DNA of 64,000 bases from the sequence record NC_010583.1; one strand, written 5' to 3'. A program made the position numbers and the translations under genes. The notes below the pieces were generated by a model that saw only the letters and a program-made list of their open reading frames with translations, did not search any database and had not been told where the DNA came from. Numbering within the stretch: the first letter of the stretch is position 1; each line of letters opens with the position of its first letter. This document shows positions 1 to 64,000 of the stretch, one piece after another. The DNA is from Escherichia phage Eps7.

Positions 1-182
1 ATATACTCAGCTTGGATGTAATAATCAGGTACATGATCTTTTGGCAGATTCTTGTTAGTATCATGAACCTCAGCTCTAGCTTCTTCTTCAGAATCAAAAC
101 CACGATACCAGATTTCACCACCCCAGCCACGTTCACTTTCGGTATACTTAACAATGTGTTTCATAAGGTTTTCCTTATTAGT

Positions 183-272
183 TGGAGGAAGGTAATGGAG
201 TCGAACCATCACCATATCGCTACAGCGGGCAGGTTTTCAAGACCTGTTACATACCACTATGTCCTACCTTCC
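183..272 (-). tRNA. tRNA-Ser (anticodon UGA, type II; tentative)
   Basis: Reverse-complement T-arm (aatgg/agtcgaa/ccatc), acceptor halves ggaaggt/accttcc, anticodon hairpin caggt-tttcaag-acctg, long variable arm, encoded CCA (TGG 183-185). Confidence 0.6.
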
Positions 273-279
273 AGTTGTT

Positions 280-370
280 TGGCGGAAGAAGAGAGATTCG
301 AACTCTCAAGCCGTTTTACCAGTCAGCCACTTTCCAAGCGGTTTTCGTCACCTAATCGATTTGCTCTTCC
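280..370 (-). tRNA. tRNA, type II (possibly Ser, anticodon GGA)
   Basis: T-arm gagag/attcgaa/ctctc, acceptor ggaagaa/ctcttcc, long variable region, loop tttccaa in imperfect anticodon stem. Confidence 0.5.
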
Positions 371-544
371 GTAGATCTCAGGATTAAATCATAAACTTCA
401 TTAGCGGATACTGGAAGTATGAGATTATACATCTTTTGGTCATACCTCTGACCATACTCTATAAACACATACTCTTTAGTTAATGTATTAACAGCTAACC
501 AGATATCAGTTATAGGAGTTTTCATCATGAGTTAATCCAATGTT

Positions 545-625
545 TGGTAGGGATGGAGGGACTCGAACCCACACCCGAAGACTAGAATCTAAATCTAGCG
601 CGTCTGCCAATTTCGCCACATCCCC
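545..625 (-). tRNA. tRNA (anticodon UAG? Leu-like with short variable arm; uncertain)
   Basis: T-arm gaggg/actcgaa/cccac, acceptor agggatg/catcccc, perfect hairpin ctaga-atctaaa-tctag. Confidence 0.5.
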
Positions 626-632
626 ATTTTAT

Positions 633-851
633 TTAGTTAGAAATAAATAATAATCCCGCAACAATGGAACCTACGCCACTGAACACCATTATCAGCATAG
701 CTTCTAAGCTGATAAAGCGGACAGTATATGGAGCGCCCCAAGAATAATCAGTAAAGAAAGTTTTCTTTTCTTTAGCTAAATCTTTAACAGTTCTAAAATA
801 GATAGCTAGTGCTAAAGCTGCAAGAACTATAGAGGCTGCTAAGAATACCAT
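633..851 (-). CDS. small hydrophobic membrane protein (72 aa)
   Basis: ORF with two predicted TM-like hydrophobic stretches; position between tRNAs. Confidence 0.35.
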   Translation of the reverse strand: MVFLAASIVLAALALAIYFRTVKDLAKEKKTFFTDYSWGAPYTVRFISLEAMLIMVFSGVGSIVAGLLFISN

Positions 852-870
852 ATTATTTCCTTAATTTGTT

Positions 871-946
871 TGGTGGAGTCACTCAGAATTGAACTGAGTT
901 CCACTGCTTGCAAGGCAGTAAGTTTAACCAAATAACCTATGACCCC
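871..946 (-). tRNA. tRNA-Ala (anticodon UGC; tentative)
   Basis: T-arm ctcag/aattgaa/ctgag, acceptor ggagtca/tgacccc, anticodon hairpin actgc-ttgcaag-gcagt. Confidence 0.6.
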
Positions 947-952
947 GAATTT

Positions 953-1031
953 TGGTGGAGAATAACGGAATCGAACCGTTCTGATGTCCTCGGTGCAAGC
1001 GAGGTGTCCACTCCATGCAGACCCATTCCCC
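953..1031 (-). tRNA. tRNA (anticodon also reads UGC; identity uncertain)
   Basis: T-arm aacgg/aatcgaa/ccgtt, acceptor ggagaat/attcccc, hairpin cctcg-gtgcaag-cgagg; 7-nt variable loop. Confidence 0.5.
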
Positions 1032-1040
1032 AAAATTTAT

Positions 1041-1304
1041 TTATTCTCTATACATATCGAGAACAGTTGCTACAATCTGAGCTTCTAGCCTAGCAATATC
1101 TTTATTCACTATATCAGATTCTACTACTAAGTGATTATATATTGCTTCAGTTTTAGCAAGATCTACATCAGATAGTTTATTAAGACTATTATAATACTTA
1201 GCATTATTGCAACGTTTCTTCATATCGGAAACTCGTTTATGGAGTGTTCTTTGTTGATAACGTTGTGACATTAGTTTCTTAGCCATATCTTTCAGATCAA
1301 ACAT
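1041..1304 (-). CDS. hypothetical protein (87 aa)
   Basis: ORF downstream of a ~230-nt leader from the promoter cassette at 1545-1592. Confidence 0.4.
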   Translation of the reverse strand: MFDLKDMAKKLMSQRYQQRTLHKRVSDMKKRCNNAKYYNSLNKLSDVDLAKTEAIYNHLVVESDIVNKDIARLEAQIVATVLDMYRE

Positions 1305-1544
1305 GGATATTCCTTCTAGTTTACTAAGGCTATTAGCTCGGTGTGCGTATTACCCTCAGACATTAGCCAGTAGAGGATAATCGCTCTTCACAAACCCGAT
1401 ACACTATTCAGTTGCCGCTGAATCTAGCGGACTAATCTAGAACTTCTCCCGAGTCGTAGGGATCGTGCTTTTTTGGCAGCCAGTCCTAGGTCGAGCTAAT
1501 ACCTTAGTGAACTTTGATGAGGATTTCTCCTCATCAATTTATAT

Positions 1545-1592
1545 AAATATTATAACAAGAAATTAAGCATCAAGCAAGTACATTTTTAGCGA
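1545..1592 (-). promoter_or_regulatory. T5-type early promoter cassette (sigma70-like)
   Basis: On minus strand: A-rich UP, -35 CTTGCT, 17-nt spacer, -10 TATAAT, conserved leader ATTTATATAAATTGATGAGGAG. Confidence 0.55.
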
Positions 1593-1929
1593 TTTCTTGT
1601 AGTTCCTTAACGTCGCTAACGAAAAGGTAATCAGAGCTTCCAGAGTGCATACTCTGCATAACCACACCACCATCCGGTGCATCTTCTTTCAGTGTGATAC
1701 CTAACCAGAACTCGGCAAAACTAGGTGTTACCTCACCTTGACTTGCCTTGAACACATCGCCTTCTGTGATCTCTTGACCAGTGGAGAGTCCCATGTATGG
1801 TACGTTCAGATCAATATCTTTGTAGAACTCAGCTAGATCTTGCTCGAAATCCCAACCTTTAGAGATAGCGAACTCCATTGTTACATGACCGAAATAGCCT
1901 TGAACCTTGCTTGATAATTGCATTTGCAA
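1570..1929 (-). CDS. hypothetical protein (119 aa)
   Basis: ORF, protein-like composition. Confidence 0.5.
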   Translation of the reverse strand: MQMQLSSKVQGYFGHVTMEFAISKGWDFEQDLAEFYKDIDLNVPYMGLSTGQEITEGDVFKASQGEVTPSFAEFWLGITLKEDAPDGGVVMQSMHSGSSDYLFVSDVKELQEIAKNVLA

Positions 1930-1948
1930 TTCCTTATTTTGAGTTAAT

Positions 1949-2021
1949 TGGTACTCGGTGATAGAATCGAACTATCGCAACCGCCGTGTAAAGACGGGGT
2001 TCTCCCATTAAACTAACCGAG
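1949..2021 (-). tRNA. tRNA-Val (anticodon UAC; tentative)
   Basis: T-arm gatag/aatcgaa/ctatc, acceptor actcggt/accgagc, anticodon arm ccgcc-gtgtaaa-gacgg. Confidence 0.55.
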
Positions 2022-2026
2022 CAATT

Positions 2027-2104
2027 TGGTGGATTGCCTGGGATTCGAACCCAGAACTGACGGATTAAAGGTCCGCTACTCTTATCCAGTTGAGCTAGCA
2101 ATCC
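2027..2104 (-). tRNA. tRNA (anticodon not resolved; possibly Lys UUU)
   Basis: T-arm ctggg/attcgaa/cccag, acceptor ggattgc/gcaatcc perfect; anticodon arm ambiguous. Confidence 0.5.
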
Positions 2105-2490
2105 AATTTTTCTACTAATAATTTAAAAGCATCTAGTACAGGTACTTCAAACCATTCTCCAGATACTCTATAATCTTTAAGAAGATTATGTAATTCTTTC
2201 TCTGTACGTCTTTTATCCGACGAAAATCTGAAATGGTATAGCTTGTAGTCTCTATTAGGTGAATAAGTTTGATAACTTGTTAACCTCTCATTCACATCTA
2301 TAGTCATACCTATTTTATACATGCCTGGCCATGCTGGATTACCAATTACATATACAAAACCTTCCGTTATAGGTATTTTATGCTCCCTTTTATACTTTAA
2401 GAGATTTAAGGCTGCCATTCGATAACAGAATCTAAACTCTGAAGTTTTTAACTTACCTTCTTTACCTGAAATTTCGTTATATTTGCTCAT
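2095..2490 (-). CDS. GIY-YIG-like (T5orf172-type) domain protein
   Basis: Motifs GFVYVIGNP...YKIGMT...R...Y...E resemble the GIY-YIG/T5orf172 nuclease fold; embedded in tRNA cluster. Confidence 0.5.
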   Translation of the reverse strand: MSKYNEISGKEGKLKTSEFRFCYRMAALNLLKYKREHKIPITEGFVYVIGNPAWPGMYKIGMTIDVNERLTSYQTYSPNRDYKLYHFRFSSDKRRTEKELHNLLKDYRVSGEWFEVPVLDAFKLLVEKLDC

Positions 2491-2556
2491 ATAAGCTCTT
2501 ATGAGCTTATCATCTATAATGAAGTTATCAGGAAGGTTTAAGGCAGCTAAAAACTT

Positions 2557-2721
2557 TATTAATTAGCATAGACTTCCTTAATAGAATAAACTTTTAAGTT
2601 AAGGTGATTAATACCAAATTCCGCCATCACTTCGTTTTCATCTTTACCGTAATGGGCTAGTGGATACTTCTTACGATCTTTGCTAGAACGTAGATCACTT
2701 ACTTTTAAACGAAATAATTTC
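2557..2721 (-). CDS. hypothetical small protein (54 aa)
   Basis: ATG-initiated ORF MKLFRLKVSDLRS... found by manual translation; below the 60-aa ORF-track cutoff. Confidence 0.3.
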
Positions 2722-2743
2722 ATTTCGAAATCCTTCTATTAAA

Positions 2744-2820
2744 TTGGAAGCGGGTGCAGGAATCGAACCTACCTCTTTCTAGCTTATGAGACTAGCGATC
2801 TCTACCAGAGATCTAACCCG
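2744..2820 (-). tRNA. tRNA with CAU anticodon (Met or Ile-lysidine; tentative)
   Basis: T-arm gcagg/aatcgaa/cctac, acceptor agcgggt/acccgca, anticodon arm ctagc-ttatgag-actag. Confidence 0.55.
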
Positions 2821-2827
2821 CAATTGT

Positions 2828-2906
2828 TTGGTCTCCGTGGGAGGATTTGAACCCCCCGACCCTATCGCCCCAAACGAAACGCTCTGGCCAAACTGAGCTA
2901 CACGGA
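2828..2906 (-). tRNA. tRNA-Pro (anticodon UGG; tentative)
   Basis: T-arm ggagg/atttgaa/ccccc, acceptor ctccgtg/cacggag perfect, D-arm gctc...gagc, loop ccccaaa. Confidence 0.55.
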
Positions 2907-2934
2907 GAATATTCTTTGTTAACTCACTTTATAA

Positions 2935-2992
2935 ATATATTATACAGAGAATTAAGCTAAATAGCAACTACATTTTTAATAAATTTACTTAT
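2935..2992 (-). promoter_or_regulatory. T5-type early promoter cassette driving tRNAs at 2744-2906
   Basis: RC shows -35 GTTGCT, spacer, -10 TATAAT, conserved leader; tRNA begins about 30 nt downstream. Confidence 0.55.
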
Positions 2993-3212
2993 TAGGTAAG
3001 TCACCGAGCTATCAACTCATGCTAGCGAAAGTTTGCGAGACCTTCTTTAAGTACTAGAACACACCCGCCGATGTGTCGGACTTACTTAATAAGTAAACTT
3101 TCGTTTACTTACACCTACCTGGTCGGGAGGATTTTCAGCGACTAGAACCGGCCGGAAACTCATCGCCTTGTTTATCTAGGAGTCCGTTCTCTAGGAAGCA
3201 GAAACCTAAATT

Positions 3213-3287
3213 TGGTGCGGTCGGAGGGAATCGAACCCTCAACTTCTGGTTGGCAACCAAAAAATTATACCTTTTAACTACGAACGC
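3213..3287 (-). tRNA. tRNA-Gly (anticodon GCC; tentative)
   Basis: T-arm gaggg/aatcgaa/ccctc, acceptor gcggtcg/cgaacgc, anticodon arm tctgg-ttggcaa-ccaaa. Confidence 0.55.
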
Positions 3288-3295
3288 ATAATAAG

Positions 3296-3500
3296 TCAAT
3301 CTAGGCAGGACTTGAACCTGCTATCACTTGTGCGGATTTACGAGAACCATTCTTTCACTCGAATCGAACGAGCTTCTACCCTCGGCAAGCTGGTGTCCCC
3401 TCTCCACCACGCTAGAATGATAATTAATGCCTGCTCCTTTGAATCAAGAAGTCCACCCCGGACTTTGGGTCTTTGCAGTACATCACGCTGCTCTGATGTT
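3296..3500 (-). other. tRNA-like elements (T-arm hairpins without complete cloverleaf); possible tRNA pseudogenes or small ncRNA
   Basis: Two strong T-arm-like hairpins (gcagg-acttgaa-cctgc at 3306-3322; actcg-aatcgaa-cgagc at 3357-3373) but no matching acceptor stem found by eye. Confidence 0.3.
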
Positions 3501-3576
3501 TGGTACACCCACTAGGACTTGAACCTAGAACCCTCCGCTTAAGAGGCGGTAGCTCTAACCATTGAGCTATGGATGT
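3501..3576 (-). tRNA. tRNA (possibly Lys, anticodon CUU)
   Basis: T-arm ctagg/acttgaa/cctag perfect, D-arm gctc...gagc, acceptor acaccca/tggatgt, loop ttaagag. Confidence 0.5.
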
Positions 3577-3654
3577 ATTATTATGTTTTGCAGTGCTCTA
3601 AATATAGACACTTCCCACGCGGTGGTTATCTATACCAGCGTCCTGCAAAAATTG

Positions 3655-3731
3655 GCGCGACCGATGGGATTCGAACCCACATTTTCTCCCGTGACAGGGG
3701 AGTACCATTACCAAGCCAGCCCCGATCGCAT
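3655..3731 (-). tRNA. tRNA-Asp (anticodon GUC)
   Basis: T-arm atggg/attcgaa/cccac, acceptor gcgaccg/cgatcgc, perfect anticodon arm ctccc-gtgacag-gggag. Confidence 0.65.
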
Positions 3732-3752
3732 AATTTATTTACTCAGTTTTGA

Positions 3753-3936
3753 GTTTTTCGATAGCTTCCTCAACCTCTTTTAGAGCTTCACGACGGGCAT
3801 TCTGTTGCTGCATATCTTGAATTAATGTCAGTTTTTGTTTTTAATTTCTTGATCCCAAACCTTAATATTATTAATCAGACTATCACGATCAGCTTCTAGT
3901 CGAGCAATTGCACGAGTTGTCATATCTATTTCCTCA
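3753..3936 (-). CDS. hypothetical small coiled-coil protein (about 60 aa, apparent frameshift)
   Basis: Two short adjacent ORFs (MTTRAIARLEADRD... and ...MQQQNARREALKEVEEAIEKLKTE) join across an A5CA5 tract; manual translation only. Confidence 0.25.
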
Positions 3937-4025
3937 GTTATTAATGAAAATGGTATCTGTGACTGAATTCAATATCAGTAATGATAGCTGGTTGGCTACC
4001 GGTTTACTTAACTCTACACAGAATA

Positions 4026-4108
4026 TGGCGGGCCGTGTAGGATTCGAACCTACGTTGTCTTTCGACATGGATTAACAGTCCACCGCCAAACCGCTTGGCT
4101 AACGACCC
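4026..4108 (-). tRNA. tRNA with 13-nt variable arm; anticodon reads GUU (Asn?)
   Basis: T-arm gtagg/attcgaa/cctac perfect, acceptor gggccgt/acgaccc, anticodon arm atgga-ttaacag-tccac, variable hairpin gtc-tttc-gac. Confidence 0.5.
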
Positions 4109-4115
4109 TAAAATT

Positions 4116-4191
4116 TGGACGACCGCATGAGATTCGAACTCACATAAGGAGGTTTTGCAGGCCTCCGCCTAAGCCATTCAGCCAACGGTCG
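4116..4191 (-). tRNA. tRNA-Cys (anticodon GCA; tentative)
   Basis: T-arm atgag/attcgaa/ctcac, acceptor cgaccgc/acggtcg, anticodon arm gaggt-tttgcag-gcctc. Confidence 0.55.
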
Positions 4192-4369
4192 AGTTATCTT
4201 GCTTTTCGAGATTAGTAAACTCTAGATCTTTAGAATGTCCTATAGATCTAGCATAATAGCCATCTCCAGCATCATAGCCTGACTTACCACACTCACACAT
4301 CTTAAACTCTCTATAACGAGTGAAAATATGTTCAGAACCACAACACTTAAATTTAACTAACATTTTCAT
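4178..4369 (-). CDS. Cys-rich small protein (63 aa), putative zinc ribbon
   Basis: KFKCCGSEH...CECGKSG cysteine pattern; 3' end overlaps tRNA by about 14 nt. Confidence 0.4.
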   Translation of the reverse strand: MKMLVKFKCCGSEHIFTRYREFKMCECGKSGYDAGDGYYARSIGHSKDLEFTNLEKQDNSTVG

Positions 4370-4608
4370 TTAACACGCTCCGGTAAATCTTCGAGTTTAT
4401 ATTGAGTAGCCACATTAGCAGCATCTAGTAACAAACCCATATGTTTAAGAATCCTAGTGATAGCTTCGCCTTCTGCTTCTTCTACAAAAGTGCGTAGTTG
4501 AATGAAGTCAATACCACCATCCATACCAGAGAAAATGTTAAGTAAGCGAAGCATTACCAGCTTACGTTCTTTTAATTCTTGTTCTGCCATGTTGCTTCTC
4601 CAGTTCAA
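4366..4608 (-). CDS. hypothetical protein (80 aa)
   Basis: ORF directly downstream of promoter cassette 4625-4672; ATGA overlap with next gene. Confidence 0.45.
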   Translation of the reverse strand: MNWRSNMAEQELKERKLVMLRLLNIFSGMDGGIDFIQLRTFVEEAEGEAITRILKHMGLLLDAANVATQYKLEDLPERVK

Positions 4609-4624
4609 TTTATGTAATAATTAT

Positions 4625-4672
4625 ACAGAACTTTAAGGATTTAAGCAACTACATTTTTCAGAAATTTGATGC
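4625..4672 (-). promoter_or_regulatory. T5-type early promoter cassette
   Basis: RC: -35 GTTGCT, -10 TATAAT, conserved leader. Confidence 0.5.
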
Positions 4673-4928
4673 CTTTCTTTTTCTTCTTATACTTCCACGT
4701 TAATGGATTCTGTCGATTATGAACGCTTGAGATCTTTGTCTCGTCAAATTTCTTCAATACCATGTAATCACACGCCAACTGCTCTAGTGGAATGGTTTCT
4801 CCATCAAAAGCATAAACATAAGGCTGTTGACTAGCACGATAATGATAGACTTTGTTAACTCTACGTTTCAGCGACTTATCCGCGCAGTAAATAAAGAAGT
4901 TTTCAGGATGCATCAGCATCTCCTTCAA
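4641..4928 (-). CDS. hypothetical protein (95 aa)
   Basis: ORF; lysine-rich C-terminus overlaps the downstream promoter cassette. Confidence 0.4.
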   Translation of the reverse strand: MKEMLMHPENFFIYCADKSLKRRVNKVYHYRASQQPYVYAFDGETIPLEQLACDYMVLKKFDETKISSVHNRQNPLTWKYKKKKKGIKFLKNVVA

Positions 4929-5011
4929 ATTGGTGCAACCTGTACGTAACGATCGTACCTCTTCTCCTTTTCAGGGAGACGCTAATCCATCTCAGCTAAA
5001 GTCGCAAATAT

Positions 5012-5088
5012 TGGCAAACCTACTAGGACTCGAACCTAGACCGTACGGTTTTGGAGACCGACATGCTGTCCAGTAACACTCTAGGAAT
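5012..5088 (-). tRNA. tRNA-Trp (anticodon CCA; tentative)
   Basis: T-arm ctagg/actcgaa/cctag perfect, anticodon arm acggt-tttggag-accga; acceptor pairing imperfect. Confidence 0.5.
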
Positions 5089-5096
5089 GCAGAAAT

Positions 5097-5172
5097 TGGC
5101 GTCCTGTGCGGGGATCGAACCCGCAAATCCTACCTTGAAAGGGTAGTGACTTTACCAGTTTGTCTAACAGGA
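5097..5172 (-). tRNA. tRNA-Glu (anticodon UUC)
   Basis: T-arm gcggg/gatcgaa/cccgc, acceptor gtcctgt/acaggac perfect, anticodon arm ctacc-ttgaaag-ggtag perfect. Confidence 0.65.
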
Positions 5173-5180
5173 CTTAAATT

Positions 5181-5271
5181 TGGTGTTGGATGATGGAGTC
5201 GAACCACCCGAGACCCTTCCGAGTCGGCAGATTTACAGTCTGCTTCGCTACCTCTACGATACTAATCCAAC
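5181..5271 (-). tRNA. tRNA-Tyr (anticodon GUA, type II)
   Basis: T-arm gatgg/agtcgaa/ccacc, acceptor gttggat/atccaac perfect, anticodon arm gcaga-tttacag-tctgc perfect, long variable arm. Confidence 0.65.
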
Positions 5272-5416
5272 ATATTTGAATGAAAAATAAGTCGGTTAAA
5301 CTCAAGGTGGAATATTTCAGGAAATCCTGACTTTACCCCTAAAAGCAACTCGCTTAGTTACTTCTCATTCAGATATGTTTTCCAAATTAGATAACTATTA
5401 TATCAAGTTTTGAAGG

Positions 5417-5452
5417 ACTGAGCAAGTCAAATTTTAAAGAACTTGCTCAGTG
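5417..5452 (-). terminator. intrinsic terminator hairpin (11-bp stem)
   Basis: actgagcaagt ... acttgctcagt inverted repeat immediately downstream of the 5462-5737 gene. Confidence 0.45.
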
Positions 5453-5461
5453 CTATATCAG

Positions 5462-5737
5462 TTACTCGAAGCTAGGAGTGACACTCAGTTTGAATGGAAG
5501 CTCGAACACTTCTTCATAATCATCATTGAGCGTAATTACACGACCTTCTAGCTTAGTCATGGTGATTTCGATATCAGCCTCTGCATCAGGAGCCATACCA
5601 GCTTCCACACATTTAGCTTTGACTTCCGGCAGAAGTTCTACATCGTAGAAATAAAGCCATTCAATCTCACCTTCCCAGCCACCCCAGGATTTACAAACAG
5701 CACTTTCAACACCAGTTGCAGTAACACGTTTTGACAT
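5462..5737 (-). CDS. hypothetical protein (91 aa)
   Basis: ORF downstream of promoter cassette 5775-5815. Confidence 0.5.
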   Translation of the reverse strand: MSKRVTATGVESAVCKSWGGWEGEIEWLYFYDVELLPEVKAKCVEAGMAPDAEADIEITMTKLEGRVITLNDDYEEVFELPFKLSVTPSFE

Positions 5738-5774
5738 TCGTTAACTCCTTCATCAATTTATATAACTATTATAG

Positions 5775-5815
5775 CAGAAATCTTAAGTAAAAAGCAAGTA
5801 CATTTTTAAAATTTC
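5775..5815 (-). promoter_or_regulatory. T5-type early promoter cassette
   Basis: RC: -35 CTTGCT, -10 TATAAT, conserved leader. Confidence 0.5.
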
Positions 5816-5827
5816 TGCTTGGAGGAG

Positions 5828-6034
5828 TTAAACTCCTGATTCTTCAGCCAGATCAAGCCCAACCAACGTGATTGCCATAATAGCCGCGCCATGTTCTTTC
5901 TCTCCTAGCTCTTTGGCTTGAGTGAGAATATTTAGGAACTGCTTTTGAAAATCTGCAACTTCTTCTGTCATGCCTGCTTCAGCAATAATTCCTTTCAGCA
6001 TAAAGCGTTGTGCCGTAATTTCAGGATTAGCCAT
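5828..6034 (-). CDS. hypothetical protein (68 aa)
   Basis: ORF. Confidence 0.45.
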   Translation of the reverse strand: MANPEITAQRFMLKGIIAEAGMTEEVADFQKQFLNILTQAKELGEKEHGAAIMAITLVGLDLAEESGV

Positions 6035-6185
6035 TTATTATCTCCAGTTATTTAGAATGTAAGCCAAACTTAGGATCATAGCGATCGTAAGTCGTACCAT
6101 TAGTTGAAGCCTTGATGCTATGAAAACGACAGTACATAAATTTACGTAGTGCTTTCTTAATAGCTTTCATTTTATTTCCTTAATT

Positions 6186-6262
6186 TGGTAGGGGTGGTGG
6201 GATTCGAACCCACAAAACCTGAATTTTAAGTCCAGTACCTATGCCAATTCGATTACACCCCC
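6186..6262 (-). tRNA. tRNA (anticodon reads UAA, Leu-like but type I; uncertain)
   Basis: T-arm gtggg/attcgaa/cccac perfect, acceptor aggggtg/caccccc, anticodon arm ctgaa-ttttaag-tccag. Confidence 0.5.
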
Positions 6263-6280
6263 ATGTAATCTTAGCGAATC

Positions 6281-6603
6281 TCTAAACCCTGGAAATATCG
6301 AGGGAATGGAGAGCCAACTTCAAAATTGATGCCCCAATTAAGTTCAACGAGTTCAGATTTATTAAGATCTAGGCCATTACCTTCAAAGATATAGCCGTAA
6401 ACCGCAGGGAACATAGCTGCTAGATCTTCCATATCGGAATGAGCATTGTGTTCTTCACGGAACTGCTCAACTCTTCAATAGAACTTTTCTAGGAGACTCA
6501 GGTACGATGAACGTTACCACATCAGTAGAATCATCGGTACGATACACCGTAGCTTGGAACAAGCCAACACCTAAAAGGTTTATTGCCGGAGTAGTAAAAA
6601 TAT
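6281..6603 (-). CDS. hypothetical protein (about 107 aa, apparent +1 frameshift near 6470)
   Basis: Two sub-threshold ORFs (MDIFTTPAINLLG... and ...EQFREEHNAHSDMEDLAAMFPAVYGYIFEGNGLDL...) in adjacent frames. Confidence 0.3.
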
Positions 6604-6608
6604 CCATC

Positions 6609-6794
6609 TTAGCCTCGCTCAATGTCTAGACAAATTGCATATTCAGGGTTGATACCAGTACCTTTACATGTAGGACATTCCCATTCTCTACAGAAAATAT
6701 CCCCAGGTTCTGCATCATCCTGCCTACCACTACCATGACAGTCCTTACACCGACATTCTTCTAATGCTTTCTTCATTTCATAGAATCTAGACAT
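6609..6794 (-). CDS. DnaJ-type zinc-finger mini-protein (61 aa)
   Basis: Two CxxCxGxG motifs (CKDCHGSG, CPTCKGTG) plus additional Cys pairs. Confidence 0.45.
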   Translation of the reverse strand: MSRFYEMKKALEECRCKDCHGSGRQDDAEPGDIFCREWECPTCKGTGINPEYAICLDIERG

Positions 6795-6811
6795 ATAGTC
6801 TCCTAGTTAAT

Positions 6812-6889
6812 TGGTGGCTCCCGGAGGATTCGAACCTACCTACCTTTCGCTTATGAGGCGACGGCTCATACCAAATGAGCTTGAGAACC
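6812..6889 (-). tRNA. tRNA with CAU anticodon (Met or Ile-lysidine; tentative)
   Basis: T-arm ggagg/attcgaa/cctac, D-arm gctc...gagc, anticodon arm ttcgc-ttatgag-gcgac. Confidence 0.55.
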
Positions 6890-6894
6890 AAATT

Positions 6895-6988
6895 TGGAGG
6901 AAGATGCCAGATTCGAACTGGCACACCGTGTCTCCACAGCTACTGGCTGTTTAGCAAACAGCTCCCTTACCTTTAGGGTTAATCTTCC
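6895..6988 (-). tRNA. tRNA-Ser (anticodon GCU, type II)
   Basis: T-arm gccag/attcgaa/ctggc perfect, acceptor ggaagat/atcttcc perfect, anticodon arm gctgt-ttagcaa-acagc perfect, long variable arm. Confidence 0.65.
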
Positions 6989-6999
6989 GAATTTATGAA

Positions 7000-7045
7000 T
7001 ATATTATACAGAAAATTTCGGCATTAAGCAAGTGAAATTTTACTG
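7000..7045 (-). promoter_or_regulatory. T5-type early promoter cassette driving tRNAs at 6812-6988
   Basis: RC: -35 CTTGCT, -10 TATAAT, conserved leader. Confidence 0.5.
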
Positions 7046-7336
7046 AACATTGCACTGATATACTTGTTTGATACGTGTCACTGACTTCTTAGTTGGGTTG
7101 ATAGAAGAACCCTGCCACCAACGTGATTCTGAGCTGAGAACAGCCCCAGGAACAGCTTGTTCTTTTGGCAGAACAATATCAAAACACTGTTCACCCATAT
7201 TATCTTTAATGTGCGACCAAATGTCTAGAGTAAATCGTTCTAGCTTATTACAAACTTGAACTTGACAAAGTTCCTGTTGTGGAGCAGCAAATACAGAAGT
7301 AGATACTAGAGTCAATGCAAGTACAATGCGTTTCAT
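7040..7336 (-). CDS. secreted/periplasmic protein with signal peptide (98 aa)
   Basis: MKRIVLALTLVSTSVFA signal peptide then Cys-containing mature part; the ORF-track MREESN prefix is read-through of the conserved leader. Confidence 0.5.
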   Translation of the reverse strand: MKRIVLALTLVSTSVFAAPQQELCQVQVCNKLERFTLDIWSHIKDNMGEQCFDIVLPKEQAVPGAVLSSESRWWQGSSINPTKKSVTRIKQVYQCNVQ

Positions 7337-7362
7337 ATTTGATTCCTCTCTCAAATTTATAA

Positions 7363-7400
7363 ATATATTATACAGAAATTTTCTATATAAGCAAGGTAAA
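7363..7400 (-). promoter_or_regulatory. T5-type early promoter cassette
   Basis: RC: -35 CTTGCT, 17-nt spacer, -10 TATAAT, leader ...TTTGAGAGAGGAATCAA then ATG. Confidence 0.55.
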
Positions 7401-7436
7401 AATTTATGTATATAGCCCTCTAAGCGAGGGCTATAA
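7398..7436 (-). terminator. intrinsic terminator
   Basis: Hairpin tatagccctc-taagc-gagggctata followed on the minus strand by a U-run. Confidence 0.5.
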
Positions 7437-7441
7437 CTACT

Positions 7442-8134
7442 TTATTTGTTAACGCGTACAAAGTATCCTTTATAGGCTCCCATAATAGAGTTACCTAAGA
7501 ATACTAGCCACATTGCTAGGATTGCATAAGATGCACCTGTAGATTGAGCAGTTACAAGCCAAATGTACACAGTACCAATGTTAATAGCAATCCAAATCAG
7601 CCATTGTTCAGCATATTGTTTGACCATAAGCCACATAGCAATCACACTACCTACCGCAGTAAATGCATCCAACATTGGGAATGGATCAGCCGTAGTAGCA
7701 AGGAAACTACCATAACCTAACGTGGCTACTGCTAAAATCCCTAGAGTCAGCAAAGCTTGAGCTTTTGTCAGAACTTTAGTTGGAACATCCGGCAGATTAC
7801 TTGGCTTATTTTTATGCCATAAGTACATTCCATAAAACTGCATAGGAACGTAGTATAGCAGGTTTAGTGCAGCGTTACCATAAAGATCTGCGTTTAAAGC
7901 TGTAATACCATATGTAAGAACACCCACTAAGCCCCAAATATAGTTGGAAACACGTCCTTTTGCAACCAGAATAACACAAACCACATTGGTTATTGCAGTA
8001 GCCCAATCTAGAGCTGTACCATTATAGTTTGCTAAACTAATAAAGGCGACTGCTATAAACAGCCACAGATATTCCAGAGGTTTCCAGTTTTTAAAGTCAT
8101 TTACGAGATAGTTAGTCATATTAAAACTCTCCAA
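7442..8134 (-). CDS. pnuC: nicotinamide riboside transporter PnuC-like membrane protein
   Basis: 230-aa polytopic membrane protein; GMYLWHK and VKQYAEQWLIWIAINI match PnuC signatures GWYAW and RKYVENWLLWVIINV. Confidence 0.65.
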   Translation of the reverse strand: MESFNMTNYLVNDFKNWKPLEYLWLFIAVAFISLANYNGTALDWATAITNVVCVILVAKGRVSNYIWGLVGVLTYGITALNADLYGNAALNLLYYVPMQFYGMYLWHKNKPSNLPDVPTKVLTKAQALLTLGILAVATLGYGSFLATTADPFPMLDAFTAVGSVIAMWLMVKQYAEQWLIWIAINIGTVYIWLVTAQSTGASYAILAMWLVFLGNSIMGAYKGYFVRVNK

Positions 8135-9176
8135 AGATAAAGTGATGAATCAGCCAGTCTACTGCGTTTACTGCTTCGTCCATACGAACTTTGTAGTCCG
8201 GAGAGTCGATGTAAACAGTACGCCCTTCAGGGAACTGATTTGGAAATTCTTTCTTCATCTGCTCGAACAGTTCAGAAGTAATTGAACGATCGGAGTTAAT
8301 ACGTAAACCATCATCTACCCACTTGACAGTAGGCGCTAGAACAATTACTAAATCGTAATGTTCTTCTTTTGCAATTGCTGTAACCACAGGGTTCTTACTA
8401 TGTTCATAAAGTCTGTGGTAGAACTCAGTAATAAAAGCATTTGTATCCACAAACATGATCTTATTTGCAGTACGTTTTGCTTCAAACTCTAGCTCTTTGT
8501 GTCTGAACGCAATTTTACTATAGTCTTCGCTGGTAAGCAGATTTTCGTTACCAACTAGATCAACTTCACAATACGTTCGGCCATATTCTTTTACCCACGA
8601 AGTGTTGTATAGCTTCGCAAGGTATTTTGTTAAAGTAGTCTTTCCTGAGCTTTCAGTCCCAATGATTACAACCTTACGCACGTAATCTTTACGAACTACG
8701 CTAGGAAGAAACTCCCAATACTTCATAAGATCATTACGAATCATTGTAGCTGAGATTGGAACACGAGTCCGATCAGAATCTACAATATAATGACCAAACT
8801 TCGGCAGATATTTCTTATATTCTGCATCATAGTCTAGTTCGCTAGAGAAAATGGTGATCTCAGGCAAATGTCCGTAATTTTCATTAAGGATTCTAGCATA
8901 TTCCGGCCAACCATTCGGATATTCAGGAATATCATCTTCAATAATGTACTCTACCGAAATGTGCTCAATATCCGCGTAAGTTTGTTCTAACCAACGAAGT
9001 CGATTCTTTAACTGTAATACTTCCTGATCACGTGTGTTCTGCTTATCCAGCCAACGATTATCATGACTAACTACAACAATAACTCGTTCACACATAGTTG
9101 CTGCTGTGTTTATTAGGTTAATATGACCACGCGTTAATGGCGCGAACTTACCAATTACTAGACCAGTCTTAATCAT
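8121..9176 (-). CDS. nadR: NadR-like bifunctional NMN adenylyltransferase / ribosylnicotinamide kinase
   Basis: N-terminal nucleotidyltransferase motif GKFAPLTRGH (HxGH), C-terminal P-loop GTESSGKTT; true start MIKTGL (track MREESN prefix is leader). Confidence 0.65.
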   Translation of the reverse strand: MIKTGLVIGKFAPLTRGHINLINTAATMCERVIVVVSHDNRWLDKQNTRDQEVLQLKNRLRWLEQTYADIEHISVEYIIEDDIPEYPNGWPEYARILNENYGHLPEITIFSSELDYDAEYKKYLPKFGHYIVDSDRTRVPISATMIRNDLMKYWEFLPSVVRKDYVRKVVIIGTESSGKTTLTKYLAKLYNTSWVKEYGRTYCEVDLVGNENLLTSEDYSKIAFRHKELEFEAKRTANKIMFVDTNAFITEFYHRLYEHSKNPVVTAIAKEEHYDLVIVLAPTVKWVDDGLRINSDRSITSELFEQMKKEFPNQFPEGRTVYIDSPDYKVRMDEAVNAVDWLIHHFIFGEF

Positions 9177-9202
9177 ATTTGATTCCTCTCTCAAATTTAT
9201 AA

Positions 9203-9250
9203 ATATATTATACAGAGAATTTAGCGTTCAAGCAATCGAATTTTTAAACT
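9203..9250 (-). promoter_or_regulatory. T5-type early promoter cassette (drives nadR-pnuC)
   Basis: RC: -35 ATTGCT, -10 TATAAT, conserved leader with GAGAGAGGAATCAA RBS. Confidence 0.55.
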
Positions 9251-9384
9251 TTTTAGTGGAAAAATCTCAAGGCATTTAGTGGTAGCACGTTGTTGCTACA
9301 ATAATAGTATATGTATTACTAAAGTAAATAAAGAATTAAATACTAAAGACCTTAGTTGAATAACTTATGGGCTTTTCTTTTGCC

Positions 9385-9428
9385 TTAAATACAGAAAAGC
9401 CCGCGCTCTCGGAGGAAACGCGGGCTTG
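9385..9428 (-). terminator. intrinsic terminator (possibly bidirectional)
   Basis: GC-rich hairpin aagcccgcg...cgcgggctt with flanking T/A runs. Confidence 0.5.
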
Positions 9429-9546
9429 GTTCGAAGATTACGTGTAACTATTACTTGTTACGCATATCCATGATCATTTGACCATCGTAGCCAGTACCAA
9501 CAACAGTCTGCGGTACACCACCTTGTATTTTTCAGCACGAAGCATT

Positions 9547-10395
9547 TCAAACTTCCAGCTGCTTCCAACGAATCATTTCAGGAGTAATGGTACGTTGCAG
9601 CGCGGCGTTAGCTTCAGCTTCTTTCTTAGCTGCGTACAGTTTAGCATCTGCGTCACGTTCGTTAGCTACTGCCATGTTTTCACGAGCAGAACGATCAGCT
9701 TCAGCTTGCTTAACTTTCTGCTGTGCTTCTTGTTCAACACGAGCCAATTCAGCTTTAGCGGCGTTAACTTGTTCTTCACGAACTTTTGTGTTTTGTACCT
9801 GTTCCATGATTACAGGTGGCAGAGTAATATCCTGAAGGAATACTTGCTTAACCGTGTAACCATAAGGACGCGCGTACTCTTCTACTTCTTGCTGAATAGC
9901 AGTTTGCAGTTGAGCCTGAATCTTAGCGTCGAACAGATCTTGTGCTTTTGGTACAGACTTACCAAACTCACGAATCGTAGATAGCATCTTCTCTTCAACG
10001 TACTTGTTCAGAGCTTGATCCTGAGTACCTGCGTTAACACGGTTCATAGGAGCTTTAGCACCATCAAACTGCAACATAACGGTAATGTCAACAGTGGACT
10101 TAAACTTATCCTGGCTAGGAACCTGAAGTTTATCCAGTTTCATGGAAATATCTTTCGTACTAAAAGTATCAAAAGAAGCAAATGGGTTAACAATATGGAA
10201 GCCTGGCAATACAGGATTAGGGCTAACTTTACCCAGGAAGGTTTGGGTCTTAACAGTACCATCCTGAACAACTGTGTAGGAATTGAGAGCCAGAATAAGA
10301 GCGCCAAGACCAACTACAGCACCAACACCCCAACGTTTGATAGTGCGAATTACTTTTTGCTCAGAAGTCAGTTCTTTAGTGTTTTTAGTAAACAT
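9547..10395 (-). CDS. SPFH/band-7 (stomatin/prohibitin/HflC-like) domain protein; C-terminus probably extends to about 9451
   Basis: N-terminal TM segment, SPFH-like core, Ala/Glu/Gln-rich coiled-coil tail; two in-frame stops within 30 nt flanking an open alternative frame. Confidence 0.6.
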   Translation of the reverse strand: MFTKNTKELTSEQKVIRTIKRWGVGAVVGLGALILALNSYTVVQDGTVKTQTFLGKVSPNPVLPGFHIVNPFASFDTFSTKDISMKLDKLQVPSQDKFKSTVDITVMLQFDGAKAPMNRVNAGTQDQALNKYVEEKMLSTIREFGKSVPKAQDLFDAKIQAQLQTAIQQEVEEYARPYGYTVKQVFLQDITLPPVIMEQVQNTKVREEQVNAAKAELARVEQEAQQKVKQAEADRSARENMAVANERDADAKLYAAKKEAEANAALQRTITPEMIRWKQLEV

Positions 10396-10406
10396 ATATT
10401 TCCTTA

Positions 10407-10607
10407 TTATTTAGAAGAGTTAGCTACTACAGTTACTTTAGTTGCAGAAATAAACAGGCTAGCATCCACAGCAAATTCAGGAGCTTTGATATCTCCATTA
10501 TGAAATATGACTATACCGGAGACTACTTCAAATGCTAGTGCTGTAACATCGGTGGTATTTACTTGTGAATGTTCACCTACTACTTTTACTATATATCGTG
10601 TTTTCAC
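10407..10607 (-). CDS. NfeD-like short OB-fold protein (66 aa), partner of SPFH protein
   Basis: Beta-rich 66-aa protein (YIVKVVGEHSQV...) immediately upstream of and co-oriented with the SPFH gene. Confidence 0.4.
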   Translation of the reverse strand: MKTRYIVKVVGEHSQVNTTDVTALAFEVVSGIVIFHNGDIKAPEFAVDASLFISATKVTVVANSSK

Positions 10608-10633
10608 TTTATTTTCCTAGCAGTTAATAAAAT

Positions 10634-10709
10634 TGGCCGAGGTGACAGGATTCGAACCTGCATAAAGGAATTTAGAAGACTCCTGCCTATCCCTTAGACT
10701 ACACCCCGT
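10634..10709 (-). tRNA. tRNA-Arg (anticodon UCU; tentative)
   Basis: T-arm acagg/attcgaa/cctgc, acceptor cgaggtg/caccccg, anticodon arm ggaat-ttagaag-actcc. Confidence 0.6.
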
Positions 10710-11791
10710 TTAGGTATTTTTAAGAACTCTTATAAAAGCTCTTAAAGATACCCGACGGTAGGTAGGGTCAGCCCCCTCAGATTAAGCTCTGCAGCCCTTC
10801 CGTCAGACAATATCTTCCAGTTTAAGTCAGGGTGACTTTGTGGTTATGTTCTCCGTATGTGAAGAACTCGGTTAGGCTTAGGTCATGACTCCCAGCCTAC
10901 TGCTGCCACTCAACAGGAATTATCGCGAATTACCTGTACTATTGGGCACCATTAGTGACATCTCTCATGTCAGCGTTTCCCACTCTCATATTCACGCGGT
11001 CTGTTAGAATCGCACCTCCGATTTTCGATGCGAAGCTGGATGCCTAGTCTCAGGTTAAACGGGGCACACACTAGGCAGTGATCCCGAGTTCCGAGTTTGG
11101 TTGAGGCCGTCAGGTTTCCTCGTGGTTTAGCTGTTTCGATTCTAACCTAATACTGATCAGGTGGCGTACCTCCTGAACCGTCATAGTATGTACTCCAGCA
11201 GCGAATGCTTATCCGGTATAAGCCCGAGTTATCCGATTCTTTCCAGAAGGAGCAGTAAAGCTCAATGTCAGCCTGTGAGCATCTGGCAGTGTTATCACAT
11301 AAGTCAGTTCGACACCCCACATTTTAGTGCCTGGTAGATCCCGAATGAAGCCCTCAGTCGTTAGACCTCCATCATTCATCAAAGATTTACGCTACCCACT
11401 ATTCGATGGACAATCGCCGCATTGTGGTATACATACGTTTTCACTTGCATCCTAGACGGGTCAGCGTTGAAAGTTATATGGGTTTCTCAAGCCCAACCTT
11501 CAGTCTTCTACCCCTGGGACACGCACCGTATTTCACACTGTGCCTAGCTCCTGTTGAGACCCATCGTTTTGTATAAATTAGAGAAGAGTTTAGAGGAGAG
11601 GTTTCAGACGCCTCATTTTACAAGAAGTCTCGAACCTATATTCGTTACTCTAGTCACTTGGCCGGATATACCGGACTGGACTCGGAACTCTAACAGGTGA
11701 TCATTCTTAACCCACCGACTCTATTCAGTGTCAGAAGCTATCACTAGGTGAATCGCTAAAGCTCACTCAGCGTAATCGGCTCGCTGTTCTC
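10710..11791 (-). ncRNA. candidate large structured non-coding RNA (about 1.05 kb), co-transcribed with tRNA-Arg
   Basis: No ORF of 60 aa or more in any frame over about 1.1 kb; stops dense in all frames; GC visibly higher than flanking genes; conserved promoter cassette at 5' end, tRNA at 3' end. Confidence 0.3.
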
Positions 11792-11838
11792 TAATTTATG
11801 AATCTATTATACAGAATTTTGGAACGTTTAGCAAATCA
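11792..11838 (-). promoter_or_regulatory. T5-type early promoter cassette driving the ORF-free region and tRNA-Arg
   Basis: RC: -35 TTTGCT, -10 TATAAT, conserved leader start; no ATG or RBS follows. Confidence 0.5.
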
Positions 11839-11842
11839 ATTT

Positions 11843-12286
11843 TTAATTAAATTCGCCAGCAACCTGAGCAGCAATGCCACCATCGTAACGACCAGGAAAC
11901 TCTTCCTTAATCGCTTTCATCAGCATACCCTTTGTAATCCCAGGATTCAACTTAACTAATTCTGCAAAGTATTTGCGAATCTCAGAATCAGATAACTGAG
12001 GCGGCAGATACTGTTGTAGCCATTTGTTCAGTATATATTCATACTGAGCAGACTGCAAGCTATAATTATCAAGGTCTTGACCGTGAAGTTTAGCTTTTGT
12101 CTGATTAATGCTTTTCAGTTGAGCTTTTAGATAAGATACAAACTGTTCAGAAGTAATGAAGTCTTTATCAACACGCTGAAGATCTCCGATTATAGTCTGG
12201 TAGCTTTTAGCTACTTCTTTATCAGAACCATCAACCTTAGATTCCTGCAAAGCCCTACGCAAAACATCTAGAATATTCTCTTCCAT
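11843..12286 (-). CDS. GatB/YqeY domain protein
   Basis: 147-aa protein with YqeY-like C-terminal motif NPGITKGMLMKAIKEEFPGRYDGG. Confidence 0.55.
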   Translation of the reverse strand: MEENILDVLRRALQESKVDGSDKEVAKSYQTIIGDLQRVDKDFITSEQFVSYLKAQLKSINQTKAKLHGQDLDNYSLQSAQYEYILNKWLQQYLPPQLSDSEIRKYFAELVKLNPGITKGMLMKAIKEEFPGRYDGGIAAQVAGEFN

Positions 12287-12290
12287 TATT

Positions 12291-12461
12291 TAATTCCCAG
12301 TGCTTGGTTAAAAGATTGTTCTGTCATAACTGCCGAGACTTTAGCGAAATCAAACTTCTTAGGGTTTGTAGTAATTTCAGCAACGTTAGTAGTTTTAACT
12401 GTTTTCGTAGTACGGATACCACGAGTATTAACACCAATAATTACAACTGATTTCATATTTC
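12291..12461 (-). CDS. hypothetical small protein (56 aa)
   Basis: ATG ORF MKSVVIIGVNTRG... immediately after the leader of cassette 12475-12520; manual translation. Confidence 0.4.
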
Positions 12462-12474
12462 GCTTCCTCTCATT

Positions 12475-12520
12475 AATTTATGAAAGTATTATACAGAAAT
12501 TTAAGGCTTTAAGCAATCGA
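12475..12520 (-). promoter_or_regulatory. T5-type early promoter cassette
   Basis: RC: -35 ATTGCT, -10 TATAAT, leader ...AATTAATGAGAGGAAG. Confidence 0.5.
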
Positions 12521-12524
12521 ATTT

Positions 12525-12992
12525 TTAAGTTTTCTTAACCACAGGCTTGTAGAACGTATGGCCTTGAATCTTCGTTGTTTTCTTAAACTTCTTTGTCCAG
12601 TACGGTTTATCTTTACCACTATGGAAGTATAACGCTCCATGTGTTGGATCTTGTGGTAAATCAACGTAGTATATCACTCTAGCTAAATTCTTAGCAACTT
12701 GCCAAGCCTCATCGGTTTTATCAACTTTTGGTCTCTTGGCCACCCAAGAGAACTGGTTAGACTGATATACTACTTTACAGTAAGAATCAGGAAAGTACCA
12801 GAGTTAACACGGTTTTTTAGTAACCTGTGCAACTGCGATCATTCCTTTAGTGCCCTCACCTCGTGCTTCGAAGTAGATATTTTTTGCAATGCAATCAATC
12901 TGCTTTGAGTCGTAGGTCGCATGACTATTGAAGCTATAGGTTAGGGCAGCTATTAAAAGCAAAGCTGCCTTCATTTTATTTACTCCGGCCAA
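12525..12992 (-). CDS. SleB/CwlJ-like cell-wall hydrolase with signal peptide (two apparent frameshifts)
   Basis: N-terminal signal peptide plus NIYFEARGE...AVAQV; middle ...NRVNSG.F.DSYCKVVYQSNQFSW and C-terminal ...ALYFHSGKDKPYW recovered across tracts at 12813-12818 and 12790-12791. Confidence 0.5.
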
Positions 12993-13297
12993 TCGTACTC
13001 AATACGATTAGGGCTTTCTTGATACCCTTCGTCTAAGAGATCATTACGCATGGTCTCTTTAGCTACTGGGTTCGAGGTTACTAGTACCACTTTCTTGGGT
13101 CTCTGACCAAATTCTAGGAGTAAACGAAGAATTTGATAACCTTCCATACCATCTACAGCCAGATCGTTATCCATATAAACGAAATGACCTGTGGTATCGG
13201 TTTTATTCAGAAACTCAATAGCGGCTTCGGGGGTTCGAATGATAATGTCCATTCCATGAAGGTTACGTACATCATCAATCAGAATATGAAAAATCAT
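12980..13297 (-). CDS. CheY-like receiver-fold protein (105 aa), function unknown
   Basis: Pattern ...IDDVRN...YMDNDL...G...KVVLVTSNP resembles a receiver (REC) domain. Confidence 0.4.
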   Translation of the reverse strand: MIFHILIDDVRNLHGMDIIIRTPEAAIEFLNKTDTTGHFVYMDNDLAVDGMEGYQILRLLLEFGQRPKKVVLVTSNPVAKETMRNDLLDEGYQESPNRIEYDWPE

Positions 13298-13323
13298 AAT
13301 AGCCTCGTCTCATCAATTTAAAA

Positions 13324-13372
13324 ATATATTATACAGAAAACTAAACTAATTAGCAAATACATTTTTAAATTG
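13324..13372 (-). promoter_or_regulatory. T5-type early promoter cassette
   Basis: RC: -35 TTTGCT, -10 TATAAT, conserved leader. Confidence 0.5.
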
Positions 13373-13736
13373 AGAGACTAGTAAACCGATAAACAGCCTA
13401 GAGGCGCCACAGGCCATATCTTATGAGCCATGTACCTTTGATCTAGGGTTTGAATCATCAACGAATACTTTGCATCTTTTAGCTTTAGAAGGTTAGAAGT
13501 TTGAGTTCTTTTAACTTTTCAGCTTTCATACTTGAGCGTTGATCTTTGAAGTTGTGTTGGTACTACCAACGACCGTTTTTACAGTTCAGCTTAAGAGGCT
13601 GGTGTAATAAACATAATCTCCAATAGATTATACTTTATAGTATGGTCAGCGGTCTTATTTAACCTCGTATTTCAACCGCTGCTGCGAGGTAAGATGCTTG
13701 GGCTTTCGTCTACCGATTTACTAGTCTTTTAAATTA

Positions 13737-14375
13737 TTACTCTACTTCGATGAAAGTAGAGGCGTTGGACTCAGACAGAACAAAGTCAACGTTAGTTGCA
13801 AAGTCCTGGTATTCTTCGTCGTGTTGCTTGATCAGCTTTTCTAGCTCCAGCGGATCGATCAGGAACGGAGTGTTCTTGAGTTCCAGCAGGTTAAGCTGCA
13901 TCTTAACTTCATCCTCGGAAGTCTTCTTGTCGCGGGTAGCCATGGTATCCTGCAGACGCTCATACTTGGCGTCAAACTGAGCCTTCTGAGTGTTAAACTT
14001 AACAGTAGCAGCATGGAACTGCTTACGCATGTTAGCCAGCAACTGAGCTTTGAGTTCCATAGAACGCTTAGCTTCGATTGCTTCCGCAACAGTCATAGAG
14101 CGAGAACCGATCTCTACAACAGTTTCAGCATTGCTCTTGATCAGCGCAGCTTTCAGCTGATCACGCTGGGACATCATATCCAGCAGAGACTGGAAATCAG
14201 TCTTAATACGAGTAGACAGAGCATCTACTTCGATTGCAGCGCCAACGACAACTTGGTTCTTGTCCTTACCTTCACCAACAGCGATCAAAAGCTGTTGTTC
14301 AGTAGCTTTACGGATTTTAGCTTCCAGAGACTTGATAGTTGCCAGAGCACGAGTTTTAGAGATACGAGTAGTCAT
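13737..14375 (-). CDS. hypothetical protein (212 aa), coiled-coil rich
   Basis: Long ORF with biased codon usage suggesting high expression. Confidence 0.6.
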   Translation of the reverse strand: MTTRISKTRALATIKSLEAKIRKATEQQLLIAVGEGKDKNQVVVGAAIEVDALSTRIKTDFQSLLDMMSQRDQLKAALIKSNAETVVEIGSRSMTVAEAIEAKRSMELKAQLLANMRKQFHAATVKFNTQKAQFDAKYERLQDTMATRDKKTSEDEVKMQLNLLELKNTPFLIDPLELEKLIKQHDEEYQDFATNVDFVLSESNASTFIEVE

Positions 14376-14429
14376 TATTTGCTTCCTTATATGAAGTTTG
14401 AGATTTGAATTTGTTTTAAAAACGGTCTA

Positions 14430-14612
14430 TTACAGACCGATTGCCAGCATAGTGCGCAGAACAGTATCAGAACTGTTATCAATATTCGGATTGGCGCGAT
14501 TCAGCACGTTAAAGATTTTCTGGATGCCGGACTGACGCTCAGCCATACGACGCAGACCCAGGTTACGTTTTGCTACTTTACCATTTTTACGGACGTTTTT
14601 AGATACTGGCAT
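14430..14612 (-). CDS. hypothetical basic protein (60 aa)
   Basis: ORF directly after promoter cassette leader. Confidence 0.45.
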   Translation of the reverse strand: MPVSKNVRKNGKVAKRNLGLRRMAERQSGIQKIFNVLNRANPNIDNSSDTVLRTMLAIGL

Positions 14613-15385
14613 AATTATTTTCCTTTTGTTGTTCTCTCAAATTTATGAATATATTATACAGAATTTGGAGCTGAAAGCAAATCAAATTTTGATTTTTTTC
14701 GATCATGATGGCTACACAATAACTTTCAACTAAAGCATCGAATGCGGGATCATGTTTCACTGGATAGATTCCATAACGAATGGTATCCATCTTTTCCATT
14801 TTAGCTTTTGCCCAGCTAGCACCTTCGGCTTCTAGATCTTTATAGCTATAACCAGCTTGCATCCACTGATTACGGAAAGATCGAACGTTACCTAAGTTCC
14901 AGAATTTCCACGGAACTATTTCTTCATGGGTTCCGGCATGGAACGTATTTGCAGAGTAGATTGTCATATCAAACTCTGGGCCATTGCCGTAATACAGAGC
15001 ATTATCTCCTAGAGACAATTCCATAATGTTCTGAGCCATAGAGAAGGCAGCATAATTAGAGCCTACGTCATTAGTGCAGTGATGCTTACCATCACGGAAG
15101 GCAATCAGTTTAGGATTACGACCATTTAGAGCCTCCATAATATGGAGCGCAGATGGACTGTTTTTTAGCTTGATCCATCCAGAATGCAATAGTAGAGGCA
15201 GTTACCTTAGCACCCGCATTAAGCTGATCTTGAACGTCTAGAGTAACGAATACCAGATCAGGATCTTTATCAATTCCGTGCATCGCTACAAAAGCGAAAG
15301 AAGGCATTGCAATATGAGTAGTACCGCAATTTCCTGGAGTACCTAGAGATTCAATGTCCAGCATACCAAAGGGCTTGAATTTCAT
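14599..15385 (-). CDS. DEDDh-family 3'-5' exonuclease-like protein (frameshifted at T6 tract 15161-15166)
   Basis: Exo I-like LDIESLG, later H-x4-D (HDPAFD); two ORFs join when the A6 run on the coding strand is shortened to A5. Confidence 0.5.
14650..14695 (-). promoter_or_regulatory. T5-type early promoter cassette
   Basis: RC: -35 TTTGCT, -10 TATAAT, conserved leader. Confidence 0.5.
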
Positions 15386-15415
15386 AATTATGTCCTTTAT
15401 TGTTGTAGAAAACTA

Positions 15416-15628
15416 TTAAAGAGCTGTCTCTTTAATAGACTCCCACTGTTTGGGGTCTTTCAGAGGAAGTTCCTCTTCTTCAAACAGGTCTGTTCCATTT
15501 TCACTAACATCCCAGTTTTCTTCCATGATTTCTTCTAGAAGCTCATGTTTAGAAAGACGAGTGTAGTCTCTAGCAGACTTGTGAGTGCTAGCACGGTTAA
15601 AATCATTCTTTGCAACGAAGTTACGCAT
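15416..15628 (-). CDS. hypothetical acidic protein (70 aa)
   Basis: ORF. Confidence 0.45.
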   Translation of the reverse strand: MRNFVAKNDFNRASTHKSARDYTRLSKHELLEEIMEENWDVSENGTDLFEEEELPLKDPKQWESIKETAL

Positions 15629-15629
15629 A

Positions 15630-15660
15630 GTTTCTCCAAATAAGAGGGGCTTTCGCCCCC
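15630..15660 (-). terminator. intrinsic terminator (GGGGCTTTCGCCCC hairpin)
   Basis: Perfect hairpin with TTTC loop immediately after stop of 15670-15885 gene. Confidence 0.5.
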
Positions 15661-15669
15661 TGATTTAAA

Positions 15670-15885
15670 TTACTTGCCCAGCAGTTTAAGGATATTTTCC
15701 TTAATAGTTTGAGCAGATTTTTCACTCTTATTGGTTTCAGCCAGTTTCAGAGCGAGTTCTTCCTGCTGTTTCTGAATATCAGCAGCAGTTTTCTGGTCAG
15801 CTTCAATACGAGCTTGAAGTTCATCAGTAATAGTGGTAAAGGAAGCAACGATTTCAGTAACGGAACGTGGTTTCTTAGAGAACAT
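15670..15885 (-). CDS. hypothetical coiled-coil protein (71 aa)
   Basis: ORF flanked by two terminator hairpins. Confidence 0.5.
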   Translation of the reverse strand: MFSKKPRSVTEIVASFTTITDELQARIEADQKTAADIQKQQEELALKLAETNKSEKSAQTIKENILKLLGK

Positions 15886-15919
15886 AAAAATATCCTTAAT
15901 TAGTCAGAGAAAGAGTTAG

Positions 15920-15940
15920 TATATGGGGCTTTCGCCCCAT
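15920..15940 (-). terminator. intrinsic terminator (GGGGCTTTCGCCCC hairpin)
   Basis: tggggctttcgcccca hairpin directly after stop of 15947-16462 gene. Confidence 0.5.
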
Positions 15941-15946
15941 CAATCA

Positions 15947-16462
15947 TTACTTCGCTTTACGCTTACGAGTAGGTTTAGCGGATTTACGATCAGAAGCACC
16001 AGTAAACTTAATACCGATACCGTAGCACAGAGCGCGAACGTTGTCACGGCTATACTCTACACCGAAAATATTCGGTTTAACGGAGCCAAACTGTCCACGG
16101 GATTCACGCATTACGTCAGCCATTGGCTTACGCTTCTGATTGACTGCTTTTTCGTAGTCTTTCAGAGCCATACCGTTGCGGGCGAACATCTCAGCACCGC
16201 CGTTAAAGCTCAGAGTTACCGGTACAGACTTATGACCTTCACCCTTGATGAACACAACCTGCTTAGCAGTTGCGCGAGTAGAGTTCTTGGCCTTCGGCTT
16301 CTGGCGAACCGGAGCCGCAGACTTCAGGGCAGTCTGAGCCTGAGCATCAGTAGGATGCTTACGCAGATGACGTTCCAGACGAGCCTTACGATTGGCTTCG
16401 GTCTGAGCGAAAGTTTTAACTGCCGGAGCTGCCTGAGTTTTTGCGTTTTTCTGCTTAGCCAT
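15947..16462 (-). CDS. hypothetical highly basic protein (171 aa), possible nucleic-acid binding
   Basis: Lys/Arg/Ala-rich N-terminus and C-terminal KPTRKRKAK; codon usage typical of abundant proteins. Confidence 0.55.
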   Translation of the reverse strand: MAKQKNAKTQAAPAVKTFAQTEANRKARLERHLRKHPTDAQAQTALKSAAPVRQKPKAKNSTRATAKQVVFIKGEGHKSVPVTLSFNGGAEMFARNGMALKDYEKAVNQKRKPMADVMRESRGQFGSVKPNIFGVEYSRDNVRALCYGIGIKFTGASDRKSAKPTRKRKAK

Positions 16463-16498
16463 TATTTGTTTTCCTTTTTGTTGATCAATTTATGAGAT

Positions 16499-16545
16499 AT
16501 ATTATACGAAATTTTGAAGCGTTTAGCAAATGAATTTTTTAAAAA
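16499..16545 (-). promoter_or_regulatory. T5-type early promoter cassette
   Basis: RC: -35 TTTGCT, -10 TATAAT, conserved leader. Confidence 0.5.
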
Positions 16546-16824
16546 TTATCTGCCGATCATCTTAGCTTGTTCCTCACTGGAAACGTACTGATAACCACCC
16601 TTATTGTATGCAGGAGCAGTACACAGTTTCTTACGCTCAATTTCTTCTTGAGCCTTGCGTTCCCTTTCGGCTAACTCTTCATCTAGGTAAATTAGACGTT
16701 GCTCCGGAGGTGGTGGAAGCCTAGTTTCTGGCTCACCAATATTTGCCTTTCTGATCTGACGCGGAGATTGTGCGCGTTTTCTCAAAGGTTTAAATCCTAA
16801 TGAATTTGAGTTGTAAATTCGCAT
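16546..16824 (-). CDS. hypothetical protein (92 aa)
   Basis: ORF. Confidence 0.5.
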   Translation of the reverse strand: MRIYNSNSLGFKPLRKRAQSPRQIRKANIGEPETRLPPPPEQRLIYLDEELAERERKAQEEIERKKLCTAPAYNKGGYQYVSSEEQAKMIGR

Positions 16825-16847
16825 AAAGCCCTCCTCACTTTCAATAC

Positions 16848-16895
16848 GAATATTATACTAAATTAGAGGGCTTTAAGCAAGTGAATTTTTAATTT
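16848..16895 (-). promoter_or_regulatory. T5-type early promoter cassette
   Basis: RC: -35 CTTGCT, -10 TATAAT, leader. Confidence 0.5.
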
Positions 16896-16900
16896 ATTTA

Positions 16901-17377
16901 TTACATCTCAGCAAGTTCTTGCTCAGTAATTACAGTATTGCATAGAGCATCAACTTCTTCATTACCACGAATACCTGAGTGACCTTTAACCTTAACAAAG
17001 GTTGGATTGGTATCATGGAAGTTAATATACTGTTGAGTTAGTTTAAATGCTTCTTGCCAGAGTTCTAGATTAAGAGGAGTTTCACCATCTCCCTTCTTCC
17101 AGCCTTTCTTCTGCCAAGACCACATCCAGCTTTCCATACCATTTTTGCAGTAAGCAGAATCAGTGTAGATAATTACTGGACGATTATCTTTCTTAGTAGA
17201 CCAACGAAGAACTTCTACAATTGCAGTAAGTTCCATTTCGTTATTAGTAGTTTTAGGGCTGAAGCCAGATTTAGAGCCAATACGATCATCATTATCATTA
17301 TAGACAACGAATCCCCACGCACCTAAACCAGGATTGCCTTTACATGCACCATCTGTATATATGTGGAAAACCGACAT
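16901..17377 (-). CDS. rnh: ribonuclease H (RNase HI-like)
   Basis: Motifs YTDGAC.GNPG.G, ELTA, IYTDS.Y, KVKGHSG..GNEE.D; start at MSVFH with GGAG RBS. Confidence 0.7.
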   Translation of the reverse strand: MSVFHIYTDGACKGNPGLGAWGFVVYNDNDDRIGSKSGFSPKTTNNEMELTAIVEVLRWSTKKDNRPVIIYTDSAYCKNGMESWMWSWQKKGWKKGDGETPLNLELWQEAFKLTQQYINFHDTNPTFVKVKGHSGIRGNEEVDALCNTVITEQELAEM

Positions 17378-17646
17378 TATTTGCTCCAATCAATTTCAAG
17401 CCAAAAACCTTCACGCTGTTCATACTTAGCTTCTACAACATAACCTAGTTTGCTAAGTTTTTGCATGACGCTATTTCTAGCGTTTTCTGAGTATTCAGTT
17501 AATCCCTGGATGTGACAGTTAAATTCTTTATCTTTAATAGCTTTGTCAATCTCTACGGCAATAAGTGATTCTAGGTCAATTACTTCCTTTTTAATGCTAG
17601 CAATAGTATTTTGTTTTGCTTCTAAAGCAGATAAAAGAATAGACAT
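17377..17646 (-). CDS. hypothetical protein (89 aa)
   Basis: ORF; ATGA overlap with rnh. Confidence 0.5.
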   Translation of the reverse strand: MSILLSALEAKQNTIASIKKEVIDLESLIAVEIDKAIKDKEFNCHIQGLTEYSENARNSVMQKLSKLGYVVEAKYEQREGFWLEIDWSK

Positions 17647-17648
17647 AT

Positions 17649-18227
17649 TTATTCTCCAATTACTAAAACATCATGTTGGGAAGATACACCACACATATAA
17701 TCTGCACAATGCGTAAAAGCCAGATCAATGATTTCAAATATATCATCTACATCTAAATCTGTGGCTCGACAATCCGCAATAGCTAAACCTGTACGAATAC
17801 TGGAAAGTACATCTTCTCCTCCACAGCCTACACCGGCATATTCAACTTCTAGAATAGAAGCATTAGATTGGAAAATAAAGATTCTTCCTTTGTAGAGCAT
17901 AATAAATTGTCCCAGATTAGGTTCAGCATATTTTTCATTTTTCTTTTCGCCAAAATCTTTCTGGTTAAACATATCACGTAATTTAGGTACTATTTCCGTA
18001 TATAAATATTTATCATCGGAAATATCTGCTAAACGTGGTGGTACAGTAAAGCTATGCTCTAGTAATTGTCCCATGTAGAAGGAACTAGTGTATCCGAAGT
18101 ACAAATCATCAGAGATTTTGAATACTTTCGGATTTTTAACCAGCAGTTTCGTATAGCCATTAGAACCCATACGATCACCAGCTAAGTATACTTTATCTTT
18201 ATATTTAAATGCTACTATGGCTGTCAT
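17649..18227 (-). CDS. HslV-like / proteasome-type Ntn-hydrolase peptidase
   Basis: Begins M-TAIVAFKYKDKVYLAGDRMGS (Thr right after Met; compare HslV TTIVSVRR...GD); about 190 aa. Confidence 0.5.
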   Translation of the reverse strand: MTAIVAFKYKDKVYLAGDRMGSNGYTKLLVKNPKVFKISDDLYFGYTSSFYMGQLLEHSFTVPPRLADISDDKYLYTEIVPKLRDMFNQKDFGEKKNEKYAEPNLGQFIMLYKGRIFIFQSNASILEVEYAGVGCGGEDVLSSIRTGLAIADCRATDLDVDDIFEIIDLAFTHCADYMCGVSSQHDVLVIGE

Positions 18228-18243
18228 TATTAAATCCTTCTGT

Positions 18244-18295
18244 CAAATTAGAAGTATATTATATTTGAATTTCACTCAGTAAGCAAATGAAATTT
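18244..18295 (-). promoter_or_regulatory. T5-type early promoter cassette
   Basis: RC: -35 TTTGCT, -10 TATAAT. Confidence 0.45.
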
Positions 18296-18302
18296 AAATA
18301 TA

Positions 18303-18322
18303 ATAGCCCCGAAGGGCTATTT
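18303..18322 (-). terminator. intrinsic terminator hairpin
   Basis: atagccccgaagggctat directly downstream of 18326-18679 gene. Confidence 0.45.
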
Positions 18323-18325
18323 GAA

Positions 18326-18679
18326 TTAGATTATAATCAAGATTATTAGGGCGTATGTCAGATAATGCAGTAACTGATCAAATCCTAAAGCTATCCAAAA
18401 CTTAGCATCGCTTATAGCATATTTACAGCGTTGTGCTTTCCAATAATCTATAATAAAGTGTAGAATTAATTCCATAATAGCTAAAGCTATAGACATTCCT
18501 GGTGATGTGAATAGGATTAGAATTGCAAATGTTAATCCAGCATGTACTAGCGAATGGGTTAATAATGGAAGTTTCCACCCTATTTTATGCGTCTTTCTTA
18601 GCATATATGGTGTTTGGAGTGGATAATCGGCCATAAAATGTTTTAGAAAGAATATGACAAATAATAGTATAATTAACAT
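18326..18679 (-). CDS. hypothetical integral membrane protein (117 aa)
   Basis: Multiple hydrophobic TM-like segments. Confidence 0.5.
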   Translation of the reverse strand: MLIILLFVIFFLKHFMADYPLQTPYMLRKTHKIGWKLPLLTHSLVHAGLTFAILILFTSPGMSIALAIMELILHFIIDYWKAQRCKYAISDAKFWIALGFDQLLHYLTYALIILIII

Positions 18680-18682
18680 ATG

Positions 18683-19537
18683 TTACACCGTAAATGGATA
18701 TGCAATAGCAGGATGGTGTTCATAGCCACGAACAGTAAAATCATCCTTACTTACCCACGTTAATACATCATCCAAAGTTCTAATATTTGGATTGATTTCT
18801 AAAGTAGGAGGTGCAAAAGGTTCACGATCGAATTGCTTGTGCTCCATCAGAACATTATACTGATCTTCATAGATATGAAGATTAATAATCTTTTGACGAG
18901 CAATACCTGGCTTAAGACCTGTAATCTGTGCCATAATAGCTAGAAGTGCATAGCATTGCACCATATTAAATACTTGGCCCAGCAAGAAATCATTAGACCT
19001 CTGGAAAGAGTTTAGGTATAGTGTATCACCTAAAATAGAGAATTGATGGGTATGCATACACGGACGTAGGCATCCTTTACGAAATTCCCCACGGGTTCCA
19101 AAAGTTAAAATTTCTCCACGATCGTCAATCCCTCTTTTCAAATTATGATAGACTTTGGCTAACTGATCAAATACCATACCATCAGAATTAGTCCAATGAC
19201 GTCCTTGAACACCATAGACTCGTCCCATATCATCCTCGCCTTTACGGAATGGATTACCTAGCCAGGCAATATTTTCATTTGCATTAGCATTCCATGTATT
19301 AACACCAATAGCGCGGAATTGTGCTGCTGAGTCGTACCCACGGAGATATCCGATCATTTCCATTATTGCTTGTTTAGCAAATGCTTTACGAGTAGTTACT
19401 AGCGGCAGTTCTCCTGCTCCTACGTTAAAGGTAAAGTCTGCATCAATAATGGTTAGGCAACGAACCCCTGTTCTAGGATTCGTTACCCATACACCCTCTT
19501 CAAGAATACGTTTTCCAGTTTCAATATATTGCTTCAT
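18683..19537 (-). CDS. thyA: thymidylate synthase
   Basis: Conserved ThyA blocks: PLVTTRK, active-site region [11 protein letters not shown] (PCH), [14 protein letters not shown] and YALLAIMAQ. Confidence 0.8.
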
Positions 19538-20062
19538 TTAAATATCACCAATTCTTGTAAGAATGAAAGCGTTTTATCTGCATTCTGTCCTGCCACATAG
19601 TCCATTCTAGTTGCCATTGAATTATAAGTAATATGATGATGCAGATGTACATCAGCAGATAATGGTGTGGCTGAAGTAATAGTAGAGATATACGCCATAT
19701 CTAGATGATTTTTTGACATACATTTCAAGAAGCAGAGTTGCTCCCCCTAATACTACAGTTACCTCTTCCTTGAGAAAATCAGGCAGACGGTATCCAATGT
19801 TGCTTATGCGTGTAGCTGATCTTATAGAGTTCGGTAGTGGTCTATTTGCATAAATAAATAGGTCAGAATCTCCTAGTATTCTTTTTTGCAGAGTCTCAGG
19901 GAATGCTAACCAAGTTCCTGCTCCTACAATAATATTGTCAGGTGCCAGAGAATCCAATGTAGCATAGAAGATATCTAGTTCTTCTTTGAAAGAACCCCAG
20001 GGGAGCTTACCATTGAGGCCGAACTCCCCATTCGGCCCAGTTGCATAGATTGCTGCTATCAT
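19534..20062 (-). CDS. frd: dihydrofolate reductase (frameshifted at T6 tract 19709-19714)
   Basis: N-terminal [22 protein letters not shown] and [10 protein letters not shown]; continues ...[12 protein letters not shown] in the next frame when the A6 run is read as A5. Confidence 0.6.
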
Positions 20063-21207
20063 TAGAACATATCCTCAAATTCGTTGCCAAGATCTTTCAG
20101 AGTATCAGCAGATGTTTCTGTTACTTGACCTACACGATACGCTGCGCCAATCTGAATCTCTTGCGGAGCAGGTTGTAAAGATGTAGTATCCAACCAGTTC
20201 ATAATCCACGGAATAGGGTTCTTAGTAATTACAGGTAAGTGGCTTGGCCATTCTACACCAATGTGCATAAATGCGTTACGTCCTACAAAGTAAAGGTATT
20301 CTTCAAGCAGTTCTGCGTTCAAACCAATCAGACTGCGGCCTTTAAAGATAAAGTGGCCCCATTCAATCTCAGTTTTCAGAGTTTTTAGGAGTTGTGTTGG
20401 TGCTTTAGCTAATGCTTCATCTACCAGATCTTTATCAAATTGCTGGAACATAATCTGGATGATAGCTTTAGACATTTGAGTATGTAGAGCTTCATCTTTA
20501 GCGATTAATTGCAGGTTCTTAGCAATACCTTGCAGAATATCGTTCTCTGCTAGAGCAAAGGTACATGCAAAGGATGCGTAGAACTGCATTGCTTCCAGAC
20601 CGTAGATTGCAAAGTAAGCATCTAACAGCTTAGCCTGAGTTTCACGTTTAACTTCAGGGAACTCAGTTTCTGGATAAGTATTATCACCACGATGATCACG
20701 TACTGCAAGGAAATACTGACCTAACAGATACAATTCATCAAACAGTTCAACAGAATCTGCGATACGTGCAAATGCTTCTTGGTTTTTAGTTACAGAATCA
20801 ATAAATTCTGCTGGATCAGTCAGAACGTTACGAATAATATTACTATACGCACGGCTGTGCAGATCTTCGAAGTAGCTCCACTGCTTGAGCATACCCTCCA
20901 ATTCAGGACGGCTTACAAGCGGCATAATAGCTGCTTCAGGAGCACGGCTAATGAAAGAATCTGTTTGGGTCTGCCATGCTAAGTTCAGGAGAGTAATTTC
21001 CTGAATATCACGCGGAAGGTTTGGCCATTGTTTCTTATCGGCTTCCAGACTGATTTCAGTTTCAGTCCAAAATTGAGAACGTTGCAGAAGTGCTAGACGC
21101 TCAAGTTCAGGATGTGCTACACGAACGTAATCTGCGATACCAAGAGAATCGCCCAGGAAAAGGTCAGCGTTAGTATGATCCCAATTCAGGTTTAGTAAAG
21201 TAGTCAT
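20062..21207 (-). CDS. nrdB: ribonucleotide reductase class Ia beta subunit
   Basis: Ferritin-like diiron motif region ...FACTFALAEND...AKDEALHTQ; 381 aa; adjacent to nrdA. Confidence 0.85.
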   Translation of the reverse strand: MTTLLNLNWDHTNADLFLGDSLGIADYVRVAHPELERLALLQRSQFWTETEISLEADKKQWPNLPRDIQEITLLNLAWQTQTDSFISRAPEAAIMPLVSRPELEGMLKQWSYFEDLHSRAYSNIIRNVLTDPAEFIDSVTKNQEAFARIADSVELFDELYLLGQYFLAVRDHRGDNTYPETEFPEVKRETQAKLLDAYFAIYGLEAMQFYASFACTFALAENDILQGIAKNLQLIAKDEALHTQMSKAIIQIMFQQFDKDLVDEALAKAPTQLLKTLKTEIEWGHFIFKGRSLIGLNAELLEEYLYFVGRNAFMHIGVEWPSHLPVITKNPIPWIMNWLDTTSLQPAPQEIQIGAAYRVGQVTETSADTLKDLGNEFEDMF

Positions 21208-21235
21208 TGATTTTCCTCTTTCTCACTATTTCAGG

Positions 21236-21282
21236 AATATTATAGCAAATCTGGTAGCGATTAGCAAGTAAAATTATAAACT
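21236..21282 (-). promoter_or_regulatory. T5-type early promoter cassette (upstream of nrdB)
   Basis: RC: -35 CTTGCT, -10 TATAAT. Confidence 0.45.
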
Positions 21283-21756
21283 ATCAAGCTCCAATAGTTT
21301 AGCATCGCGCCATTCTATAGCATCCTCTAATTCTTTAAATGTTTTAGTATGTTTTACACCTTTCCTAGCTATTTGGACTTGATAAGATCCACTTGCTTTT
21401 TGGTGTATATTTTTAATACCTAACTTATTGTCCTTATGTGCTCCAACGTTCTTTCCATTACTAAATCTGTTAGAGGCTAGTAAATTAATTGCTCTATTAT
21501 CATGACGTATTCTATTATCATGATCTACTTCTTTTGGGATGTACCCATGCGTAATATAGAATGCTAGGATATGTGCGTAGTATTTTGTACCTCTTACCTG
21601 CATTACTATGTATCCTGAGCATTTTTCCAAAGAGCCTGCCTCTTTGCCTGCAAACTTAGTATTAAATGATTTATCTTCTCTAGGTTTGTGGGTAAAGATT
21701 CCGGTTTCTGGATTATAGTCAAATAACTCAGCTATTTCTTTGTATTTTTCTTCCAT
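21274..21756 (-). CDS. HNH homing endonuclease
   Basis: HNH motif VDHDNRIRHDNRAINLL...N; free-standing gene inserted between nrdA and nrdB. Confidence 0.7.
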   Translation of the reverse strand: MEEKYKEIAELFDYNPETGIFTHKPREDKSFNTKFAGKEAGSLEKCSGYIVMQVRGTKYYAHILAFYITHGYIPKEVDHDNRIRHDNRAINLLASNRFSNGKNVGAHKDNKLGIKNIHQKASGSYQVQIARKGVKHTKTFKELEDAIEWRDAKLLELDSL

Positions 21757-21788
21757 AATCTAAAATTACAGCCATTATAGGCCTAATA

Positions 21789-21806
21789 AAGGGGCTTTCG
21801 CCCCTT
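21789..21806 (-). terminator. intrinsic terminator (GGGGCTTTCGCCCC hairpin), possibly bidirectional
   Basis: aggggctttcgcccct directly after nrdA stop; T-rich flanks on both sides. Confidence 0.5.
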
Positions 21807-21811
21807 ATTTA

Positions 21812-24204
21812 TTATAATTGACAACCACCAGATGCGCATCCAGCAGCAGCTTCCTCTCCTGCACCTCCACCATTTTCAGTGTTGAAGTTTGCATAATAAA
21901 AGGTTTTCCAACCGTACTTAACAGCAGTCATAAAGTCACGAACTACTACTGGGCCGGGAATGATTTCATTCTCGAACTTGGTGTAGTCATAGTACATATT
22001 CGTACTGATAGACTGGCTGAAGAATTTCTGCATGGTTGCTACCCATTTGATCCACTCGATACGATCTACATCATAAGCCAGTTTATAGCTCATTAATGTA
22101 TCCCAATCAGTTGCACCTGGAGCAATTGCAATTACTTTATTAACTGCACTACCCTTGATAGATACGATCTTACGGGGCGGTTCGATAGAGTTAGTAACAC
22201 CTAGCAGTACAGAGGAACTTTCACCTGGCATCTGAGCAGTCAGAACAGAGTTGCGCATACCATATTTCAGAATATCTGCACGCAGAGATTCCCAATCCAT
22301 TTCTAGACCTACAGTTACCAGTTCATCAACAGTTTTCTTGTACGTGTCGATTACCAGAGTTCCTTGCGAAGGCTTAGTACGATTAAACCAGTCACATGCA
22401 CCTTGTTCTTTAGCCAGACGTACAGAGGCTTTATGTAGGAAGTAGGACAGCTTTTCAGCTTCACGGTGAATCCAGTTACGTGCTTCAACACCTTCGTAAG
22501 CCAAACCTTCTGCTGCCATTGCACCTGCTGCGTTCATCAGACCAATACCAACGTTACGACGTTTCTTAGCCGTGTACTTCCATAGTTGGGAATGGGTAAT
22601 CCTGAATCTCGATGATTGTATCAACGAATTTCAGAAGGATGTAGCAAGTTTTCTCCCATTCAGCCAGAGATTCCATGCGGCCTAGTACAACACCACCTAA
22701 GTTACACAGAGATACTTCACCAATATCTTCTGGACGCATATCGTCTAACTGATCTTGGGTTTTATACAGTTCCGTAACGTGATGGAATGGACGGGTGGCT
22801 GAGTAATTCAACACAAAAGGGTTGGTCATACGAATCGGGTCAAGGAAGTTACCATGACGGTTAGATTCACCAATGTGATGAGCATACATACGCCCTGTTT
22901 CCATACGGATACGTAACCAAGTATCTAGGATTTCTTTTGCAGAGATTCTAGGAGCTGCTGGAATTGTTTTTCCTTCGTGGTCGATCTTTGTAAGAGAAGC
23001 CACACGTTTCTCCGCTGCCACGTAGATTTCTTCAAACTTAGCCTCATCTTCACCATAAAACGCTTCATGAACTTCTGGTGCGTAGAAGTAGGACATTAGC
23101 GTAATATCTTCGTTTTTCAGGTAACGTTTTAACAGAAGGTTGTTAAAGCTCAGAGAATAATCCATCTTATCGATTTTATTCTCGTCTGTAGCACGTTGCT
23201 GCTTAACCTGCATCAACTGAATGATTTCAGGATCGAAGTATGGATAAGACACAGTAGCAGAACCGCCACGGGTTTGCTGAGTGTTAGCTTTTACTGATCG
23301 GTCAATGTGTCGATAATATGGCAGTTTTCCGGAATGCGGGAATGCCCCATTTCGCACCGGATCAGCAATTGATCGGCTTTCAAGATGATACCCGATTCCC
23401 GCTCTGGCTGCGACCATTTTGAAGACGATGTGCTCGGCTGTGTCGATTGAATCCAGCGTGTCAGTGGAATCCACGAGACAGCAACTAGCAAATCCACGGT
23501 CACTAGAGCGCAGGCCAACCAGTGGCGGCGTAGGAACGTTGATTTTGTGGAGCGACATTGCATTGTAGAGGTCGATTGCATCTAGGATTGTCCAGTTAGG
23601 TTGAGATAACATCGCCATTGCCATACCCATGTAGGCAAACTGCGGGGTTTCATAAATTTCACCAGTTGCAATATTACGACGAGAATACTTGTCGAAGAAC
23701 TGTTTCAGTCCACCACTGGTGAATAAACGATCGCGATCATGATCAATAACTTGGTTCAGAGCGTCAAACTGATCATCGCTAATCCATGCACTCATGTCTT
23801 CCCAGCGCCAACACGAACCATATGATCGTGGAAGAAACGCAGAGAAGGGGTTCAAAGGAATCATATAGGCGTTTACGCATCTGCGCAAGACGTAATTCCT
23901 TTGCTACAGTATCATATGCTGGGTTGTCTTTGATAAGACCTTCAGCGGCTTTAATTAACACATCTTGGAGGGTATCGGAATCTACAACACCTTTTGGTAG
24001 ATTTTTCTGGGCAGACATAACGACGGCAGACCAACTTACGTCAGTTGCTTTACATGCCCATGCAGCCCAATCATTGAGTTTTTCAGGAGCAAAGTCCTGA
24101 ACAGTACCGTCACGTTTAATTACTTTTTCAATACTATGGCTCATTGGGGTTTCCTTTTTGTAGTTATCAGGATTTAGGAAATATTCTACTTTGTTTTGGG
24201 TCAT
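21812..24204 (-). CDS. nrdA: ribonucleotide reductase class Ia alpha subunit (three apparent frameshifts)
   Basis: ATP-cone N-terminus, catalytic core ...VIDHDRD..., ...RRNVGIGLMNAAG..., C-terminal CxxxGGC tail; fragments join at G4 tract 23847-23850 (restores FEPP), at 23799-23800 and near 22575-22581. Confidence 0.75.
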
Positions 24205-24267
24205 TATGCAAGTACAATTTTACAGATAAAAAGAGCCCGGATATTTTCATACCCAGGCTCGTCTGTC

Positions 24268-24510
24268 TTACCATTTAAGTTTATCGGTTATATCAATTAG
24301 CTTCTGTTGTATTTCTCGGTTGAAGAGAATATCTACAGAAGTACTTAGTTCATTATAGTTGAAAGGCCGATTTGGATTAGAGGCTACAATTTTCCACGCT
24401 AGGGTAGTCTTAGGACTTTCTTCCCCTTCCTTACGTGTAATCATGTTAGCAGCACTCAGTGAAGTACGGTGGATCTTAGTTTTGCGGTGCAGATGTACGA
24501 CGTTTCCCAT
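24268..24510 (-). CDS. hypothetical protein (80 aa)
   Basis: ORF. Confidence 0.45.
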   Translation of the reverse strand: MGNVVHLHRKTKIHRTSLSAANMITRKEGEESPKTTLAWKIVASNPNRPFNYNELSTSVDILFNREIQQKLIDITDKLKW

Positions 24511-24511
24511 A

Positions 24512-24811
24512 TTACACCTTCCCCATATCCTTAAAGATATCGTAGAATGCTTTAGACTCCGGTGAGCGAACGTTGTCGATCAGTTCGATCATAGAGAAAG
24601 GAGAGTTTTCGTACTTCTCATAGACTTCCATAAGAAGTGCTAGACCTGAATCACCCTTGATGTCTTTCTGAGCTATATCCCCACAGATAATTAAACGACA
24701 ATCTTGTCCTACACGAGTCAGGAGACAGATCATTGCTTCAACGGAGATATTCTGAGCTTCATCGACAATTACATAGGAGTTGTTGAATGTTGCCACGCTT
24801 TCTTGAACCAT
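24512..24811 (-). CDS. PhoH-like ATPase C-terminal-domain protein (short form)
   Basis: Walker B-like YVIVDEAQN and ...IICGDIAQKDIKG...SGL; Walker A absent; start may lie at 24845 if the T6 tract at 24823-24828 is an overcall. Confidence 0.45.
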   Translation of the reverse strand: MVQESVATFNNSYVIVDEAQNISVEAMICLLTRVGQDCRLIICGDIAQKDIKGDSGLALLMEVYEKYENSPFSMIELIDNVRSPESKAFYDIFKDMGKV

Positions 24812-24913
24812 TGCGGTTCTCTCTTTTTTGACGTGCTTTTCCCATAAATAACACTCCTATAGTGTACTTCGCTAACAGAGGATCAACAAAAAGATCTTGT
24901 TTATCAACTTACA

Positions 24914-24960
24914 AATATATTATACCAATATATGCGGGAGAAAGCAACTACAATTTTAAA
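24914..24960 (-). promoter_or_regulatory. T5-type early promoter cassette (leftward, for PhoH-like operon)
   Basis: RC: -35 GTTGCT, -10 TATAAT; part of a divergent promoter region. Confidence 0.5.
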
Positions 24961-25139
24961 TAAGCCTATGATATTGCATTTAAATAAAAAATTTGCTTGC
25001 TTTTATTGGGAGATGTATGGTACTAGATAATCATTTTATATCGCGTACACGGGCGCGTGATTATACTATTTTTAATAGAGGTTGGCAAATAAAATTTTTT
25101 GACCCAGATCAATTTACAGAATGTTATAGTAAAATATTG

Positions 25140-25168
25140 TTGACATCCGCCTTCGAATGAGTTATAAT
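25140..25168 (+). promoter_or_regulatory. consensus sigma70 promoter upstream of nrdD
   Basis: TTGACA, 17-nt spacer, TATAAT (perfect consensus); AGGAGG RBS at 25188-25193. Confidence 0.65.
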
Positions 25169-25197
25169 AGTAGTCTTAGTTAGAGAAGGAGGGTATA

Positions 25198-27072
25198 ATG
25201 AATCGCAATGAAGAACTAAAATATAAAGGAATGCAGTCCTTAATTCGAAACTGCAAAGAAATTATCGAAGGTTCAGCAGATGAAGAGCTGCTGTTTAATA
25301 ATGCCAATAAACCCTCAGAACGTTTCCCTACACAAAGGGATATGCTTGCAGGGGAATTGAGTAAATATCTGATTCTGGAAGAAATGCCAATACAGATTCG
25401 AAATGCTCACATGATTGGTGATATTCACTTCCATGATGCTGATTACGCTGCGTTAGGTATGACTAACTGTTGCCTGGTTGCTTTGGAAGATATGTTGAAG
25501 AATGGTATGAAGGTTGGTAATGCTGAAATCAGTACACCAAACTCTATTACTACTGCGGCTGCTATTACAGCTCAGATTATCACTCAAGTTAGCTCCCATC
25601 AGTATGGTGGTACTTCTGTAGACCGATTAGATGAAGTATTGGCTCCTTATGTTCGTAAGTCTTACGATAAGAATCATGCGTTTGCAAAGCGTTGGACTAA
25701 GGATGAAGCCAAAGCATCTGTAATGGCTACGGAAATGACTGAGAAAGAAGTGTACGATGCCTGTCAAGGTCTAGAATATGAAATCAATACGATGTTCAAC
25801 TCTAATGGTCAGAGTCCATTTATTACCTTTGGGTTTGGTCTAGGAACTTCTTGGGAAGCACGTCTTGTACAGAAAGCAATCCTAGAAGTGCGTATGGATG
25901 GTTTGGGTATCAATAAACGTACTGCTATCTTCCCTAAACTGGTATTTGTTCTGCGAGATGGCGTAAACATGAAGCCTGGAGATGTCAACTACGATATCAA
26001 GAAGTTGGCTATGAAGTGTACTGCCGAACGTATGTATCCTGACTATATCAGCTATGATAAGGTTGTAGAAGTTACGGGAGACTACAAAGTCTCTATGGGC
26101 TGTCGTTCATTCCTGGCTGCTGCGGAAGATGGTGAAACTTCTGGTCGTAACAACTTAGGCGTTGTTTCCGTAAACCTTCCTCGAATCGCTATCGAAGCGG
26201 AAGGAAATATTGATCTATTCTTCGATCTGCTTGAGCTGCGTGTGGATACCGCGTTAAAAGCATTGGAGTGGAGAGTTGATCGCTTAAAATACATTCAAGC
26301 TAACGCTGCGCCCATCCTCTATATGTCAGGAGCCTTTGGATTACGTCTGGGGCCAGATGAATATGTATTTGATCATTTCTACAAGCGTGCTTCTGTATCC
26401 CTAGGATATATTGGCTGCCACGAAATGTTGCAGCTCATGTTTGGTAAAGATGTTGATACAATGTCTGAGTCTTGTATCAAGTTCGTTCAACGTGTGTTAC
26501 AATACATGCGTGATCGTGCTGATCAGAAGAAGGAAGAGACTCAATTAGGGTATAGTCTGTATGCTACACCATCTGAATCTCTATGTGATCGCTTCTGTCG
26601 TCTAGATCGTGAGTATTTCCCAGAGCATGAAGATATTCTGGCTAAAGGATATTACACTAACTCTCATCACCTTGATGTGGAGCGTAAGGTTGCTCCAAAT
26701 GTGAAGTTTGATTATGAGTCTAACTTTACTCCTATTGCTTCTGGTGGGTGCATTTCCTATGTGGAATTACCCGATATGAAACGATTCCCAGATGCGCTGG
26801 AATGGGTTATTAACTATGCTGCAAGTAAGGTTCATTACTTCGGTATTAATACTCCAGTAGACTCCTGTGGGGAATGTGGGTTCTTGGGTGAGACTATAGC
26901 TTCTGAGGATGGTTTCAAATGCCCTATTTGTGGCAACCATGACCCTGAGACTCTTGAGGTAACTCGTCGAGTTTGTGGATATCTTGGAAATCCAGGTGCT
27001 CGTCCGTTTAACCCAGGCAAACAGCATGAGGTAATGGGTCGAGTGAAACATCAGGACATTCGCGCTAAATAA
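25198..27072 (+). CDS. nrdD: anaerobic ribonucleoside-triphosphate reductase (class III)
   Basis: 624 aa; C-terminal glycyl-radical motif RVCGYLG and CxxC zinc ribbon (CPICGN). Confidence 0.85.
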   Translation: MNRNEELKYKGMQSLIRNCKEIIEGSADEELLFNNANKPSERFPTQRDMLAGELSKYLILEEMPIQIRNAHMIGDIHFHDADYAALGMTNCCLVALEDMLKNGMKVGNAEISTPNSITTAAAITAQIITQVSSHQYGGTSVDRLDEVLAPYVRKSYDKNHAFAKRWTKDEAKASVMATEMTEKEVYDACQGLEYEINTMFNSNGQSPFITFGFGLGTSWEARLVQKAILEVRMDGLGINKRTAIFPKLVFVLRDGVNMKPGDVNYDIKKLAMKCTAERMYPDYISYDKVVEVTGDYKVSMGCRSFLAAAEDGETSGRNNLGVVSVNLPRIAIEAEGNIDLFFDLLELRVDTALKALEWRVDRLKYIQANAAPILYMSGAFGLRLGPDEYVFDHFYKRASVSLGYIGCHEMLQLMFGKDVDTMSESCIKFVQRVLQYMRDRADQKKEETQLGYSLYATPSESLCDRFCRLDREYFPEHEDILAKGYYTNSHHLDVERKVAPNVKFDYESNFTPIASGGCISYVELPDMKRFPDALEWVINYAASKVHYFGINTPVDSCGECGFLGETIASEDGFKCPICGNHDPETLEVTRRVCGYLGNPGARPFNPGKQHEVMGRVKHQDIRAK

Positions 27073-27078
27073 TGAATC

Positions 27079-27108
27079 AGCCAGATCGCTAGTCGATCTG
27101 GCTTTTAT
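27079..27108 (+). terminator. intrinsic terminator
   Basis: Hairpin agccagatcg...cgatctggct followed by TTTTATTTTATTT. Confidence 0.6.
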
Positions 27109-27113
27109 TTTAT

Positions 27114-27142
27114 TTGCTTTCGAGCTAAAACTTATGTATAAT
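27114..27142 (+). promoter_or_regulatory. T5-type promoter (TTGCTT, 17 nt, TATAAT)
   Basis: -35 TTGCTT, 17-nt spacer, -10 TATAAT, leader ...AAATTTGAGAGGAGAAAGACT then ATG. Confidence 0.6.
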
Positions 27143-27171
27143 TGATTTATAAATTTGAGAGGAGAAAGACT

Positions 27172-27453
27172 ATGAGCAAATTGCTTCCGAAAGTAGATGT
27201 TTCCCATCTTGGAGAGCCTAGTGAAGAACGTAAGGCTCTTGATTGGCTAGGTGGATTTGATTATCGTCGTGTTGTTGCAACATGGAATACTGGTAAGGTT
27301 AAAAAATTTCGTGTGCATTATGTTGGCAAAGATAAGTGGCTCTGGATCGATTATGAAGAATCGAAGGGATCTACTAAGGCTGTAAAAGTCTATCGTATGA
27401 ATGGGTATTATTATGCTCATTGTGATAAGAATGAATTTACAGTACAGAACTAA
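27172..27453 (+). CDS. hypothetical protein (93 aa)
   Basis: ORF starting MSKLLPKV after cassette RBS. Confidence 0.5.
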   Translation: MSKLLPKVDVSHLGEPSEERKALDWLGGFDYRRVVATWNTGKVKKFRVHYVGKDKWLWIDYEESKGSTKAVKVYRMNGYYYAHCDKNEFTVQN

Positions 27454-27462
27454 GGAACAAGA

Positions 27463-27829
27463 ATGAAGAACGTAAGACATCTTAAATATCGCTTAATTTA
27501 CAACGGACGTATGGAAACAGAAGATCTAGCTCAGCTAGCGATCAATTCAGATGAAGTTACGGTTCGTGCTTTATCTATTGAGAAGCTGCGTGCTTCTTAC
27601 GAAAATCGTATTATGGAACTGGAGGAGAAACTGTATGGACTTCTTGAATCAGAATCTAAAAAATAATCTAGAAAACATGCTTATGGAGCAGTGGAACTCT
27701 GGGTATAATGCTGGGGTGGCTACTTGTATTGCGGGGTTGGATATGCTTATTAAGCAAGAAAAGGTACGTCCAGAAGAAGCAATTCTACTCCAAAATATCA
27801 TCGAAGGATTCAAGCAAGGAATCGTATAA
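27463..27829 (+). CDS. hypothetical protein (about 121 aa; apparent frameshift at A6 tract 27658-27663)
   Basis: ORFs 27463-27666 and 27551-27829 join in-frame if the A6 run is read as A5. Confidence 0.4.
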
Positions 27830-28643
27830 TGCGTAGACTAATCGTTGTTAGTGGTGCAGGTTTGAGTGTAGATAGTGGTGTTCGTGCTTTCCGTACTGAT
27901 ACTGCTAGTGGTAAAGCGTTGTGGGATGATTATGACCTAGAAGAGGTATGTAATATTCATGCCTTTCGTGGTAATTTTACCATAAAACTCATATGTTTTA
28001 CAACAAACGTCGTGAAGAGTTACAAACTGTTGAACCTAACCTAGCTCATTTGCGTATTGGTGAATGGTATAAACGGTATCCAAATCAAGTGGTAAACCTT
28101 ACTACCAATGTTGATGATCTAATCGAACGTGCTGGAGTGCCGAGAGAAGATATACTCCATATTCATGGATATCTGAAAGAAATTATTGTAGAGCATGCGT
28201 TCGACCAGACACGTGATGTTATTGATATTGGGTATAGTTCTATTGATCCAGATGACTTTGATTGGGTTAAACCTAACGTTATCTTCTTTGGTGAGGTTGC
28301 TCCTGCCTATAAAACAATGTATGAGGTTTTTGATGGTATCACCAGTCATGATATGATCATCATTGTTGGGTGCTCTAACCAAGTAATTAACTTCTACTGG
28401 GAGCTATTTCCTGTTCTGAATCTTACTGCTGCAAAACTTATGGTAGTTAACTATTACGATAGTGCAGTAGCTATGGAACCAGGCTATCAGGGCATGACTC
28501 GTAGTGAAATGTATCAGTTAGAAGAACGTGGTATTCCTTACTGGAGTAAAGGTGCTGTGGATGCCTTTAGTGATCCCGATTTTATTGCTCGTGTGGAAGC
28601 TCATCTAGAAGGTAAACCCTATGTTCAACAAAAGCATGTGTGA
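27829..28643 (+). CDS. Sir2 (sirtuin)-like NAD-dependent protein (frameshifted at A4 tract 27984-27987)
   Basis: N-terminal GAGLSVDSGVRAFR (compare sirtuin GAGIS.ESGI..FR), central NVDDLIERAG...ILHIHG, later IIIVGCSN; two ORFs in adjacent frames. Confidence 0.55.
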
Positions 28644-28803
28644 TCTTTTAGTGTGGCCGGATGGTAGTTGGTGCTACCGTTTCGAATTTGCTACCGATGA
28701 TTTCTCATGGAAGAGTGATGATTTCTGTGTTATCTATGAAGATACAGCAGAATGGAAAGAGTTCCTTATTAAGGAGGGAGAATATGGTGAAGAAGATTTT
28801 TAA
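28621..28803 (+). CDS. hypothetical acidic protein (60 aa)
   Basis: ORF MFNKSMCDLLVWPDGSW...; overlaps Sir2-like stop. Confidence 0.4.
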   Translation: MFNKSMCDLLVWPDGSWCYRFEFATDDFSWKSDDFCVIYEDTAEWKEFLIKEGEYGEEDF

Positions 28804-28969
28804 GGGTATCTGGAAAGGTCTAGTATGGTTTGTCAACCTAATCGGTATGATTACCATTTATTCTCTGTTCCTATCTGTTATGTGGGGTAAAGGTGAATTG
28901 AAGGTTCCAGTTCCTTTTACTGATGAAGTTAAAGTCTGGACGTGGGATGCTACTGGTGGAAATAAGTAA
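28784..28969 (+). CDS. small membrane protein (61 aa)
   Basis: MVKKIFKGIWKGLVWFVNLIGMITIYSLFLSVMW hydrophobic helix; AAGGAGGGAG RBS. Confidence 0.45.
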   Translation: MVKKIFKGIWKGLVWFVNLIGMITIYSLFLSVMWGKGELKVPVPFTDEVKVWTWDATGGNK

Positions 28970-29462
28970 TACTCCTATAATTTTCCTGGATATTGATGGG
29001 GTGCTCAATTCGAGCATCTCTCACCATCATGCTCCAGATAGTGAAAAGCTATTCTTTGGTAGTGATTGGGTTTATAAGCCATTACTCCAGGCTTTTCAGA
29101 ACTTCCTTAAACCTTCTCCAATAATGATTGTTGGGGTATCTTCATGGTTTTCTGTACGAAACGAGATGGAGAACGTCCAGAGTATGACCGGGCTCGGTTT
29201 GATCGATCGTTTTCTTGGTACAACAGATTTTACTGGTGGCGGTTTATCTCGTGGTAATTCTGTCTTACGTTTCGTAGAAAAACATAAGCTCAAGCATTGG
29301 TGCGTCCTAGATGATGCTGGTGCTATGATGTATCAATTTCCTACTGTTATTGTAAATGGCAGGACTGGAATAAACCTTCAAGATTTAAATGCTATCAGCT
29401 ATATGCTGGAGTTTAGTCCAGATCTTGAAATGTGTAAGGCTCTTCAGAAACTCAAGGTGTAA
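28947..29462 (+). CDS. HAD-superfamily phosphatase-like protein
   Basis: HAD motif I IIFLDIDGVLNS; start uncertain. Confidence 0.5.
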   Translation: MLLVEISNTPIIFLDIDGVLNSSISHHHAPDSEKLFFGSDWVYKPLLQAFQNFLKPSPIMIVGVSSWFSVRNEMENVQSMTGLGLIDRFLGTTDFTGGGLSRGNSVLRFVEKHKLKHWCVLDDAGAMMYQFPTVIVNGRTGINLQDLNAISYMLEFSPDLEMCKALQKLKV

Positions 29463-29464
29463 AT

Positions 29465-29893
29465 ATGTTCGATAATCTTTTCATGAAAGAGGTAAACCCT
29501 ATGCTCCTCAACTTCTGGCGATCTCTCCCTGATGGTATGTATAATGAAACCATCAATCTGCTCAAGATTTGGTGTGAGAATAACGATATCTTCTTATCCT
29601 TTAAAGGCCCACTAGAGGAAGCTCCGTGTATTGGAGTTAGCGTGGATTTAGGGGAGGGAGTAGAAGAGATTGTAGACTGGAAAGAACTAGATGAAATGGG
29701 TCTGGTTTTTGCCTTGAACCATAAGCTGTTTATGCCTGCAAATCACCGTCTTATTGTAAACTATCGCACTGGTGAAGCTCCTGCTTTCCAGGTAAATGAA
29801 CGGGAGGGCTGGTCATATTCGCCCGAAGAAGTAAATGAGGGGATTCAGAAACTTCGTCGTTTCGGGTATATGATCCCAGGTTTAACTGCTTAA
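29465..29893 (+). CDS. hypothetical protein, paralog A (142 aa)
   Basis: Shares LVFALNHKLF.P...YMIPGL with the next gene (LIVALNFSIFHP...YVPGL). Confidence 0.55.
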   Translation: MFDNLFMKEVNPMLLNFWRSLPDGMYNETINLLKIWCENNDIFLSFKGPLEEAPCIGVSVDLGEGVEEIVDWKELDEMGLVFALNHKLFMPANHRLIVNYRTGEAPAFQVNEREGWSYSPEEVNEGIQKLRRFGYMIPGLTA

Positions 29894-29902
29894 GGAGGCA
29901 GA

Positions 29903-30298
29903 ATGGAACAAGTATTTTGGCGTCAGATAGATCCTAGTTTGGTAGAGCGTGCTGAGGGGCTCCTTGCACGTTGGTTGGGGGTTGACAAGGTTAGTGTAAC
30001 ATTTCCGTTTACTTCTGTAACAGACCCTAGTGTAGGTGTCTTTGTGGACGAAGATGAAGATGATGGTTGGGAAGCTGACTGGAATGAATTGTCCAGTATG
30101 GGCTTGATTGTTGCCCTCAACTTCTCTATATTCCACCCACGTGGTTTAGCTATTACACGTGATCCCGAAACCGGTGAATCCCCTTATCTTTTGCAAGTAG
30201 AAGATGATATTTGGGAGTACACCGAAGATATTCTCGAAGAAGCTAAAGGTCAATTAAATCGCATTGGGATCTATGTTCCAGGCCTAAATGATGATTGA
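29903..30298 (+). CDS. hypothetical protein, paralog B (131 aa)
   Basis: Tandem paralog of 29465-29893. Confidence 0.55.
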   Translation: MEQVFWRQIDPSLVERAEGLLARWLGVDKVSVTFPFTSVTDPSVGVFVDEDEDDGWEADWNELSSMGLIVALNFSIFHPRGLAITRDPETGESPYLLQVEDDIWEYTEDILEEAKGQLNRIGIYVPGLNDD

Positions 30299-30321
30299 TT
30301 TTCATTAGTCCAATCCTGATT

Positions 30322-30345
30322 ACCGAGTCATTTTGGCTCGGTTTT
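30322..30345 (+). terminator. intrinsic terminator
   Basis: Hairpin accgag...ctcggt followed by TTTTCTCT. Confidence 0.5.
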
Positions 30346-30390
30346 CTCTGTGCTCAAAGACACTGATAGCACCTTACGGAAAAATTTTAC

Positions 30391-30419
30391 TTGCAGGATG
30401 GTCAAAATCTTGATATAAT
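30391..30419 (+). promoter_or_regulatory. T5-type promoter (TTGCAG, 17 nt, TATAAT) with about 490-nt untranslated leader
   Basis: -35 TTGCAG, 17-nt spacer, -10 TATAAT; conserved leader start ATTTATATTGAATTGAGAGAC but no ORF until about 30916. Confidence 0.5.
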
Positions 30420-30915
30420 ATTTATATTGAATTGAGAGACATTAGTAAAAATTGATTTTGCTAATTTTTCTTGTTTACAATCCGCAATACGGAACAGTTA
30501 GGCTGCCCCATTAAGGGTTGTTTTAACTATTACTAGTGTTTATACTGCATTAGTTAATTATCAATTAAGTGATCTGCGTACCCTGAATTCGGAAAGGTAA
30601 ATCCAAACCGTGCATATTTAGCTCGTTATATAGGCAGAGCTTTATATGGGGGTGCGAACGAAAAGAGCAGCGAATGGTGACACGTCCAGTAGCCACCTAC
30701 CAATAGGATAGTGAGGGCAATCAGAATCGGCTTAGCGGCCAATGACCTAGGTTCTGATCTGGATAAGAGTTAAGAGAGCGCAGCACTGAGGTATGATAAC
30801 TTATTCATACTGCTTGATGATGATTAATGTTTGTGTAAATGGTAGTAATAGTTGTTCTATTCTTTTGAATAGTCCTAAAGAAAGATATTCGAATAACCAA
30901 CATAGGAGTATTGTT

Positions 30916-33705
30916 GTGTTCTCAATCCTACAAGGTCACGCAGGATTTTCCAGAGATAAAGCTACTGGCATCTGGAAAGAGATCAAAGTGGAAGATTACA
31001 CCTTTGCAAAGCGATTCTCTAAAGAGCATCCAGAAGGTAAACCAGCTTCCATGCCCTTCAAATTTGATGTACTTGAAGAACTTGACCCGCAAAACCTTGC
31101 TGAAATGTTACCTATCATGCGTCGTCTTACCAAAGACCCGCATATTGTAGCTATTCGTGGTAAATGTTTAGCCCCAAAAGATAATGTGCGTCGTACCAGG
31201 GGAAACTTTAACGTATCCAATCCTAGTCATATTATTGCTATGGACGTGGATGGTATTGTAGATACTGGTGGCTATGACAAGTTTAATCTTGTTGGCATGG
31301 CACGTCATATTATTAAGATGTTGAATAGTATTAGTGAGGATATGTTTCCTCTTGATGCAGGGTTTATTGCCCATGCATCGTCTTCGGCTGGATTAAAACC
31401 AGGTATCCGAATGCACTTAATGCTAGAATCTAATGTCAAGGTAACGCAGGGACAGTTAAAGTTCTTATTTACATCTATCAATGATAGTAGTAAGCAAAAG
31501 TACGGCTTTGATATTGCTGACTTAGCTTATTATTCTTCTGTTCAGCTTCACTATTTCGCAGATCCCTTATTTGATGATGGTATAGTCGATCCGTTTAAAG
31601 CGGAGAATAAACCACGTCTTGTGTATGTTAAGGGTTCGAAGGTAAATCTACCTAATAACCTAGTTGACTTTGAAACAACTAGAGGTGAGTTTAAAGAAGA
31701 GTTCTACTCCTTACTTGACCAAATTAAAGGCAAGAAGGCTGCATCTGATAAAGTGGAAGAAACCATCAGCGAACTAGAAGAAGCTGAGGATGGAGTGTAC
31801 CTGCGTATTATTCCAAAACTTTATCACAGAGCGTTAGAAGATGGTGTTGACTTTACGTGGTTAGAACGTGAAATTAAACCAGCTTTATCTGAGTATATTG
31901 CGACTAAAGATAATAGTCGTAATATTCAAGATTACTTTAATAACGGTCGTAAGCAGGCTCTCAAAGCCTTTGTAAATAACTCCAAACGTGAGATTCCACC
32001 AAACTTAAAAGGTGTACCATTAAAACGTCTAGACACAGATTCTCCACCAGAAGTTCCATACCTGAAAATTAACATTGTACCACCAAAAGGACATTTAACA
32101 TTTGTTAAGGCAAGTCTTGGTACGGGTAAAACTACCGCAGTAACTAAGTGGCTAGATGCAGGTGTTCTTCCAGGAAACTTTATTGCAATCACAAATACTA
32201 GGGCACTTGTATCTTCTAACGCGAAGAAATTCGGTGCTGGCCAGTATGATAAGTCAGTTGATATGCTGAACTTCAAACGTGGTGCCATTGATCGTATGTC
32301 TTCAACTATTCACTCTATCCATAAGTTCAAGAGCTTTGTGGGTCAGATTGATACGATCTTTATTGATGAATGTGACGCAGTAATGAATGATCTGTTATTC
32401 GCTCCGGTTGTTAAAAACCGTCGTGAATGTATTCAGGTTCTTCGTGATATCCTTATTACTGCTAAAACTGTTATCTTATCCGATGGTGATATCAGTGCAG
32501 AAACGATTGAAGCCTATGGTTCTTTGATTGATTTTGATAAACCAGTCGCATTTTATAATCACCACCGTAAAATGCTGGCGAAAGCTCATGCTTATGAATT
32601 CCCTGATGAATCCAGTATTTGGGTTGCACTTCAAACATCTTTAGAGATGGGGGAGAAATCAATCCTAGTATCTGACTGTGGCCCGGATGAACTGAATGAG
32701 AAGGGAATGGCATTACGTCGTAATACTGGTGCGTTAGTTAAAGAAATTCACTCAAACTCTACGTCTGATGTAGATATCCGACGTATTCTGGATTATACAA
32801 CTAATGAGCTAATTGATCAACAGATTGATTGTTTATTATGTAGTCCATCTGTAACGAGTGGTGTTGACTTTAACTATTTTGATAACGTATTCGTAATCAC
32901 TAGAACCTCAAACCAAGCGCCAAACATGCGTTTTCAAGCAATCAGGCGCGACCGTGGTGCTCAGAACATTTATTATTTTATTGATAAATCTACGAGTGGA
33001 TTTTCTGCGGGTTCCGAGCAATATAATATTGACGAAGGTTGGATTGAGTTAGCCCAACAACTGTACGCACGTCGTCGTGAGCTGGAATCTAGAAACTATA
33101 CCAGTACTTTGCGGTATTATCTTCTCGATCAAGGTGCAACTATTGATATTTTCAGTGAAAGCTGGGGAACTATCGAAGGTGCAGGCAAAGAGTATACAGA
33201 AGAGCGAATCAAAGCTATTTTGCACTCAACTCCTGAATATTGCGCACCACGTCATGCAGACGCATATGAAGCTAAATTGCTTCTGGTTCGCTATTATCAT
33301 CTGGATTCTATCAAAGATGTAACAGTGGAACATGTTGAACAGTATATCAAGGATAAACCGAATGATCGAGCTGCATTTTTCCACAAGATGCACGACATGT
33401 TCTGGGAAGATATTAAAAAGTGTTCAAACGTAACAATCAAACCGTTTATCGAAGCTCTTAAGAATAAGAAGAAGGATTTCTTCCTTAAGACAGGTCAGAG
33501 CGCTAACCCAAAATATGCTCGTATGTATCTTGGCATGATGGGTATCGGTAAAGATCTGGATACGGAAAAGATTGTGGACTGGTACAGAACTTACTGTAAG
33601 ATCGAATGTATGCCGATTCCAGTTAAGTTTATGACAGACGAAGAACGTCAGATGCACGAGGAAGCTCTTGCTGAATTGGGAGCTAGAAATGACAGTGAAG
33701 AATAA
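30916..33705 (+). CDS. large P-loop NTPase/helicase-like replication protein (putative origin-binding protein)
   Basis: Walker A GTGKTT, DExD-like IFIDECD; likely start GTG 30916 with AGGAG RBS 7 nt upstream (ORF track starts at 30793). Confidence 0.55.
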   Translation: MFSILQGHAGFSRDKATGIWKEIKVEDYTFAKRFSKEHPEGKPASMPFKFDVLEELDPQNLAEMLPIMRRLTKDPHIVAIRGKCLAPKDNVRRTRGNFNVSNPSHIIAMDVDGIVDTGGYDKFNLVGMARHIIKMLNSISEDMFPLDAGFIAHASSSAGLKPGIRMHLMLESNVKVTQGQLKFLFTSINDSSKQKYGFDIADLAYYSSVQLHYFADPLFDDGIVDPFKAENKPRLVYVKGSKVNLPNNLVDFETTRGEFKEEFYSLLDQIKGKKAASDKVEETISELEEAEDGVYLRIIPKLYHRALEDGVDFTWLEREIKPALSEYIATKDNSRNIQDYFNNGRKQALKAFVNNSKREIPPNLKGVPLKRLDTDSPPEVPYLKINIVPPKGHLTFVKASLGTGKTTAVTKWLDAGVLPGNFIAITNTRALVSSNAKKFGAGQYDKSVDMLNFKRGAIDRMSSTIHSIHKFKSFVGQIDTIFIDECDAVMNDLLFAPVVKNRRECIQVLRDILITAKTVILSDGDISAETIEAYGSLIDFDKPVAFYNHHRKMLAKAHAYEFPDESSIWVALQTSLEMGEKSILVSDCGPDELNEKGMALRRNTGALVKEIHSNSTSDVDIRRILDYTTNELIDQQIDCLLCSPSVTSGVDFNYFDNVFVITRTSNQAPNMRFQAIRRDRGAQNIYYFIDKSTSGFSAGSEQYNIDEGWIELAQQLYARRRELESRNYTSTLRYYLLDQGATIDIFSESWGTIEGAGKEYTEERIKAILHSTPEYCAPRHADAYEAKLLLVRYYHLDSIKDVTVEHVEQYIKDKPNDRAAFFHKMHDMFWEDIKKCSNVTIKPFIEALKNKKKDFFLKTGQSANPKYARMYLGMMGIGKDLDTEKIVDWYRTYCKIECMPIPVKFMTDEERQMHEEALAELGARNDSEE

Positions 33706-33922
33706 AAAGTGGGAAACAAGGAAGTTTCCAGTAAAAGAACGTAAAACTTCTGTTTACGATACTGCGGAGAAACTATGTAGGGTTGTACCACCTCGTCTCG
33801 CTGGCATCCCTAATGTCTCCATATGGTTACTTAAACAACGGAAGACTCGTGTGTCTCTTCGCATTGGCTTTGAGTTAGATAAAGTCTATGCTGAACTTGC
33901 TTCTTTGCTCAAAGAATCATAA
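33689..33922 (+). CDS. hypothetical protein (77 aa)
   Basis: ORF MTVKNKKWETRKF... overlapping previous stop. Confidence 0.45.
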   Translation: MTVKNKKWETRKFPVKERKTSVYDTAEKLCRVVPPRLAGIPNVSIWLLKQRKTRVSLRIGFELDKVYAELASLLKES

Positions 33923-33931
33923 AAATTTTAT

Positions 33932-33960
33932 TTGCTTTCAGGAAAAATTTTCTGTATAAT
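33932..33960 (+). promoter_or_regulatory. T5-type promoter (TTGCTT, 17 nt, TATAAT)
   Basis: Conserved leader ...ATAAATTTGAGAGAGGAGTTTAAAT then ATG at 33992. Confidence 0.6.
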
Positions 33961-33991
33961 AGATTCATAAATTTGAGAGAGGAGTTTAAAT

Positions 33992-34696
33992 ATGGCTGGT
34001 TCTCGTAGAAAGAAACTTATCCATGAAATCCCTGATGAAACCTTTAAAAAGGTTATTGAACATCTGGAGAATGGTGGTACTAAGAAAGCAGCCTGTGAGA
34101 TGCTCGGTGTTTCTTCTAACCCAACTATGGAACGAATGATCGAGGAATGGAGAGATCGTCAGGTTCAAGTTGCGGAAATGAAAAAGAAGAAGCGCGGAAC
34201 ACTAATTGAAGGTGTTGAGCTTGCAAACGTAATTGAACAGTATCTTTCTGGTGATTCTTTTGAAGAAATCGCAGATCGTAACTATCGTTCTGTAGCGATG
34301 ATTAAATCTGTTCTGGAACGTTATGGTGCTCTGCTTCGTTTAAACGATATTGTTGATCCATTGAATCCTCCATTGATTCCTGATGATGCAATGGCAGAAG
34401 AATTTGAAGTTGGCGAACTTGTTTGGGTTCCCGGCTACCAGTGTATTGGTGAAATCAAGAAAGCAATGACTAACCCAGTTGGCTGCTACCGTGTTTGGTT
34501 GTTATCAGAAGGTAAACAACAGAACGTTCACTATATGCACTACGAATTAGCTTCTGTTAAACATCTGGAAAAGCTGGGAGTTGATGTTAAAGCTCTGGGC
34601 TTTAAATGGAGCCGTGAAGAAGTTATCACGTTGGTTAATGAAGCTGTTAAAGCCGCCCTGAAACTCGATAAAGAGAAAGGAAAACGTCGTGAGTAA
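33992..34696 (+). CDS. hypothetical protein (234 aa), possible HTH DNA-binding regulator
   Basis: N-terminal helix-turn-helix-like segment (GGTKKAACEMLGVSSNPTMERMI); strong promoter. Confidence 0.55.
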   Translation: MAGSRRKKLIHEIPDETFKKVIEHLENGGTKKAACEMLGVSSNPTMERMIEEWRDRQVQVAEMKKKKRGTLIEGVELANVIEQYLSGDSFEEIADRNYRSVAMIKSVLERYGALLRLNDIVDPLNPPLIPDDAMAEEFEVGELVWVPGYQCIGEIKKAMTNPVGCYRVWLLSEGKQQNVHYMHYELASVKHLEKLGVDVKALGFKWSREEVITLVNEAVKAALKLDKEKGKRRE

Positions 34697-34922
34697 ACTA
34701 ACTGATCTGTTAAAAGCTGGAGACGTGAAATATCTCCAGCGAGATAGCTGGAAGAACACCCGAGACTTTACATTCTTGTTAAAATTTGATGTAGATAGTG
34801 ACACTGTTAAGCTATATGAGTGGCCTAGTATACACTGCGTACGCCCGATAGTAACAGTAGTTAATCTTAGTCTAGAAGAAGCTCTGGCCGACGATTGGGA
34901 GATCGTTGAACTAGATGTGTAG
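34689..34922 (+). CDS. hypothetical protein (77 aa)
   Basis: ORF overlapping previous stop. Confidence 0.5.
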   Translation: MSKLTDLLKAGDVKYLQRDSWKNTRDFTFLLKFDVDSDTVKLYEWPSIHCVRPIVTVVNLSLEEALADDWEIVELDV

Positions 34923-34942
34923 CAGTTACTGAAAAATTTCAG

Positions 34943-34971
34943 TTGCTTAATCCTGTAATTCTTGATATAAT
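34943..34971 (+). promoter_or_regulatory. T5-type promoter (TTGCTT, 17 nt, TATAAT)
   Basis: Preceded by a short palindrome (actgaaa..tttcagt). Confidence 0.55.
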
Positions 34972-35029
34972 ATTCTCATAGTTTGAAAGAACTATTCTGT
35001 TTAATTCTTAATTAAGGAAATCGAAAAAT

Positions 35030-35440
35030 ATGACTACTCCAACTCAGTGGACTGATGAACTGTTCGAAAAAATGTCTTCCGACTACGTTGCTCGTATGGA
35101 GCAATTCCCAGAAGATGAGCGTCCGGGCGTTAGCATGGAAATTGTTAGCGAAATTGCTCAGGAAAATGGTGTAACTCCGAACGGTTTCCGTATGAAGCTG
35201 ACCAAAGCAGGTCTGTATATCAAGAAAGCTGCTGGCTCTACTTCTAAATCAAGCGCATCTACTGGAGAAAAAGCTTCTGGTGGTTCTCGTACTTCCAAAG
35301 CTCAGGCGCACTCCGATCTTCGCTCTGCATTCTCTGATGCTGGCTTAGCACCGGACTTCCTGGACGACGCAATCATCGACAAGCTGACCGGTAAAGCAGC
35401 TGCTCATCTGGCAGAAGCTATCCGAGCTATCACTAAGTAA
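35030..35440 (+). CDS. hypothetical protein (136 aa), probably abundant
   Basis: Codon usage strongly biased to preferred codons (GCT, GGT, CTG, CGT). Confidence 0.6.
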   Translation: MTTPTQWTDELFEKMSSDYVARMEQFPEDERPGVSMEIVSEIAQENGVTPNGFRMKLTKAGLYIKKAAGSTSKSSASTGEKASGGSRTSKAQAHSDLRSAFSDAGLAPDFLDDAIIDKLTGKAAAHLAEAIRAITK

Positions 35441-35476
35441 TTCTTAGATAAATCCACCAACACAAGGAATACAGTT

Positions 35477-35773
35477 ATGAATAAAGCTGAAATTATTGCT
35501 CAATGCGAAAAATTTGGTGAGTTTTATCTTCATTACGAAAAACTTCGTCAGAAAGGAACCACGTACCTTCAGGGTACGATGGAGTTTGATCCAGCTCAGG
35601 ATAAATACCTGGCTGAGCGTATTAAACGTGAGCGCATCCGTAAGCCGAAAGAAGATGAAATCCTAGTTTTCTCTCGTACTAACGATAGCTTCCGTTTCAT
35701 TCCTGTTGTGAAAGTTCGCCGTGTGACGAGCCTCCAGTCAGAGTTAGATCGTGCTTCTCCAGTAGGCCGATAA
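35477..35773 (+). CDS. hypothetical protein (98 aa)
   Basis: ORF followed by terminator. Confidence 0.55.
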   Translation: MNKAEIIAQCEKFGEFYLHYEKLRQKGTTYLQGTMEFDPAQDKYLAERIKRERIRKPKEDEILVFSRTNDSFRFIPVVKVRRVTSLQSELDRASPVGR

Positions 35774-35783
35774 GAAACCAATT

Positions 35784-35808
35784 AGCCCCTATATGGGGCT
35801 TTTTGTGT
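35784..35808 (+). terminator. intrinsic terminator
   Basis: agcccctatatggggct then TTTTTGTGTATTT. Confidence 0.6.
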
Positions 35809-35823
35809 ATTTGGGATATGTAA

Positions 35824-36132
35824 ATGAGCGATCAGGTAAATCAAAACTATGAAGGACACATTGACGACCAGTCCATCATGCTTTGGGAGAAGGACGGGGA
35901 ACAAGTAAGACTAACCGTATCTGAATTTCGTGGGAATCTATACATGGGAATTCGTTACTGGCTCCAAGATATTACTGGAGAGTGGTTTCCAACGAAATCC
36001 GGCTTCTCTTTTCCTTATACCCTAGAAACTACATCACAGCTATTTTACGCTTTTACGCAAATCCTCAGTGAATCCGAGGTCTTGCATGAAGTACAGAAAC
36101 GAGCTGAAGAACTCAAAGCCAAGAATGCCTAG
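35824..36132 (+). CDS. hypothetical protein (102 aa)
   Basis: ORF followed by terminator. Confidence 0.55.
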   Translation: MSDQVNQNYEGHIDDQSIMLWEKDGEQVRLTVSEFRGNLYMGIRYWLQDITGEWFPTKSGFSFPYTLETTSQLFYAFTQILSESEVLHEVQKRAEELKAKNA

Positions 36133-36146
36133 TTCTTGGCTTTTTC
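36118..36146 (+). terminator. intrinsic terminator
   Basis: gccaagaa-tgcctag-ttcttggc then TTTTTCTTT. Confidence 0.55.
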
Positions 36147-36159
36147 TTTATAAATGTAC

Positions 36160-36188
36160 TTGCTTTCGACTCAGTTTTGTTATATAAT
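36160..36188 (+). promoter_or_regulatory. T5-type promoter (TTGCTT, 17 nt, TATAAT)
   Basis: Leader ATTTATATAAATTGATGAGAGATATAAATAA then ATG at 36220. Confidence 0.6.
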
Positions 36189-36219
36189 ATTTATATAAAT
36201 TGATGAGAGATATAAATAA

Positions 36220-37191
36220 ATGACTAATGTAAAAGAATTTATTAAACGCTGTCAAGAAGCATATTATCAAGGTATGTCTTTAATCTCTGACGAAGAATAT
36301 GATCGTCTGATTAAAAGATTCCCACTAGAGGAAGAAATCGGACCGAAAGGTGATATTCCTCATTTGTATCGTATGTATTCTTTGCAGAAAGTCTATTACG
36401 GTCGCGGTGATAAAGCTCCATTCAATCCATTAGGTCAGGTTGAAACTGATAAGTTAGATGGTTGTGCGATTTCTCTATTATATATTAATGGTGAATTTGT
36501 TCAAGCGTTAACTCGTGGTAACGGTATTCTAGGGAATGATGTAACGCATAATGTTAAAATGCTGAACATCCCCAAAACTATTTCCCAAAAAGTACCAACT
36601 CAAATCACTGGTGAAGTTCTCATTACTAAAGAAGTAGAGAACAAACGTAACTACGCTTCGGGTGCTATTAACCTGAAAGACAGCGATGATTTCATCCAAC
36701 GTATTGGTGAAGGTGGTTTAATCTTCGTTGCATACGGTATCCAGTGTTCAGCGGAAACAGTCGGTATTACAGAAGCCTATTTAAAAGATATGCTTTGGCT
36801 AGAGAATGAGAACTTCTTGACAGTTGTTAATGTTCGTTCCTTTTTTAAATGGATTCCGACGGACGGTAAAGTTGTTCGTATTAACGACAACAATAAATTC
36901 TTCCGTGAAGGTTGGACTAATAAATTTCCTCGTGGTGCATTTGCTATTAAAGAGGATGAAGAAGGCGAAATTACCACACTTGTTAAAGTTGAATGGCAAG
37001 TAGGGGCTTCTGGTAAAGTAACTCCAGTTGGTTATTTCGAACCGGTGATTATTGATGATGCCACAATCGTTAAAGCAACTCTTAATAACGTTGATTATAT
37101 TAACGCTCTCGATTTAGAGATCGGTTGCCAGATTCGAGTGATTCGTGCTGGTGGTGTAATCCCTTGTATAGTAGAGCGAGTATACGACTAA
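36220..37191 (+). CDS. ligA: NAD-dependent DNA ligase, N-terminal subunit (adenylation + OB domains)
   Basis: Adenylation motif I ETDKLDGC (KxDG), LigA-like N-terminus ...EEYDRL...; 323 aa ending before the Zn-finger/HhH/BRCT part. Confidence 0.75.
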   Translation: MTNVKEFIKRCQEAYYQGMSLISDEEYDRLIKRFPLEEEIGPKGDIPHLYRMYSLQKVYYGRGDKAPFNPLGQVETDKLDGCAISLLYINGEFVQALTRGNGILGNDVTHNVKMLNIPKTISQKVPTQITGEVLITKEVENKRNYASGAINLKDSDDFIQRIGEGGLIFVAYGIQCSAETVGITEAYLKDMLWLENENFLTVVNVRSFFKWIPTDGKVVRINDNNKFFREGWTNKFPRGAFAIKEDEEGEITTLVKVEWQVGASGKVTPVGYFEPVIIDDATIVKATLNNVDYINALDLEIGCQIRVIRAGGVIPCIVERVYD

Positions 37192-37239
37192 TTCGTAACC
37201 CTTTGCTACCCGTTTACCATGTCGGAATTATAAAGTGGT

Positions 37240-37268
37240 TATTGACATTTTCGCCGCTTAGGTATATA
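37240..37268 (+). promoter_or_regulatory. sigma70-like promoter (TTGACA, 17 nt, TATACT) between ligase halves
   Basis: Near-consensus hexamers; followed by an 8-codon micro-ORF (MARVSKVS). Confidence 0.5.
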
Positions 37269-37334
37269 CTATTATCATTCAGTTGAGGGATAGAAAGTTA
37301 TGGCGAGGGTAAGCAAAGTTAGTTAAAATTGTAG

Positions 37335-37363
37335 TTGCTAAATGCTTAAATACTTGCTATAAT
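37335..37363 (+). promoter_or_regulatory. T5-type promoter (TTGCTA, 17 nt, TATAAT) for ligase C-terminal subunit
   Basis: Conserved leader ATTTATATAAATTGATAAGGAAGAAATTTG then ATG. Confidence 0.55.
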
Positions 37364-37393
37364 ATTTATATAAATTGATAAGGAAGAAATTTG

Positions 37394-38172
37394 ATGAAAA
37401 TCGAAATTCCAACACAATGTCCCTCTTGTGGTTCTAAGCTAGATCTTGTCAACGGGCAATTATTCTGTAGGAATAAGTCCAACTGTCCAGCGCAATCAAG
37501 TAAGTTAATCGAGAACTTCTGCACAAAAATGAAGTTAAAGGGCTTTGGCCCGAAAACTATTGAGAAGCTGGAGCTGACTAAGATCTCAGAACTGTTTTAC
37601 CTGACCGAAGAAGATTTGGTCGGAGCTGTGGGTAGCAAGGTTGCCGCTAAATTGATTAGCGAGTTAAATACAAGGTTCGCGGAGACATTGACTTTGGTTC
37701 AGTTCTCGGTTCTTTAGGAATTCCTCTTATTGGAGAGGTTGCAGCAAAGAAACTGTCCCAAAATTGCACTAGCTTCCACGATGTGAAGGCTGACGGCAAG
37801 GCTGGAGAAAATTACAAAACCTGGCTAAATTCCCCACAAGGCAAGGATGTTATTGAATTACCGTGGAAATTCTCAACTGGTATCCGAGGTGCTAAAGCTG
37901 ACATCATCATTACAGATGATTTAGTTGCCCAGCCAAATGGAATCACGGTCTGTATTACCGGATCTTTGCAAGATTTTGCAAATCGAACGGATGCAACAAA
38001 CTATTTAGAAAGTCTAGGGTATACGGTTAAGAAGTCCGTTACCAAAGACGTCAAATACCTAATCTGTGAGGATGAATCAAAACGTTCTTCCTCATCTTAT
38101 AAGAAAGCCGAAACGAATGGGATAGAAATCCTGTCGATTAAAGAACTATTGGAGAAAAATAATAATGTCTAA
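37394..38172 (+). CDS. ligB: NAD-dependent DNA ligase, C-terminal subunit (Zn finger, HhH, BRCT); frameshifted at T3 tract 37713-37715
   Basis: Zn-finger CPSCGSKL...[10 protein letters not shown], HhH ([14 protein letters not shown]), BRCT-like VCITGSL...; a T4 tract gives ...[13 protein letters not shown] matching LigA ...FLYALGIREVGE. Confidence 0.65.
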
Positions 38173-38932
38173 ACTGAACTGGAACGTAGAAGGTGTAACC
38201 GAGTCTCTGAAAGCAAAAGCCACTGCTCTGGGTGTTGCTGTAATCTCTCAAGAACAAGTAGCTGCTATCGCTGCTGAACTGGCTACCGAGACTGGTAAAG
38301 ACGTTACCGCTCGCTCTGTTGGCTCTAAGCTGCGTAAAGAAGGTTTCGAAGTACAGAAAGCTAACGAAGTACAGAAATCCCCGTGGACTCCTGAGCAGGA
38401 AGCTGAACTGGTTGATTTCCTGAACGCTCATGCGGGTCAGTATACTTACGCTGAAATCGCTGCTGCTGTAGCTGGTGGTCAGTTCGGTGCTAAGCAGGTT
38501 CAGGGTAAGATCCTGAGTCTGGAAATGACTGCTTCTGTTAAGCCAACCGAAAAAGCTGCTGCTGTTCGTTCCTTCACTCCTGACGAAGAAACTGATTTCG
38601 TTAATCAGGTTGTTGCTGGTGCTACTATTGAAGCTATCGCTGCTCACTTCGGTCGCAATATTAAGCAGATCCGTGGTAAAGCTCTGAGTCTGCTTCGTGA
38701 AGGTCGTATCGCTGCTATGCCGGTACAGGAAACTTCAAGTGCTAAAACTCGTGAAGATCTGTTAGAAGGTCTGGATCTGGCTAACATGACTGTTGCTGAG
38801 ATCGCTGAGAAAACTGGTAAGTCTGAGCGCGGTGTTAAATCTATGCTGTCTCGTCGTGGTCTGGTTGCTAAGGACTATGATGGTGCCGCTAAGCGTGCTA
38901 AACTGGATGCAAAAGCTGCGGCTGCTGAATAA
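38165..38932 (+). CDS. putative DNA-binding protein with four internal repeats (255 aa)
   Basis: Four repeats of about 45 aa (...ARSVGSKLRKEG, ...KQVQGKILSLE, ...KQIRGKALSLLREG, ...ERGVKSMLSRRG); highly optimised codon usage. Confidence 0.5.
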   Translation: MSKLNWNVEGVTESLKAKATALGVAVISQEQVAAIAAELATETGKDVTARSVGSKLRKEGFEVQKANEVQKSPWTPEQEAELVDFLNAHAGQYTYAEIAAAVAGGQFGAKQVQGKILSLEMTASVKPTEKAAAVRSFTPDEETDFVNQVVAGATIEAIAAHFGRNIKQIRGKALSLLREGRIAAMPVQETSSAKTREDLLEGLDLANMTVAEIAEKTGKSERGVKSMLSRRGLVAKDYDGAAKRAKLDAKAAAAE

Positions 38933-38949
38933 TCTGGTAAATTAAACCT

Positions 38950-38982
38950 AAGGGGAGGGGGCTATGCTCCTTCCCCTTTTTG
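38950..38982 (+). terminator. intrinsic terminator
   Basis: aaggggaggggg...ctccttcccctt then TTTT. Confidence 0.55.
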
Positions 38983-39014
38983 CATTTAGAAGGCACGAAA
39001 GCGTGCAAAGGAGA

Positions 39015-40487
39015 ATGACCTTGTTTAACGTGCAAGCTGTAGTGTTGAAGATGCTTCTCGCTTCTGAACAGAAGCAAATAGCATTGGAAACATTCTCAAA
39101 ACTGCATAAAGATCATTTTAATGACGCTTTCTCCTCAATTTACCAAGCCGTCCAGAATTATTATAAGAAATATAACGCAATGCCGTCCATTGACGCACTG
39201 ATGCTTGAGGCCAATAGGAACGCCCGCCTTTCTCAAGCTCTTGTCGTCTTAGCTAACACTCAAATTCCAGAAGTGAGCATGGAACAGGCGCTTGAAGTCC
39301 TAGAAGCCGAATATACACAGGATCTATTCCTGAAACTTCTAGAAACAGACGTGCTTCAAGATTTAACAATGCTGGATCAGGGAGAAATTCTCAACCGAGT
39401 TGCCTCCCTTCACTTAAAATTAGAAGAGAAAGTAACGAATACTGGAAAGGTATTCAACGCAGACACAATGCGTATTTTCCAGAGAGAAGAAGATACCAAA
39501 CTGAACTTGATCGCTCTTGGTATTTGTAATGAGTTCGACGCTCAAATTGGTTTAGCTCGCACAGAAACGTTACTGCTTGGTGGTTGGCGTGGTACTGGTA
39601 AATCCATTATCTGTTCAAACATACAGGTTCAGCAATATTTGAATGGAGACATTGCTCCATATTTCTCAATTGAGATGAAGGAGCACGAAGTGTTTAGACG
39701 TAATCTGGCTATGTTAGCTGGAGTATCTGCATTAGCAATGCGTAATAACACTCTTGAAGGTGCTGCTCTGTTGAGATTAGCCAGAACTAGGGCTAGAATG
39801 TTTAATGGTGGTGAAGAGCTTTTCGATAACTTCGTTAAGCAATACACTATGGCTAAAATGAGTGACTTCTATGATATGGAAAGTAAACTCCTTGAAGGCT
39901 ATGAGCTTCACACTCCTATGATCATCGTTTACGATCCTGAACTGTCTATTACGACGGTTGACGTAGAATTAAATAAACTAGTTGCTAAATATGGTGATAA
40001 GGTTACTGTAGCTCTTCTAGACTATATTAACCAAACAAGACTTCCAGATTCAAAGACCATTGACATGTATGACTGGAAAGAACAGATGGTTGTTAGTTCA
40101 TCTTTCAAATCTATCTGCCAGAAACATAACGTGGCTGGTGTTGCCCCTTACCAGATTGACCAAGATGGTAGAACGCGTATGTCTAAAGGGATTCTTGATT
40201 CCGCAGATATGGCTGCTAATCTTAACGCTGCAAAAGCTGATAATGGTCAAGGTGCTATTATGTTTGATTTCGTTAAGACTCGTTCCTCTGATAGTGTGAA
40301 GTTTATGCCTAAGATGAACTGGGAAACTCTACGAATGGATAACACTACCAACCTAGCAATGGAAGATATTGCGCAAATGGAAGCTGAGTTCGTTATTCCT
40401 ATTGAAAAGGATAAACCAGCTCAACCTAAACGTGCTAAGAAAGACAAAGCTGAAAATTCAACAGGTGAACAGGCCAGCGATATATGA
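39015..40487 (+). CDS. DnaB-like replicative helicase (RecA-fold ATPase)
   Basis: Walker A-like GGWRGTGKSI, DnaB-like C-terminal fold; start at ATG 39015 with AAGGAGA RBS. Confidence 0.6.
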   Translation: MTLFNVQAVVLKMLLASEQKQIALETFSKLHKDHFNDAFSSIYQAVQNYYKKYNAMPSIDALMLEANRNARLSQALVVLANTQIPEVSMEQALEVLEAEYTQDLFLKLLETDVLQDLTMLDQGEILNRVASLHLKLEEKVTNTGKVFNADTMRIFQREEDTKLNLIALGICNEFDAQIGLARTETLLLGGWRGTGKSIICSNIQVQQYLNGDIAPYFSIEMKEHEVFRRNLAMLAGVSALAMRNNTLEGAALLRLARTRARMFNGGEELFDNFVKQYTMAKMSDFYDMESKLLEGYELHTPMIIVYDPELSITTVDVELNKLVAKYGDKVTVALLDYINQTRLPDSKTIDMYDWKEQMVVSSSFKSICQKHNVAGVAPYQIDQDGRTRMSKGILDSADMAANLNAAKADNGQGAIMFDFVKTRSSDSVKFMPKMNWETLRMDNTTNLAMEDIAQMEAEFVIPIEKDKPAQPKRAKKDKAENSTGEQASDI

Positions 40488-41374
40488 GTAGAATAACAGA
40501 ACTACTTGATCTGAAAGGCATTGAATACAAAGACACAGGTGGGGATATCCTCATCTGTTGTCTCAATCCAGATCATGATGATAAACACCCAAGCTTGCGT
40601 ATTGACCCTGAATCAGGTATTATGCATTGCTTGAGCTGTGGCTTCGGTAGAGGAATACCGAGCATTTACCATTATTTTAATGAGACTCAGTACAGACAGT
40701 CACCAAGATTGTCACAAGTACGTAAAAAGATTTCAGAGATTAGGAATGGATCTACGAATCTTGCAATTCCTGAATCTGCTTACCTTTTCGAAGGTGATTT
40801 CCGAGGTATCAGTTCTAAGACCTTGAAGAAATATTTTGCTTTCCAACATCAAGCAGACTGGGAAGGCAGAATTGTATTCCCAATAACAGATGCTGTTGGA
40901 CGCAATATCCTATTCTTGGGACGTTCTATAAACAGTTCTGCCCCTCCTAAATACTTAGTAAAACCAAAACAAGTTTCACCACCGATTTTCCCTGTACGAT
41001 ATAATACACCAGTTCTTATTCTAGTTGAAGGTATCTTTGATATGTTAAATCTAGAAGATAACGGTGTGGATTATGCTTCTTGCTGCTTTGGTACACATCA
41101 GTTTACATCTGATAACATTGCCGATAAGTTCAGTCCTTACATTATTGCTGGAGTAAGAGTAGTAGTTATCCTATTAGATAATGATGCCTCTGGTAATAAA
41201 GCTGCGCAAGCATTGGCGAAGCTAATTCGTACAAAAACACGTTTAACACCTGTAATTGGTAACTTCCTTCTTCCAGAAGGCAAAGACCCAGGTGATTTAA
41301 ATAAAGAAGAGATCGATATGTTGGCTCAACGTATTGAAATTTTAGTTGCCGAATCGCTCAAAGATTTGGTATAA
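40484..41374 (+). CDS. DNA primase (zinc-finger + TOPRIM)
   Basis: Zn-binding CCLNPDHDDKHPSL...CLSCGFG, TOPRIM-like ILVEGIFDMLNL and VVILLDNDASG. Confidence 0.7.
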   Translation: MSRITELLDLKGIEYKDTGGDILICCLNPDHDDKHPSLRIDPESGIMHCLSCGFGRGIPSIYHYFNETQYRQSPRLSQVRKKISEIRNGSTNLAIPESAYLFEGDFRGISSKTLKKYFAFQHQADWEGRIVFPITDAVGRNILFLGRSINSSAPPKYLVKPKQVSPPIFPVRYNTPVLILVEGIFDMLNLEDNGVDYASCCFGTHQFTSDNIADKFSPYIIAGVRVVVILLDNDASGNKAAQALAKLIRTKTRLTPVIGNFLLPEGKDPGDLNKEEIDMLAQRIEILVAESLKDLV

Positions 41375-41436
41375 TATATTGGTAAGTTAGAGAAGAAACA
41401 CTGAAGTTATACTTACTTACCAAAAGAAGACTAAAT

Positions 41437-44004
41437 TTGAAAATTGCAGTAGTTGATAAAGCTCTAAATAACACTCGTTATGATAAACACTTCCAGCTTT
41501 ATGGTGAGGAAGTTGATGTATTCCATATGTGTAACGAGAAGTTATCTGGCCGTTTGCTGAAAAAGCATATTACAATCGGAACTCCAGATAACCCGTTCGA
41601 TCCGAACGATTACGATTTTGTTGTACTAGTTGGTGCTGAACCTTTCCTGTATTTCGCAGGTAAGAAAGGTATCGGTGATTATACTGGTAAACGTGTAGAG
41701 CATGGCGGCTATGCCAATTGGATTGCAAGTATTAGTCCAGCTCAGTTACACTTTAAACCTGAAATGAAACCAGTTTTCGATGCAACTGTAGAAAGTATTC
41801 ACGATATTATTAATGGTCGTGAGAAGATTGCAAAAGCTGGTGATTATCGTCCTATTACTGATCCAGATGAAGCTGAAGAATACATCAAGATGGTATATAA
41901 CATGGTTATCGGTCCTATCGCATTCGACTCCGAAACCTCAGCTTTGTACGCTCGTGATGGTTATCTGCTTGGTGTTTCTATGTCTCACCAAGAGTACCAG
42001 GGTGTTTATATTGACTCTGACAGCATCACCGAAGTAGCTGTACATTATCTCCAGAAAATTCTGGATAGCAAGAATCATCAGATCGTTTTTCATAACTTGA
42101 AGTTTGATATGCACTTTTATTCCTATCATCTAGGACTTTCCTTTGAGAAAGCACATAAAGAGCGTAGACTTCACGATACCATGTTACAACACTATGTTCT
42201 TGATGAACGTCGTGGTACTCACGGCCTGAAATCTCTGGCTATGAAGTATACTGACATGGGTGATTATGACTTTGAACTGGATAAGTTCAAGGAGGATTAT
42301 TGCAAAGCACATAAGATCAAGAAAGAAGATTTCAGCTATGATCTGATTCCATTTGATATTATGTGGCCTTATGCTGCAAAAGATACCGATGCTACTCTGC
42401 GTCTGCATAACTTCTTCTTACCGAAAATTGAGAAGAATGAAAAGCTTTGCAGTCTATACTATGACGTTCTGATGCCTGGTTGTGTATTCTTGCAACGTGT
42501 TGAAGATCGTGGTGTACCAATTTCTGTTGATCGCTTGAAAGAAGCTCAGTATCAGTTAACTCACAACCTGAACAAGGCTCGTGAAAAGCTGTATACTTAT
42601 CCAGAAGTCGTTCAGCTAGAGAAAGACCAGAACGAAGCATTTAACCCTAACTCTGTTAAGCAGCTCCGTGTTCTTTTATTTGATTATGTTGGTCTGACTC
42701 CAACTGGTAAGCTGACAGATACAGGTGCAGATTCTACAAACGCAGAAGCTCTGAACGAACTGGCTACTCAGCATCCAATTGCTAAGACTCTGCTAGAGAT
42801 TCGTAAGCTGACTAAGCTGATCTCTACTTATGTTGAGAAGATTCTTCTGAGCATTGATGCAGATGGTTGCATTCGTACTGGTTTCCATGAACACATGACT
42901 ACTTCTGGTCGTCTGAGTTCTTCTGGTAAGCTGAACCTGCAACAGTTACCACGTGATGAATCTATTATCAAGGGTTGTGTAGTAGCTCCCCCTGGATATC
43001 GTGTAATCGCATGGGACTTAACAACTGCGGAAGTTTATTACGCTGCTGTACTGTCTGGTGACAGAAACATGCAACAAGTATTTATCAACATGAAGAATGA
43101 GCCAGATAAATATCCTGACTTCCACTCAAACATCGCACACATGGTATTTAAACTGACCTGTGAACCGCGTGATGTTAAGAAGTTGTTCCCAGCTCTGCGT
43201 CAGGCTGCTAAGGCAATTACCTTCGGTATTCTGTACGGTTCTGGCCCAGCTAAAGTAGCTCATTCTGTTAACGAAGCTCTTCTGGAACAGGCCGCTAAGA
43301 CAGGCGAACCGTTTGTTGAATGTACCGTTGCAGATGCGAAGGACTATATCGAAACTTACTTCGGTCAATTCCCTCAGCTTAAGCGTTGGATTGATAAGTG
43401 CCACGATCAGATCAAGAACTTTGGATTCATCTACAGTCACTTTGGTCGTAAGCGTCGTCTGCACAATATCCATTCTGAAGATCGTGGTGTTCAGGGTGAG
43501 GAAATCCGTTCTGGATTTAACGCAATCATTCAGTCTGCATCTTCGGATAGCCTGTTATTAGGTGCTATTGATGCTGATGAAGAAATCCTGTCCCTGGGTC
43601 TAGGAAAAGAGATGAAGATCGTCATGTTGGTTCACGACTCCGTGGTTGCCATTGTACGTGAAGATCTGATTGATCAGTATAATGAGATTCTGATTCGTAA
43701 CATCCAGAAGGATCGTGGTATTAGTATCCCTGGCTGCCCAATCGGTATTGATTCTGATTCTGAGAAAGGTGGTTCTCGTGACTACTCTTGTGGTAAGATG
43801 AAGAAACAGCACCCATCAATCGCTTGTATTGATGATGATGAGTATACTCGTTATGTTAAAGGTGTATTACTCGATGCAGATTTCGAGTATAAGAAGTTAG
43901 CTGCAATGGATAAAGAGCATCCAGACCACAGCAAATACAAGGATGATAAGTTTATTGCTGTATGTAAAGATCTGGATAATGTGAAAAGGATTTTAGGTGC
44001 TTGA
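41437..44004 (+). CDS. DNA polymerase, family A (T5-type, 855 aa) with 3'-5' exonuclease domain
   Basis: Exo motifs (IAFDSETS), Pol motif B-like RQAAKAITFGILYGSG, motif C VHDSVV; N-terminus MKIAVVDKALNN...; apparent TTG start. Confidence 0.9.
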   Translation: MKIAVVDKALNNTRYDKHFQLYGEEVDVFHMCNEKLSGRLLKKHITIGTPDNPFDPNDYDFVVLVGAEPFLYFAGKKGIGDYTGKRVEHGGYANWIASISPAQLHFKPEMKPVFDATVESIHDIINGREKIAKAGDYRPITDPDEAEEYIKMVYNMVIGPIAFDSETSALYARDGYLLGVSMSHQEYQGVYIDSDSITEVAVHYLQKILDSKNHQIVFHNLKFDMHFYSYHLGLSFEKAHKERRLHDTMLQHYVLDERRGTHGLKSLAMKYTDMGDYDFELDKFKEDYCKAHKIKKEDFSYDLIPFDIMWPYAAKDTDATLRLHNFFLPKIEKNEKLCSLYYDVLMPGCVFLQRVEDRGVPISVDRLKEAQYQLTHNLNKAREKLYTYPEVVQLEKDQNEAFNPNSVKQLRVLLFDYVGLTPTGKLTDTGADSTNAEALNELATQHPIAKTLLEIRKLTKLISTYVEKILLSIDADGCIRTGFHEHMTTSGRLSSSGKLNLQQLPRDESIIKGCVVAPPGYRVIAWDLTTAEVYYAAVLSGDRNMQQVFINMKNEPDKYPDFHSNIAHMVFKLTCEPRDVKKLFPALRQAAKAITFGILYGSGPAKVAHSVNEALLEQAAKTGEPFVECTVADAKDYIETYFGQFPQLKRWIDKCHDQIKNFGFIYSHFGRKRRLHNIHSEDRGVQGEEIRSGFNAIIQSASSDSLLLGAIDADEEILSLGLGKEMKIVMLVHDSVVAIVREDLIDQYNEILIRNIQKDRGISIPGCPIGIDSDSEKGGSRDYSCGKMKKQHPSIACIDDDEYTRYVKGVLLDADFEYKKLAAMDKEHPDHSKYKDDKFIAVCKDLDNVKRILGA

Positions 44005-44494
44005 TTTCAAATTGCCCGTATATGCTTTACGGGCATTTGTATCAATTGAGCAGGAAGGTGATTATTCCGTAATTACAACAAAATATAATAAATATGTGCT
44101 AGATAACAGGAAGTTGCCCGGCACATTCTCCCAACGTAGGTTAGCCCTATTTGAGAAGCGGAAAGAATTACCGTATAAGCTCTATCCTATTCGTGGTAGA
44201 ATATCAATGTTGTCCCAATTAGTAGGGTCAAAGCGTAGCCAGTTTATAGATTCTGATGGAAATCTTATTAACTGGAAGAAAACTACGTTCTATGATGTTA
44301 TCACATCTAAAGTTCTGCATTCTGCAAGAATTTATAATGGAAAGTATCAATGTTATGTGGCTAAAGTCCCATATCCATTCGTGCTATCCTATGTTCCAGC
44401 TTATATAAGCTATATTCTGGTAAATAATAGCCCTGTTATTTATCAAGTCCATCAAGAGGAGCCTGAAATTCCTAGACTTAGAATAAAATTATGA
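43997..44494 (+). CDS. hypothetical protein (165 aa)
   Basis: ORF between polymerase and helicase, overlapping both. Confidence 0.5.
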   Translation: MLDFKLPVYALRAFVSIEQEGDYSVITTKYNKYVLDNRKLPGTFSQRRLALFEKRKELPYKLYPIRGRISMLSQLVGSKRSQFIDSDGNLINWKKTTFYDVITSKVLHSARIYNGKYQCYVAKVPYPFVLSYVPAYISYILVNNSPVIYQVHQEEPEIPRLRIKL

Positions 44495-45843
44495 AGGTTG
44501 TTATATCTAATAAAGCCTATTTCAAGCCCGATGATGAACTCTGGGATTACTGTAGTAAGCAAACCACTTATCACATCGAGACAATGACTAGTAAATACCC
44601 TATTATGTATAAGAATAGTGGTGTTGTTGCTAAAGAGATTAAGTGGATTCCTATTACGCGTCTGGATTTACTAGATGCTAAGGGAGTAAAGTACGAATTA
44701 GTTGATAAACGTACGTTAGCTCCGGTAGAAATACCAGAACCTCAGTTCAAACTGCGTGAAGAAGATCAGCTTCCTATATATGAAGAGTGTGATGATACTT
44801 GTATTATCAATGGTAAGCCTGGGTTTGGTAAAACTATCCTAGCTCTTGCTCTTGCATATAAGTTTGGCCAGAAAACTCTGGTAATCTGCACCAACACATC
44901 CATTCGTGAAATGTGGGCTGCAGAAGTTCGTAAATGGTTTGGGTTTGAACCTGGTATTATTGGCTCTGGGAAGTATAATATTGATCCACCAATCGTGGTC
45001 AGTAATATACAAACAGTGAATAAACATGCGAATAATCTTTCTAAAGTGTTCGGTACTGTTATAGTTGATGAAGTACACCACTGTGTGGCTACAACTTTCA
45101 CTAATTTCCTAGAGATCTCATGTGCTCACTATAAGATTGGTCTATCTGGTACGTTAAAGCGTAAGGATGGCCTGCAAGTTATGTTCAAAGACTTCTTCGG
45201 ATATAAGATCTTTAGTCCACCCGTTAATAATACTGTTCCACCTACAATCCATAGGTACTCCGTGCCTGTTGAGTTATCAGGTAACCAAAACGTACCCTGG
45301 GCATTACGTGCTAACGATGTGTATAATCATCCTGAATATCGAGAAACTATTATAAACCTAGCGCATTTATATGTGTCTATGGGACATAAGGTTCTCTTTG
45401 TAAGTGATAGGACGGAACTAATCCAAACAATACTAGAAGCTCTCGCACAACGTGGTGTTACAACCTATGAGATTATAGGTGCAACTCCTTTGGATGATCG
45501 ATTGAGAATCCAGAAAGATGTAGCGGAGGGCGGACCTTGTGTACTTGCAGCAGCTCAGAGTATCTTCTCAGAAGGTATTTCTCTTAACGAGCTGTCTTGT
45601 TTAATAATGGGAAGTCTCATTAATAATGAATCTCTCATAGAACAGTTAGCAGGCCGCGTTCAACGTATTGTTGACGGAAAGCTAGATCCGATTGTTGTAG
45701 ATTTAATTATGAAAGGAGGTACTGGTTTAAGACAGGCTTCTGGACGTATGGCCGTGTATCGCAATAATGCATGGAAAACTATTACTATGACTCCGGAGAA
45801 AGCAGTACAATTAGCTAAAATTGCATTTGGCAACTGCTCATAA
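44491..45843 (+). CDS. SF2 (DEAD/DEAH-box type) DNA helicase
   Basis: Walker A GKPGFGKT, Walker B VIVDEVHH, helicase C-terminal motifs. Confidence 0.75.
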   Translation: MKVVISNKAYFKPDDELWDYCSKQTTYHIETMTSKYPIMYKNSGVVAKEIKWIPITRLDLLDAKGVKYELVDKRTLAPVEIPEPQFKLREEDQLPIYEECDDTCIINGKPGFGKTILALALAYKFGQKTLVICTNTSIREMWAAEVRKWFGFEPGIIGSGKYNIDPPIVVSNIQTVNKHANNLSKVFGTVIVDEVHHCVATTFTNFLEISCAHYKIGLSGTLKRKDGLQVMFKDFFGYKIFSPPVNNTVPPTIHRYSVPVELSGNQNVPWALRANDVYNHPEYRETIINLAHLYVSMGHKVLFVSDRTELIQTILEALAQRGVTTYEIIGATPLDDRLRIQKDVAEGGPCVLAAAQSIFSEGISLNELSCLIMGSLINNESLIEQLAGRVQRIVDGKLDPIVVDLIMKGGTGLRQASGRMAVYRNNAWKTITMTPEKAVQLAKIAFGNCS

Positions 45844-45856
45844 TTATTGTATAATA
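45827..45856 (+). promoter_or_regulatory. promoter (TTGGCA, 17 nt, TATAAT) with leader but no obvious ORF
   Basis: Conserved leader ACACATAAATTTGAGAGAGAAAG followed by hairpin gtttcgga...tccgaag and a second promoter. Confidence 0.45.
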
Positions 45857-45927
45857 TACACATAAATTTGAGAGAGAAAGTTTCGGATTGATAAGAAAGT
45901 CCGAAGCAGAAAAAATAAAAATTGTAC

Positions 45928-45957
45928 TTGTCAAATCCTCCCGATTTAATGTATAAT
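45928..45957 (+). promoter_or_regulatory. T5-type promoter (TTGTCA, 18 nt, TATAAT)
   Basis: Leader ATACATAAATTGATGAGAGACAAAA then ATG 45985. Confidence 0.5.
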
Positions 45958-45984
45958 ATATACATAAATTGATGAGAGACAAAA

Positions 45985-46347
45985 ATGAAATTCTTTGATT
46001 ACGAGAGAATTTACCTCTTAGCTAGAGGAAACTCCGACCTGATTGTCAAGCTATTTAATAGAATGCTTGCAGAGCCTGATGCTCACCAGTTACTGGTCGG
46101 TTCTTCATTCATCTTGAATGAATCAACTATTGTTGATAACCCTTACAAATTGTCTAATAGACAACTGGCAGAATATCTAGGAATTCTAAGTCTACGAAAT
46201 TATGCCGAATATAAGTTTACAAACGATCCGAGTTTGGACATGCAATATGTTCCCATATGGATACCACGTTCTGTAATCGACACTAACCCACTAATTGCAA
46301 TCAATAAATCGAAGATAATCTTTAAAGAGGAAATAAAATATGGCTAA
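45985..46347 (+). CDS. hypothetical protein (120 aa)
   Basis: ORF. Confidence 0.5.
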   Translation: MKFFDYERIYLLARGNSDLIVKLFNRMLAEPDAHQLLVGSSFILNESTIVDNPYKLSNRQLAEYLGILSLRNYAEYKFTNDPSLDMQYVPIWIPRSVIDTNPLIAINKSKIIFKEEIKYG

Positions 46348-47113
46348 GTCTTGGGGCGAAACTACTGGCGGTTCTAACGATAAAATCGACTTCCTGAAAT
46401 TCAACAACGGTGTAACTCGTGTTCGTATCGTTTCTGGTGTTCTTCCACGTTATGTCTACTGGCTGACTAACAAAGATGGTAATGCAGCTCCGTTTGAGTG
46501 CCTGCGTTTCAACCGTACTAAAGAGAGCTTCGTTCGCGGTAAAGCTGACCCGATTCACGAAATGGGCTTCTTCGAGAAAGAGCTGGACAAAGATGGTAAT
46601 CGTGTTCCGCTGAAACCGAAGAAAAACTACATCGCTTTCGTTATCGACCGTTCTGATAACAAACTGAAAGTTATGGAAGTTAAAGCTACTATCCTGAAAG
46701 GCATCCAGTCTATCATGAAGCAGCTTGAATTGGCAGATCCATTCGATATCGATATTTCTATCGAGAAGAAAGGTAAAGGCTTCGATACTGAGTACGATGT
46801 ACAGCAGATCGCAGCAATGCAGTTCCAGATGAAACTGAAAGATCCTACCAGTGCTGAATCAAAACTGCACGCCGCAGATACTGATATTCTCGGTGAAGCA
46901 CTGAGTGATGAAAATGGCGATTTCCTGAAGTTCGAAAAAGTTCCTTCTCTGGAAGAAACCTATCCGGTTCCGTCCTACGAAGAGCAGAAAGAAGCTATTC
47001 TCGCCTTCATGGAAGGTCGTGAGAAGCAAGACGGCGGTGACGCTAAGTCTGGTGGTGATGCTGGTTCTCAGAAAGGCATCGACGCTGAAGCTGCTAGCGA
47101 TCTGGACGACTAA
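46340..47113 (+). CDS. hypothetical abundant protein with acidic C-terminal tail (possible ssDNA-binding protein)
   Basis: 257 aa, highly optimised codon usage, Gly/Asp-rich C-terminus ending DLDD, in replication cluster. Confidence 0.4.
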   Translation: MAKSWGETTGGSNDKIDFLKFNNGVTRVRIVSGVLPRYVYWLTNKDGNAAPFECLRFNRTKESFVRGKADPIHEMGFFEKELDKDGNRVPLKPKKNYIAFVIDRSDNKLKVMEVKATILKGIQSIMKQLELADPFDIDISIEKKGKGFDTEYDVQQIAAMQFQMKLKDPTSAESKLHAADTDILGEALSDENGDFLKFEKVPSLEETYPVPSYEEQKEAILAFMEGREKQDGGDAKSGGDAGSQKGIDAEAASDLDD

Positions 47114-47120
47114 TAAACCA

Positions 47121-47146
47121 AGGGGAGCTACGGCTCCCTTTCTTTT
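47121..47146 (+). terminator. intrinsic terminator
   Basis: gggagc-tacg-gctccc then TTTCTTTTT. Confidence 0.55.
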
Positions 47147-47152
47147 TAACTT

Positions 47153-48130
47153 ATGAGAATACTATTTAGTGCTGATCATCATATCAAACTAGGACAAGAT
47201 AAAGTTCCAAAGGAATGGCAGAAGCGTCGCTTCCTGATGCTAGGAGAACGGTTAAATGACATATTCCATAATCATAACTGTGATCTGCATATTGCTGGTG
47301 GTGATATTCTTGATGTTGCCGACCCATCGTCGGAAGAAATAGAACTTCTTGAGCAGTTCATGTCAAGACTTGATCATCCAGGCAAGATCTTCACTGGGAA
47401 CCATGAAATGTTAACTAAAACTATTTCATGCCTGTATCATTATGCAGGGGTTATTAACAAAGTAACAAACGGAAATTGGGAAGTCATTACTAAACCATAT
47501 CGTTCTCCTGAATTTGATATTATCCCTTACGATGAAATTCACAAACCAAAGTGGAAACCCTCTGAATCAAAATTATGTTTCACGCATGTTCGTGGTGAAA
47601 TCCCTCCACATGTAAAACCAGAGATTGATCTAACGAGGTATAACTGTTACGACACTGTAATTGCTGGCGATTTACATTCTTATACTAATAGTCAAACTGT
47701 TGGTTCTACTAGACTTCTTTATCCAGGATCTCCATTAACTACATCGTTCCATAGAGAACGCACAAAAGGTACAAATGGTTGTTTTATCATTGATACCGAC
47801 ACATTAAAAGTAGAATGGATTGAACTTGGTGACTTACCACAACTGATTCGTAAAACAATCGGAGTCGGTGAGGAAATGGAGCCTAGTGACTATGACCGTG
47901 TAATTTATGAAGTCACTGGTGACGTCGTTCAGTTAAAGTCTATTAAAGATTCCGATCTCCTAGATAAAAAGATTAACCATCGAGTTACTAAAGATGCTAA
48001 GTTAAATCTTGTCGATCTTGATATGTTAGGCGAGCTTGAGCTTTACTTCCGTGAAGTTGAAAAGCTGTCTCAAGGCGACATTGATAGAATCTTAGCTAGA
48101 GCTGCTAAATATGTCAAAGATTACAATTAA
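47153..48130 (+). CDS. SbcD/Mre11-like nuclease (calcineurin-like phosphoesterase)
   Basis: Motifs SADHH, GGDILD, FTGNHE; followed by Rad50/SbcC-like partner. Confidence 0.75.
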   Translation: MRILFSADHHIKLGQDKVPKEWQKRRFLMLGERLNDIFHNHNCDLHIAGGDILDVADPSSEEIELLEQFMSRLDHPGKIFTGNHEMLTKTISCLYHYAGVINKVTNGNWEVITKPYRSPEFDIIPYDEIHKPKWKPSESKLCFTHVRGEIPPHVKPEIDLTRYNCYDTVIAGDLHSYTNSQTVGSTRLLYPGSPLTTSFHRERTKGTNGCFIIDTDTLKVEWIELGDLPQLIRKTIGVGEEMEPSDYDRVIYEVTGDVVQLKSIKDSDLLDKKINHRVTKDAKLNLVDLDMLGELELYFREVEKLSQGDIDRILARAAKYVKDYN

Positions 48131-49949
48131 GACACTAAAATTCAGCAACGTTATGTCTTACGGTAAGGATATCGTAATTCATTTCGATAAGAATCCAGTT
48201 ACTCAGTTAATTGGAGGAAATGGTCTAGGGAAGTCCACTATTGCTACTGTTATTGAGGAATTGTTTTATAACAAGAACTCACGTGGTATCAAGAAGGACG
48301 CCCTATTCTCTTGGGGTTCTCCGAAGAAAGAGTATGATATGCACGCTTACTTCTCGAAAGATGAAGATGAGTATGAATTGCATAAAGTAGTTAAATCAAC
48401 TGCTAAGGTTACGCTGATTAAGAACGGGGAAGATATCAGTGGGCACACAGCAACTCAAACGTACAAGATGATTGAAGAGATTATGGGTGGTGACTTCCAA
48501 ACATTCACTAAACTGATCTATCAATCTGTTGGTTCCAATCTAGACTTCCTCAAAGCAACTGATGCAACACGTAAAGCTTTTCTTGTTAATCTGTTCAATC
48601 AGGAACAGTATAAAGAGATGTCAGAAACTATTAAGGCTGATCGTAAAGAAGTGGCAAGTACGTTAAGTAACTTGCAAGGCCAGATGGCCGTAATTACGAA
48701 GATCCTCAATGGAAAAGGTAATCTCGGAAGTTTACAAGAACCAGTTGAAGTTCCAGAGTTTGATGAAGAACCGTTAGCACAAGAACTTACTGAATCGAAA
48801 ATTAAGGCGGCATTAGCCAAGTCACAAGAGGCTAATATTACTAAACTCCGTAATTTGGACAAAGCTGTACAAGTTGCCGAACAATCTTTCGAGCCTTTCA
48901 AAAATTTCCCTGCGCCCACTGACCAATCTGAAGAGATCTCAAGTGTTACGCGTGACCTAACGATCGTTACCTCACGTGCGGGAGAAGTCAAGAAACGTTA
49001 TCAGAAGTTCAAGCAAGAGGCTTCAAATACTGAATGTCCTACTTGTGGCACTCACCTTGATACAACTGCTGCTCAAAAAGCCATGGATATGGCTAGAACA
49101 GAATATGATCCTCTGTTTAAAGAGAAACAATCTCTTGAAGCTACATTGGAGCAGTTGAAGAAAGAACAAGTCGAGTACACTGCGTATACTAGAGCTAAGG
49201 ATGCTTTGGATAAGGCAGTAGCAGCTAGAGACGAATTCAAAAATTCAATGAGTGATTCTTCTTTTGAAGAACTCAATGTGCAAATCCTACAGGTGCAAAT
49301 CCGACAATTAGAACAGGAAATCGCAGATGGACGTTCTAAAGTTGCAATTGCCAAAGAACATAATGCAAATGTCGAATTAGCCAATGCAAAGTATAAAGCG
49401 AAACTAGAACAGATTGAGAAAGCTGAGGCAGAAATGTCTGAGATAACGTCCAAACTGGAAGGAGTATCAGAAGCTGTTGCTGATCTTGATATTCTGATCG
49501 CTGCATTGAAAAATCTGGTAGGATATAAACTAGAGCATAGTGTGAAAGTATTTGAGGAATTAATTAATAAATATCTTTCTATTATGACTGGTGGTAAGTT
49601 CGCACTTGGATTTGAACTTGATGAAACTAAATTACAAGTAGTAATCTTCAATGATGGAAATCGTACTAGTATGGAGAACTGCTCCACTGGTCAGCAAAGT
49701 AGAATTAATTTAGCAACTCTGTTAGCTATTCGAATGCTGTTAACATCTATCAGCAAAGTTAATATTAATCTTCTGTTCCTTGACGAAGTTATTAGCTTTA
49801 TTGATACGAAAGGACTTGATACTCTCGTTGAATTATTAAATGAGGAAGATAGTCTAAACTCTATCATTGTTTCTCATGGGCATACGCATCCATTAGCCCA
49901 TAAGATTACTGTCAAAAAAGATGCAGAAGGATTTTCCTACTTAGAATAA
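48111..49949 (+). CDS. SbcC/Rad50-like ATPase
   Basis: Walker A GGNGLGKST, central coiled coil with zinc hook CPTCG, signature STGQQSR, Walker B LLFLDEV. Confidence 0.75.
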   Translation: MSKITIKTLKFSNVMSYGKDIVIHFDKNPVTQLIGGNGLGKSTIATVIEELFYNKNSRGIKKDALFSWGSPKKEYDMHAYFSKDEDEYELHKVVKSTAKVTLIKNGEDISGHTATQTYKMIEEIMGGDFQTFTKLIYQSVGSNLDFLKATDATRKAFLVNLFNQEQYKEMSETIKADRKEVASTLSNLQGQMAVITKILNGKGNLGSLQEPVEVPEFDEEPLAQELTESKIKAALAKSQEANITKLRNLDKAVQVAEQSFEPFKNFPAPTDQSEEISSVTRDLTIVTSRAGEVKKRYQKFKQEASNTECPTCGTHLDTTAAQKAMDMARTEYDPLFKEKQSLEATLEQLKKEQVEYTAYTRAKDALDKAVAARDEFKNSMSDSSFEELNVQILQVQIRQLEQEIADGRSKVAIAKEHNANVELANAKYKAKLEQIEKAEAEMSEITSKLEGVSEAVADLDILIAALKNLVGYKLEHSVKVFEELINKYLSIMTGGKFALGFELDETKLQVVIFNDGNRTSMENCSTGQQSRINLATLLAIRMLLTSISKVNINLLFLDEVISFIDTKGLDTLVELLNEEDSLNSIIVSHGHTHPLAHKITVKKDAEGFSYLE

Positions 49950-49952
49950 AAC

Positions 49953-50435
49953 ATGGCCGTAGATAGTAGAGAGAAAGGTAAACGTGGTGAATATCAGGTA
50001 AGAGATATACTGCGTGAACGTACAGGTCTTGAGTGGGAACGTGTTCCAGGCTCTGGTGCTTTTGGCCAGAGCCATGGACTGAAGGGTGACATCTACCTCC
50101 CACCACAAAGCGGACACATTAGTAAATACTGCTTCGAAGTTAAGTGGTATAAAGATGATAACATATCAAGTAATTTATTTAACGTTGGTGAATCCACTCT
50201 AGAGAAGTGGTGGCAGCAGTGTTCCCGTGAAGGTGAACAGATGAACTCCAAACCAGCCTTAATATTCAAGAAAGACAGAGGACAGTGGTTAATTGCTTTG
50301 GATAGCTCAGACCCGATGGTTGACAACTTAATGAGTCGTACCCATATGGTGTTAAATAAGAAAGACATGGAAATCGTAATAGGGTTATTCGAACCGTGGT
50401 TACATCACGCATCTGTTGAGGACTTAATTAAATAA
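49953..50435 (+). CDS. hypothetical protein (160 aa)
   Basis: ORF between SbcC-like and flap endonuclease genes. Confidence 0.5.
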   Translation: MAVDSREKGKRGEYQVRDILRERTGLEWERVPGSGAFGQSHGLKGDIYLPPQSGHISKYCFEVKWYKDDNISSNLFNVGESTLEKWWQQCSREGEQMNSKPALIFKKDRGQWLIALDSSDPMVDNLMSRTHMVLNKKDMEIVIGLFEPWLHHASVEDLIK

Positions 50436-51310
50436 TGAGTAAATCCTGGGGAAAATTTATTGAAGAGGAAGAAGCTGAGCTGGCTTCTCGTCGCAACCTA
50501 ATGATTGTTGACGGAACTAACTTAGGCTTCCGCTTTAAGCATAATAACAGTAAGAAACCTTTTGCTTCTAGTTATGTATCAACGATTCAATCTTTAGCGA
50601 AATCTTACTCTGCTAGAACTACGATCGTCCTTGGTGATAAAGGGAAGTCTGTGTTCCGTCTTGAACATCTTCCTGATTATAAAGGCAATCGTGATGAAAA
50701 GTATGCACAACGTACAGAAGAAGAGAAAGCTCTAGATGAGCAGTTCTTTGAGTATCTTCGTGACGCTTTCGAGTTGTGTGAAACTACATTTCCAACCTTC
50801 ACTATTCGCGGTGTAGAAGCAGATGATATGGCAGCTTATATTGTTAAGCTCATTGGTCACTTATATGATCACGTTTGGCTGATCTCTACTGATGGTGACT
50901 GGGATACTTTATTAACTGATCGAGTTTCTCGCTTCTCCTTTACCACACGTCGTGAATACCATCTTCGTGATATGTATGAACACCATAACGTTGATGATGT
51001 TGACCAGTTTATCTCTCTGAAAGCAATCATGGGAGATCTTGGTGATAACATTCGTGGTGTTGAGGGCATTGGTGCAAAACGTGGTTATAATATTATACGT
51101 GAATTTGGTAATGTTCTGGATATTATTGATCAACTCCCGTTGCCTGGGAAACAGAAATATATACAGAATCTGAACGCATCGGAGGAGTTGCTTTTCCGAA
51201 ACTTGATTCTGGTTGATTTACCGACCTATTGTGTAGATGCTATTGCTGCTGTAGGTCAAGACGTATTAGATAAGTTTACGAAAGATATTTTGGAGATCGC
51301 AGGACAATGA
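50435..51310 (+). CDS. 5'-3' exonuclease / flap endonuclease (T5 D15-type FEN, 291 aa)
   Basis: N-terminus MSKSWGKFIEEEEAE...LMIVDGTNLGFRF and conserved acidic residues (VEADDMAAY, ISTDGDWD); length and sequence as recalled for T5 exonuclease. Confidence 0.85.
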   Translation: MSKSWGKFIEEEEAELASRRNLMIVDGTNLGFRFKHNNSKKPFASSYVSTIQSLAKSYSARTTIVLGDKGKSVFRLEHLPDYKGNRDEKYAQRTEEEKALDEQFFEYLRDAFELCETTFPTFTIRGVEADDMAAYIVKLIGHLYDHVWLISTDGDWDTLLTDRVSRFSFTTRREYHLRDMYEHHNVDDVDQFISLKAIMGDLGDNIRGVEGIGAKRGYNIIREFGNVLDIIDQLPLPGKQKYIQNLNASEELLFRNLILVDLPTYCVDAIAAVGQDVLDKFTKDILEIAGQ

Positions 51311-51753
51311 TTAAAATTAAACTAACTCATCCAGATTGCATGCCGAAGATTGGTTCTGATGATGCCGCAGGTATGGATCTGCGTGCATTCTTCGGTACTA
51401 ACCTTGCAGCAGATTTACGTGCTATTGCACCAGGCAAATCCCTTATGATTGACACCGGTGTCGCGGTGGAAATTCCGCGAGGTTGGTTTGGTTTGGTAGT
51501 TCCTCGCAGCTCTTTAGGTAAGCGTAAACTGATGATCGCAAACACCGCAGGAGTGATCGACTCAGACTACCGTGGTACTATTAAGATGAACCTTTATAAC
51601 TACGGTTCTGAAATGCAAACTCTGGAGAATTTCGAGAGACTTTGTCAGCTAGTGGTACTACCACACTATTCAACCCATCATTTTGAAATCGTTGACGAAC
51701 TAGAGGAGACTGATCGTGGAGAAGGCGGCTTTGGAAGCTCAGGAAGTAAATAA
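51307..51753 (+). CDS. dut: dUTP diphosphatase (dUTPase)
   Basis: Motifs AAGMDLRA, RSSLG, GVIDSDYRG, C-terminal GGFGSSG. Confidence 0.8.
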   Translation: MIKIKLTHPDCMPKIGSDDAAGMDLRAFFGTNLAADLRAIAPGKSLMIDTGVAVEIPRGWFGLVVPRSSLGKRKLMIANTAGVIDSDYRGTIKMNLYNYGSEMQTLENFERLCQLVVLPHYSTHHFEIVDELEETDRGEGGFGSSGSK

Positions 51754-51982
51754 TTTTGCTGATCCTAATATGGTAGGGGTAGATGTAGACCAACCTAATT
51801 TTTGCAAGATTGATATTAAATACGTTGAACCTGAGAAAATAGTATTGAGGGTTGATGTATCTGGTGTAGTAGAACAGTGGGATGAAGAAGGATTTATCGC
51901 ACTTTGCACTGAATCTCAAGATCATATGCTTAAAGCCATGCTAGCAGTATATAACTTAGGTAGTATTGCAGGTAGTAGATAA
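51716..51982 (+). CDS. hypothetical protein (start uncertain)
   Basis: ORF overlapping dut 3' end; alternative ATG at 51769. Confidence 0.35.
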   Translation: MEKAALEAQEVNNFADPNMVGVDVDQPNFCKIDIKYVEPEKIVLRVDVSGVVEQWDEEGFIALCTESQDHMLKAMLAVYNLGSIAGSR

Positions 51983-51987
51983 TAATA

Positions 51988-52018
51988 AACCCCAGTGGAC
52001 AATCCACTGGGGTTTTCT
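51988..52018 (+). terminator. intrinsic terminator ending the plus-strand replication cluster
   Basis: aaccccagtgga-caa-tccactggggtt then TTTCTCTTATTT. Confidence 0.6.
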
Positions 52019-52100
52019 CTTATTTAGTAAGGAGTTGTTTTACTAATTCCTTTATTTTATTAATCTTTTTTTTTTTGAAAGGGTGCAAAACGAACCTCTT

Positions 52101-52128
52101 GCATTTTGCATTTTGCATTTTGCGTTTT
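52101..52128. repeat. tandem heptamer repeat (GCATTTT) x4 in convergent intergenic region
   Basis: gcattttgcattttgcattttgcgtttt; preceded by a T11 run at 52066-52076. Confidence 0.6.
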
Positions 52129-52264
52129 CATATTGTACATAAGAACAGCCTAAGAATCAGCGAACTGTTAACATAGCAGAACACGCGTTGCGTTGCTAGG
52201 ATAATCAATGTTCAGGCTTGTTTCGCAGCAATATTTTTCAGTGACAGATTGCACTCCACTTATA

Positions 52265-55215
52265 TTATGGTAGTTCTGTAATTGTTGGAGCATTTCCGTT
52301 AAGCATTGATTTTACAAGGTTTTTCAGTTCATATAACTCATTGCGTAATACGTTAATTTCCTCCTGTTGATTATCAATCTTTGCTTTTTGCTCTTTGAAT
52401 GCGTTAACAAGAAGTGCGACAACACCATTATAGTTAATGCCTTTGATTGCCTCGCCTTTTGGGTCTAGCTGACCATCGTTATTCAAAGAATGAACCGCTT
52501 CCGGCAAAACCCTTTCAACATCTTGTGCGATCAATCCAGCCTCAATACTATAAACGCTGTTTTCATCTTCAATTAGATTGTTGCGCTTGTAGTAAGTATA
52601 ACCAGTTAGATAATCAATTTTGTCGGATGCCGTTTCGATCTCTTTTAGATGTGCTTTTAATCTAATGTCAGACCTGCTAACCCAATTTGATGCGCTACCA
52701 TTTCCAGCACTATCAAAAATAAAGTCAGCGCCCTTAACATAAAGATGTGTTTCAGCGCCGCCAGAAGTCCACGGAACAACATCCATGCCAGCTATCCAAT
52801 CTTTCCCCAATAAACAGATTTAAATATGGCAACCGCAGAATCAAATCCAATGTGCTCAACAAGCAATCCAGACGCACGACTACGCCAGTCGGCAAATGAA
52901 CCACCCTCAACTTGACCAGCAATAAGAGCGTTTGGATCACCGCGCCTAACTCCATTTACATACATACCCCTTGCGTTATCATCAACATAAGATGATATGA
53001 CCCTGTAAGTGTTTATTCCTGATGGAGTCCATGCAAATATTCTCGCTGAATCAGCAAACGCGCTTATGTGACCATCACGATCCCATTTAAGACCTGAATC
53101 ATGATCCCCAATTGCTATAGAGTAATCACCAAGAGCCGATTGAGCATCCGGACTTAATAACATCAATTGCCTATCAGATCTTGCTATCCTGTACCATCCA
53201 CCCCAAGAGCCAGCACTGCAAATGATACCCCATTTATTACCGTTCATTGCGGTTGCAACAATATTTCCATACTCAACATGACCGTTTGCATTTTTACCGT
53301 GAACATGCAATTCATACATCCACCAACCAGAGGCTTCAGGTGGTTGATATGTAACAAGTTCTCCGCTTGAGTAATAACCGCTTTCTGCGTATGTTGACAT
53401 AAACCCAAGAATGTTTGAATTATTAGGAATAATAATTGCTTGACCACCAACAGGAGTATTTAAGTTCTTTCTTGCTCCAACTTCAGTATTAGATCCAGTG
53501 CCGCCAGCATCAATTGAAAGAGGAATCCATCTTCCAGTTTCATCAGTCCAAACACCCCACGCCGCATCAGGTCTAATTGTGATTCGATAAGGTGAGTTAC
53601 TCCCTGGTGCATACATCATAGTTTCTGTTTCTGTTTGCTTTAAACGATCAATGCCAAAGTTTATTTTTGCGCCCTCAACGTTTTCAGCACCAGTACCGCC
53701 AGCACCAATAGAAAGCGCAGATGTGCTGTTATTGTCATTACGCGCAACGCGCCATTCCCCATTGTTAGCGATCCGTAATTCATAAGTCCATGCAGGATTA
53801 CGAAAAGAATTATAAGCGCCAGCATATTGATCTTTTACAGAATTAACAGCCTCAACTTTTAGCGCCTCCCTTGCAAGGTCTTTGTTTGCAAGATCATTAA
53901 GGTTCTGATCCTTCTTTAACGACGCTTGCATAACCTGTTCTGCTGATGCAGCCGCTGTCTCCGCTCTATCTGCTGCACTGGTGGCATTAGTAGCTTTCTC
54001 TCCTGCTATTGTAGCGCTACCAGCGGCCTCCAGGGCCTTGTCTGTTGCTGTCGTTGCAGCAGTAGTGGCGGTATTTTTAAATACCTCTGCTTCGTCTCTG
54101 TAGCCTTTGGTTGTGGTCATCGCTTGCGTAGCTGTATTCGCACTACCTGATGCACTTTGCTGAGCTAGCTTAGCAGCGTCTTCACTAGCTTTTGAGTTAA
54201 TTTCACTAGTCTTTGTATTAGTTTCTGAGTTTTTTGCTGCTAATGCTGATGTGGAGGCTTGTGCAGCGAATGCTTCTGCTTCATCCCTGAATCCTTTGGA
54301 GTCAGAAGCAGAGGCAGCGGAATCAGCAGCATTAGTCTCACTAGTTTTTGCTGCTGCTGCATATGCTGCTGCATTAGTCTCACTAGTTTTTGCATTAGTC
54401 TCACTAGTTTTTGCATTAATCTCACTAGTTTTTGCTGCAGCTGATGATTCTATAGCAGTAGTTTCACTAATTTTTGCTGCAGCTGATGATTCTGCAGCTT
54501 TAGTAGCGGATGCAGCAGATTGAGAAGCAGAAATAGCAGACTGAGAAGCAGAAGCTTCAGAAGCTTCAGCAGAAATAGCAGATTCATTCTCAGAATTCTT
54601 AGCATTAAGTTCTGAAGTCTTAGCAGCTATCTCGGAGTCTTTTGCAGTAGTAGCGTATTCTCCCGCCTCTGTAGCAGAACCAGCAGCAGCAATAGCCTGA
54701 TTGGTAGACTCAGTAGCAGATGTAGCAGCATTTTGCTCAGAAGTAGCAGCAGCAGTCTTAGCAGCCTCAGCGTCCTTCTTAGCTTGTTCAGCTAATAGAC
54801 GACTCTGTTCAGCATTTTGTGCAGCAAGTTCAGCAGAATCACGGAATCCTTTGGATTCCTCAGCTGACGTAGCAGAGGCATCAGCACTATCTTTAGATAA
54901 ACCAGCTTGTCTCTCCGCTTCAGTAGCAGAAGCAGCAGATTGAGTTGCAGAAGTTTCTGAAGAGTTAGCGTAAATTGCAGCTAGGTTCTCCGAGTCCTTA
55001 GCATTTGTTTCAGATTCTTTTGCTGCAATTTCAGAATCTTTTGCTGCCGCAGCAGAAGCAGCAGAGGCCTCAACAGCCCCTGTTAGTTCACTAGCAGTAA
55101 TAGAACTAATAGAAGTACCTAAAACTACCGTATACTTAGGATATTTACTAGCAGTAGTTGTAGTGTCATCTATGTTCAGAATCTGCTGTACAATAATTTT
55201 AGTTTTAAGTGCCAT
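52265..55215 (-). CDS. ltf: L-shaped tail fibre protein with C-terminal intramolecular chaperone (peptidase S74-like) domain; frameshift at C4 tract 52805-52808
   Basis: N-terminal repetitive AK.SE.NAK.SE fibre shaft, central beta-rich region, C-terminal chaperone motifs (SDIRLKAHLKEI...DYLTGYTYYKRN...SIEAGLIAQDVERVLPEAV); two ORFs join across the tract. Confidence 0.7.
54371..54500. repeat. in-frame tandem DNA repeats inside tail-fibre gene
   Basis: 21-nt unit gcattagtctcactagttttt x3 (54371-54433), then tgctgcagctgatgattct x2; encodes repeated TSETNAK-type peptide units. Confidence 0.7.
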
Positions 55216-55637
55216 TATTGAGTTACTCCATCGCTGATGTATACTTTACCTTCCATAATACGGAAAGAATTGACTTCAGAGCCAATTACATCACGAGTCA
55301 TTAGGATATCATAATAACCAGCAAAACGTTGTCTTGGGTTATACTTATCACGTTCTTTAGATGCTTTTTCACCAATATTAGTAGTGTCTGCAATGGAAAG
55401 ACTAATTGCAGCAGCACCTTGAGCAGCATCAATAACATGAGTTTTAAAATTAGCTAGAACCTCGGCGTTCTCATCTAAACTAGATTTAATAGTTCCTCTG
55501 AGTGAATACCCTGTCAAGTTAACAGGAAATTCTGTTGGCGGATATACGCTATCATCAACATCCATAAATTGCATGATAAGACTATAAGGCACTTTCTCAT
55601 CAACAACAATATCAATAACTCGGTTTTCTGTACTCAT
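55215..55637 (-). CDS. tail collar protein (T5 p132-like, 140 aa)
   Basis: Size and position (between pb4-like and tail-fibre genes) match T5 p132; beta-rich sequence. Confidence 0.5.
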
Positions 55638-55642
55638 TATAA

Positions 55643-57701
55643 TTACCTTATATGGATATACCCACTATTTAGGTCTATCTTCATCTTGTAGTATGCTTCA
55701 GGGTTTCCTGATAACGCAGCATTTCTATCGTAGATTATATTAACACCTATTTGTGATAAGAAGGCATTTCCTGCCACAATCTTATCAGCAGTTACAGTTC
55801 CATTAACAATCATGTTGCCATGAAGAACCATTGCAGGGTTAATCCATCCAGCCCCGTTCCATTGACGGGTAAATGCTGTTTGTGGAGCATTACTGTTAAA
55901 TTGTGTTAGAACATCGTATTTAACCGGAGGTTTTCCAAAGTTATTTTGAAAGAATGCGTTAGCTTGTCCATCATCCCAACCGCCTAATCCAGGAATACCC
56001 ATGGAGTACATCCCAGGACCACGCTGTCCATCATGTCCTATAGTACCTTCAGTACCACTCCATTGAACTACATCAGACCAGCTAGTACCTTCAAGAAGTT
56101 TGTTAGTAACTGGATCAAGTGTACCTGTAGTCGCATAGATATTTTGTGTCATATCTGTACGATTAGGTGGAGTTTTTGACCAACCAGGAGGTGGATAATC
56201 TTGTTCTAACGGTTTGGCCGGTAAAGATGTTGCTAACTTATAAACAAATACTGTTTGCTTACCTTGTAAACCAGTTCCAATATCTACGTCACCATTTGGT
56301 GTTCCAATTACTACACCACTAGAAATACGCAGAGTAGTACCATCATAACGTATCCATTGTGTAGCATTACCAATGTCTAACTTAGCTTTGGCAGAGGTAT
56401 TATCCATACCCATCCAAATACCAGAGTTATTATCTCCCCAAGATTTACCTTGAGTATAAATTGCTGGATTATCTTTACCAGATAAGTTAGTCATGATAAA
56501 GTTCGCAGCATTAATATCTCTAGTAATTACTTTACCATCGACGTTAACAACACGATTTATAGGGTCGAAAGAAATAGGTGCTTTTCCTTCTTCATCTAGC
56601 AGACCAATGTTAATAGCACCAGTAGCTGCATCAATTAAGAATGTCTGTCTCCAGATTTCTCCATCTTTCATACTACCCTTAATAAAGGCATAGTTAACAT
56701 CAATACCAGTCTCATTGACAAAACTATTATCTAGAGGAGTATCTTCATTCAATATAAATGTTACAGGAGCTGATTCTGTTATATCTTGCTTATTTGGTCC
56801 CCAGGCAATTGATGAAACCTTAAAGGTATGTTCAACTTTCCATGGGAATGATATAATCGTTGCAGCTCTAGCAGCACCCACGTTTATCTTTTGAGCTTTA
56901 GCCCATCCGGTTTTAGCGTATTCCTCGGAGTTTATATAAGTAACCAAGAACTCACGAACGTTAGCACCAGCACCACGTTCCCATTCCCACTCAATTCTAA
57001 CATCATATCGTTCTTTACCATCAGCAATTCGTGCAGCTTTAAAAACAATATCGATAGGTGCAGTAGGTGGAACAAAGTTATAAGCTACAGTTAGAATATT
57101 AGGAAACTCGTAGTATCCTGAAGAATCAACTGTAACACCATCAGGCATAGTTACTTGACCAGATATTCTGATCTTATAGTCTCCGATAGGAACTCCACCA
57201 AATTTAATAGTAGAACCTAAAGCCCCAATATAATATTTAGTCCAAGGACTGTCTTCAGTGGCTGTACTTTTTAACTCAATAGTACAGTAACTTGCTTCAC
57301 CAGTTGTTTCCACAACAACTATCGGTGCGCCCACCCCAACATCCACAGGTTCTGACTCAGATCTTGCTGCGACAATTATTGGCTTCTCTTTTGTTTTAAA
57401 GTTAGTTTCATTAGAGAGGTTAATACCAATTTTTGCATTTAAAAGTTCTGAGTCAATAATCGAGTCATAAAAAAGCTCCCTGAACCTGATAGGTAGTTGA
57501 GGGAGTTAAATTATTGATCATAACAAAGAAAGTGTCGATTCCAGTGAAATCTCTTCTATCCACTTCTTCGCCAAGTTTAAGCCAGAATGATCTACCGATA
57601 ACATCGTAGTCGGTATAGATAGAATGCTGGATATACGCCATCGTATACCCAGTCATAATACTATTTAAGACCATCTTGGCTGGTGCATTATTCGAAATCA
57701 T
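55643..57701 (-). CDS. pb4: baseplate/central fibre protein pb4-like (frameshifted at A6 tract 57469-57474)
   Basis: Combined length about 685 aa (T5 pb4 is about 688); 78-aa and 567-aa ORFs join when the T6 run on the coding strand is read as T5. Confidence 0.65.
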
Positions 57702-60551
57702 TTAAATAGATGCCCAATCCACAGATTGCTCGCCATTATCACCTTCTGCTCTTATACGGAAGCGTAACTTCCTATTAATACCCAGAGCATCCTCATTATG
57801 AAGAGCATAGTCTGCCTTATTGTATATCAGTAGATAATCGTAGACATACTGATCTTCAATTCGTACACTTCTTAATAAACGATCTAGGTTATCGTAGATT
57901 TCGAGAGTGTAGAAGATTCCATCAATGATATCTTCTTCTGGAATTCTATCCCAGGCCAATTTAACGTCTGGTCCTACAAACTCCGAAGCATCTCCTGAAG
58001 CTGTATTAGTAACCCTGAAGTTACTAACGACGCTTAAGTTTTTAGCAGAGTTAAGTTCTACTGATAATGTTACAGGAGAACTTCGTCTACCATTAATATC
58101 TACAGCTCTAATCTCAAAGACTGCTAAACCAGCAGGTTCTCCAATAATTTCTTGGATCATTCGTAGATTTGGATTAGTTTCTAGTTGCTGTACGATATAA
58201 GGATCAGCATGTCCAGAATGAACGATGGAGTAATAAACAACGTTATTAGTTAAGCTAGGAAGCCAAGATAGCTCACCATTCTTACCAATAGACCCTACTT
58301 GTCCACCTGGTGTTGGTGTATACATAAAGTCTCTAGGAGGCAGTACGTTATTACTAACATCAGGGATATCGTTACCACTATTATCAACCTGCTCGGAGTT
58401 AATGAATACATCCTCACCATACTCTTGCAGTGTAATATTAATCTTACCTTCTCTAGAGTTTTCAACTTCATCAACTAGGAAGTATTTCTTATCCCAACCA
58501 TAACGACCATATGTAAAAGCAACCGGATCGTTAGGCTCAATACCTATGAAATGATATGGTAATGAGAATGTGAGAGTTCGTGAGTAACGAGATTTTTTCA
58601 GTTCTCTATCTGCAAAGCTACGTGCAGTATAATAGTTAGTGATGTTTGCAAAAGAAAGCTGAAGTTTTTTATCTAATCCTTTATCTTGTTCTTTAAATAT
58701 AGAGTTAAAGAATGTAATGGAGTTAGTTTTCCAGCTTAATGCGGGATCTAGTATAGAGGCCTGTACTGAGTTGAATTTATTTCTGCCAGTAGTATCTGAC
58801 AATTCCAGATCACCATAGGTATCTAAGAAGTCAATCTCCAGTGGAGTATTCGAGAACTTCTCAACAGTTATTCTATACTGACCAGATAAGTTGTTGATAG
58901 CACCCCCATAAGACTCTATTAATCCCTGCACGTTTTTAAATACTGACTCAGAGGTATCGAGAATAGTGTTCATTTGAACTATTTGTCTATTCTCTCCTAC
59001 AGCATCAGTCCATCCAACGTATCTCCAGTAGGGTTGCCAAGAAACCTGATAGGATTCATCAATTATATCCAGAATAGCTGCTTCTTGAATAAGTTGCTGG
59101 AGAGGGAACTGATCAATAGTGATATTAGCACCATAGCGATCAGAGGTTAGGTAGTCCAGAGTTTGCCAGATACCATTTAAGCTAGTCTTATCAGCAGTTA
59201 CTCTACCATCTGAATGATAGATCTTAATCTTCTTACCTTGAACTTCAGCGCTAACTTCTGGAATTTCTGTTCTGTTTTCATTAATAGTAAAGCGAACAAT
59301 AGCGTAAGCAGTATCTAACAGTTTATAACGAGAGTCCCAGTATTCTGGTCCATTCTCATTCATGTTCTGTAGGTAGAAACCTTTCTCTTTTGCAATGTTA
59401 ACTAGAACATCCGCAGCAGATTGGTCTGCTTTACCATGATAAGTCCAGATACGTATATCGCCATTACCATCGTTATACCTATATTCCTGTCCATGAACAG
59501 AGGGTTCAGAGCTTGATTGACCAGAAGCAATACGTTGCATGGTATCTCCAGCTACTTTCTTAGTACCAAAGCAAGTACGAGACTTACTATCGTTAGGATC
59601 AATACAGATCATTGGTACATCACCAAAGTAGAAATCTAGAAATCCATCAATCTCACCCTCACAGAAGGCATATACTATATATACGATATTAGGGTTATGC
59701 AGCTCAGTATCCGCAAATACGGGGATTCCAGGGATTTTCTGAGTTCCATACACTACTGGAAGGAACTTAGCCGCTAAGTTAAAATCGATGTCAACTTCCT
59801 TAGTCACAGTCTCATAGTATTTCTTTAGGCTATAGCTTCTAGAAAGACCAAATAACTTTTTCTTAGACTGTAACTTGTAACGTTCTTCCTGAACCTGATA
59901 CTTAGCGAGAATAGAAATACTTTTATTAGCATGGAAGAATCCGTAGTCCTCTTGATACTCAGGTCGCTTAGCACCATTAGATGGAACTAATTGGCCAGCA
60001 ACAATCTCAAGTCCCCTATGGTCAGCATCGTCTGTGAAACGTCCGTTTACTCTATCAAAGTCGTAAAACTGGTTCGAACAGTTCCATGTGATAGTGGATG
60101 TGCTAATTCCAGAAGTACCAATGTTATCCTTAATACCACCACCAGTGATTTTACCACGGAAGTAAAGTAAAGGACCATTAGTGTCTGGATCCACAGGAAG
60201 AATGTTACCTTCTTCATCAATAACCGCTTGATGGATTGAGATGGATCTATCTAGGAATGATACACCATTTTGGACTAGTTTTAATACTTCATCCTCAGCA
60301 GTACCTGTGATAGTAAAAGAAAGACTACCAATGGAAAGATCTCTATTTTGTTTATGTGTTGTTATAGACTTAACCTTACCGGATGTATAAAGAATCCCAT
60401 TATATCTTACATCTCTAAAATAATCTGTAAGATATATGTAGGCAGAACTTGATCCAGTAGAGCTTGGCAATTCAAGAGTAATAAGGCATGCAGTTTTTAT
60501 TTTATTATTAGTTCTTAAATACTCTCTTGCACTGTCAAGAATTTTCTTCAT
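57702..60551 (-). CDS. pb3: baseplate hub protein pb3-like (949 aa)
   Basis: Length identical to T5 pb3 (949 aa); between distal tail protein and pb4 homologs. Confidence 0.75.
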   Translation of the reverse strand: MKKILDSAREYLRTNNKIKTACLITLELPSSTGSSSAYIYLTDYFRDVRYNGILYTSGKVKSITTHKQNRDLSIGSLSFTITGTAEDEVLKLVQNGVSFLDRSISIHQAVIDEEGNILPVDPDTNGPLLYFRGKITGGGIKDNIGTSGISTSTITWNCSNQFYDFDRVNGRFTDDADHRGLEIVAGQLVPSNGAKRPEYQEDYGFFHANKSISILAKYQVQEERYKLQSKKKLFGLSRSYSLKKYYETVTKEVDIDFNLAAKFLPVVYGTQKIPGIPVFADTELHNPNIVYIVYAFCEGEIDGFLDFYFGDVPMICIDPNDSKSRTCFGTKKVAGDTMQRIASGQSSSEPSVHGQEYRYNDGNGDIRIWTYHGKADQSAADVLVNIAKEKGFYLQNMNENGPEYWDSRYKLLDTAYAIVRFTINENRTEIPEVSAEVQGKKIKIYHSDGRVTADKTSLNGIWQTLDYLTSDRYGANITIDQFPLQQLIQEAAILDIIDESYQVSWQPYWRYVGWTDAVGENRQIVQMNTILDTSESVFKNVQGLIESYGGAINNLSGQYRITVEKFSNTPLEIDFLDTYGDLELSDTTGRNKFNSVQASILDPALSWKTNSITFFNSIFKEQDKGLDKKLQLSFANITNYYTARSFADRELKKSRYSRTLTFSLPYHFIGIEPNDPVAFTYGRYGWDKKYFLVDEVENSREGKINITLQEYGEDVFINSEQVDNSGNDIPDVSNNVLPPRDFMYTPTPGGQVGSIGKNGELSWLPSLTNNVVYYSIVHSGHADPYIVQQLETNPNLRMIQEIIGEPAGLAVFEIRAVDINGRRSSPVTLSVELNSAKNLSVVSNFRVTNTASGDASEFVGPDVKLAWDRIPEEDIIDGIFYTLEIYDNLDRLLRSVRIEDQYVYDYLLIYNKADYALHNEDALGINRKLRFRIRAEGDNGEQSVDWASI

Positions 60552-61162
60552 AGACTTTCCCTCAAGGAAAGTGAAATACCAGTATATGTACCATTGCTAT
60601 TTAACGTAGAGCCGAAGCTGTCTCCATTCATTAATTTAGTTCTAAATAGAATACCATTAAATACCGGTTTCTCACTACCCGTAGTAGTAATGAATAGATC
60701 AGGATAAACACTTATATTCCAAGTATTTCCTGCTGTGTTGATAGAAGTGATTTTATACACTTTTGGATGATTGGACAACTTAAATAAATCTCCTGGTTTA
60801 GGCAGTCCACGAAGTGTACCTTTAGTGTCCATAATAACTGTTGAACCTTTTTGTCCAGCAGGAATATTTACAGCACTAGTATCACCACGAACTCGGAAAG
60901 CCTCATATTGTGGTAATAACACATCAATATAGCTACCTGTTCTTTTATAATCTAGGATGAATGAGTCTAATTTAGCAAATTCATCTGGGAATAATTCTGG
61001 ATAAGAGATATTAATACCCCAATATTGAGCAGACACCTTAACCTCCCTAACTTTACCATTAGGTAATTCATCACGAATCATAGGGTCATTGTCTACTAAG
61101 TTAACGCTTTCAAAACCTAACCCTGATAGCTCTGGGTTCGTGTATGGGTCTGGTAGTCTCAT
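60548..61162 (-). CDS. pb9: distal tail protein (Dit, T5 pb9-like, 204 aa)
   Basis: Size and position immediately downstream of the tape-measure gene. Confidence 0.7.
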   Translation of the reverse strand: MRLPDPYTNPELSGLGFESVNLVDNDPMIRDELPNGKVREVKVSAQYWGINISYPELFPDEFAKLDSFILDYKRTGSYIDVLLPQYEAFRVRGDTSAVNIPAGQKGSTVIMDTKGTLRGLPKPGDLFKLSNHPKVYKITSINTAGNTWNISVYPDLFITTTGSEKPVFNGILFRTKLMNGDSFGSTLNSNGTYTGISLSLRESL

Positions 61163-61184
61163 AGTTAATTTCTCCTCTTAATAA

Positions 61185-61220
61185 CAATATTATAATAGGA
61201 TTGGAAAATTTTATCAAGAA
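61185..61220 (-). promoter_or_regulatory. sigma70-like promoter upstream of pb9-like gene
   Basis: RC: UP element AAAAATAAAAATTT, -35 TTGATA, 18-nt spacer, -10 TATAAT, RBS AGGAG. Confidence 0.45.
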
Positions 61221-61229
61221 ATTTTTATT

Positions 61230-61263
61230 TTTCCATAAAGAAAGGAGGACATAAAGTCCTCCT
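61230..61263 (-). terminator. intrinsic terminator after tape-measure gene
   Basis: Hairpin ggaggac-ataaa-gtcctcc followed on the minus strand by a U-rich run. Confidence 0.5.
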
Positions 61264-61269
61264 CCAGTA

Positions 61270-64000
61270 TTAAGAATTACCAAGTGATTTCAGGGTGGTT
61301 CCATTCTCATTAAGAGCCTGTTCCACGGCATCCCTGAAAGCAGCACTGTTACTCGAAGCAAAGTCTCGGAAGCTAGCCGCATCCATCGTACTGATGTTCA
61401 GCACAATAGGCCTACCCGATGTACCCTTTGAAGATCCTTTGAGTTCATCAGTAGGAGTAGCCTTCATCGGAACCATAGGAGTGATTACTTCGGTACCATG
61501 CTCACCCATCTGGTAACTAACTCCAGGGTACATATTACCACCTTCTGCACGAGGTACGAAAGAGTTCGCATTACCAATCCCTTGATCTCCTCGAATATAA
61601 GAAAGTTCTCCTGCGTTAGCCGACATAGAAACGTCTACGTTCTTCTGGCGCTCTCCAAGAGACAAGTATTGAGCTGTCTCAGTACCCGAGTCTCCAATAG
61701 AAGACATACCAGATGCAGAGGATGCTTGTGCAAGAGACAATGCACCTGCAACACCTGCTGCAATCATAAGAGGGATAGACCACGGGTAAGGAACAGCTGT
61801 TGCTGCTTGCATCACCGCTACTGCCGTCTGAATTATGATCTGCTTCTTAGCTGCGTCTTGCTGGATCTTAACCTTTTCCGCTTCCAGTTTCTTGAGCTTA
61901 GCTTTAGATGCTTCGGATTTACCGTCACGTTTTTGCTCTGCTGCAATAGCCTGGTCAATAGCTGATACTTGATTACTTACTCCCATAGCAATCATTGAAG
62001 AAACCATCTGCATACCTGCCGCCACAGTGCTAACAGTATCTAAAGATCCCTGAGAGAACTGCATCATGGCATTAGTAAGATTTCCCATACTCTGGCCAAC
62101 TTCCGTTGCTTGGCTATTTAATGCTCCAAGTTTAGAAATAGCTTCGTCGTAAGAGGCCATCTGGTTCTGCATATCAGCATACTTCTTATCATCCCCAGAT
62201 AAACCAGTCGTAGGAGTATAAGTAGCTCCAACAGAAGAACCTACCTGTTGCTGCATCTGAGCATTACGTTGTGCTGTTAAAGCCGACATCTGAGCCCTTG
62301 TCTTGGCTATTTCAGCATTCCAGCGCATTTGCTCGTTAGCATTACCTTTGGTAAGTTCTTTCATCTTGGTATAAAAATCTAACTGCATTTCCATTTTTTT
62401 GCATTTCCCCTGCCAGAGGGAACATGGAAGTTAGAGTATTTTCAAAGGCTTCTTGCCTTTTACTGGTCATTTCAGCTTGCTGGTCTTGGCGGAATTTCCA
62501 GATTTCACGCCCTATCTGTGCTTGAGCACGTCTTGATTGTTCAGCTTCTTTCTGCTTATCAGCTTGTTTTGTATACCATTCGTACTTCTCTTTTTCAATA
62601 GTCAATTCAAGATTTAACTGTGCTAGACGATACTGAGTATCTGTCATAGTACGGTTATTTAAGAGAGCTATTTCACGATCAACACCAAGAATCTTATCCG
62701 TATAGTCCTTAACTTTCTTCTGAGCTTCCATGTCCTGGTTAGTAATTTTGATACGTTCTAACTGAACCTTAGCTATTTCATTCTCAATTGCCTTGTTACC
62801 TTTGTTAGTTTCTAGGACACGCTTAAGAGCTGCTTCCTGTTCTTCTAACTGTTGGATTTCTAGACGTCTACCCGCTTCCTGTGCTTTCTCTTTATCCTTG
62901 GTCTGGTTGTACACTTCGGCAATCTTTTGCTGAACTTCTAGCTGATTTTTAGTCTCATTACTAGTTAATTTTACATAACCAGCAAGAGCTTGTGAGGCAG
63001 TCTTCATCTCACTAAGAGTATTATACCCTAAGTTCAGACTCTTAACATACTCATCAGCATTTTTACCAGTGCCGGCAGATAGAGACTCAATAGTCTTAAT
63101 CGTATCCGATAGGGATGCACTAGTTTTAGCCGCAGTATTAGTATTTTCGGCAATGTTCTGGATATCGTTAGCTAAATCACTAGCAGTTTTCTTAGCCTGA
63201 TCATATGCTTTCTGCTGTTCCGTCAGTCCTTTCAGAGTTGCGGAGTTAAAGTCATAAACCGCATCAGGGTCATTCATATCCTTCTGCAGATTAATCTGCT
63301 TCTGAAATTCTGGATTAGTCTTAGCAGCCGCAGCACCAGCAGCTTGATACGCAGATTTCCAAGCATTAAGGTTTTCAGTAGAGTCATCAACTTCTTTACC
63401 TAACCTTGCTACCTGTAGTCCCATAGCTGCGGTTTCTTCTACAAACTTTTTGTTAGCTTCGGAAGAACCTATGCGCACTCCCCCTACTTCAAATCCCCCA
63501 GCAGCTAATCCAACAGGCATTCCCTCACCCACTAATCTAATAGCGGCAGCAGTACTAGCATCTGCTTGGGACATACGTTTATCAAACTCAGTCTTTAGTT
63601 TATTACGCTTATCCAGAGACTCTTTATACATATCAAGAGCTTTATTATATCCTTCCTCGGAAGCGGAAAGACTTAAAGCTACAGCACCAACGTTAGTTGG
63701 GTCAATCTGACGGTTAGTTTCTTCTTGTGCTCTAGCAGCAGAAGCCGAGATAGATGCTTGAGAAGTATAGAATACTGCGTTAATAGAATCAATTACCGGC
63801 CCTAAATACTTAGCAGCAGCCTGTTGAACCTTTCTTAGTGCAGCATCAGCGTTAGCAGCAAACTGTTCCCATGGAGTTGCACGGAGTACGTCATCCAAGT
63901 AGCCGAAACGTTTAGTAGATTCAGCAATTACTGCGTTAGCATATGCTTGTTGCTTTTGGAAAGTGGAAAGACTATTGACGTTATATGTGATACCTGTGTT
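61270..64000 (-). CDS. pb2: tail tape measure protein (T5 pb2-like), N-terminus beyond window; frameshift at T7 tract 62364-62370
   Basis: Ala/Gln-rich coiled-coil, frame open to window edge; ORFs 62342-63898 and 61270-62394 join if the A7 run is read as A6 (...AGEMQKMEMQLDF...). Confidence 0.75.

What the first reader, a model, noticed from the sequence alone, without database searches (positions are those of the whole stretch)
10710..11791. Candidate large structured ncRNA: ~1.05 kb ORF-free, GC-elevated region driven by an early promoter and co-transcribed with tRNA-Arg
In a phage that otherwise packs genes end to end, this segment has no ORF of 60 aa or more in any of six frames; stop codons are dense in every frame, and GC content is visibly higher than in the flanking AT-rich coding DNA. 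A full copy of the conserved early promoter cassette sits at its 5' end (11792-11838) but, unlike every other cassette, the leader is not followed by an RBS and ATG. The transcript would run about 1.05 kb and terminate in tRNA-Arg (10634-10709). Large ornate phage ncRNAs such as GOLLD and ROOL are characteristically found next to tRNA genes, which makes this the best candidate in the window for an undescribed RNA element. Several short inverted repeats (for example cgagttccgag near 11086 and ctcggaactc near 11680) suggest long-range pairing.
Basis: partly seen in the sequence, partly recalled or inferred. Interest (0 to 1): 0.8.

Follow-up and report, generated by a model that had tools for sequence, protein, structure and literature searches.

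The report
Large structured phage RNA (T5 RNAX)
This gene-free kilobase of a T5-like phage encodes a large, intricately folded non-coding RNA, the barely studied "RNAX" of phage T5, which is conserved across T5-like phages, resembles the giant GOLLD/ROOL phage RNAs in setting but not in sequence, and has no known function.

Summary
Window 10712-11799 (minus strand) has no ORF of 60 aa or more, is GC-enriched, starts at a strong sigma-70 early promoter and abuts tRNA-Arg.

It is not entirely undescribed. It is the ortholog of "rnaX", a misc_RNA annotated "stable RNA with unknown functions" in the GenBank records of T5, BF23 and DT57C. No Rfam family matches it, and I found no paper on it.

About 55 homologs show that it is a structured RNA:
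- About 190 base pairs in four domains are supported. In three formal tests, 0 of 500 shuffles reached the observed covariation.
- G·U cells outnumber A·C cells 130 to 14, which points to the minus-strand RNA.
- Substitutions show no codon periodicity.

The architecture is modular:
- a 5' domain closed by the RNA's own 5' end;
- a central arm that carries a tRNA-like element in most relatives, replaced here by a plain stem-loop;
- a conserved 3' multi-hairpin domain;
- a long terminal hairpin.

Two apical loops of the 3' domain carry self-complementary sequences. One changes sequence between lineages but stays palindromic, which suggests GOLLD/ROOL-like self-association. That step is inferred, not shown. 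Function is unknown.

Verdict: real, and a new family of a known kind.

The parts
11806..11834 (-). Early sigma-70 promoter: -35 TTGCTA at 11834-11829, 17-nt spacer, -10 TATAAT at 11811-11806. It corresponds to 'promoter P16-17' of the T5 and BF23 records.
   Evidence: Consensus scan, 10 of 12 matches. The same cassette sits at the head of every homolog. It is annotated as promoter P16-17 in BF23 and T5.
11573..11799 (-). 5' domain (RNA 1-227). The 5'-terminal AUAAAUUAGAGAA (11787-11799) pairs with UUCUCUAAUUUAU (11573-11585) and closes the domain. Inside lie the conserved hairpins CAGCG..CGCUG (11768-11786) and CACUGA..UCGGUG (11713-11730), plus lineage-specific hairpins.
   Evidence: RNAalifold on 18 sequences predicts the closing helix. 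Indels on its two strands co-occur: 9 sequences have none on either strand, 8 have an insertion on both, and 1 has a deletion on both. T5 and DT57C lack the interior but keep the helix. My1 has CAGCA/UGCUG in place of CAGCG/CGCUG.
11322..11572 (-). Middle domain (RNA 228-478): a multi-helix sub-domain followed by a long irregular hairpin. It is present only in some lineages and absent from T5, BF23 and DT57C.
   Evidence: 78 predicted pairs; 94.4% of cells are paired against 33-42% when partners are slid. 15 pairs changed on both sides (0 of 500 shuffles). The test used 6 sequences.
11199..11321 (-). Core arm (RNA 479-601). The conserved 36-nt block at 11285-11320 pairs with the GAUAACU block at 11223-11242 in a 12-bp interrupted helix. 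The tip stem-loop at 11243-11286 (CCAGA...UCUGG) takes the place of the tRNA-like element of most relatives. A hairpin, GCUUAU..AUAAGC, follows at 11207-11223.
   Evidence: 25 sequences: 92.8% of cells paired against 33-43% when slid, 15 of 30 pairs changed on both sides, covariation score 0.357 against 0.163, with 0 of 500 shuffles reaching these values. Covariance model R1 scores 105.8 bits here. The replacement of the tRNA-like element is seen.
10986..11198 (-). Connector region (RNA 602-814). It holds UAAACCAC (11122-11129), the likely 3' strand of a GUGG/CCAC helix that closes the core domain. It also holds the widely conserved block at 10993-11035, with the hairpin CGCAU..GUGCG.
   Evidence: The 43-nt block is 90-100% identical in Sugarlandvirus, Epseptimavirus and phiR2-01. 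In My1, GUGG has become ACGG and CCAC has become CCGU, a change on both sides. This part was not tested formally because too few collinear sequences were available.
10712..10985 (-). 3' domain (RNA 815-1088). A GUGG/CCAC helix (10980-10983 with 10840-10843) encloses five hairpins, then come hairpin AAGUCA..UGACUU (10824-10838), a three-way junction (10752-10806) and a 40-nt terminal hairpin (10713-10752).
   Evidence: 18 sequences, 55 pairs: 95.0% of cells paired against 35-46% when slid, 10 pairs changed on both sides, covariation score 0.134 against 0.091 (0 of 500 shuffles). The single-sequence fold is -89 kcal/mol with z = -3.3 and reproduces the model. Five sequence-divergent versions of the junction fold alike.
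10923..10928 (-). Self-complementary UCGCGA in the apical loop of hairpin CAGG..CCUG (10914-10936).
   Evidence: The equivalent loop in other lineages reads CGCGCG (T5), CUCGAG (STG2, 26175I), GUGCGCAC (ende, 1-23, phiR2-01), CCGCGG (Sugarlandvirus), GUGCAC (My1) or CGCG only (HMD-P2, KEY). It is predicted to be apical in every case.
10882..10889 (-). Self-complementary GUCAUGAC in the 8-nt apical loop (AGUCAUGA) of hairpin 10875-10897.
   Evidence: Identical in every Markadamsvirinae and Sugarlandvirus version examined, while the stem below it covaries. My1 has GUCAUGCC, where only CAUG is palindromic.
10634..10708 (-). tRNA-Arg(UCU), immediately downstream. Its 5' processing would define the 3' end of the RNA.
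   Evidence: ARAGORN. Rfam tRNA, 49.3 bits. No terminator lies between. The T5 record ends rnaX one base before tRNA-Arg.

Best explanation
**Shown.** The segment is the Epseptimavirus ortholog of phage T5 'RNAX'. It is a non-coding RNA of about 1,088 nt read from the minus strand, from the early promoter (start about 11799) up to tRNA-Arg. Selection acts on its secondary structure over essentially its whole length.

The family is modular:
- a 5' domain closed by pairing of the RNA's own 5' end;
- an optional middle domain;
- a central helical arm whose tip is a tRNA-like element in most relatives and a plain stem-loop in this phage;
- a conserved 3' multi-hairpin domain;
- a long A/U-rich terminal hairpin.

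**Inferred from established tRNA biology.** The RNA is co-transcribed with tRNA-Arg. RNase P cleavage at the tRNA 5' end releases it, and the terminal hairpin then shields the new 3' end from exonucleases. This would account for its annotation as a 'stable RNA'.

**Inferred, probability about 0.3.** The RNA acts as an RNA-only scaffold that associates with itself. The contacts would be the two apical loops of the 3' domain that carry self-complementary sequences (symmetric kissing loops), as shown for GOLLD, ROOL and OLE. The variable 5' modules and the tRNA-like tip would be interchangeable accessories. They may present a tRNA mimic to host tRNA-processing or tRNA-cleaving defence enzymes.

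The biological role is untested. My best guess is a role early in infection, linked to the tRNA/translation island in which the RNA sits.
For: **Identity**
- BLAST finds homologs in 521-525 of 50,697 phage records, all T5-like.
- rnaX is annotated at the same position in BF23, DT57C and T5.

**Structure**
- Covariation tests: 3' domain, 5' closing helix with correlated indels, core arm, middle domain.
- Single-sequence fold of the 3' domain: z = -3.3.
- The junction keeps its topology through complete sequence turnover.

**RNA level and strand**
- G·U 130 cells against A·C 14 cells in the modelled pairs.

**Non-coding**
- No long ORFs and no 3-nt periodicity.

**Transcription**
- Promoter present, and no terminator before tRNA-Arg.

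**tRNA-like tip in relatives**
- Rfam tRNA scores 33-40 bits.
- ARAGORN reports odd anticodons.
- Acceptor and T stems covary.
- The element is replaced in this lineage.

**Breadth**
- Model R1 scores 90.4 bits in Pectobacterium phage My1, subfamily Mccorquodalevirinae.
- Homologs occur in Erwinia KEY, Pantoea AAS21 and Yersinia phiR2-01.
- Sugarlandvirus also carries it.

**Self-association idea**
- Palindromes of 6 nt or more are depleted in the RNA overall: 7 observed against 16.6 +/- 4.0 in shuffles.
- Even so, two sit in apical loops of the 3' domain. One of these loops changes sequence between lineages while staying self-complementary.
- The same signature was used to support intermolecular kissing loops in GOLLD and OLE (bioRxiv 10.1101/2024.12.08.627333).
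Against: - No expression data were available to me. 'Stable RNA' rests on the wording of GenBank records, whose experimental basis I could not read.
- Rfam's GOLLD and ROOL models do not match, so any similarity is by analogy only.
- The loop palindrome shrinks to CGCG in HMD-P2 and KEY, and GUCAUGAC becomes GUCAUGCC in My1. The self-complementarity is therefore not perfectly kept.
- The lineages are related, so the palindrome count is not a clean statistic.
- Palindromes could instead be sites for dimeric proteins.
- The tRNA-like element is missing in this very window. A tRNA-mimic role therefore cannot be the core function here.
- The connector region (10986-11198) was not formally tested.
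Confidence: 0.8

Rival explanations
1. The RNA is only a long 5' leader or spacer of the tRNA-Arg precursor, or a graveyard of decayed tRNA genes in the tRNA island. It is transcribed and perhaps stable, but has no function of its own.
For: - It lies in a tRNA island, directly upstream of tRNA-Arg.
- Most relatives contain an embedded tRNA-like element that passes the Rfam tRNA threshold.
- Its GC content is similar to that of tRNA genes.
Against: - Outside the 72-nt element nothing resembles tRNA. The window has no tRNA hit in the region even at E<=10.
- About 190 base pairs of non-tRNA structure are maintained by compensatory change.
- The RNA is kept where tRNA-Arg is absent or separated by an ORF: HMD-P2, ende, 1-23, 26175I, STG2, GSW6, Sugarlandvirus and My1.
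- The embedded element has a truncated anticodon arm and no CCA.
Confidence: 0.08
2. The family's main function is tRNA mimicry. The tRNA-like tip, held on a stable scaffold, would act as a decoy or sponge for host tRNA-targeting defence nucleases or tRNA-processing enzymes.
For: - At least four different tRNA-like tips are swapped between lineages: ACU-type, UCA-type, UGG-type and a long-variable-arm type. This fits arms-race turnover.
- T5 tRNAs are known counter-defence factors against PARIS (PMC11464382) and retron Eco7 (as cited in PMC10644984).
Against: - This window, SH9, STG2 and GSW6 have lost the tRNA-like element yet keep the rest of the RNA nearly unchanged.
- The most conserved part is the 3' domain, not the tRNA-like tip.
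- No defence system is known to be affected.
Confidence: 0.12
3. It is a decayed protein-coding gene, or it encodes small proteins.
For: Several automated annotations place short 'hypothetical proteins' on either strand of the region.
Against: - No ORF is conserved across relatives.
- Variable sites are evenly spread over the three phases, p=0.89.
- Changes are compensatory within helices.
- The annotated ORFs differ in strand and position from record to record.
Confidence: 0.02
4. It is a DNA-level element, such as a replication origin, nick site, packaging signal or protein-binding palindromes, rather than an RNA.
For: - It contains palindromes.
- T5 DNA has site-specific nicks, and the BF23 record marks one about 1.1 kb downstream.
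Against: - G·U pairs outnumber A·C 130 to 14 in the modelled helices. That asymmetry makes sense only for the minus-strand transcript.
- A strong promoter sits precisely at its head in every relative.
- Palindromes are depleted overall.
Confidence: 0.02
5. It is a divergent member of GOLLD or ROOL.
For: It shares their setting and layout: phage-encoded, in a tRNA island, with a conserved 3' part, a variable 5' part and tRNA inside the variable part.
Against: Rfam 15 scans of the window (E<=10) and of seven diverse relatives (E<=5) gave no GOLLD or ROOL hit. The hosts are Enterobacterales phages, not the Lactobacillales, marine or rumen sources of those families.
Confidence: 0.03

Closest known systems
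rnaX / RNAX of phages T5, BF23 and DT57C (GenBank misc_RNA, 'stable RNA with unknown functions')
   Same: It occupies the same locus: downstream of the YqeY-like gene (T5.081), driven by promoter P16-17, and upstream of tRNA-Arg. The promoter, the 36-nt core block and the 3' domain are homologous, the latter at about 83% identity over the last ~350 nt.
   Different: The window's RNA is 1,088 nt, against 719 (T5), 784 (BF23) and 636 (DT57C). It has a full 5' domain and a middle domain that T5 lacks, and it has lost the embedded tRNA-like element that T5, BF23 and DT57C carry. The records give no structure or function.
GOLLD RNA (Rfam RF01998)
   Same: Both are large phage-encoded RNAs next to tRNA genes. 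[quoted passage not shown] Both have symmetric, palindromic loops (paper read).
   Different: There is no sequence or covariance-model similarity. The host range differs. Multimer formation is shown for GOLLD and only hypothesised here.
ROOL RNA (Rfam RF03087)
   Same: Both are large, ornate, phage- or prophage-encoded, near tRNA islands, with no protein partner known. In ROOL, conserved kissing loops mediate assembly.
   Different: No model match. The secondary structure differs, and no pseudoknots have yet been identified here.
tRNA mimics inside larger RNAs (tmRNA, bacterial Y-RNA-like YrlA); from my own knowledge
   Same: In most relatives a helical arm ends in an acceptor/T-arm mimic with a defective anticodon arm.
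   Different: ARAGORN reports no tmRNA, and no Rfam family of these kinds matches. The RNA is 5-10 times larger than these mimics. The window's own copy lacks the mimic.

Membership tests
T5-type RNAX (annotated misc_RNA rnaX) | Lies between the YqeY-like gene (T5.081 homolog) and tRNA-Arg, headed by promoter P16-17 | tested here: met
   The upstream ORF 11843-12286 has YqeY-like homologs (PF09424). The promoter is at 11806-11834 and tRNA-Arg at 10634-10708. The layout matches T5, BF23 and DT57C.
T5-type RNAX (annotated misc_RNA rnaX) | Sequence homology to the annotated rnaX of T5, BF23 and DT57C | tested here: met
   blastn matches BF23 rnaX and DT57C rnaX. Alignment gives 82.6% identity over the last ~360 nt, plus the promoter and core blocks. 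T5 rnaX matches through the KEY homolog.
T5-type RNAX (annotated misc_RNA rnaX) | Exists as a stable RNA species in infected cells | not testable with these tools
   This rests only on the wording of the GenBank records. I found no RNA-seq or Northern data.
GOLLD (RF01998) | Match to the family covariance model | tested here: not met
   No hit at E<=10 in window 10600-11850, at E<=1 in 9000-13500, or at E<=5 in 7 relatives.
GOLLD (RF01998) | Phage-encoded, near tRNA genes, with a conserved 3' part and a variable 5' part | tested here: met
   It lies in a tRNA island of 21 tRNAs. The 3' ~275-330 nt are the most widely conserved part, and the 5' modules are mosaic. The GOLLD features are taken from the paper read.
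GOLLD (RF01998) | Forms an RNA-only multimeric cage | not testable with these tools
   Only indirect evidence exists: two apical loops with self-complementary sequences.
ROOL (RF03087) | Match to the family covariance model | tested here: not met
   No hit.
tRNA (RF00005), for the element at the tip of the core arm | Cloverleaf scoring above Rfam's gathering score of 29 bits | tested here: not met
   In the window, no tRNA hit lies inside 10712-11799, and the tip is a 44-nt stem-loop with z = -0.76. Relatives do meet the criterion, at 33-39.6 bits.
Group I/II introns, HEARO, riboswitches, tmRNA and other curated RNA families | Match to any Rfam 15 model, or ARAGORN tmRNA | tested here: not met
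   Only chance-level hits at E>2 (CRISPR-DR24, SNORA44). ARAGORN reports no tmRNA.
Protein-coding gene or pseudogene | Conserved reading frame with third-position substitution bias | tested here: not met

The most novel reading that the evidence does not exclude
RNAX is a third, independent class of self-assembling large phage RNAs, after GOLLD and ROOL. It is carried by the classical model phage T5 and its relatives.

In this reading, monomers join through two symmetric kissing loops in the conserved 3' domain. These are the invariant GUCAUGAC loop and a second loop that changes among lineages (UCGCGA, CGCGCG, CUCGAG, GUGCGCAC, CCGCGG, GUGCAC) while staying self-complementary. The exchangeable 5' modules and the tRNA-like tip would be displayed or enclosed as cargo or decoys, acting on host tRNA or translation machinery, or on tRNA-directed defences.
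Probability: 0.25. Interest if true: 0.85.

Novelty: new variant of a known kind. Interest (0 to 1): 0.72.

Why it matters
Large ornate phage RNAs such as GOLLD and ROOL were recently shown to build RNA-only cages, but their function is unknown and their hosts are hard to work with.

This RNA is comparably large and heavily structured, and it is tRNA-associated. It sits in T5-like phages of E. coli, Salmonella, Klebsiella and Pectobacterium, more than 500 sequenced genomes in all. Phage and host genetics, defence-system panels and deletion collections already exist for these phages.

The family offers natural experiments:
- versions of 640 to about 1,290 nt;
- versions with or without the tRNA-like tip;
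- versions with the 5' half replaced by a homing endonuclease gene.

A covariance model and a domain map now exist. The RNA can therefore be annotated, and the spurious 'hypothetical proteins' called inside it can be removed. It can also be deleted, probed and imaged. If it self-assembles, the cage-forming RNA phenomenon extends to Gram-negative model systems.

Tried and rejected
- **Rfam 15 scans.** The window (E<=1 and E<=10) and seven relatives (E<=5) gave only tRNA hits. Membership in GOLLD, ROOL, HEARO, the introns or the riboswitches is rejected.
The complement is real, but the 5' copy changes in HMD-P2, NG_S8 and STWB21 without compensation. Rejected.
- **Whole-length RNAalifold on six collinear sequences.** Local helices were useful, but the very long-range pairs were not credible. 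I switched to domain-wise tests.
- **IMG/VR pattern scan.** Only 3 loci.
- **Metagenome scan with the 18-base core pattern.** 24 loci, of which 12 were chance matches and 12 were ordinary T5-like contigs. No new lineage appeared.
- **Reaching distant relatives through the neighbouring YqeY-like protein.** Every hit was T5-like, at 43% identity or more. The SPFH and SleB neighbours are shared with unrelated phages and are useless as markers.
- **Model R1 on other Demerecviridae.** In the 50-kb stretches fetched from Vibrio phage pVp-1 and Aeromonas phage AhSzq-1, only true tRNAs matched. The RNA is either absent there or beyond reach.
- **Weak full-length R1 hits around true tRNAs.** For example window 2707-2858 at 17.5 bits. 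Inspected and dismissed as two adjacent tRNAs.
- **Intramolecular partner for the CGCG loop (ACCGCGUG at about 10993-11000).** Considered, then rejected as the conserved feature. The CUCGAG and GUGCGCAC lineages keep that block unchanged but could no longer pair with it (sequences).
- **Literature.** Searches for RNAX, T5 stable RNAs and T5 transcriptomes found nothing on this RNA.
Full report

The window comes from a T5-like phage. The query region is 99.8% identical to Klebsiella phage 150049 (Epseptimavirus), and a 6.4-kb alignment around it is 99.0% identical.

- ORFs: between 10710 and 11791 the longest ORF in six frames is 58 aa.
- GC content: 0.46-0.50, against 0.33-0.41 on both sides.
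- tRNA: tRNA-Arg(UCU) at 10634-10708 on the minus strand.
- Promoter (minus strand): -35 TTGCTA at 11834-11829 and -10 TATAAT at 11811-11806. No terminator-like site lies on that strand before or after the tRNA.

The promoter and its initial transcribed sequence (TATAATAGATTCATAAATT...) resemble the classical T5 early promoters such as PN25. That resemblance is from my own knowledge. It places the start at the A of CATAAAT, about 11799, so the RNA is about 1,088 nt (11799 to about 10712, or to 10709 if it is cut at the tRNA).

**It already has a name**

blastn finds the region in 521 of 50,697 phage records, all T5-like. In three of them it is annotated:
- BF23 tRNA-region record: misc_RNA rnaX, "RNAX, stable RNA with unknown functions", 784 nt, preceded by "promoter P16-17" and followed by tRNA-Arg.
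- DT57C: 636 nt.
- T5 reference genome: T5s08, 719 nt.

All other records leave it blank, or call short hypothetical proteins on either strand. Rfam 15 has no family for it. Permissive scans of the window and of seven diverse relatives returned only tRNAs. Full-text searches found no paper on it. The transcript is therefore an annotated but uncharacterised entity.

**Family and mosaicism**

I collected about 55 homologs:
- 20 from GenBank records;
- 26 from IMG/VR, through the upstream YqeY-like gene;
- 12 genuine ones from a metagenome pattern scan.

Every one begins with the promoter cassette directly after the upstream gene and ends with the same long hairpin. Lengths run from 640 to 1,292 nt and GC from 0.39 to 0.50. 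None holds a conserved ORF, apart from an HNH homing-endonuclease gene that replaces the 5' half in three phages.

The region is a mosaic of blocks:
- a 5' domain;
- an optional middle domain;
- a universally conserved 36-nt block;
- a 43-nt block;
- a 3' domain;
- a terminal part shared even with Sugarlandvirus (Klebsiella phages), where the RNA is about 1.25-1.29 kb and an ORF separates it from tRNA-Arg.

More distant members are Erwinia phage KEY and Pantoea phage AAS21 (about 600-660 nt), Yersinia phage phiR2-01 and Pectobacterium phage My1 of subfamily Mccorquodalevirinae. In My1 a covariance model of the core arm scores 90.4 bits (E 6e-20), and the promoter, 5' hairpin, 3' motifs and terminal hairpin are all recognisable.

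The model found nothing beyond true tRNAs in 50-kb stretches of Vibrio phage pVp-1 and Aeromonas phage AhSzq-1.

Adjacency to tRNA-Arg is frequent but not obligatory.

**Evidence that it is a structured RNA**

Four domain-wise tests were run.

| Domain | Window coordinates | Sequences | Pairs tested | Cells paired | Cells paired when slid | Pairs changed on both sides | Covariation score (observed vs shuffled) |
|---|---|---|---|---|---|---|---|
| 3' domain | 10712-10985 | 18 | 55 in nine helices | 95.0% | 35-46% | 10 (5/500 shuffles reach this) | 0.134 vs 0.091 (0/500) |
| 5' domain | 11573-11799 | 18 | 27 predicted | not counted | not counted | 4 | not computed |
| Core arm | 11199-11321 | 25 | 30 | 92.8% | 33-43% | 15 (0/500) | 0.357 vs 0.163 (0/500) |
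| Middle domain | 11322-11572 | 6 | 78 | 94.4% | 33-42% | 15 (0/500) | 0.244 vs 0.154 (0/500) |

Points specific to each domain:

- *3' domain.* The single-sequence fold (-89 kcal/mol, z = -3.3) reproduces the comparative model. The junction near the 3' end exists in five unrelated-looking sequence versions that all fold as a closing helix with two inner hairpins.
- *5' domain.* RNAalifold pairs the first 15 nt of the RNA with 11573-11588. Insertions and deletions on the two strands co-occur perfectly: 9 sequences have none on either strand, 8 have an insertion on both, and 1 has a deletion on both. T5-type RNAs that lack the interior of the domain keep this helix as a simple hairpin, with compensatory changes such as AGAG/CUCU to GAUG/CAUC.
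- *Core arm.* A 12-bp interrupted helix forms between the 36-nt block and the GAUAACU block. The test also covered the stems of the tip element and a following hairpin. Helix 1 is paired in 99.7% of cells.

Across the modelled pairs, G·U cells outnumber A·C cells 130 to 14. This identifies the minus-strand transcript, not the DNA or the other strand, as the selected molecule. Variable sites fall evenly on the three phases (89/94/95, p=0.89).

Together about 190 base pairs are supported. The connector at 10986-11198 was not tested formally. In My1, however, its GUGG...CCAC closing helix has changed to ACGG...CCGU.

**The tRNA-like tip and its loss in this window**

In most relatives the core arm ends in a 72-85-nt element with a 7-bp acceptor stem, a canonical T arm (GGUUCGAAUCC) and a D arm. 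It has a stunted anticodon arm and no CCA. It passes Rfam's tRNA threshold at 33-39.6 bits. Gene finders call it tRNA-Ser(ACU), tRNA-SeC(UCA), tRNA-Pro, tRNA-Leu or "tRNA-OTHER". At least four versions exist, including one with a long variable arm. Its acceptor and T stems covary.

In the window, and in SH9, STG2 and GSW6, the element is replaced by a 44-nt stem-loop (CCAGA...UCUGG, 11243-11286) of no special stability. Everything around it is unchanged. The tRNA-like tip is therefore an exchangeable accessory, not the core of the RNA.

**Self-complementary loops**

Palindromes of 6 nt or more are depleted in the RNA: 7 observed against 16.6 +/- 4.0 in shuffles. Two of them sit in apical loops of the 3' domain.

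- GUCAUGAC (10882-10889) is invariant in all Markadamsvirinae and Sugarlandvirus versions, while its stem covaries. My1 has GUCAUGCC.
- The second loop reads as follows, always predicted at the apex of a hairpin:

| Lineage | Loop sequence |
|---|---|
| This window (10923-10928) | UCGCGA |
| T5 | CGCGCG |
| STG2, 26175I | CUCGAG |
| ende, 1-23, phiR2-01 | GUGCGCAC |
| Sugarlandvirus | CCGCGG |
| My1 | GUGCAC |
| HMD-P2, KEY | CGCG only |

A sequence that changes while staying self-complementary is the signature used to argue for symmetric intermolecular kissing loops in GOLLD and OLE (paper read). I take this as a lead, with probability about 0.3, that RNAX self-associates. It is not shown.

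**How it most likely works**

*Shown:* a promoter-proximal, structured, non-coding minus-strand RNA family.

*Inferred from standard tRNA biology:* read-through into tRNA-Arg. RNase P cleavage then sets the 3' end one base before the tRNA, which is where the T5 record ends rnaX. The conserved 40-nt terminal hairpin would protect that end.

*Inferred by analogy:* a scaffold role with self-association through the two loops, with the variable 5' modules and the tRNA-like tip as add-ons.

A decoy role toward tRNA-directed enzymes is possible for the versions that carry the tip. T5 tRNAs are known counter-defence factors. It cannot be the common function, though.

The viable T5 deletions described in the PARIS paper (30661-38625 and 29191-32442) stop short of rnaX at 40848-41566. 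Dispensability is therefore unknown.

**Comparison with known systems and verdict**

It is a member of the annotated RNAX locus family by position and homology. It behaves like GOLLD and ROOL in setting and layout: phage-encoded, in a tRNA island, with a conserved 3' part, a variable 5' part and embedded tRNA. It fails their covariance models, so it is not a member of those families.

It is best described as a new family, or variant, of the known kind "large ornate phage ncRNA".

Noticed in passing
window 12525-12992 (minus strand): The SleB-like cell-wall hydrolase gene has two 1-nt indels 24 nt apart relative to Klebsiella phage 150049: an extra A and a missing T. They give an 8-codon out-of-frame stretch with a stop codon (KKPC*LWY instead of KNRVNSGT), so the gene appears as two ORFs, 12804-12992 and 12525-12743. 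This could be a sequencing error or a real disruption.
   Followed up: partly
L049 (phage T5) about 4979-5199; L058: T5 and one metagenome contig carry a tandem duplication of about 87 nt inside the 3' part of RNAX. The AGUCNCCNUGACNNAAACUGGAA motif occurs twice, and the 3' domain is 368-371 nt instead of 285.
   Followed up: no
L018 492-974 (mar003J3), L022 574-1056 (IrmaTschudi), L028 (phage H8): An HNH homing-endonuclease gene (160 aa) sits directly behind the RNAX promoter and replaces the entire 5' half of the RNA. The core arm and 3' domain are retained. This is a natural 5'-truncation, and it marks the locus as a recombination hot spot.
   Followed up: partly
L012, L015, L009, L021 (TrudiGerster, Roth49, Uniso31, K7_rec13): Automated annotations place two to five short 'hypothetical proteins' on both strands inside the RNAX region, one even named 'putative tail protein'. 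They are not conserved between records and are probably spurious.
   Followed up: partly
L081 23900-24220 (Vibrio phage pVp-1): A stretch of about 320 nt, CDS-free and not tRNA, sits inside a dense tRNA array. It has no similarity to RNAX by model R1 or by motifs. It may be another uncharacterised RNA.
   Followed up: no
window 1-7000 and 10634-10708: The window carries 21 tRNA genes, all on the minus strand. They include duplicate tRNA-Ala(UGC) and two tRNA-Met(CAU).
   Followed up: no
L080 14780-15366 (Pectobacterium phage My1): The annotated CDS My1_076 overlaps the tRNA-Arg gene by about 30 nt at its 3' end and starts immediately after the RNAX terminal hairpin. It is homologous in position to the 510-nt ORF that follows RNAX in several Epseptimaviruses.
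   Followed up: no

What the first reader, a model, noticed from the sequence alone, without database searches (positions are those of the whole stretch)
12525..12992. Secreted SleB/CwlJ-like cell-wall hydrolase in the early region
After homopolymer correction the gene encodes a signal peptide followed by a SleB-type hydrolase domain (NIYFEARGE, NRVNSG, QFSW, ALYFHSGKDKPYW). A periplasm-targeted lytic transglycosylase-like enzyme expressed early, rather than a late endolysin, could serve DNA entry, superinfection exclusion or remodelling of peptidoglycan.
Basis: partly seen in the sequence, partly recalled or inferred. Interest (0 to 1): 0.4.

Follow-up and report, generated by a model that had tools for sequence, protein, structure and literature searches.

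The report
Known T5-family exported cell-wall hydrolase gene
This is the well-conserved, already annotated SleB/CwlJ-type cell-wall hydrolase gene of T5-like phages (orthologue of T5.083), which carries an export signal and looks broken here only because of two one-base homopolymer differences that are most likely sequencing errors.

Summary
On the minus strand, 12525-12974 (ATG at 12974, not the TTG at 12992) is a 450-nt gene. It is identical to the gene of more than 100 Epseptimavirus phages except for two 1-bp homopolymer indels 21 nt apart. These shift seven codons and create a stop at 12804-12806. With the indels corrected, the 149-aa protein has a Sec-type signal peptide followed by one complete Pfam Hydrolase_2 domain (E=4e-26). 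Its model has the SleB catalytic-domain fold, and its Glu36 aligns with the glutamate of the SleB "YGESRGE" motif.

It is the orthologue of T5.083 (89% identity, dN/dS about 0.1). It is co-transcribed with a cREC-domain gene from a conserved sigma-70 promoter in the early region, and lies far from the holin/M15-endolysin/spanin cassette.

The double-indel allele occurs in no other public sequence searched. Other conserved genes in the window are also frameshifted (nrdA three times), so assembly error is the likeliest cause.

The gene is annotated in hundreds of genomes and noted in papers from 2012 and 2024. Its biological role is untested. An exported accessory muralytic enzyme is the best inference. 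A role in DNA entry is unlikely.

Verdict: real, ordinary, already known.

The parts
12525..12974 (-). Exported SleB/CwlJ-type (Hydrolase_2) cell-wall hydrolase gene, orthologue of T5.083. It is 450 nt / 149 aa once the two indels are corrected; as written it is interrupted.
12918..12974 (-). Codons 1-19: predicted Sec signal peptide MKAALLLIAALTYSFNSHA, with cleavage expected after SHA.
   Evidence: Hydropathy and -3/-1 rule by script. The N-terminal hydrophobic stretch is present in 86 of 93 homologues. No SignalP run.
12867..12869 (-). Codon of Glu36 in YFEARGE. It aligns with the Glu of SleB 'YGESRGE', the presumed catalytic acid.
   Evidence: Alignment to 4F55/4FET; invariant in 93 homologues
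12813..12818 (.). Homopolymer with one extra base (T6 on the + strand, A6 on the coding strand; relatives have 5).
12792..12794 (.). Homopolymer with one base missing (A3 on the + strand, T3 on the coding strand; relatives have 4).
12804..12806 (-). Premature TAA stop created inside the 7-codon shifted stretch.
12983..12986 (-). GGAG ribosome-binding site, 8 nt upstream of the ATG and inside the end of the upstream gene.
   Evidence: Read directly from the sequence
12980..13297 (-). Upstream co-transcribed gene (T5.084 orthologue), 105 aa, cREC_REC domain. Its stop lies 5 nt before the hydrolase ATG.
13328..13356 (-). Sigma-70 promoter-like site TTGCTA-17-TATAAT, conserved with the promoter annotated upstream of T5.084.
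12488..12516 (-). Counterpart of T5 promoter P-D/E33 (TTGCTT-17-TATAAT), just after the hydrolase stop. It serves the downstream DUF7616 and YqeY-like genes.

Best explanation
Window 12525-12974 (minus strand) is the Epseptimavirus orthologue of phage T5 gene T5.083. It encodes a small (149 aa, mature about 15 kDa, pI about 9.7) single-domain member of the SleB/CwlJ (Pfam Hydrolase_2) family of peptidoglycan lytic enzymes.

Shown here:
- A full-length Hydrolase_2 domain and a SleB catalytic-domain fold.
- A conserved Glu36 at the position of the Glu in the SleB 'YGESRGE' motif.
- A Sec-type N-terminal signal sequence.
- Strong purifying selection across T5-like phages.
- A position 5 nt downstream of a cREC-domain gene, behind a conserved T5-type sigma-70 promoter, in the early gene block next to tRNA and nucleotide-metabolism genes.
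- A position far from the holin, M15 endolysin and spanin genes.

Inferred mechanism:
- The pre-protein is exported by Sec and the signal peptide is cut after Ser-His-Ala19.
- The two invariant cysteines (C28, C66) form a periplasmic disulfide.
- The enzyme cleaves glycan strands of host peptidoglycan with Glu36 as the single acid catalyst, i.e. lytic-transglycosylase chemistry as in SleB.
- It acts independently of the holin, as an accessory muralytic enzyme that loosens or remodels the sacculus and so supports lysis.

The interruption in this window (one extra A and one missing T in homopolymer runs 21 nt apart) is most likely a consensus error of the assembly, not biology.
For: Family and fold:
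- Pfam PF07486 at E=4e-26, covering the whole profile.
- phmmer to SleB catalytic domains 4F55 and 4FET at E=7e-9 and 3e-8, with E36 aligned to the Glu of YGESRGE.
- AF2 model with pLDDT 92.8. The top Foldseek PDB hits are 4f55 and 4fet only: probability 1.0, TM 0.72-0.78 normalised to target.
- Invariant C28, Y34, E36, G44, R55, C66, Q74 and H139 in 93 homologues.

Export:
- Signal-peptide features, with N-terminal hydrophobic stretches in 86 of 93 homologues and lipoboxes in 7.

Orthology and selection:
- 89% identity to T5.083 with the same neighbours.
- dN/dS 0.097 between the T5 and Epseptimavirus alleles.

Expression context:
- The promoter upstream of T5.084 is conserved in the window.
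- No lysis-cassette protein is encoded in the window, and in relatives the cassette lies beyond the tRNA block.

Related phages:
- A signal-peptide SleB-like homologue of Vequintavirinae-type phage CB7 was reported toxic when expressed in E. coli (stated as data not shown). The same paper says a CR3 homologue has been implicated in lysis (PMC7344957).
- Hydrolase_2 is a common catalytic domain of lysins from phages of Gram-negative hosts (PMC8223927).

Error reading:
- About 500 bp are otherwise identical to relatives.
- None of 439 phage records shares the allele.
- The 41-mer spanning both indels has 0 hits in viral, genome and metagenome collections, against 2 hits in viral contigs for the intact version.
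- nrdA is split by three frameshifts, a metallopeptidase gene is shifted, and a second compensating indel pair sits in the SPFH gene.
Against: - No enzymatic, localisation or expression data exist for T5.083 or its orthologues. Searches for the gene name found nothing.
[quoted passage not shown] Activity on host murein is therefore assumed, not shown.
- A freely active periplasmic murein hydrolase made early should cause premature lysis. Some restraint must exist and is not identified.
- The signal peptide was judged by heuristics, not by SignalP.
- The disulfide is inferred from conservation alone.
- Three close +1/-1 indel pairs in the window are an odd error pattern. Most genes in the window are intact (35 of 40), so a real inactivating mutation cannot be excluded without reads.
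Confidence: 0.72

Rival explanations
1. The two indels are real, so this phage carries a recently inactivated hydrolase gene. The product would be a 56-aa fragment (signal peptide plus the first helix) and possibly an unexported C-terminal fragment.
For: - The sequence as given contains the stop.
- Most genes in the window are intact (35 of 40 tested), so the assembly is not uniformly poor.
- The gene might be dispensable, because a canonical endolysin exists in relatives.
Against: - There is no other nucleotide change in about 500 bp relative to more than 100 relatives.
- Both changes are length changes of homopolymers.
- The allele is absent from all collections searched.
- The same window has three frameshifts in nrdA and similar indel pairs in other conserved genes.
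- The gene is under strong purifying selection in the lineage (dN/dS about 0.1).
Confidence: 0.18
2. The protein's main job is not lysis. Instead it acts early on the envelope: superinfection exclusion (altering peptidoglycan so that incoming phages cannot cross), support of DNA entry or transfer, or another remodelling role.
For: - Early-region position and holin-independent export.
- Exported Hydrolase_2 genes recur in early, replication or nucleotide-metabolism clusters of unrelated virulent phages that also have another annotated endolysin. Examples are JG004-type Pakpunavirus next to DNA ligase, Vequintavirus EmilHeitz directly upstream of rIIA/rIIB, and marine T4-like contigs between an HSP20 gene and the DNA polymerase gene.
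Against: - There is no direct evidence.
- The gene enters the cell only with the injected DNA and I found no evidence that its product is in the virion, so it cannot help its own genome's entry.
- Relatives annotate a separate superinfection exclusion protein next to the receptor-binding protein gene.
- The canonical T5 lysis genes are also in the early region (PMC3326045), so position does not discriminate.
- A homologue in CB7-like phages is linked to lysis and toxicity.
Confidence: 0.15
3. The N-terminus is a signal-anchor-release (SAR) or membrane-tether segment, not a cleaved signal peptide. The enzyme would then be a second, membrane-restrained endolysin released on depolarisation by the holin.
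For: - This would explain how premature lysis is avoided.
- Signal sequences predicted in lysins of Gram-negative phages are commonly interpreted as SAR domains (PMC8223927).
- The JG004 homologue has a longer, anchor-like N-terminal hydrophobic segment.
Against: - The h-region is short (about 11-12 residues) and rich in Leu and Ile rather than Gly, Ala and Ser.
- It is followed by a canonical small-x-small site (S-H-A).
- The gene is not near the holin.
Confidence: 0.12

Closest known systems
Phage T5 gene T5.083 (YP_006911; RefSeq 'endolysin') and its orthologues in Markadamsvirinae, annotated 'cell wall hydrolase SleB' or 'putative cell wall hydrolase'
   Same: - 149 aa, 89% identity.
- Same neighbours: T5.084 cREC gene upstream, T5.082 and a YqeY-like gene downstream, then the rnaX region and tRNA-Arg.
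- Same promoters.
   Different: Nothing except the two homopolymer indels of this window.
Bacillus SleB (spore cortex-lytic lytic transglycosylase; PDB 4F55, 4FET) and CwlJ
   Same: - Catalytic-domain family and fold, about 30% identity.
- The Glu of the Y-x-E-[AS]-R-G-E motif is conserved.
- Single-domain architecture, as in CwlJ (PMC12331253).
   Different: - No N-terminal peptidoglycan-binding domain.
- Fails the SleB equivalog model (54 bits against a 236.5-bit cutoff).
- Carries a signal peptide and an invariant Cys pair where B. cereus SleB has Leu and Ser.
- The host has no muramic-delta-lactam cortex (my own knowledge).
- No YpeB partner.
Signal-peptide SleB-like hydrolases of Vequintavirinae and Certrevirus (e.g. 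CB7_83, CR3_087) and Pakpunavirus 'cell wall hydrolase'
   Same: - Exported Hydrolase_2 protein encoded apart from a classic lysis cassette, in phages that have other lytic enzymes.
- About 35-40% identity.
   Different: - Longer N-terminal regions.
- The EmilHeitz (Vequintavirus) homologue does not conserve the Cys pair.
- In CB7 a candidate holin overlaps the gene; no such ORF was identified next to the T5-type gene.
T5-type canonical endolysin (M15 L-alanyl-D-glutamate peptidase) with holin and spanins
   Same: A phage-encoded peptidoglycan-degrading enzyme, encoded in the early region (PMC3326045).
   Different: - Different fold and bond specificity (peptidase versus glycan-strand cleavage).
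- The canonical endolysin is encoded directly beside the holin gene and is expected to need the holin to reach the wall (my inference).
- The cassette lies outside this window.

Membership tests
Pfam Hydrolase_2 (PF07486; SleB/CwlJ catalytic domain) | Profile match above the curated gathering score over the whole domain | tested here: met
   92 bits against a cutoff of 27, E=4e-26, profile positions 1-100 of 100, on the corrected protein. The C-terminal fragment alone scores 30.9 bits.
Pfam Hydrolase_2 (PF07486; SleB/CwlJ catalytic domain) | SleB catalytic-domain fold | tested here: met
   AF2 model with pLDDT 92.8. Foldseek against the PDB finds only 4f55 and 4fet as significant hits: probability 1.0, TM 0.72-0.78 normalised to target, rmsd 2.3-3.0. 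The model was built from P0001, which differs from the corrected window protein by one residue (K123N).
Pfam Hydrolase_2 (PF07486; SleB/CwlJ catalytic domain) | Catalytic glutamate conserved | tested here: met
   E36 aligns with the Glu of YGESRGE in 4F55 and 4FET and is invariant in 93 homologues. The catalytic glutamate is reported as essential for SleB lytic transglycosylase activity (PMC12331253). That the aligned residue is that glutamate (E157 / E151) rests on my own numbering arithmetic and memory.
Pfam Hydrolase_2 (PF07486; SleB/CwlJ catalytic domain) | Lytic transglycosylase activity on peptidoglycan (1,6-anhydro-MurNAc products) | not testable with these tools
   Needs purified enzyme and muropeptide analysis.
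SleB proper (NCBIfam TIGR02869 equivalog) | Score above the equivalog cutoff; two-domain architecture with an N-terminal peptidoglycan-binding domain | tested here: not met
   54 bits against a 236.5-bit cutoff. Only profile positions 78-201 are matched. The protein consists of a signal peptide plus the catalytic domain only.
SleB proper (NCBIfam TIGR02869 equivalog) | Dependence on muramic-delta-lactam cortex and on the YpeB partner | not testable with these tools
   Neither the substrate nor the partner is expected in an enterobacterial host (established knowledge; PMC13556211).
T5.083 orthologous group of Markadamsvirinae | High identity over the full length and conserved gene neighbourhood | tested here: met
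   89% identity over 149 of 149 residues to T5.083. 100% identity to many Epseptimavirus proteins. Same flanking genes and promoters.
Sec-exported protein with a cleavable (SPase I) signal peptide | Basic n-region, hydrophobic h-region of about 10-15 residues, small residues at -3 and -1; no lipobox Cys | tested here: met
   MK / AALLLIAALTY / SFNSHA|T. The maximum 9-mer Kyte-Doolittle score is 2.99. There is no Cys before residue 28. This is a heuristic check only; SignalP was not available.
Canonical holin-dependent endolysin of a lysis cassette | Encoded next to holin and spanin genes; no secretion signal | tested here: not met
   Holin, M15 endolysin and spanins have no tblastn match in the window. 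In GreteKellenberger they lie about 22-25 kb from the hydrolase gene. The protein has a signal sequence.
SAR (signal-anchor-release) endolysin | Uncleaved, weakly hydrophobic N-terminal transmembrane segment of about 20 residues, rich in Gly, Ala and Ser | tested here: inconclusive
   The h-region is short, rich in Leu and Ile, and followed by an S-H-A cleavage motif. This argues against SAR, but only experiment can decide.

The most novel reading that the evidence does not exclude
Exported Hydrolase_2 enzymes could form a distinct, holin-independent early function shared by several unrelated virulent phage lineages of Gram-negative hosts: T5-like, Pakpunavirus, Vequintavirinae and marine T4-like phages. 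In all of these the gene sits in early, replication or nucleotide-metabolism clusters. The function might be programmed remodelling of host peptidoglycan, superinfection exclusion or counter-defence, rather than a redundant endolysin.
Probability: 0.15. Interest if true: 0.5.

Novelty: already known. Interest (0 to 1): 0.15.

Why it matters
For this window it matters little: it is a correctly recognised, widely annotated gene whose apparent fragmentation is most likely a sequencing artefact. The practical lesson is that this window contains frameshifting consensus errors and its ORFs should be read against relatives. The wider open question is why T5-like and other large virulent phages keep a strongly conserved, Sec-exported SleB-type enzyme in addition to a holin-dependent endolysin. 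That question is real and easy to test by deleting T5.083, but it does not arise from anything special in this sequence.

Tried and rejected
- Chance ORF or spurious motif match: rejected (Pfam E=4e-26).
- Programmed frameshift or functional compensated frameshift: rejected. The shifted 7-codon stretch contains a TAA stop, and the flanks are identical to intact relatives.
- SleB proper: rejected (equivalog score far below cutoff, no N-terminal domain).
- Lipoprotein: rejected (no lipobox Cys).
- Literature on T5.083 by name (T5.083, T5p083, YP_006911): 0 papers.
- The CRISPRi-ART preprint with a T5 genome-wide screen says nothing about this gene in its main text.
- The two SleB structure papers (PMC3415495, PMC3621120) are not held, so the residue numbers E157 and E151 rest on my arithmetic and memory.
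- A search for those residue names returned only irrelevant papers.
- Supplementary proteomics tables for the T5-like phage phiR2-01 are not held, so I could not check whether the orthologue is detected in infected cells or in virions.
- An Rfam scan of the adjacent ORF-free stretch found only tRNA-Arg.
- Functional link between the upstream cREC gene and the hydrolase: not supported. The pairing is absent in the other lineages examined.

Full report
**What the window is.** The window carries 21 tRNA genes at 183-10708 on the minus strand. It matches T5-like phages of the genus Epseptimavirus (Demerecviridae) at about 97% over 23 kb; the best relatives are Salmonella phages oselot and GRNsp8. 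The 701 bp around the finding match 439 phage records, 125 of them at 99% identity or more.

**The observation.**
- The gene lies on the minus strand. As written, the sequence gives two ORF fragments: 12804-12992 (62 aa, from a TTG) and 12525-12743 (72 aa).
- Translation shows NIYFEARGE, QFSW and ALYFHSGKDKPYW in one frame and NRVNSG in the neighbouring frame.
- Aligned with Escherichia phage GreteKellenberger and Salmonella phage faergetype, about 500 bp are identical except for two single-base length changes 21 nt apart.
- On the coding strand these are A6 instead of A5 (+ strand T-run 12813-12818) and T3 instead of T4 (+ strand A-run 12792-12794).
- The changes cancel, so the gene keeps 450 nt (12525-12974). 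The seven shifted codons include a TAA stop (12804-12806).
- The corrected product is identical to the 149-aa protein of many relatives.
- The real start is the ATG at 12974. It is preceded by GGAG (12983-12986) and lies 5 nt after the stop of the upstream gene.

**What the protein is.**
- The corrected protein matches Pfam Hydrolase_2 (PF07486) over the whole profile: 92 bits, cutoff 27, E=4e-26. It also matches PHROG 938, annotated 'endolysin'.
- An AlphaFold2 model built on 93 homologues has mean pLDDT 92.8. Its only significant Foldseek matches in the PDB are 4f55 and 4fet: probability 1.0, target-normalised TM 0.72-0.78, about 30% identity.
- Glu36, in YFEARGE, aligns with the Glu of SleB's YGESRGE and is invariant in the 93 homologues.
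- By my arithmetic on chain numbering, this is Glu157 (B. cereus) / Glu151 (B. anthracis). I recall these as the catalytic residues, but the primary papers were not available. A held paper confirms that a catalytic glutamate is essential for SleB's lytic transglycosylase activity (PMC12331253).
- The protein is not SleB proper. It scores 54 bits against the 236.5-bit cutoff of the SleB equivalog model and matches only that model's C-terminal part. It has no N-terminal peptidoglycan-binding domain.

**Export.**
- The N-terminus is MK-AALLLIAALTY-SFNSHA|TY: a basic start, a short strongly hydrophobic core (maximum Kyte-Doolittle 9-mer 2.99), and small residues at -3 and -1. There is no lipobox.
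- 86 of 93 homologues have an N-terminal hydrophobic stretch, and 7 have lipoprotein boxes instead.
- Two cysteines, C28 and C66, are invariant in these homologues. B. cereus SleB has Leu and Ser at the aligned positions.
- The mature protein would be about 15 kDa with a pI of about 9.7.

**Genomic context and timing.**
- The T5 orthologue is T5.083 (RefSeq product 'endolysin'), 89% identical.
- As in T5, the gene follows a 105-aa gene (12980-13297), the T5.084 orthologue, which has a cREC_REC domain (PF20274, E=4e-15).
- Downstream are a 56-aa DUF7616 gene and a YqeY-like gene, then an ORF-free stretch and tRNA-Arg.
- The promoter annotated upstream of T5.084 is conserved almost base for base in the window. 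The site is TTGCTA-17-TATAAT at 13356-13328, with an A/T-rich upstream element.
- No terminator-like site separates the cREC gene from the hydrolase gene, so the two are probably one early transcript.
- A counterpart of T5 promoter P-D/E33 follows the hydrolase stop.
- The holin, M15 endolysin and spanins of relatives lie beyond the tRNA block, about 22-25 kb away in GreteKellenberger. They have no tblastn match in the window.
- The canonical T5 lysis genes are themselves listed in the early region (PMC3326045). 'Early rather than late' therefore does not set this gene apart.
- 'Early' rests here on synteny and promoter conservation, not on expression data.

**Is the interruption real?**
- Evidence for an assembly error:
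  - The flanks are otherwise identical to many relatives.
  - Both changes are homopolymer length changes.
  - No phage record shares the allele.
  - The 41-mer spanning both indels has no exact match in the viral, genome or metagenome collections. The intact version has 2 matches in viral contigs.
  - Against oselot, the window has 14 isolated 1-bp indels with perfectly matching flanks. These include another +1/-1 pair in the SPFH gene (9525/9549) and a further pair at 14664/14693.
  - nrdA (797 aa in oselot) is split by three frame changes, and a metallopeptidase gene is shifted.
  - The gene is under strong purifying selection in the lineage: dN/dS 0.097 against T5.
- Evidence that it could be real:
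  - 35 of 40 compared genes keep one frame.
  - Close compensating pairs are an unusual error pattern.
- I put a real pseudogene at roughly 18%. Only reads can decide.

**How it most likely works.**
- Shown: the family, the fold, the conserved acid residue, the export-type N-terminus, the conservation, and the context.
- Inferred: Sec export, cleavage after Ala19, disulfide formation, and glycan-strand cleavage of host murein by lytic-transglycosylase chemistry, acting independently of the holin as an accessory muralytic enzyme that supports lysis.
- Indirect support:
  - Hydrolase_2 is a typical catalytic domain of lysins from phages of Gram-negative hosts (PMC8223927).
  - A signal-peptide SleB-like protein of Pectobacterium phage CB7 was reported toxic on expression in E. 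coli (data not shown in that paper). The same paper says a Cronobacter phage CR3 homologue has been implicated in lysis (PMC7344957).
- Caveats:
  - Ladybird Hydrolase_2 proteins limited B. subtilis but not E. coli when added externally (PMC7807722).
  - An unrestrained periplasmic hydrolase made early should lyse cells prematurely, so an unidentified restraint (weak activity, substrate restriction or a tether) must exist.

- DNA entry is unlikely. The gene product is made only after the DNA has entered, I found no evidence that it is in the virion, and (from my own knowledge) T5 has a muralytic domain in tape-measure protein pb2.
- Superinfection exclusion has its own annotated gene next to the receptor-binding protein gene in relatives.
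- 'Remodelling' remains possible.
- One comparative observation keeps a non-lytic role open. Homologues occur in 1362 phage records, and several unrelated virulent lineages place an exported Hydrolase_2 gene among early or DNA-metabolism genes:
  - next to DNA ligase in Pseudomonas phage JG004, a genus where a related phage lists both an 'endolysin' (ORF42) and this 'cell wall hydrolase' (ORF168);
  - directly upstream of rIIA/rIIB in Vequintavirus EmilHeitz;
  - between an HSP20 gene and the DNA polymerase gene in marine T4-like contigs.
- Both the JG004 and EmilHeitz proteins have hydrophobic N-termini.

**Novelty.**
- The gene has been annotated in T5 and in hundreds of relatives as 'cell wall hydrolase (SleB)' or 'endolysin'.
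- It was listed for T5-like phage AKFV33 in 2012 (PMC3326045).
- It was discussed as a second 'endolysin far from holin' with a SleB domain in T5-like Salmonella phages in 2024 (PMC11180984).
- I found no experimental study of it.
The fragmentation is most likely an artefact, and interest is low.

Noticed in passing
window 10709-11842: An ORF-free stretch of about 1.1 kb lies between tRNA-Arg and the YqeY-like gene. It corresponds in position to T5 'rnaX', annotated as a stable RNA of unknown function. Only two segments are similar to T5 rnaX by blastn (171 nt at 80%, 43 nt at 88%). Apart from the adjacent tRNA-Arg, no Rfam family matches. Relative oselot has an extra CDS (oselot_95) in this interval.
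   Followed up: partly
window 12980-13297 (-): The gene directly upstream of the hydrolase (T5.084 orthologue, 105 aa) has a cREC_REC 'cyclic-phosphate processing receiver' domain (PF20274, E=4e-15). It sits beside tRNA genes and a YqeY-like gene. The pairing with the hydrolase is not seen in the other phage lineages examined.
   Followed up: partly
window 21812-24204 (-): nrdA, the ribonucleotide reductase large subunit (797 aa in oselot), is split into three ORFs (270, 440 and 141 aa). The frame changes are near 22578, 23804 and 23848, in sequence that is otherwise 93-100% identical at the protein level.
   Followed up: partly
window 9525/9549; 14664/14693; about 15160: Further isolated 1-bp indels relative to oselot. 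There is a second compensating -1/+1 pair inside the SPFH/band-7 gene, a pair around the end of the metallopeptidase gene, and a frame change inside that metallopeptidase gene (T5.087 orthologue). The clustering of indels into close pairs is unexplained.
   Followed up: partly
window 24515-24845 (-): The phoH-like gene matches the oselot protein only at residues 1-19 and 159-250, in different frames. This suggests an internal deletion of about 140 codons, or a rearrangement.
   Followed up: no
L012 2336-2896; L013 2402-2902; L006-L008 4001-4417: Exported Hydrolase_2 genes recur inside early or DNA-metabolism clusters of unrelated virulent phages: Pakpunavirus JG004 next to DNA ligase, Vequintavirus EmilHeitz directly upstream of rIIA/rIIB, and marine T4-like contigs between an HSP20 gene and the DNA polymerase gene.
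   Followed up: partly
window 27829-28640 (+): The Sir2-like gene is only 52-84% identical to the oselot protein, with HSPs in two frames. Its neighbours are 98-99% identical. This suggests a locally divergent or exchanged segment.
   Followed up: no

What the first reader, a model, noticed from the sequence alone, without database searches (positions are those of the whole stretch)
17649..18227. HslV-like N-terminal-nucleophile peptidase in the early region
The protein begins Met-Thr (MTAIVAFKYKDKVYLAGDRMGS), like HslV and proteasome beta subunits whose Thr1 is exposed after Met removal, and has a GD motif at a similar spacing. A phage-encoded HslV-like peptidase with no HslU partner in the window could hijack host HslU or act alone on host proteins.
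Basis: inference. Interest (0 to 1): 0.5.

Follow-up and report, generated by a model that had tools for sequence, protein, structure and literature searches.

The report
Phage proteasome-like threonine peptidase gene
A T5-like Salmonella/E. coli phage carries an intact, early-transcribed gene for a small proteasome-family threonine peptidase, but this gene family is already annotated and described in phages, it is not a true HslV, and nothing points to use of the host HslU.

Summary

It is not HslV proper. No NCBIfam HslV model matches. The family profile scores only 45 bits on HslV, whereas HslVs score 233-375 bits on each other. The pore loop is longer than in HslV. No HslU homolog lies in the window or beside 160 related loci. 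Its features and distribution (Azospirillum, Rhizobiales, Streptomyces, many phages) fit the "AAH" proteasome homolog of Fuchs, Alva and Lupas (2021), which has no known ATPase partner.

The identical protein has been public since phage EPS7, and RefSeq labels it "peptidase HslV family". It occupies a variable accessory slot between thy and rnh, behind a promoter shared with T5; T5 itself lacks the gene.

Moderate-to-low interest.

The parts
17649..18227 (-). CDS of the 192-aa proteasome-like (AAH-type) N-terminal-threonine peptidase. Catalytic Thr2, Asp18 and Lys34 correspond to Thr1, Asp17 and Lys33 after Met removal. Also Gly45, Gly134-Cys135-Gly136, and the family motif G45-Y-T-S-S-F-Y-M-G-Q54.
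18258..18286 (-). Promoter-like element TTGCTT-17 nt-TATAAT. It is homologous to the annotated T5 promoter in the thy-rnh intergenic region (NC_005859 46937-47011).
   Evidence: The consensus scanner missed it because only 3 of 6 bases of the -35 hexamer match.
18302..18321 (-). 8-bp hairpin with a TTCG loop (AATAGCCC-TTCG-GGGCTATT) followed by an A/T-rich tail. It lies just after the DUF3307 stop codon and is conserved in T5. Probably a terminator or processing site that separates thy/DUF3307 from the peptidase transcription unit.
   Evidence: A terminator is annotated between thy and the next gene in phage HASG4. Not called by the scan.
18235..18239 (-). Shine-Dalgarno AAGGA, 7 nt upstream of the ATG.
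17377..17646 (-). Downstream 89-aa ORF (phrog_13270, unknown function). Its ATG lies 2 nt after the peptidase stop codon and its 3' end overlaps the start of rnh. It is in the same transcription unit but is not an obligate partner.
   Evidence: It is found in 222 phage records, against about 124 T5-like records that carry the peptidase. It occurs without the peptidase in Stitch and HASG4.
18326..18679 (-). Upstream DUF3307 membrane protein (PF11750, phrog_2470). It is a separate accessory insertion between thy and the hairpin.
   Evidence: Absent in T5, Stitch, HASG4 and KKP_3711.
16901..17389 (-). RNase H (rnh), the core gene that follows the cassette. In T5 it is the first gene behind the same promoter.
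18683..19537 (-). Thymidylate synthase (thy), the core gene that bounds the variable slot on the upstream side.

Best explanation
The gene encodes an intact member of the proteasome-like (MEROPS T1 / Pfam PF00227) family of N-terminal-threonine hydrolases. It belongs to the compact, propeptide-less branch rich in phage members, which best fits the 'AAH' group of Fuchs, Alva and Lupas (2021). It is not HslV.

Shown: the gene is transcribed with an 89-aa ORF and rnh, behind a promoter homologous to an annotated T5 promoter. It is an accessory gene in a swappable slot between thy and rnh.

Inferred: host methionine aminopeptidase removes Met1 and exposes Thr as residue 1. This is what happens to E. 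coli's own HslV, which also starts Met-Thr. Thr1 Ogamma is the nucleophile, assisted by Lys33 and Asp17, with the Gly45 backbone forming the oxyanion hole. Cys135 takes the place of proteasome Ser129.

Most speculative: like its nearest solved relatives BPH and HslV, the protein probably self-assembles into rings. It would cleave peptides or unfolded proteins in the infected cell without a dedicated ATPase. Its longer H2-S7 'pore loop' (residues about 90-107, lysine-rich) would take part in gating or substrate choice.
For: Family membership: Pfam PF00227 above the gathering score over the full length; PHROG 1040.

Active site: Thr2, Asp18, Lys34 and Gly45 in 168/168 relatives, and Gly134 in 167/168. 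161/168 begin Met-Thr, so there is no propeptide.

Separate subfamily: members score above 150 bits on the family profile, while that profile gives HslV 45 bits, BPH 33 and bacterial beta subunits about 30. hhalign against E. coli HslV gives 97% probability but only 19% identity.

AAH-like distribution: 198 bacterial genome loci, dominated by Azospirillum, Rhizobiales, Streptomyces and Actinoplanes, and 367 viral contigs. This matches the description of AAH in PMC8665760.

No ATPase partner: no HslU homolog in the window or within 8 kb of 160 related loci. No recurrent AAA+ neighbour. The recurrent neighbours are TerL, portal, S78 protease or PhoH.

Promoter homology with T5.

Met removal precedent: E. 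coli hslV encodes (f)Met-Thr-Thr, and solved HslV chains begin at Thr.
Against: No activity, assembly state or substrate has been measured for any member of this branch. BPH, the closest solved relative, showed no activity on standard substrates in vitro (PMC5777263).

The proteasome Asp166 equivalent is not conserved in this family, and Ser129 is usually Cys, so the fine active-site chemistry may differ.

Assignment to 'AAH' rests on features and distribution. I could not compare the protein directly with the authors' representative sequence (WP_035979212).

Ring formation could not be modelled with the tools available, which predict single chains only and return no coordinates.
Confidence: 0.6

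Rival explanations
1. The phage protein replaces or supplements host HslV and docks onto host HslU, making a hybrid ATP-dependent protease with altered specificity.
For: HslV is the best sequence match among solved structures (45 bits, E 8e-11). The hosts, E. coli and Salmonella, have hslVU. Under the hhalign alignment, one named HslU-pocket residue, HslV Phe54, aligns with the conserved Phe50 (pocket residues taken from PMC6429459).
Against: The family is common in Streptomyces and Actinoplanes. Table 1 of PMC8665760 records no HslV for Actinobacteria, so the family's function cannot depend on HslU in general.

Phe57 aligns with an invariant Gly and Gln114 with Glu. The basic pore cluster Arg86/Arg89/Lys90 is replaced, with about 9 extra residues inserted.

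BPH, which is equally similar, did not pull down HslU (PMC5777263). No HslV model in NCBIfam matches. No hslU-like gene accompanies the gene anywhere.
Confidence: 0.08
2. The protein is an Ntn enzyme that is not a general protease. It could be a sequence-specific ligase or transpeptidase like connectase, or an amidase acting on a small molecule or on one defined protein target.
For: The proteasome-like family includes connectase, a specific protein ligase (PMC8665760). Three family members hit the connectase N-terminal Pfam model weakly. The invariant family-specific motif GYTSSF(R/Y)MGQ at the start of H1, and Cys in place of Ser129, suggest a specialised site.
Confidence: 0.12
3. The protein acts as a decoy or poison subunit. 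It would co-assemble with or titrate host HslV/HslU, or another host factor, to block host proteolysis, and catalysis would be irrelevant.
For: Phages are known to inhibit host proteases; T4 PinA against Lon and lambda cIII against FtsH are established examples (my own knowledge). The gene is expressed early.
Against: Strict conservation of the whole catalytic set (Thr, Asp, Lys, Gly) across 168 diverse members argues for selection on catalysis. The bacterial chromosomal members in Azospirillum and Streptomyces have no obvious reason to encode a decoy. Identity to HslV is only 19%, which makes mixed rings unlikely.
Confidence: 0.05
4. It is the capsid (prohead) maturation protease.
For: In a subset of related viral contigs and prophage-like loci, the homolog lies next to the terminase, portal and prohead-protease genes.
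Against: Those same loci already encode a Peptidase_S78 prohead protease. In the window the gene sits in the early nucleotide-metabolism block behind an early promoter. T5 and many close relatives build capsids without it.
Confidence: 0.02

Closest known systems
[quoted passage not shown]
   Same: Compact subunit with H1-H4, no propeptide, and no C-terminal H5/S12. Thr1/Asp17/Lys33/Gly conserved. [quoted passage not shown] Bacterial members are concentrated in alpha-proteobacteria and Actinobacteria, with many phage copies. No AAA+ partner is known.
   Different: Membership is inferred from features and distribution. It was not tested by direct comparison with the authors' representative (WP_035979212) or their HMM. 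The T5-like clade has Ala rather than the usual Cys at mature position 2, and a lysine-rich pore loop.
HslV (ClpQ), peptidase of the HslVU protease
   Different: Only 16-19% identity. The family profile gives HslV 45 bits, while HslVs give each other 233-375 bits. No NCBIfam HslV hit. No hslU neighbour. The H2-S7 loop is longer and lacks the Arg86/Arg89/Lys90 cluster. GCG replaces GSG at the Ser129-equivalent position.
BPH (beta-proteobacterial proteasome homolog; PDB 5ovs, 5ovu)
   Different: 13-20% identity. The BPH pore loop is strongly acidic, whereas this one has mixed charge and is lysine-rich (KDFGEKKNEKYAEPNLGQ). BPH is cellular, with no phage members listed in Table 1 of PMC8665760.
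[quoted passage not shown]
   Same: Phage-borne group I proteasome homologs. PHROG 1040 lumps them together with this protein. In Aeromonas phage 4L372D one such gene lies directly next to a homolog of this protein.
   Different: PPH is about 140 aa and lacks helix H2. This protein is 192 aa with a confident H2 at residues 71-89.

Membership tests
Proteasome-like superfamily (Pfam PF00227 / MEROPS T1) | Matches the family HMM above the curated threshold | tested here: met
   38.5 bits against GA 22.4, E 1.2e-9, residues 2-189 on profile positions 5-188 of 189
Proteasome-like superfamily (Pfam PF00227 / MEROPS T1) | Four-layer alpha-beta-beta-alpha Ntn-hydrolase sandwich | tested here: met
Proteasome-like superfamily (Pfam PF00227 / MEROPS T1) | N-terminal Thr (or Ser) nucleophile exposed at residue 1 | tested here: met
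   Thr2 follows Met1. Thr is present in 168/168 aligned relatives, and 161/168 start Met-Thr. Actual Met removal was not testable.
Proteasome-like superfamily (Pfam PF00227 / MEROPS T1) | Asp17, Lys33 and the oxyanion-hole Gly | tested here: met
   Asp18, Lys34 and Gly45 are invariant in 168/168
Proteasome-like superfamily (Pfam PF00227 / MEROPS T1) | Ser129 / Asp166 network that orients Thr1 | tested here: inconclusive
   G-S-G is G-C-G here. The family has Cys in 104 and Ser in 52 of 168. No conserved Asp is found in the H4-S10 region.
Proteasome-like superfamily (Pfam PF00227 / MEROPS T1) | Peptide-bond hydrolysis; ring or double-ring assembly | not testable with these tools
   Needs biochemistry or multimer modelling
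HslV (ClpQ) | Matches an HslV-specific model / HslV-level sequence similarity | tested here: not met
   NCBIfam lists no HslV model even at E up to 10. The family profile scores 45 bits on HslV, whereas E. coli HslV scores 233-375 bits on other HslVs.
HslV (ClpQ) | Encoded with, or functionally tied to, hslU | tested here: not met
   No HslU homolog in the 64-kb window or within 8 kb of 160 related loci
HslV (ClpQ) | Short H2-S7 linker carrying the basic cluster Arg86/Arg89/Lys90 | tested here: not met
   hhalign places about 9 extra residues here and does not conserve the basic residues. The feature is described in PMC5777263.
HslV (ClpQ) | HslU C-tail pocket residues (Phe54, Phe57, Gln114 in E. 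coli and H. influenzae HslV) | tested here: inconclusive
   Under hhalign the pairs are Phe54/Phe50, Phe57/Gly53 and Gln114/Glu127. The alignment contains a doubtful 4-residue gap just before H1. Residue list from PMC6429459.
AAH (Fuchs et al. 2021) | [quoted passage not shown] | tested here: met
AAH (Fuchs et al. 2021) | Compact subunit: H1-H4 present, no insertions, no S12/H5, no propeptide | tested here: met
AAH (Fuchs et al. 2021) | Distribution: alpha-proteobacteria and Actinobacteria, plus phages and scattered Firmicutes and Bacteroidetes | tested here: met
   Among the 80 best of 198 bacterial loci: Azospirillum, Mesorhizobium, Devosia, Streptomyces, Actinoplanes, one Cytobacillus, one Lachnospiraceae and one Bacteroidales. 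367 viral contigs.
AAH (Fuchs et al. 2021) | Direct match to the authors' AAH representative or HMM | not testable with these tools
   WP_035979212 cannot be fetched. It did not turn up in the cluster look-up.
PPH (Fuchs et al. 2021) | About 140 residues, helix H2 missing | tested here: not met
   192 aa, with H2 predicted at residues 71-89 and pLDDT above 90
Connectase | Lacks H1/H2 and has a two-helix S3/S4 insertion over the active site | tested here: not met

The most novel reading that the evidence does not exclude
An ATPase-independent viral 'mini-proteasome'. The peptidase would be made within minutes of infection from a T5-type early promoter. It would assemble on its own and selectively destroy host proteins, such as defence or stress-response factors, or recycle host protein into amino acids. 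Its position in a swappable accessory slot would reflect host-specific counter-defence. This would be the first functional role shown for any phage-encoded proteasome homolog.
Probability: 0.2. Interest if true: 0.65.

Novelty: already known. Interest (0 to 1): 0.3.

Why it matters
No phage-encoded proteasome homolog has a demonstrated activity, assembly state or substrate. The same is true of their closest cellular relatives without an ATPase partner, AAH and BPH. A T5-like phage that grows on E. coli K-12 and Salmonella is a very tractable system for studying one. The gene is intact and dispensable, since T5 lacks it. It sits behind a defined early promoter, and natural presence/absence variants exist among near-identical phages. 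The sequence finding adds nothing new to the databases. Its value is as a convenient entry point to the open question of what these ATPase-less proteasome homologs do.

Tried and rejected
1. Translating the given coordinates on the + strand gave only stops. The gene is on the minus strand.

2. A single-sequence search of PDB sequences gave only marginal hits to Plasmodium beta7 (E 0.013). A 100-sequence profile was needed to see HslV and BPH.

3. NCBIfam gave nothing above threshold.

4. I looked for a second proteasome-like subunit in the window, as exists in Aeromonas phage 4L372D. None was found.

5. Neighbour clustering around 160 related loci was dominated by shadow ORFs in high-GC genomes and by Azospirillum synteny (for example a large ORF that looks like an NAD synthetase; not checked against Pfam). 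No conserved partner emerged. The only recurrent real neighbours were the HK97-type packaging and head genes in a minority of loci, and PhoH in several large lytic phages.

6. I tried to find the AAH representative's accession through exact cluster look-ups of nine family members. It was not among them.

7. The consensus promoter/terminator scan did not exceed chance. It missed both the hairpin and the promoter, which became evident only by reading the sequence and aligning it to T5.

8. Mapping the HslU-pocket residues was ambiguous, because hhalign inserts a 4-residue gap before H1.

9. I considered forcing an oligomer prediction by concatenating copies. I rejected this because the tool returns no coordinates or PAE, and Thr1 is buried, so linkers would be unphysical.

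10. The 89-aa downstream ORF was rejected as an obligate partner. It occurs in 222 phage records, many of them without the peptidase.

Full report
**1. What is there**

The coordinates are right, but the gene is on the minus strand. The + strand translation is full of stops. The minus strand carries a 192-aa ORF at 17649-18227 that begins MTAIVAFKYKDKVYLAGDRMGS.

The ATG at 18227 is the first start codon in its frame, and AAGGA lies 7 nt upstream.

The window is a T5-like phage of the genus Epseptimavirus (Demerecviridae), 99.6% identical to Salmonella phage OSY-STA over 4 kb. The neighbours are RNase H, thymidylate synthase, DHFR and RNR beta, all on the same strand.

**2. Is it an Ntn / proteasome-type peptidase?**

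Yes.
- Pfam Proteasome (PF00227) is matched over the full length, at 38.5 bits against a gathering score of 22.4. PHROG 1040, 'peptidase HslV family', matches at E 1.9e-21.
- An AlphaFold2 model built on 18 homologs is confident (pLDDT 89.7, pTM 0.87). It has the strand/helix order of a beta-type subunit with helices H1-H4 and no H5.
- Foldseek against the PDB returns HslV and BPH at E about 1e-9, followed by hundreds of 20S beta chains.

Both were tested and neither holds.
- In 18 homologs down to 30% identity, M1, T2, G17, D18, K34 and G45 are invariant.
- In 168 sequences, including 148 representatives from an exhaustive profile search, Thr2, Asp18, Lys34 and Gly45 are present in 168/168. 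161 of the 168 begin Met-Thr, so there is no propeptide.
- After Met removal these residues are Thr1, Asp17 and Lys33, the proteasome catalytic triad as given in PMC8665760.
- E. coli HslV itself is encoded as (f)Met-Thr-Thr, and solved chains start at Thr. The host therefore routinely matures such N-termini. Removal of Met before Thr by methionine aminopeptidase is established knowledge.

**3. Is it HslV?**

No.
- NCBIfam reports no HslV model, even at E up to 10.
- A 100-sequence family profile scores HslV at 45 bits, BPH at 33 and actinobacterial beta subunits at about 30. Family members score above 150 bits on the family profile, and E. coli HslV scores 233-375 bits on other HslVs.
- hhalign against E. 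coli HslV gives 97% probability but 19% identity. It shows about 9 extra residues in the loop after H2, where HslV has a short linker bearing Arg86/Arg89/Lys90 (PMC5777263).
- The Ser129-equivalent residue is Cys here, and is Cys in 104 and Ser in 52 of 168 family members.
- The family carries its own invariant motif, G-[YF]-T-[ST]-S-F-[RY]-M-G-Q, at the start of H1.

**4. Which known family?**

Fuchs, Alva and Lupas (2021, PMC8665760) described 22 new proteasome homologs. PPH, AAH, CPH, PMI-4 and DAH have phage members.
- PPH is excluded. It has about 140 aa and no H2, whereas this protein has 192 aa and a confident H2 at residues 71-89.
- The features fit group I and specifically AAH. [quoted passage not shown]
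- A scan of 100,044 species genomes found 198 loci. They are dominated by Azospirillum, Mesorhizobium, Devosia, Ensifer, Streptomyces and Actinoplanes, with Myxococcota, Paraburkholderia and single Firmicutes and Bacteroidales.
- A scan of IMG/VR found 367 viral contigs.
- BFVD holds 26 viral cluster representatives with this fold at E up to 0.001.

I could not compare directly with the authors' AAH representative, so the assignment is well supported but indirect.

**5. Partner ATPase and context**
- E. coli HslU finds nothing in the window except a 13.9-bit P-loop match to the ORF at 8124-9227, which corresponds to the adenylyltransferase annotated in OSY-STA. It finds nothing at E up to 1e-3 among all ORFs within 8 kb of 160 related loci.
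- Clustering of neighbours found no recurrent AAA+ protein. A minority of viral and prophage-like loci place the gene next to HNH, TerL, portal and the S78 prohead protease. Several large lytic phages place it near PhoH.
- This agrees with the statement in PMC8665760 that no co-occurring AAA+ interactor could be found.
- The family is abundant in Actinobacteria, where that paper's Table 1 lists no HslV. Dependence on HslU therefore cannot be the family's general mechanism.

**6. Position and expression in the phage**

T5 itself has rnh directly after thy, separated only by an annotated promoter.

The 100 bp upstream of the peptidase are homologous to that T5 intergenic region. They hold an 8-bp hairpin with a TTCG loop (18302-18321) and then TTGCTT-17-TATAAT (18258-18286). 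The T5 rnh leader reappears just before rnh in the window.

The peptidase and the following 89-aa ORF therefore sit between a T5-type early promoter and rnh.

The slot is variable:
- T5 has nothing there.
- Stitch and HASG4 have an 84-aa ORF plus the 89-aa ORF.
- The window, EPS7 and OSY-STA have DUF3307, the peptidase and the 89-aa ORF.
- Enterobacter phage KKP_3711 has a 63-aa ORF plus a peptidase that is 56% identical.

About 124 T5-like records carry the peptidase at 90% identity or more, out of 441 that match the region. The 89-aa ORF is in 222 records, so it is not an obligate partner. The peptidase is an accessory, dispensable early gene.

**7. Novelty**

The identical protein is public (ACB97546.1, among other accessions). 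It is named 'peptidase HslV family [Escherichia phage Eps7]' and carries the UniRef name 'ATP-dependent protease'. RefSeq records label it 'peptidase HslV family', and one GenBank record calls it 'proteasome subunit-like protein'.

Phage-borne proteasome homologs were described in 2021 (PMC8665760). My searches of the held literature found no functional study of any of them.

**8. Mechanism, with steps marked**
- Shown: intact proteasome-family fold and catalytic residues, no propeptide, a promoter homologous to T5's, accessory status, and no HslU-like gene nearby.
- Inferred: Met removal by the host aminopeptidase; Thr1 as nucleophile with Lys33 and Asp17; Cys135 substituting for Ser129.
- Speculative: self-assembly into rings like BPH and HslV, ATP-independent cleavage of peptides or unfolded proteins in the infected cell, and a role for the lysine-rich pore loop (residues about 90-107) in gating.

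The rivals are use of host HslU, a non-proteolytic Ntn activity, a decoy role and capsid maturation. Each is weighed in the rival list and all are less likely.

**9. Verdict**

The kind is already known and annotated, and its function is unknown. Interest is 0.3.

Noticed in passing
window 21872-24246 (minus strand): The RNR large subunit gene nrdA is broken across reading frames. T5 NrdA residues 2-134, 135-149, 150-558 and 558-793 align in frames -2, -1, -3 and -1. This could be frameshifts from sequencing errors or a pseudogene. The peptidase ORF itself is intact.
   Followed up: partly
window 17377-18679, compared with T5 (L002 16413-17862), Stitch (L167), HASG4 (L166) and KKP_3711 (L004): The thy-rnh junction is a cassette hot-spot with at least four alternative gene contents among T5-like phages. 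The options are: nothing; an 84-aa ORF plus the 89-aa ORF; DUF3307 plus the peptidase plus the 89-aa ORF; or a 63-aa ORF plus the peptidase.
   Followed up: partly
L003 4001-4552 and 4570-5454 (Aeromonas phage 4L372D); also L088-L092: Two different proteasome-like genes lie side by side. One is a homolog of the window protein (42% identity). The other is a 294-aa protein starting (M)TTIAYKNG, with GSGS and a highly acidic C-terminal extension of about 130 aa, resembling PPH or RPC. This suggests possible hetero-oligomers in some phages. The window has no second copy.
   Followed up: partly
L145 7454-7999 and 7971-8576 (IMG/VR contig): Two tandem paralogs of the family lie in one viral contig, scoring 131 and 225 bits on the family HMM.
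   Followed up: no
window protein residues 3 and 135; family alignment A2: Most family members have Cys right after the nucleophile (MTC..., 132/168). Most also have Cys at the proteasome Ser129-equivalent position (GCG, 104/168). The T5-like clade has Ala3 with Cys135. The two positions do not covary strictly. Redox sensitivity or altered chemistry is possible.
   Followed up: partly
proteins P0031, P0036, P0041, P0047, P0061, P0074, P0096: Some family representatives are 300-388 aa long, with the proteasome-like domain at the N-terminus and a long C-terminal extension of unknown nature.
   Followed up: no
L003, L005, L088-L092, L104, L111, L122; in OSY-STA (L001 20016-20768) PhoH lies about 6 kb beyond the peptidase: A PhoH-like P-loop ATPase (PF02562) recurs within 5 kb of the proteasome-like gene in several large lytic phage lineages. 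This may only reflect shared placement in auxiliary early-gene blocks.
   Followed up: partly
window 21274-21756 (minus strand): A 160-aa ORF lies between nrdB and nrdA, in the position where T5 has the HNH endonuclease hegH. OSY-STA annotates no gene there. I did not run a family search on this ORF.
   Followed up: no
BFVD hits A0A345MIR8 and A0A142KAQ6 (Gordonia phages Daredevil and Nymphadora): Phages of Actinobacteria encode proteins with this fold. Fuchs et al. reported finding no Actinobacteria-specific phages with AAH. Whether these proteins are AAH or another subfamily was not checked.
   Followed up: no
PHROG 1040: The PHROG labelled 'peptidase HslV family' is centred on the PPH/RPC-like type. 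Aeromonas gp162 scores 175 bits over profile positions 14-269 of 277, while the window protein scores only 78 bits. The label therefore merges at least two distinct proteasome-homolog subfamilies, neither of which is HslV.
   Followed up: partly
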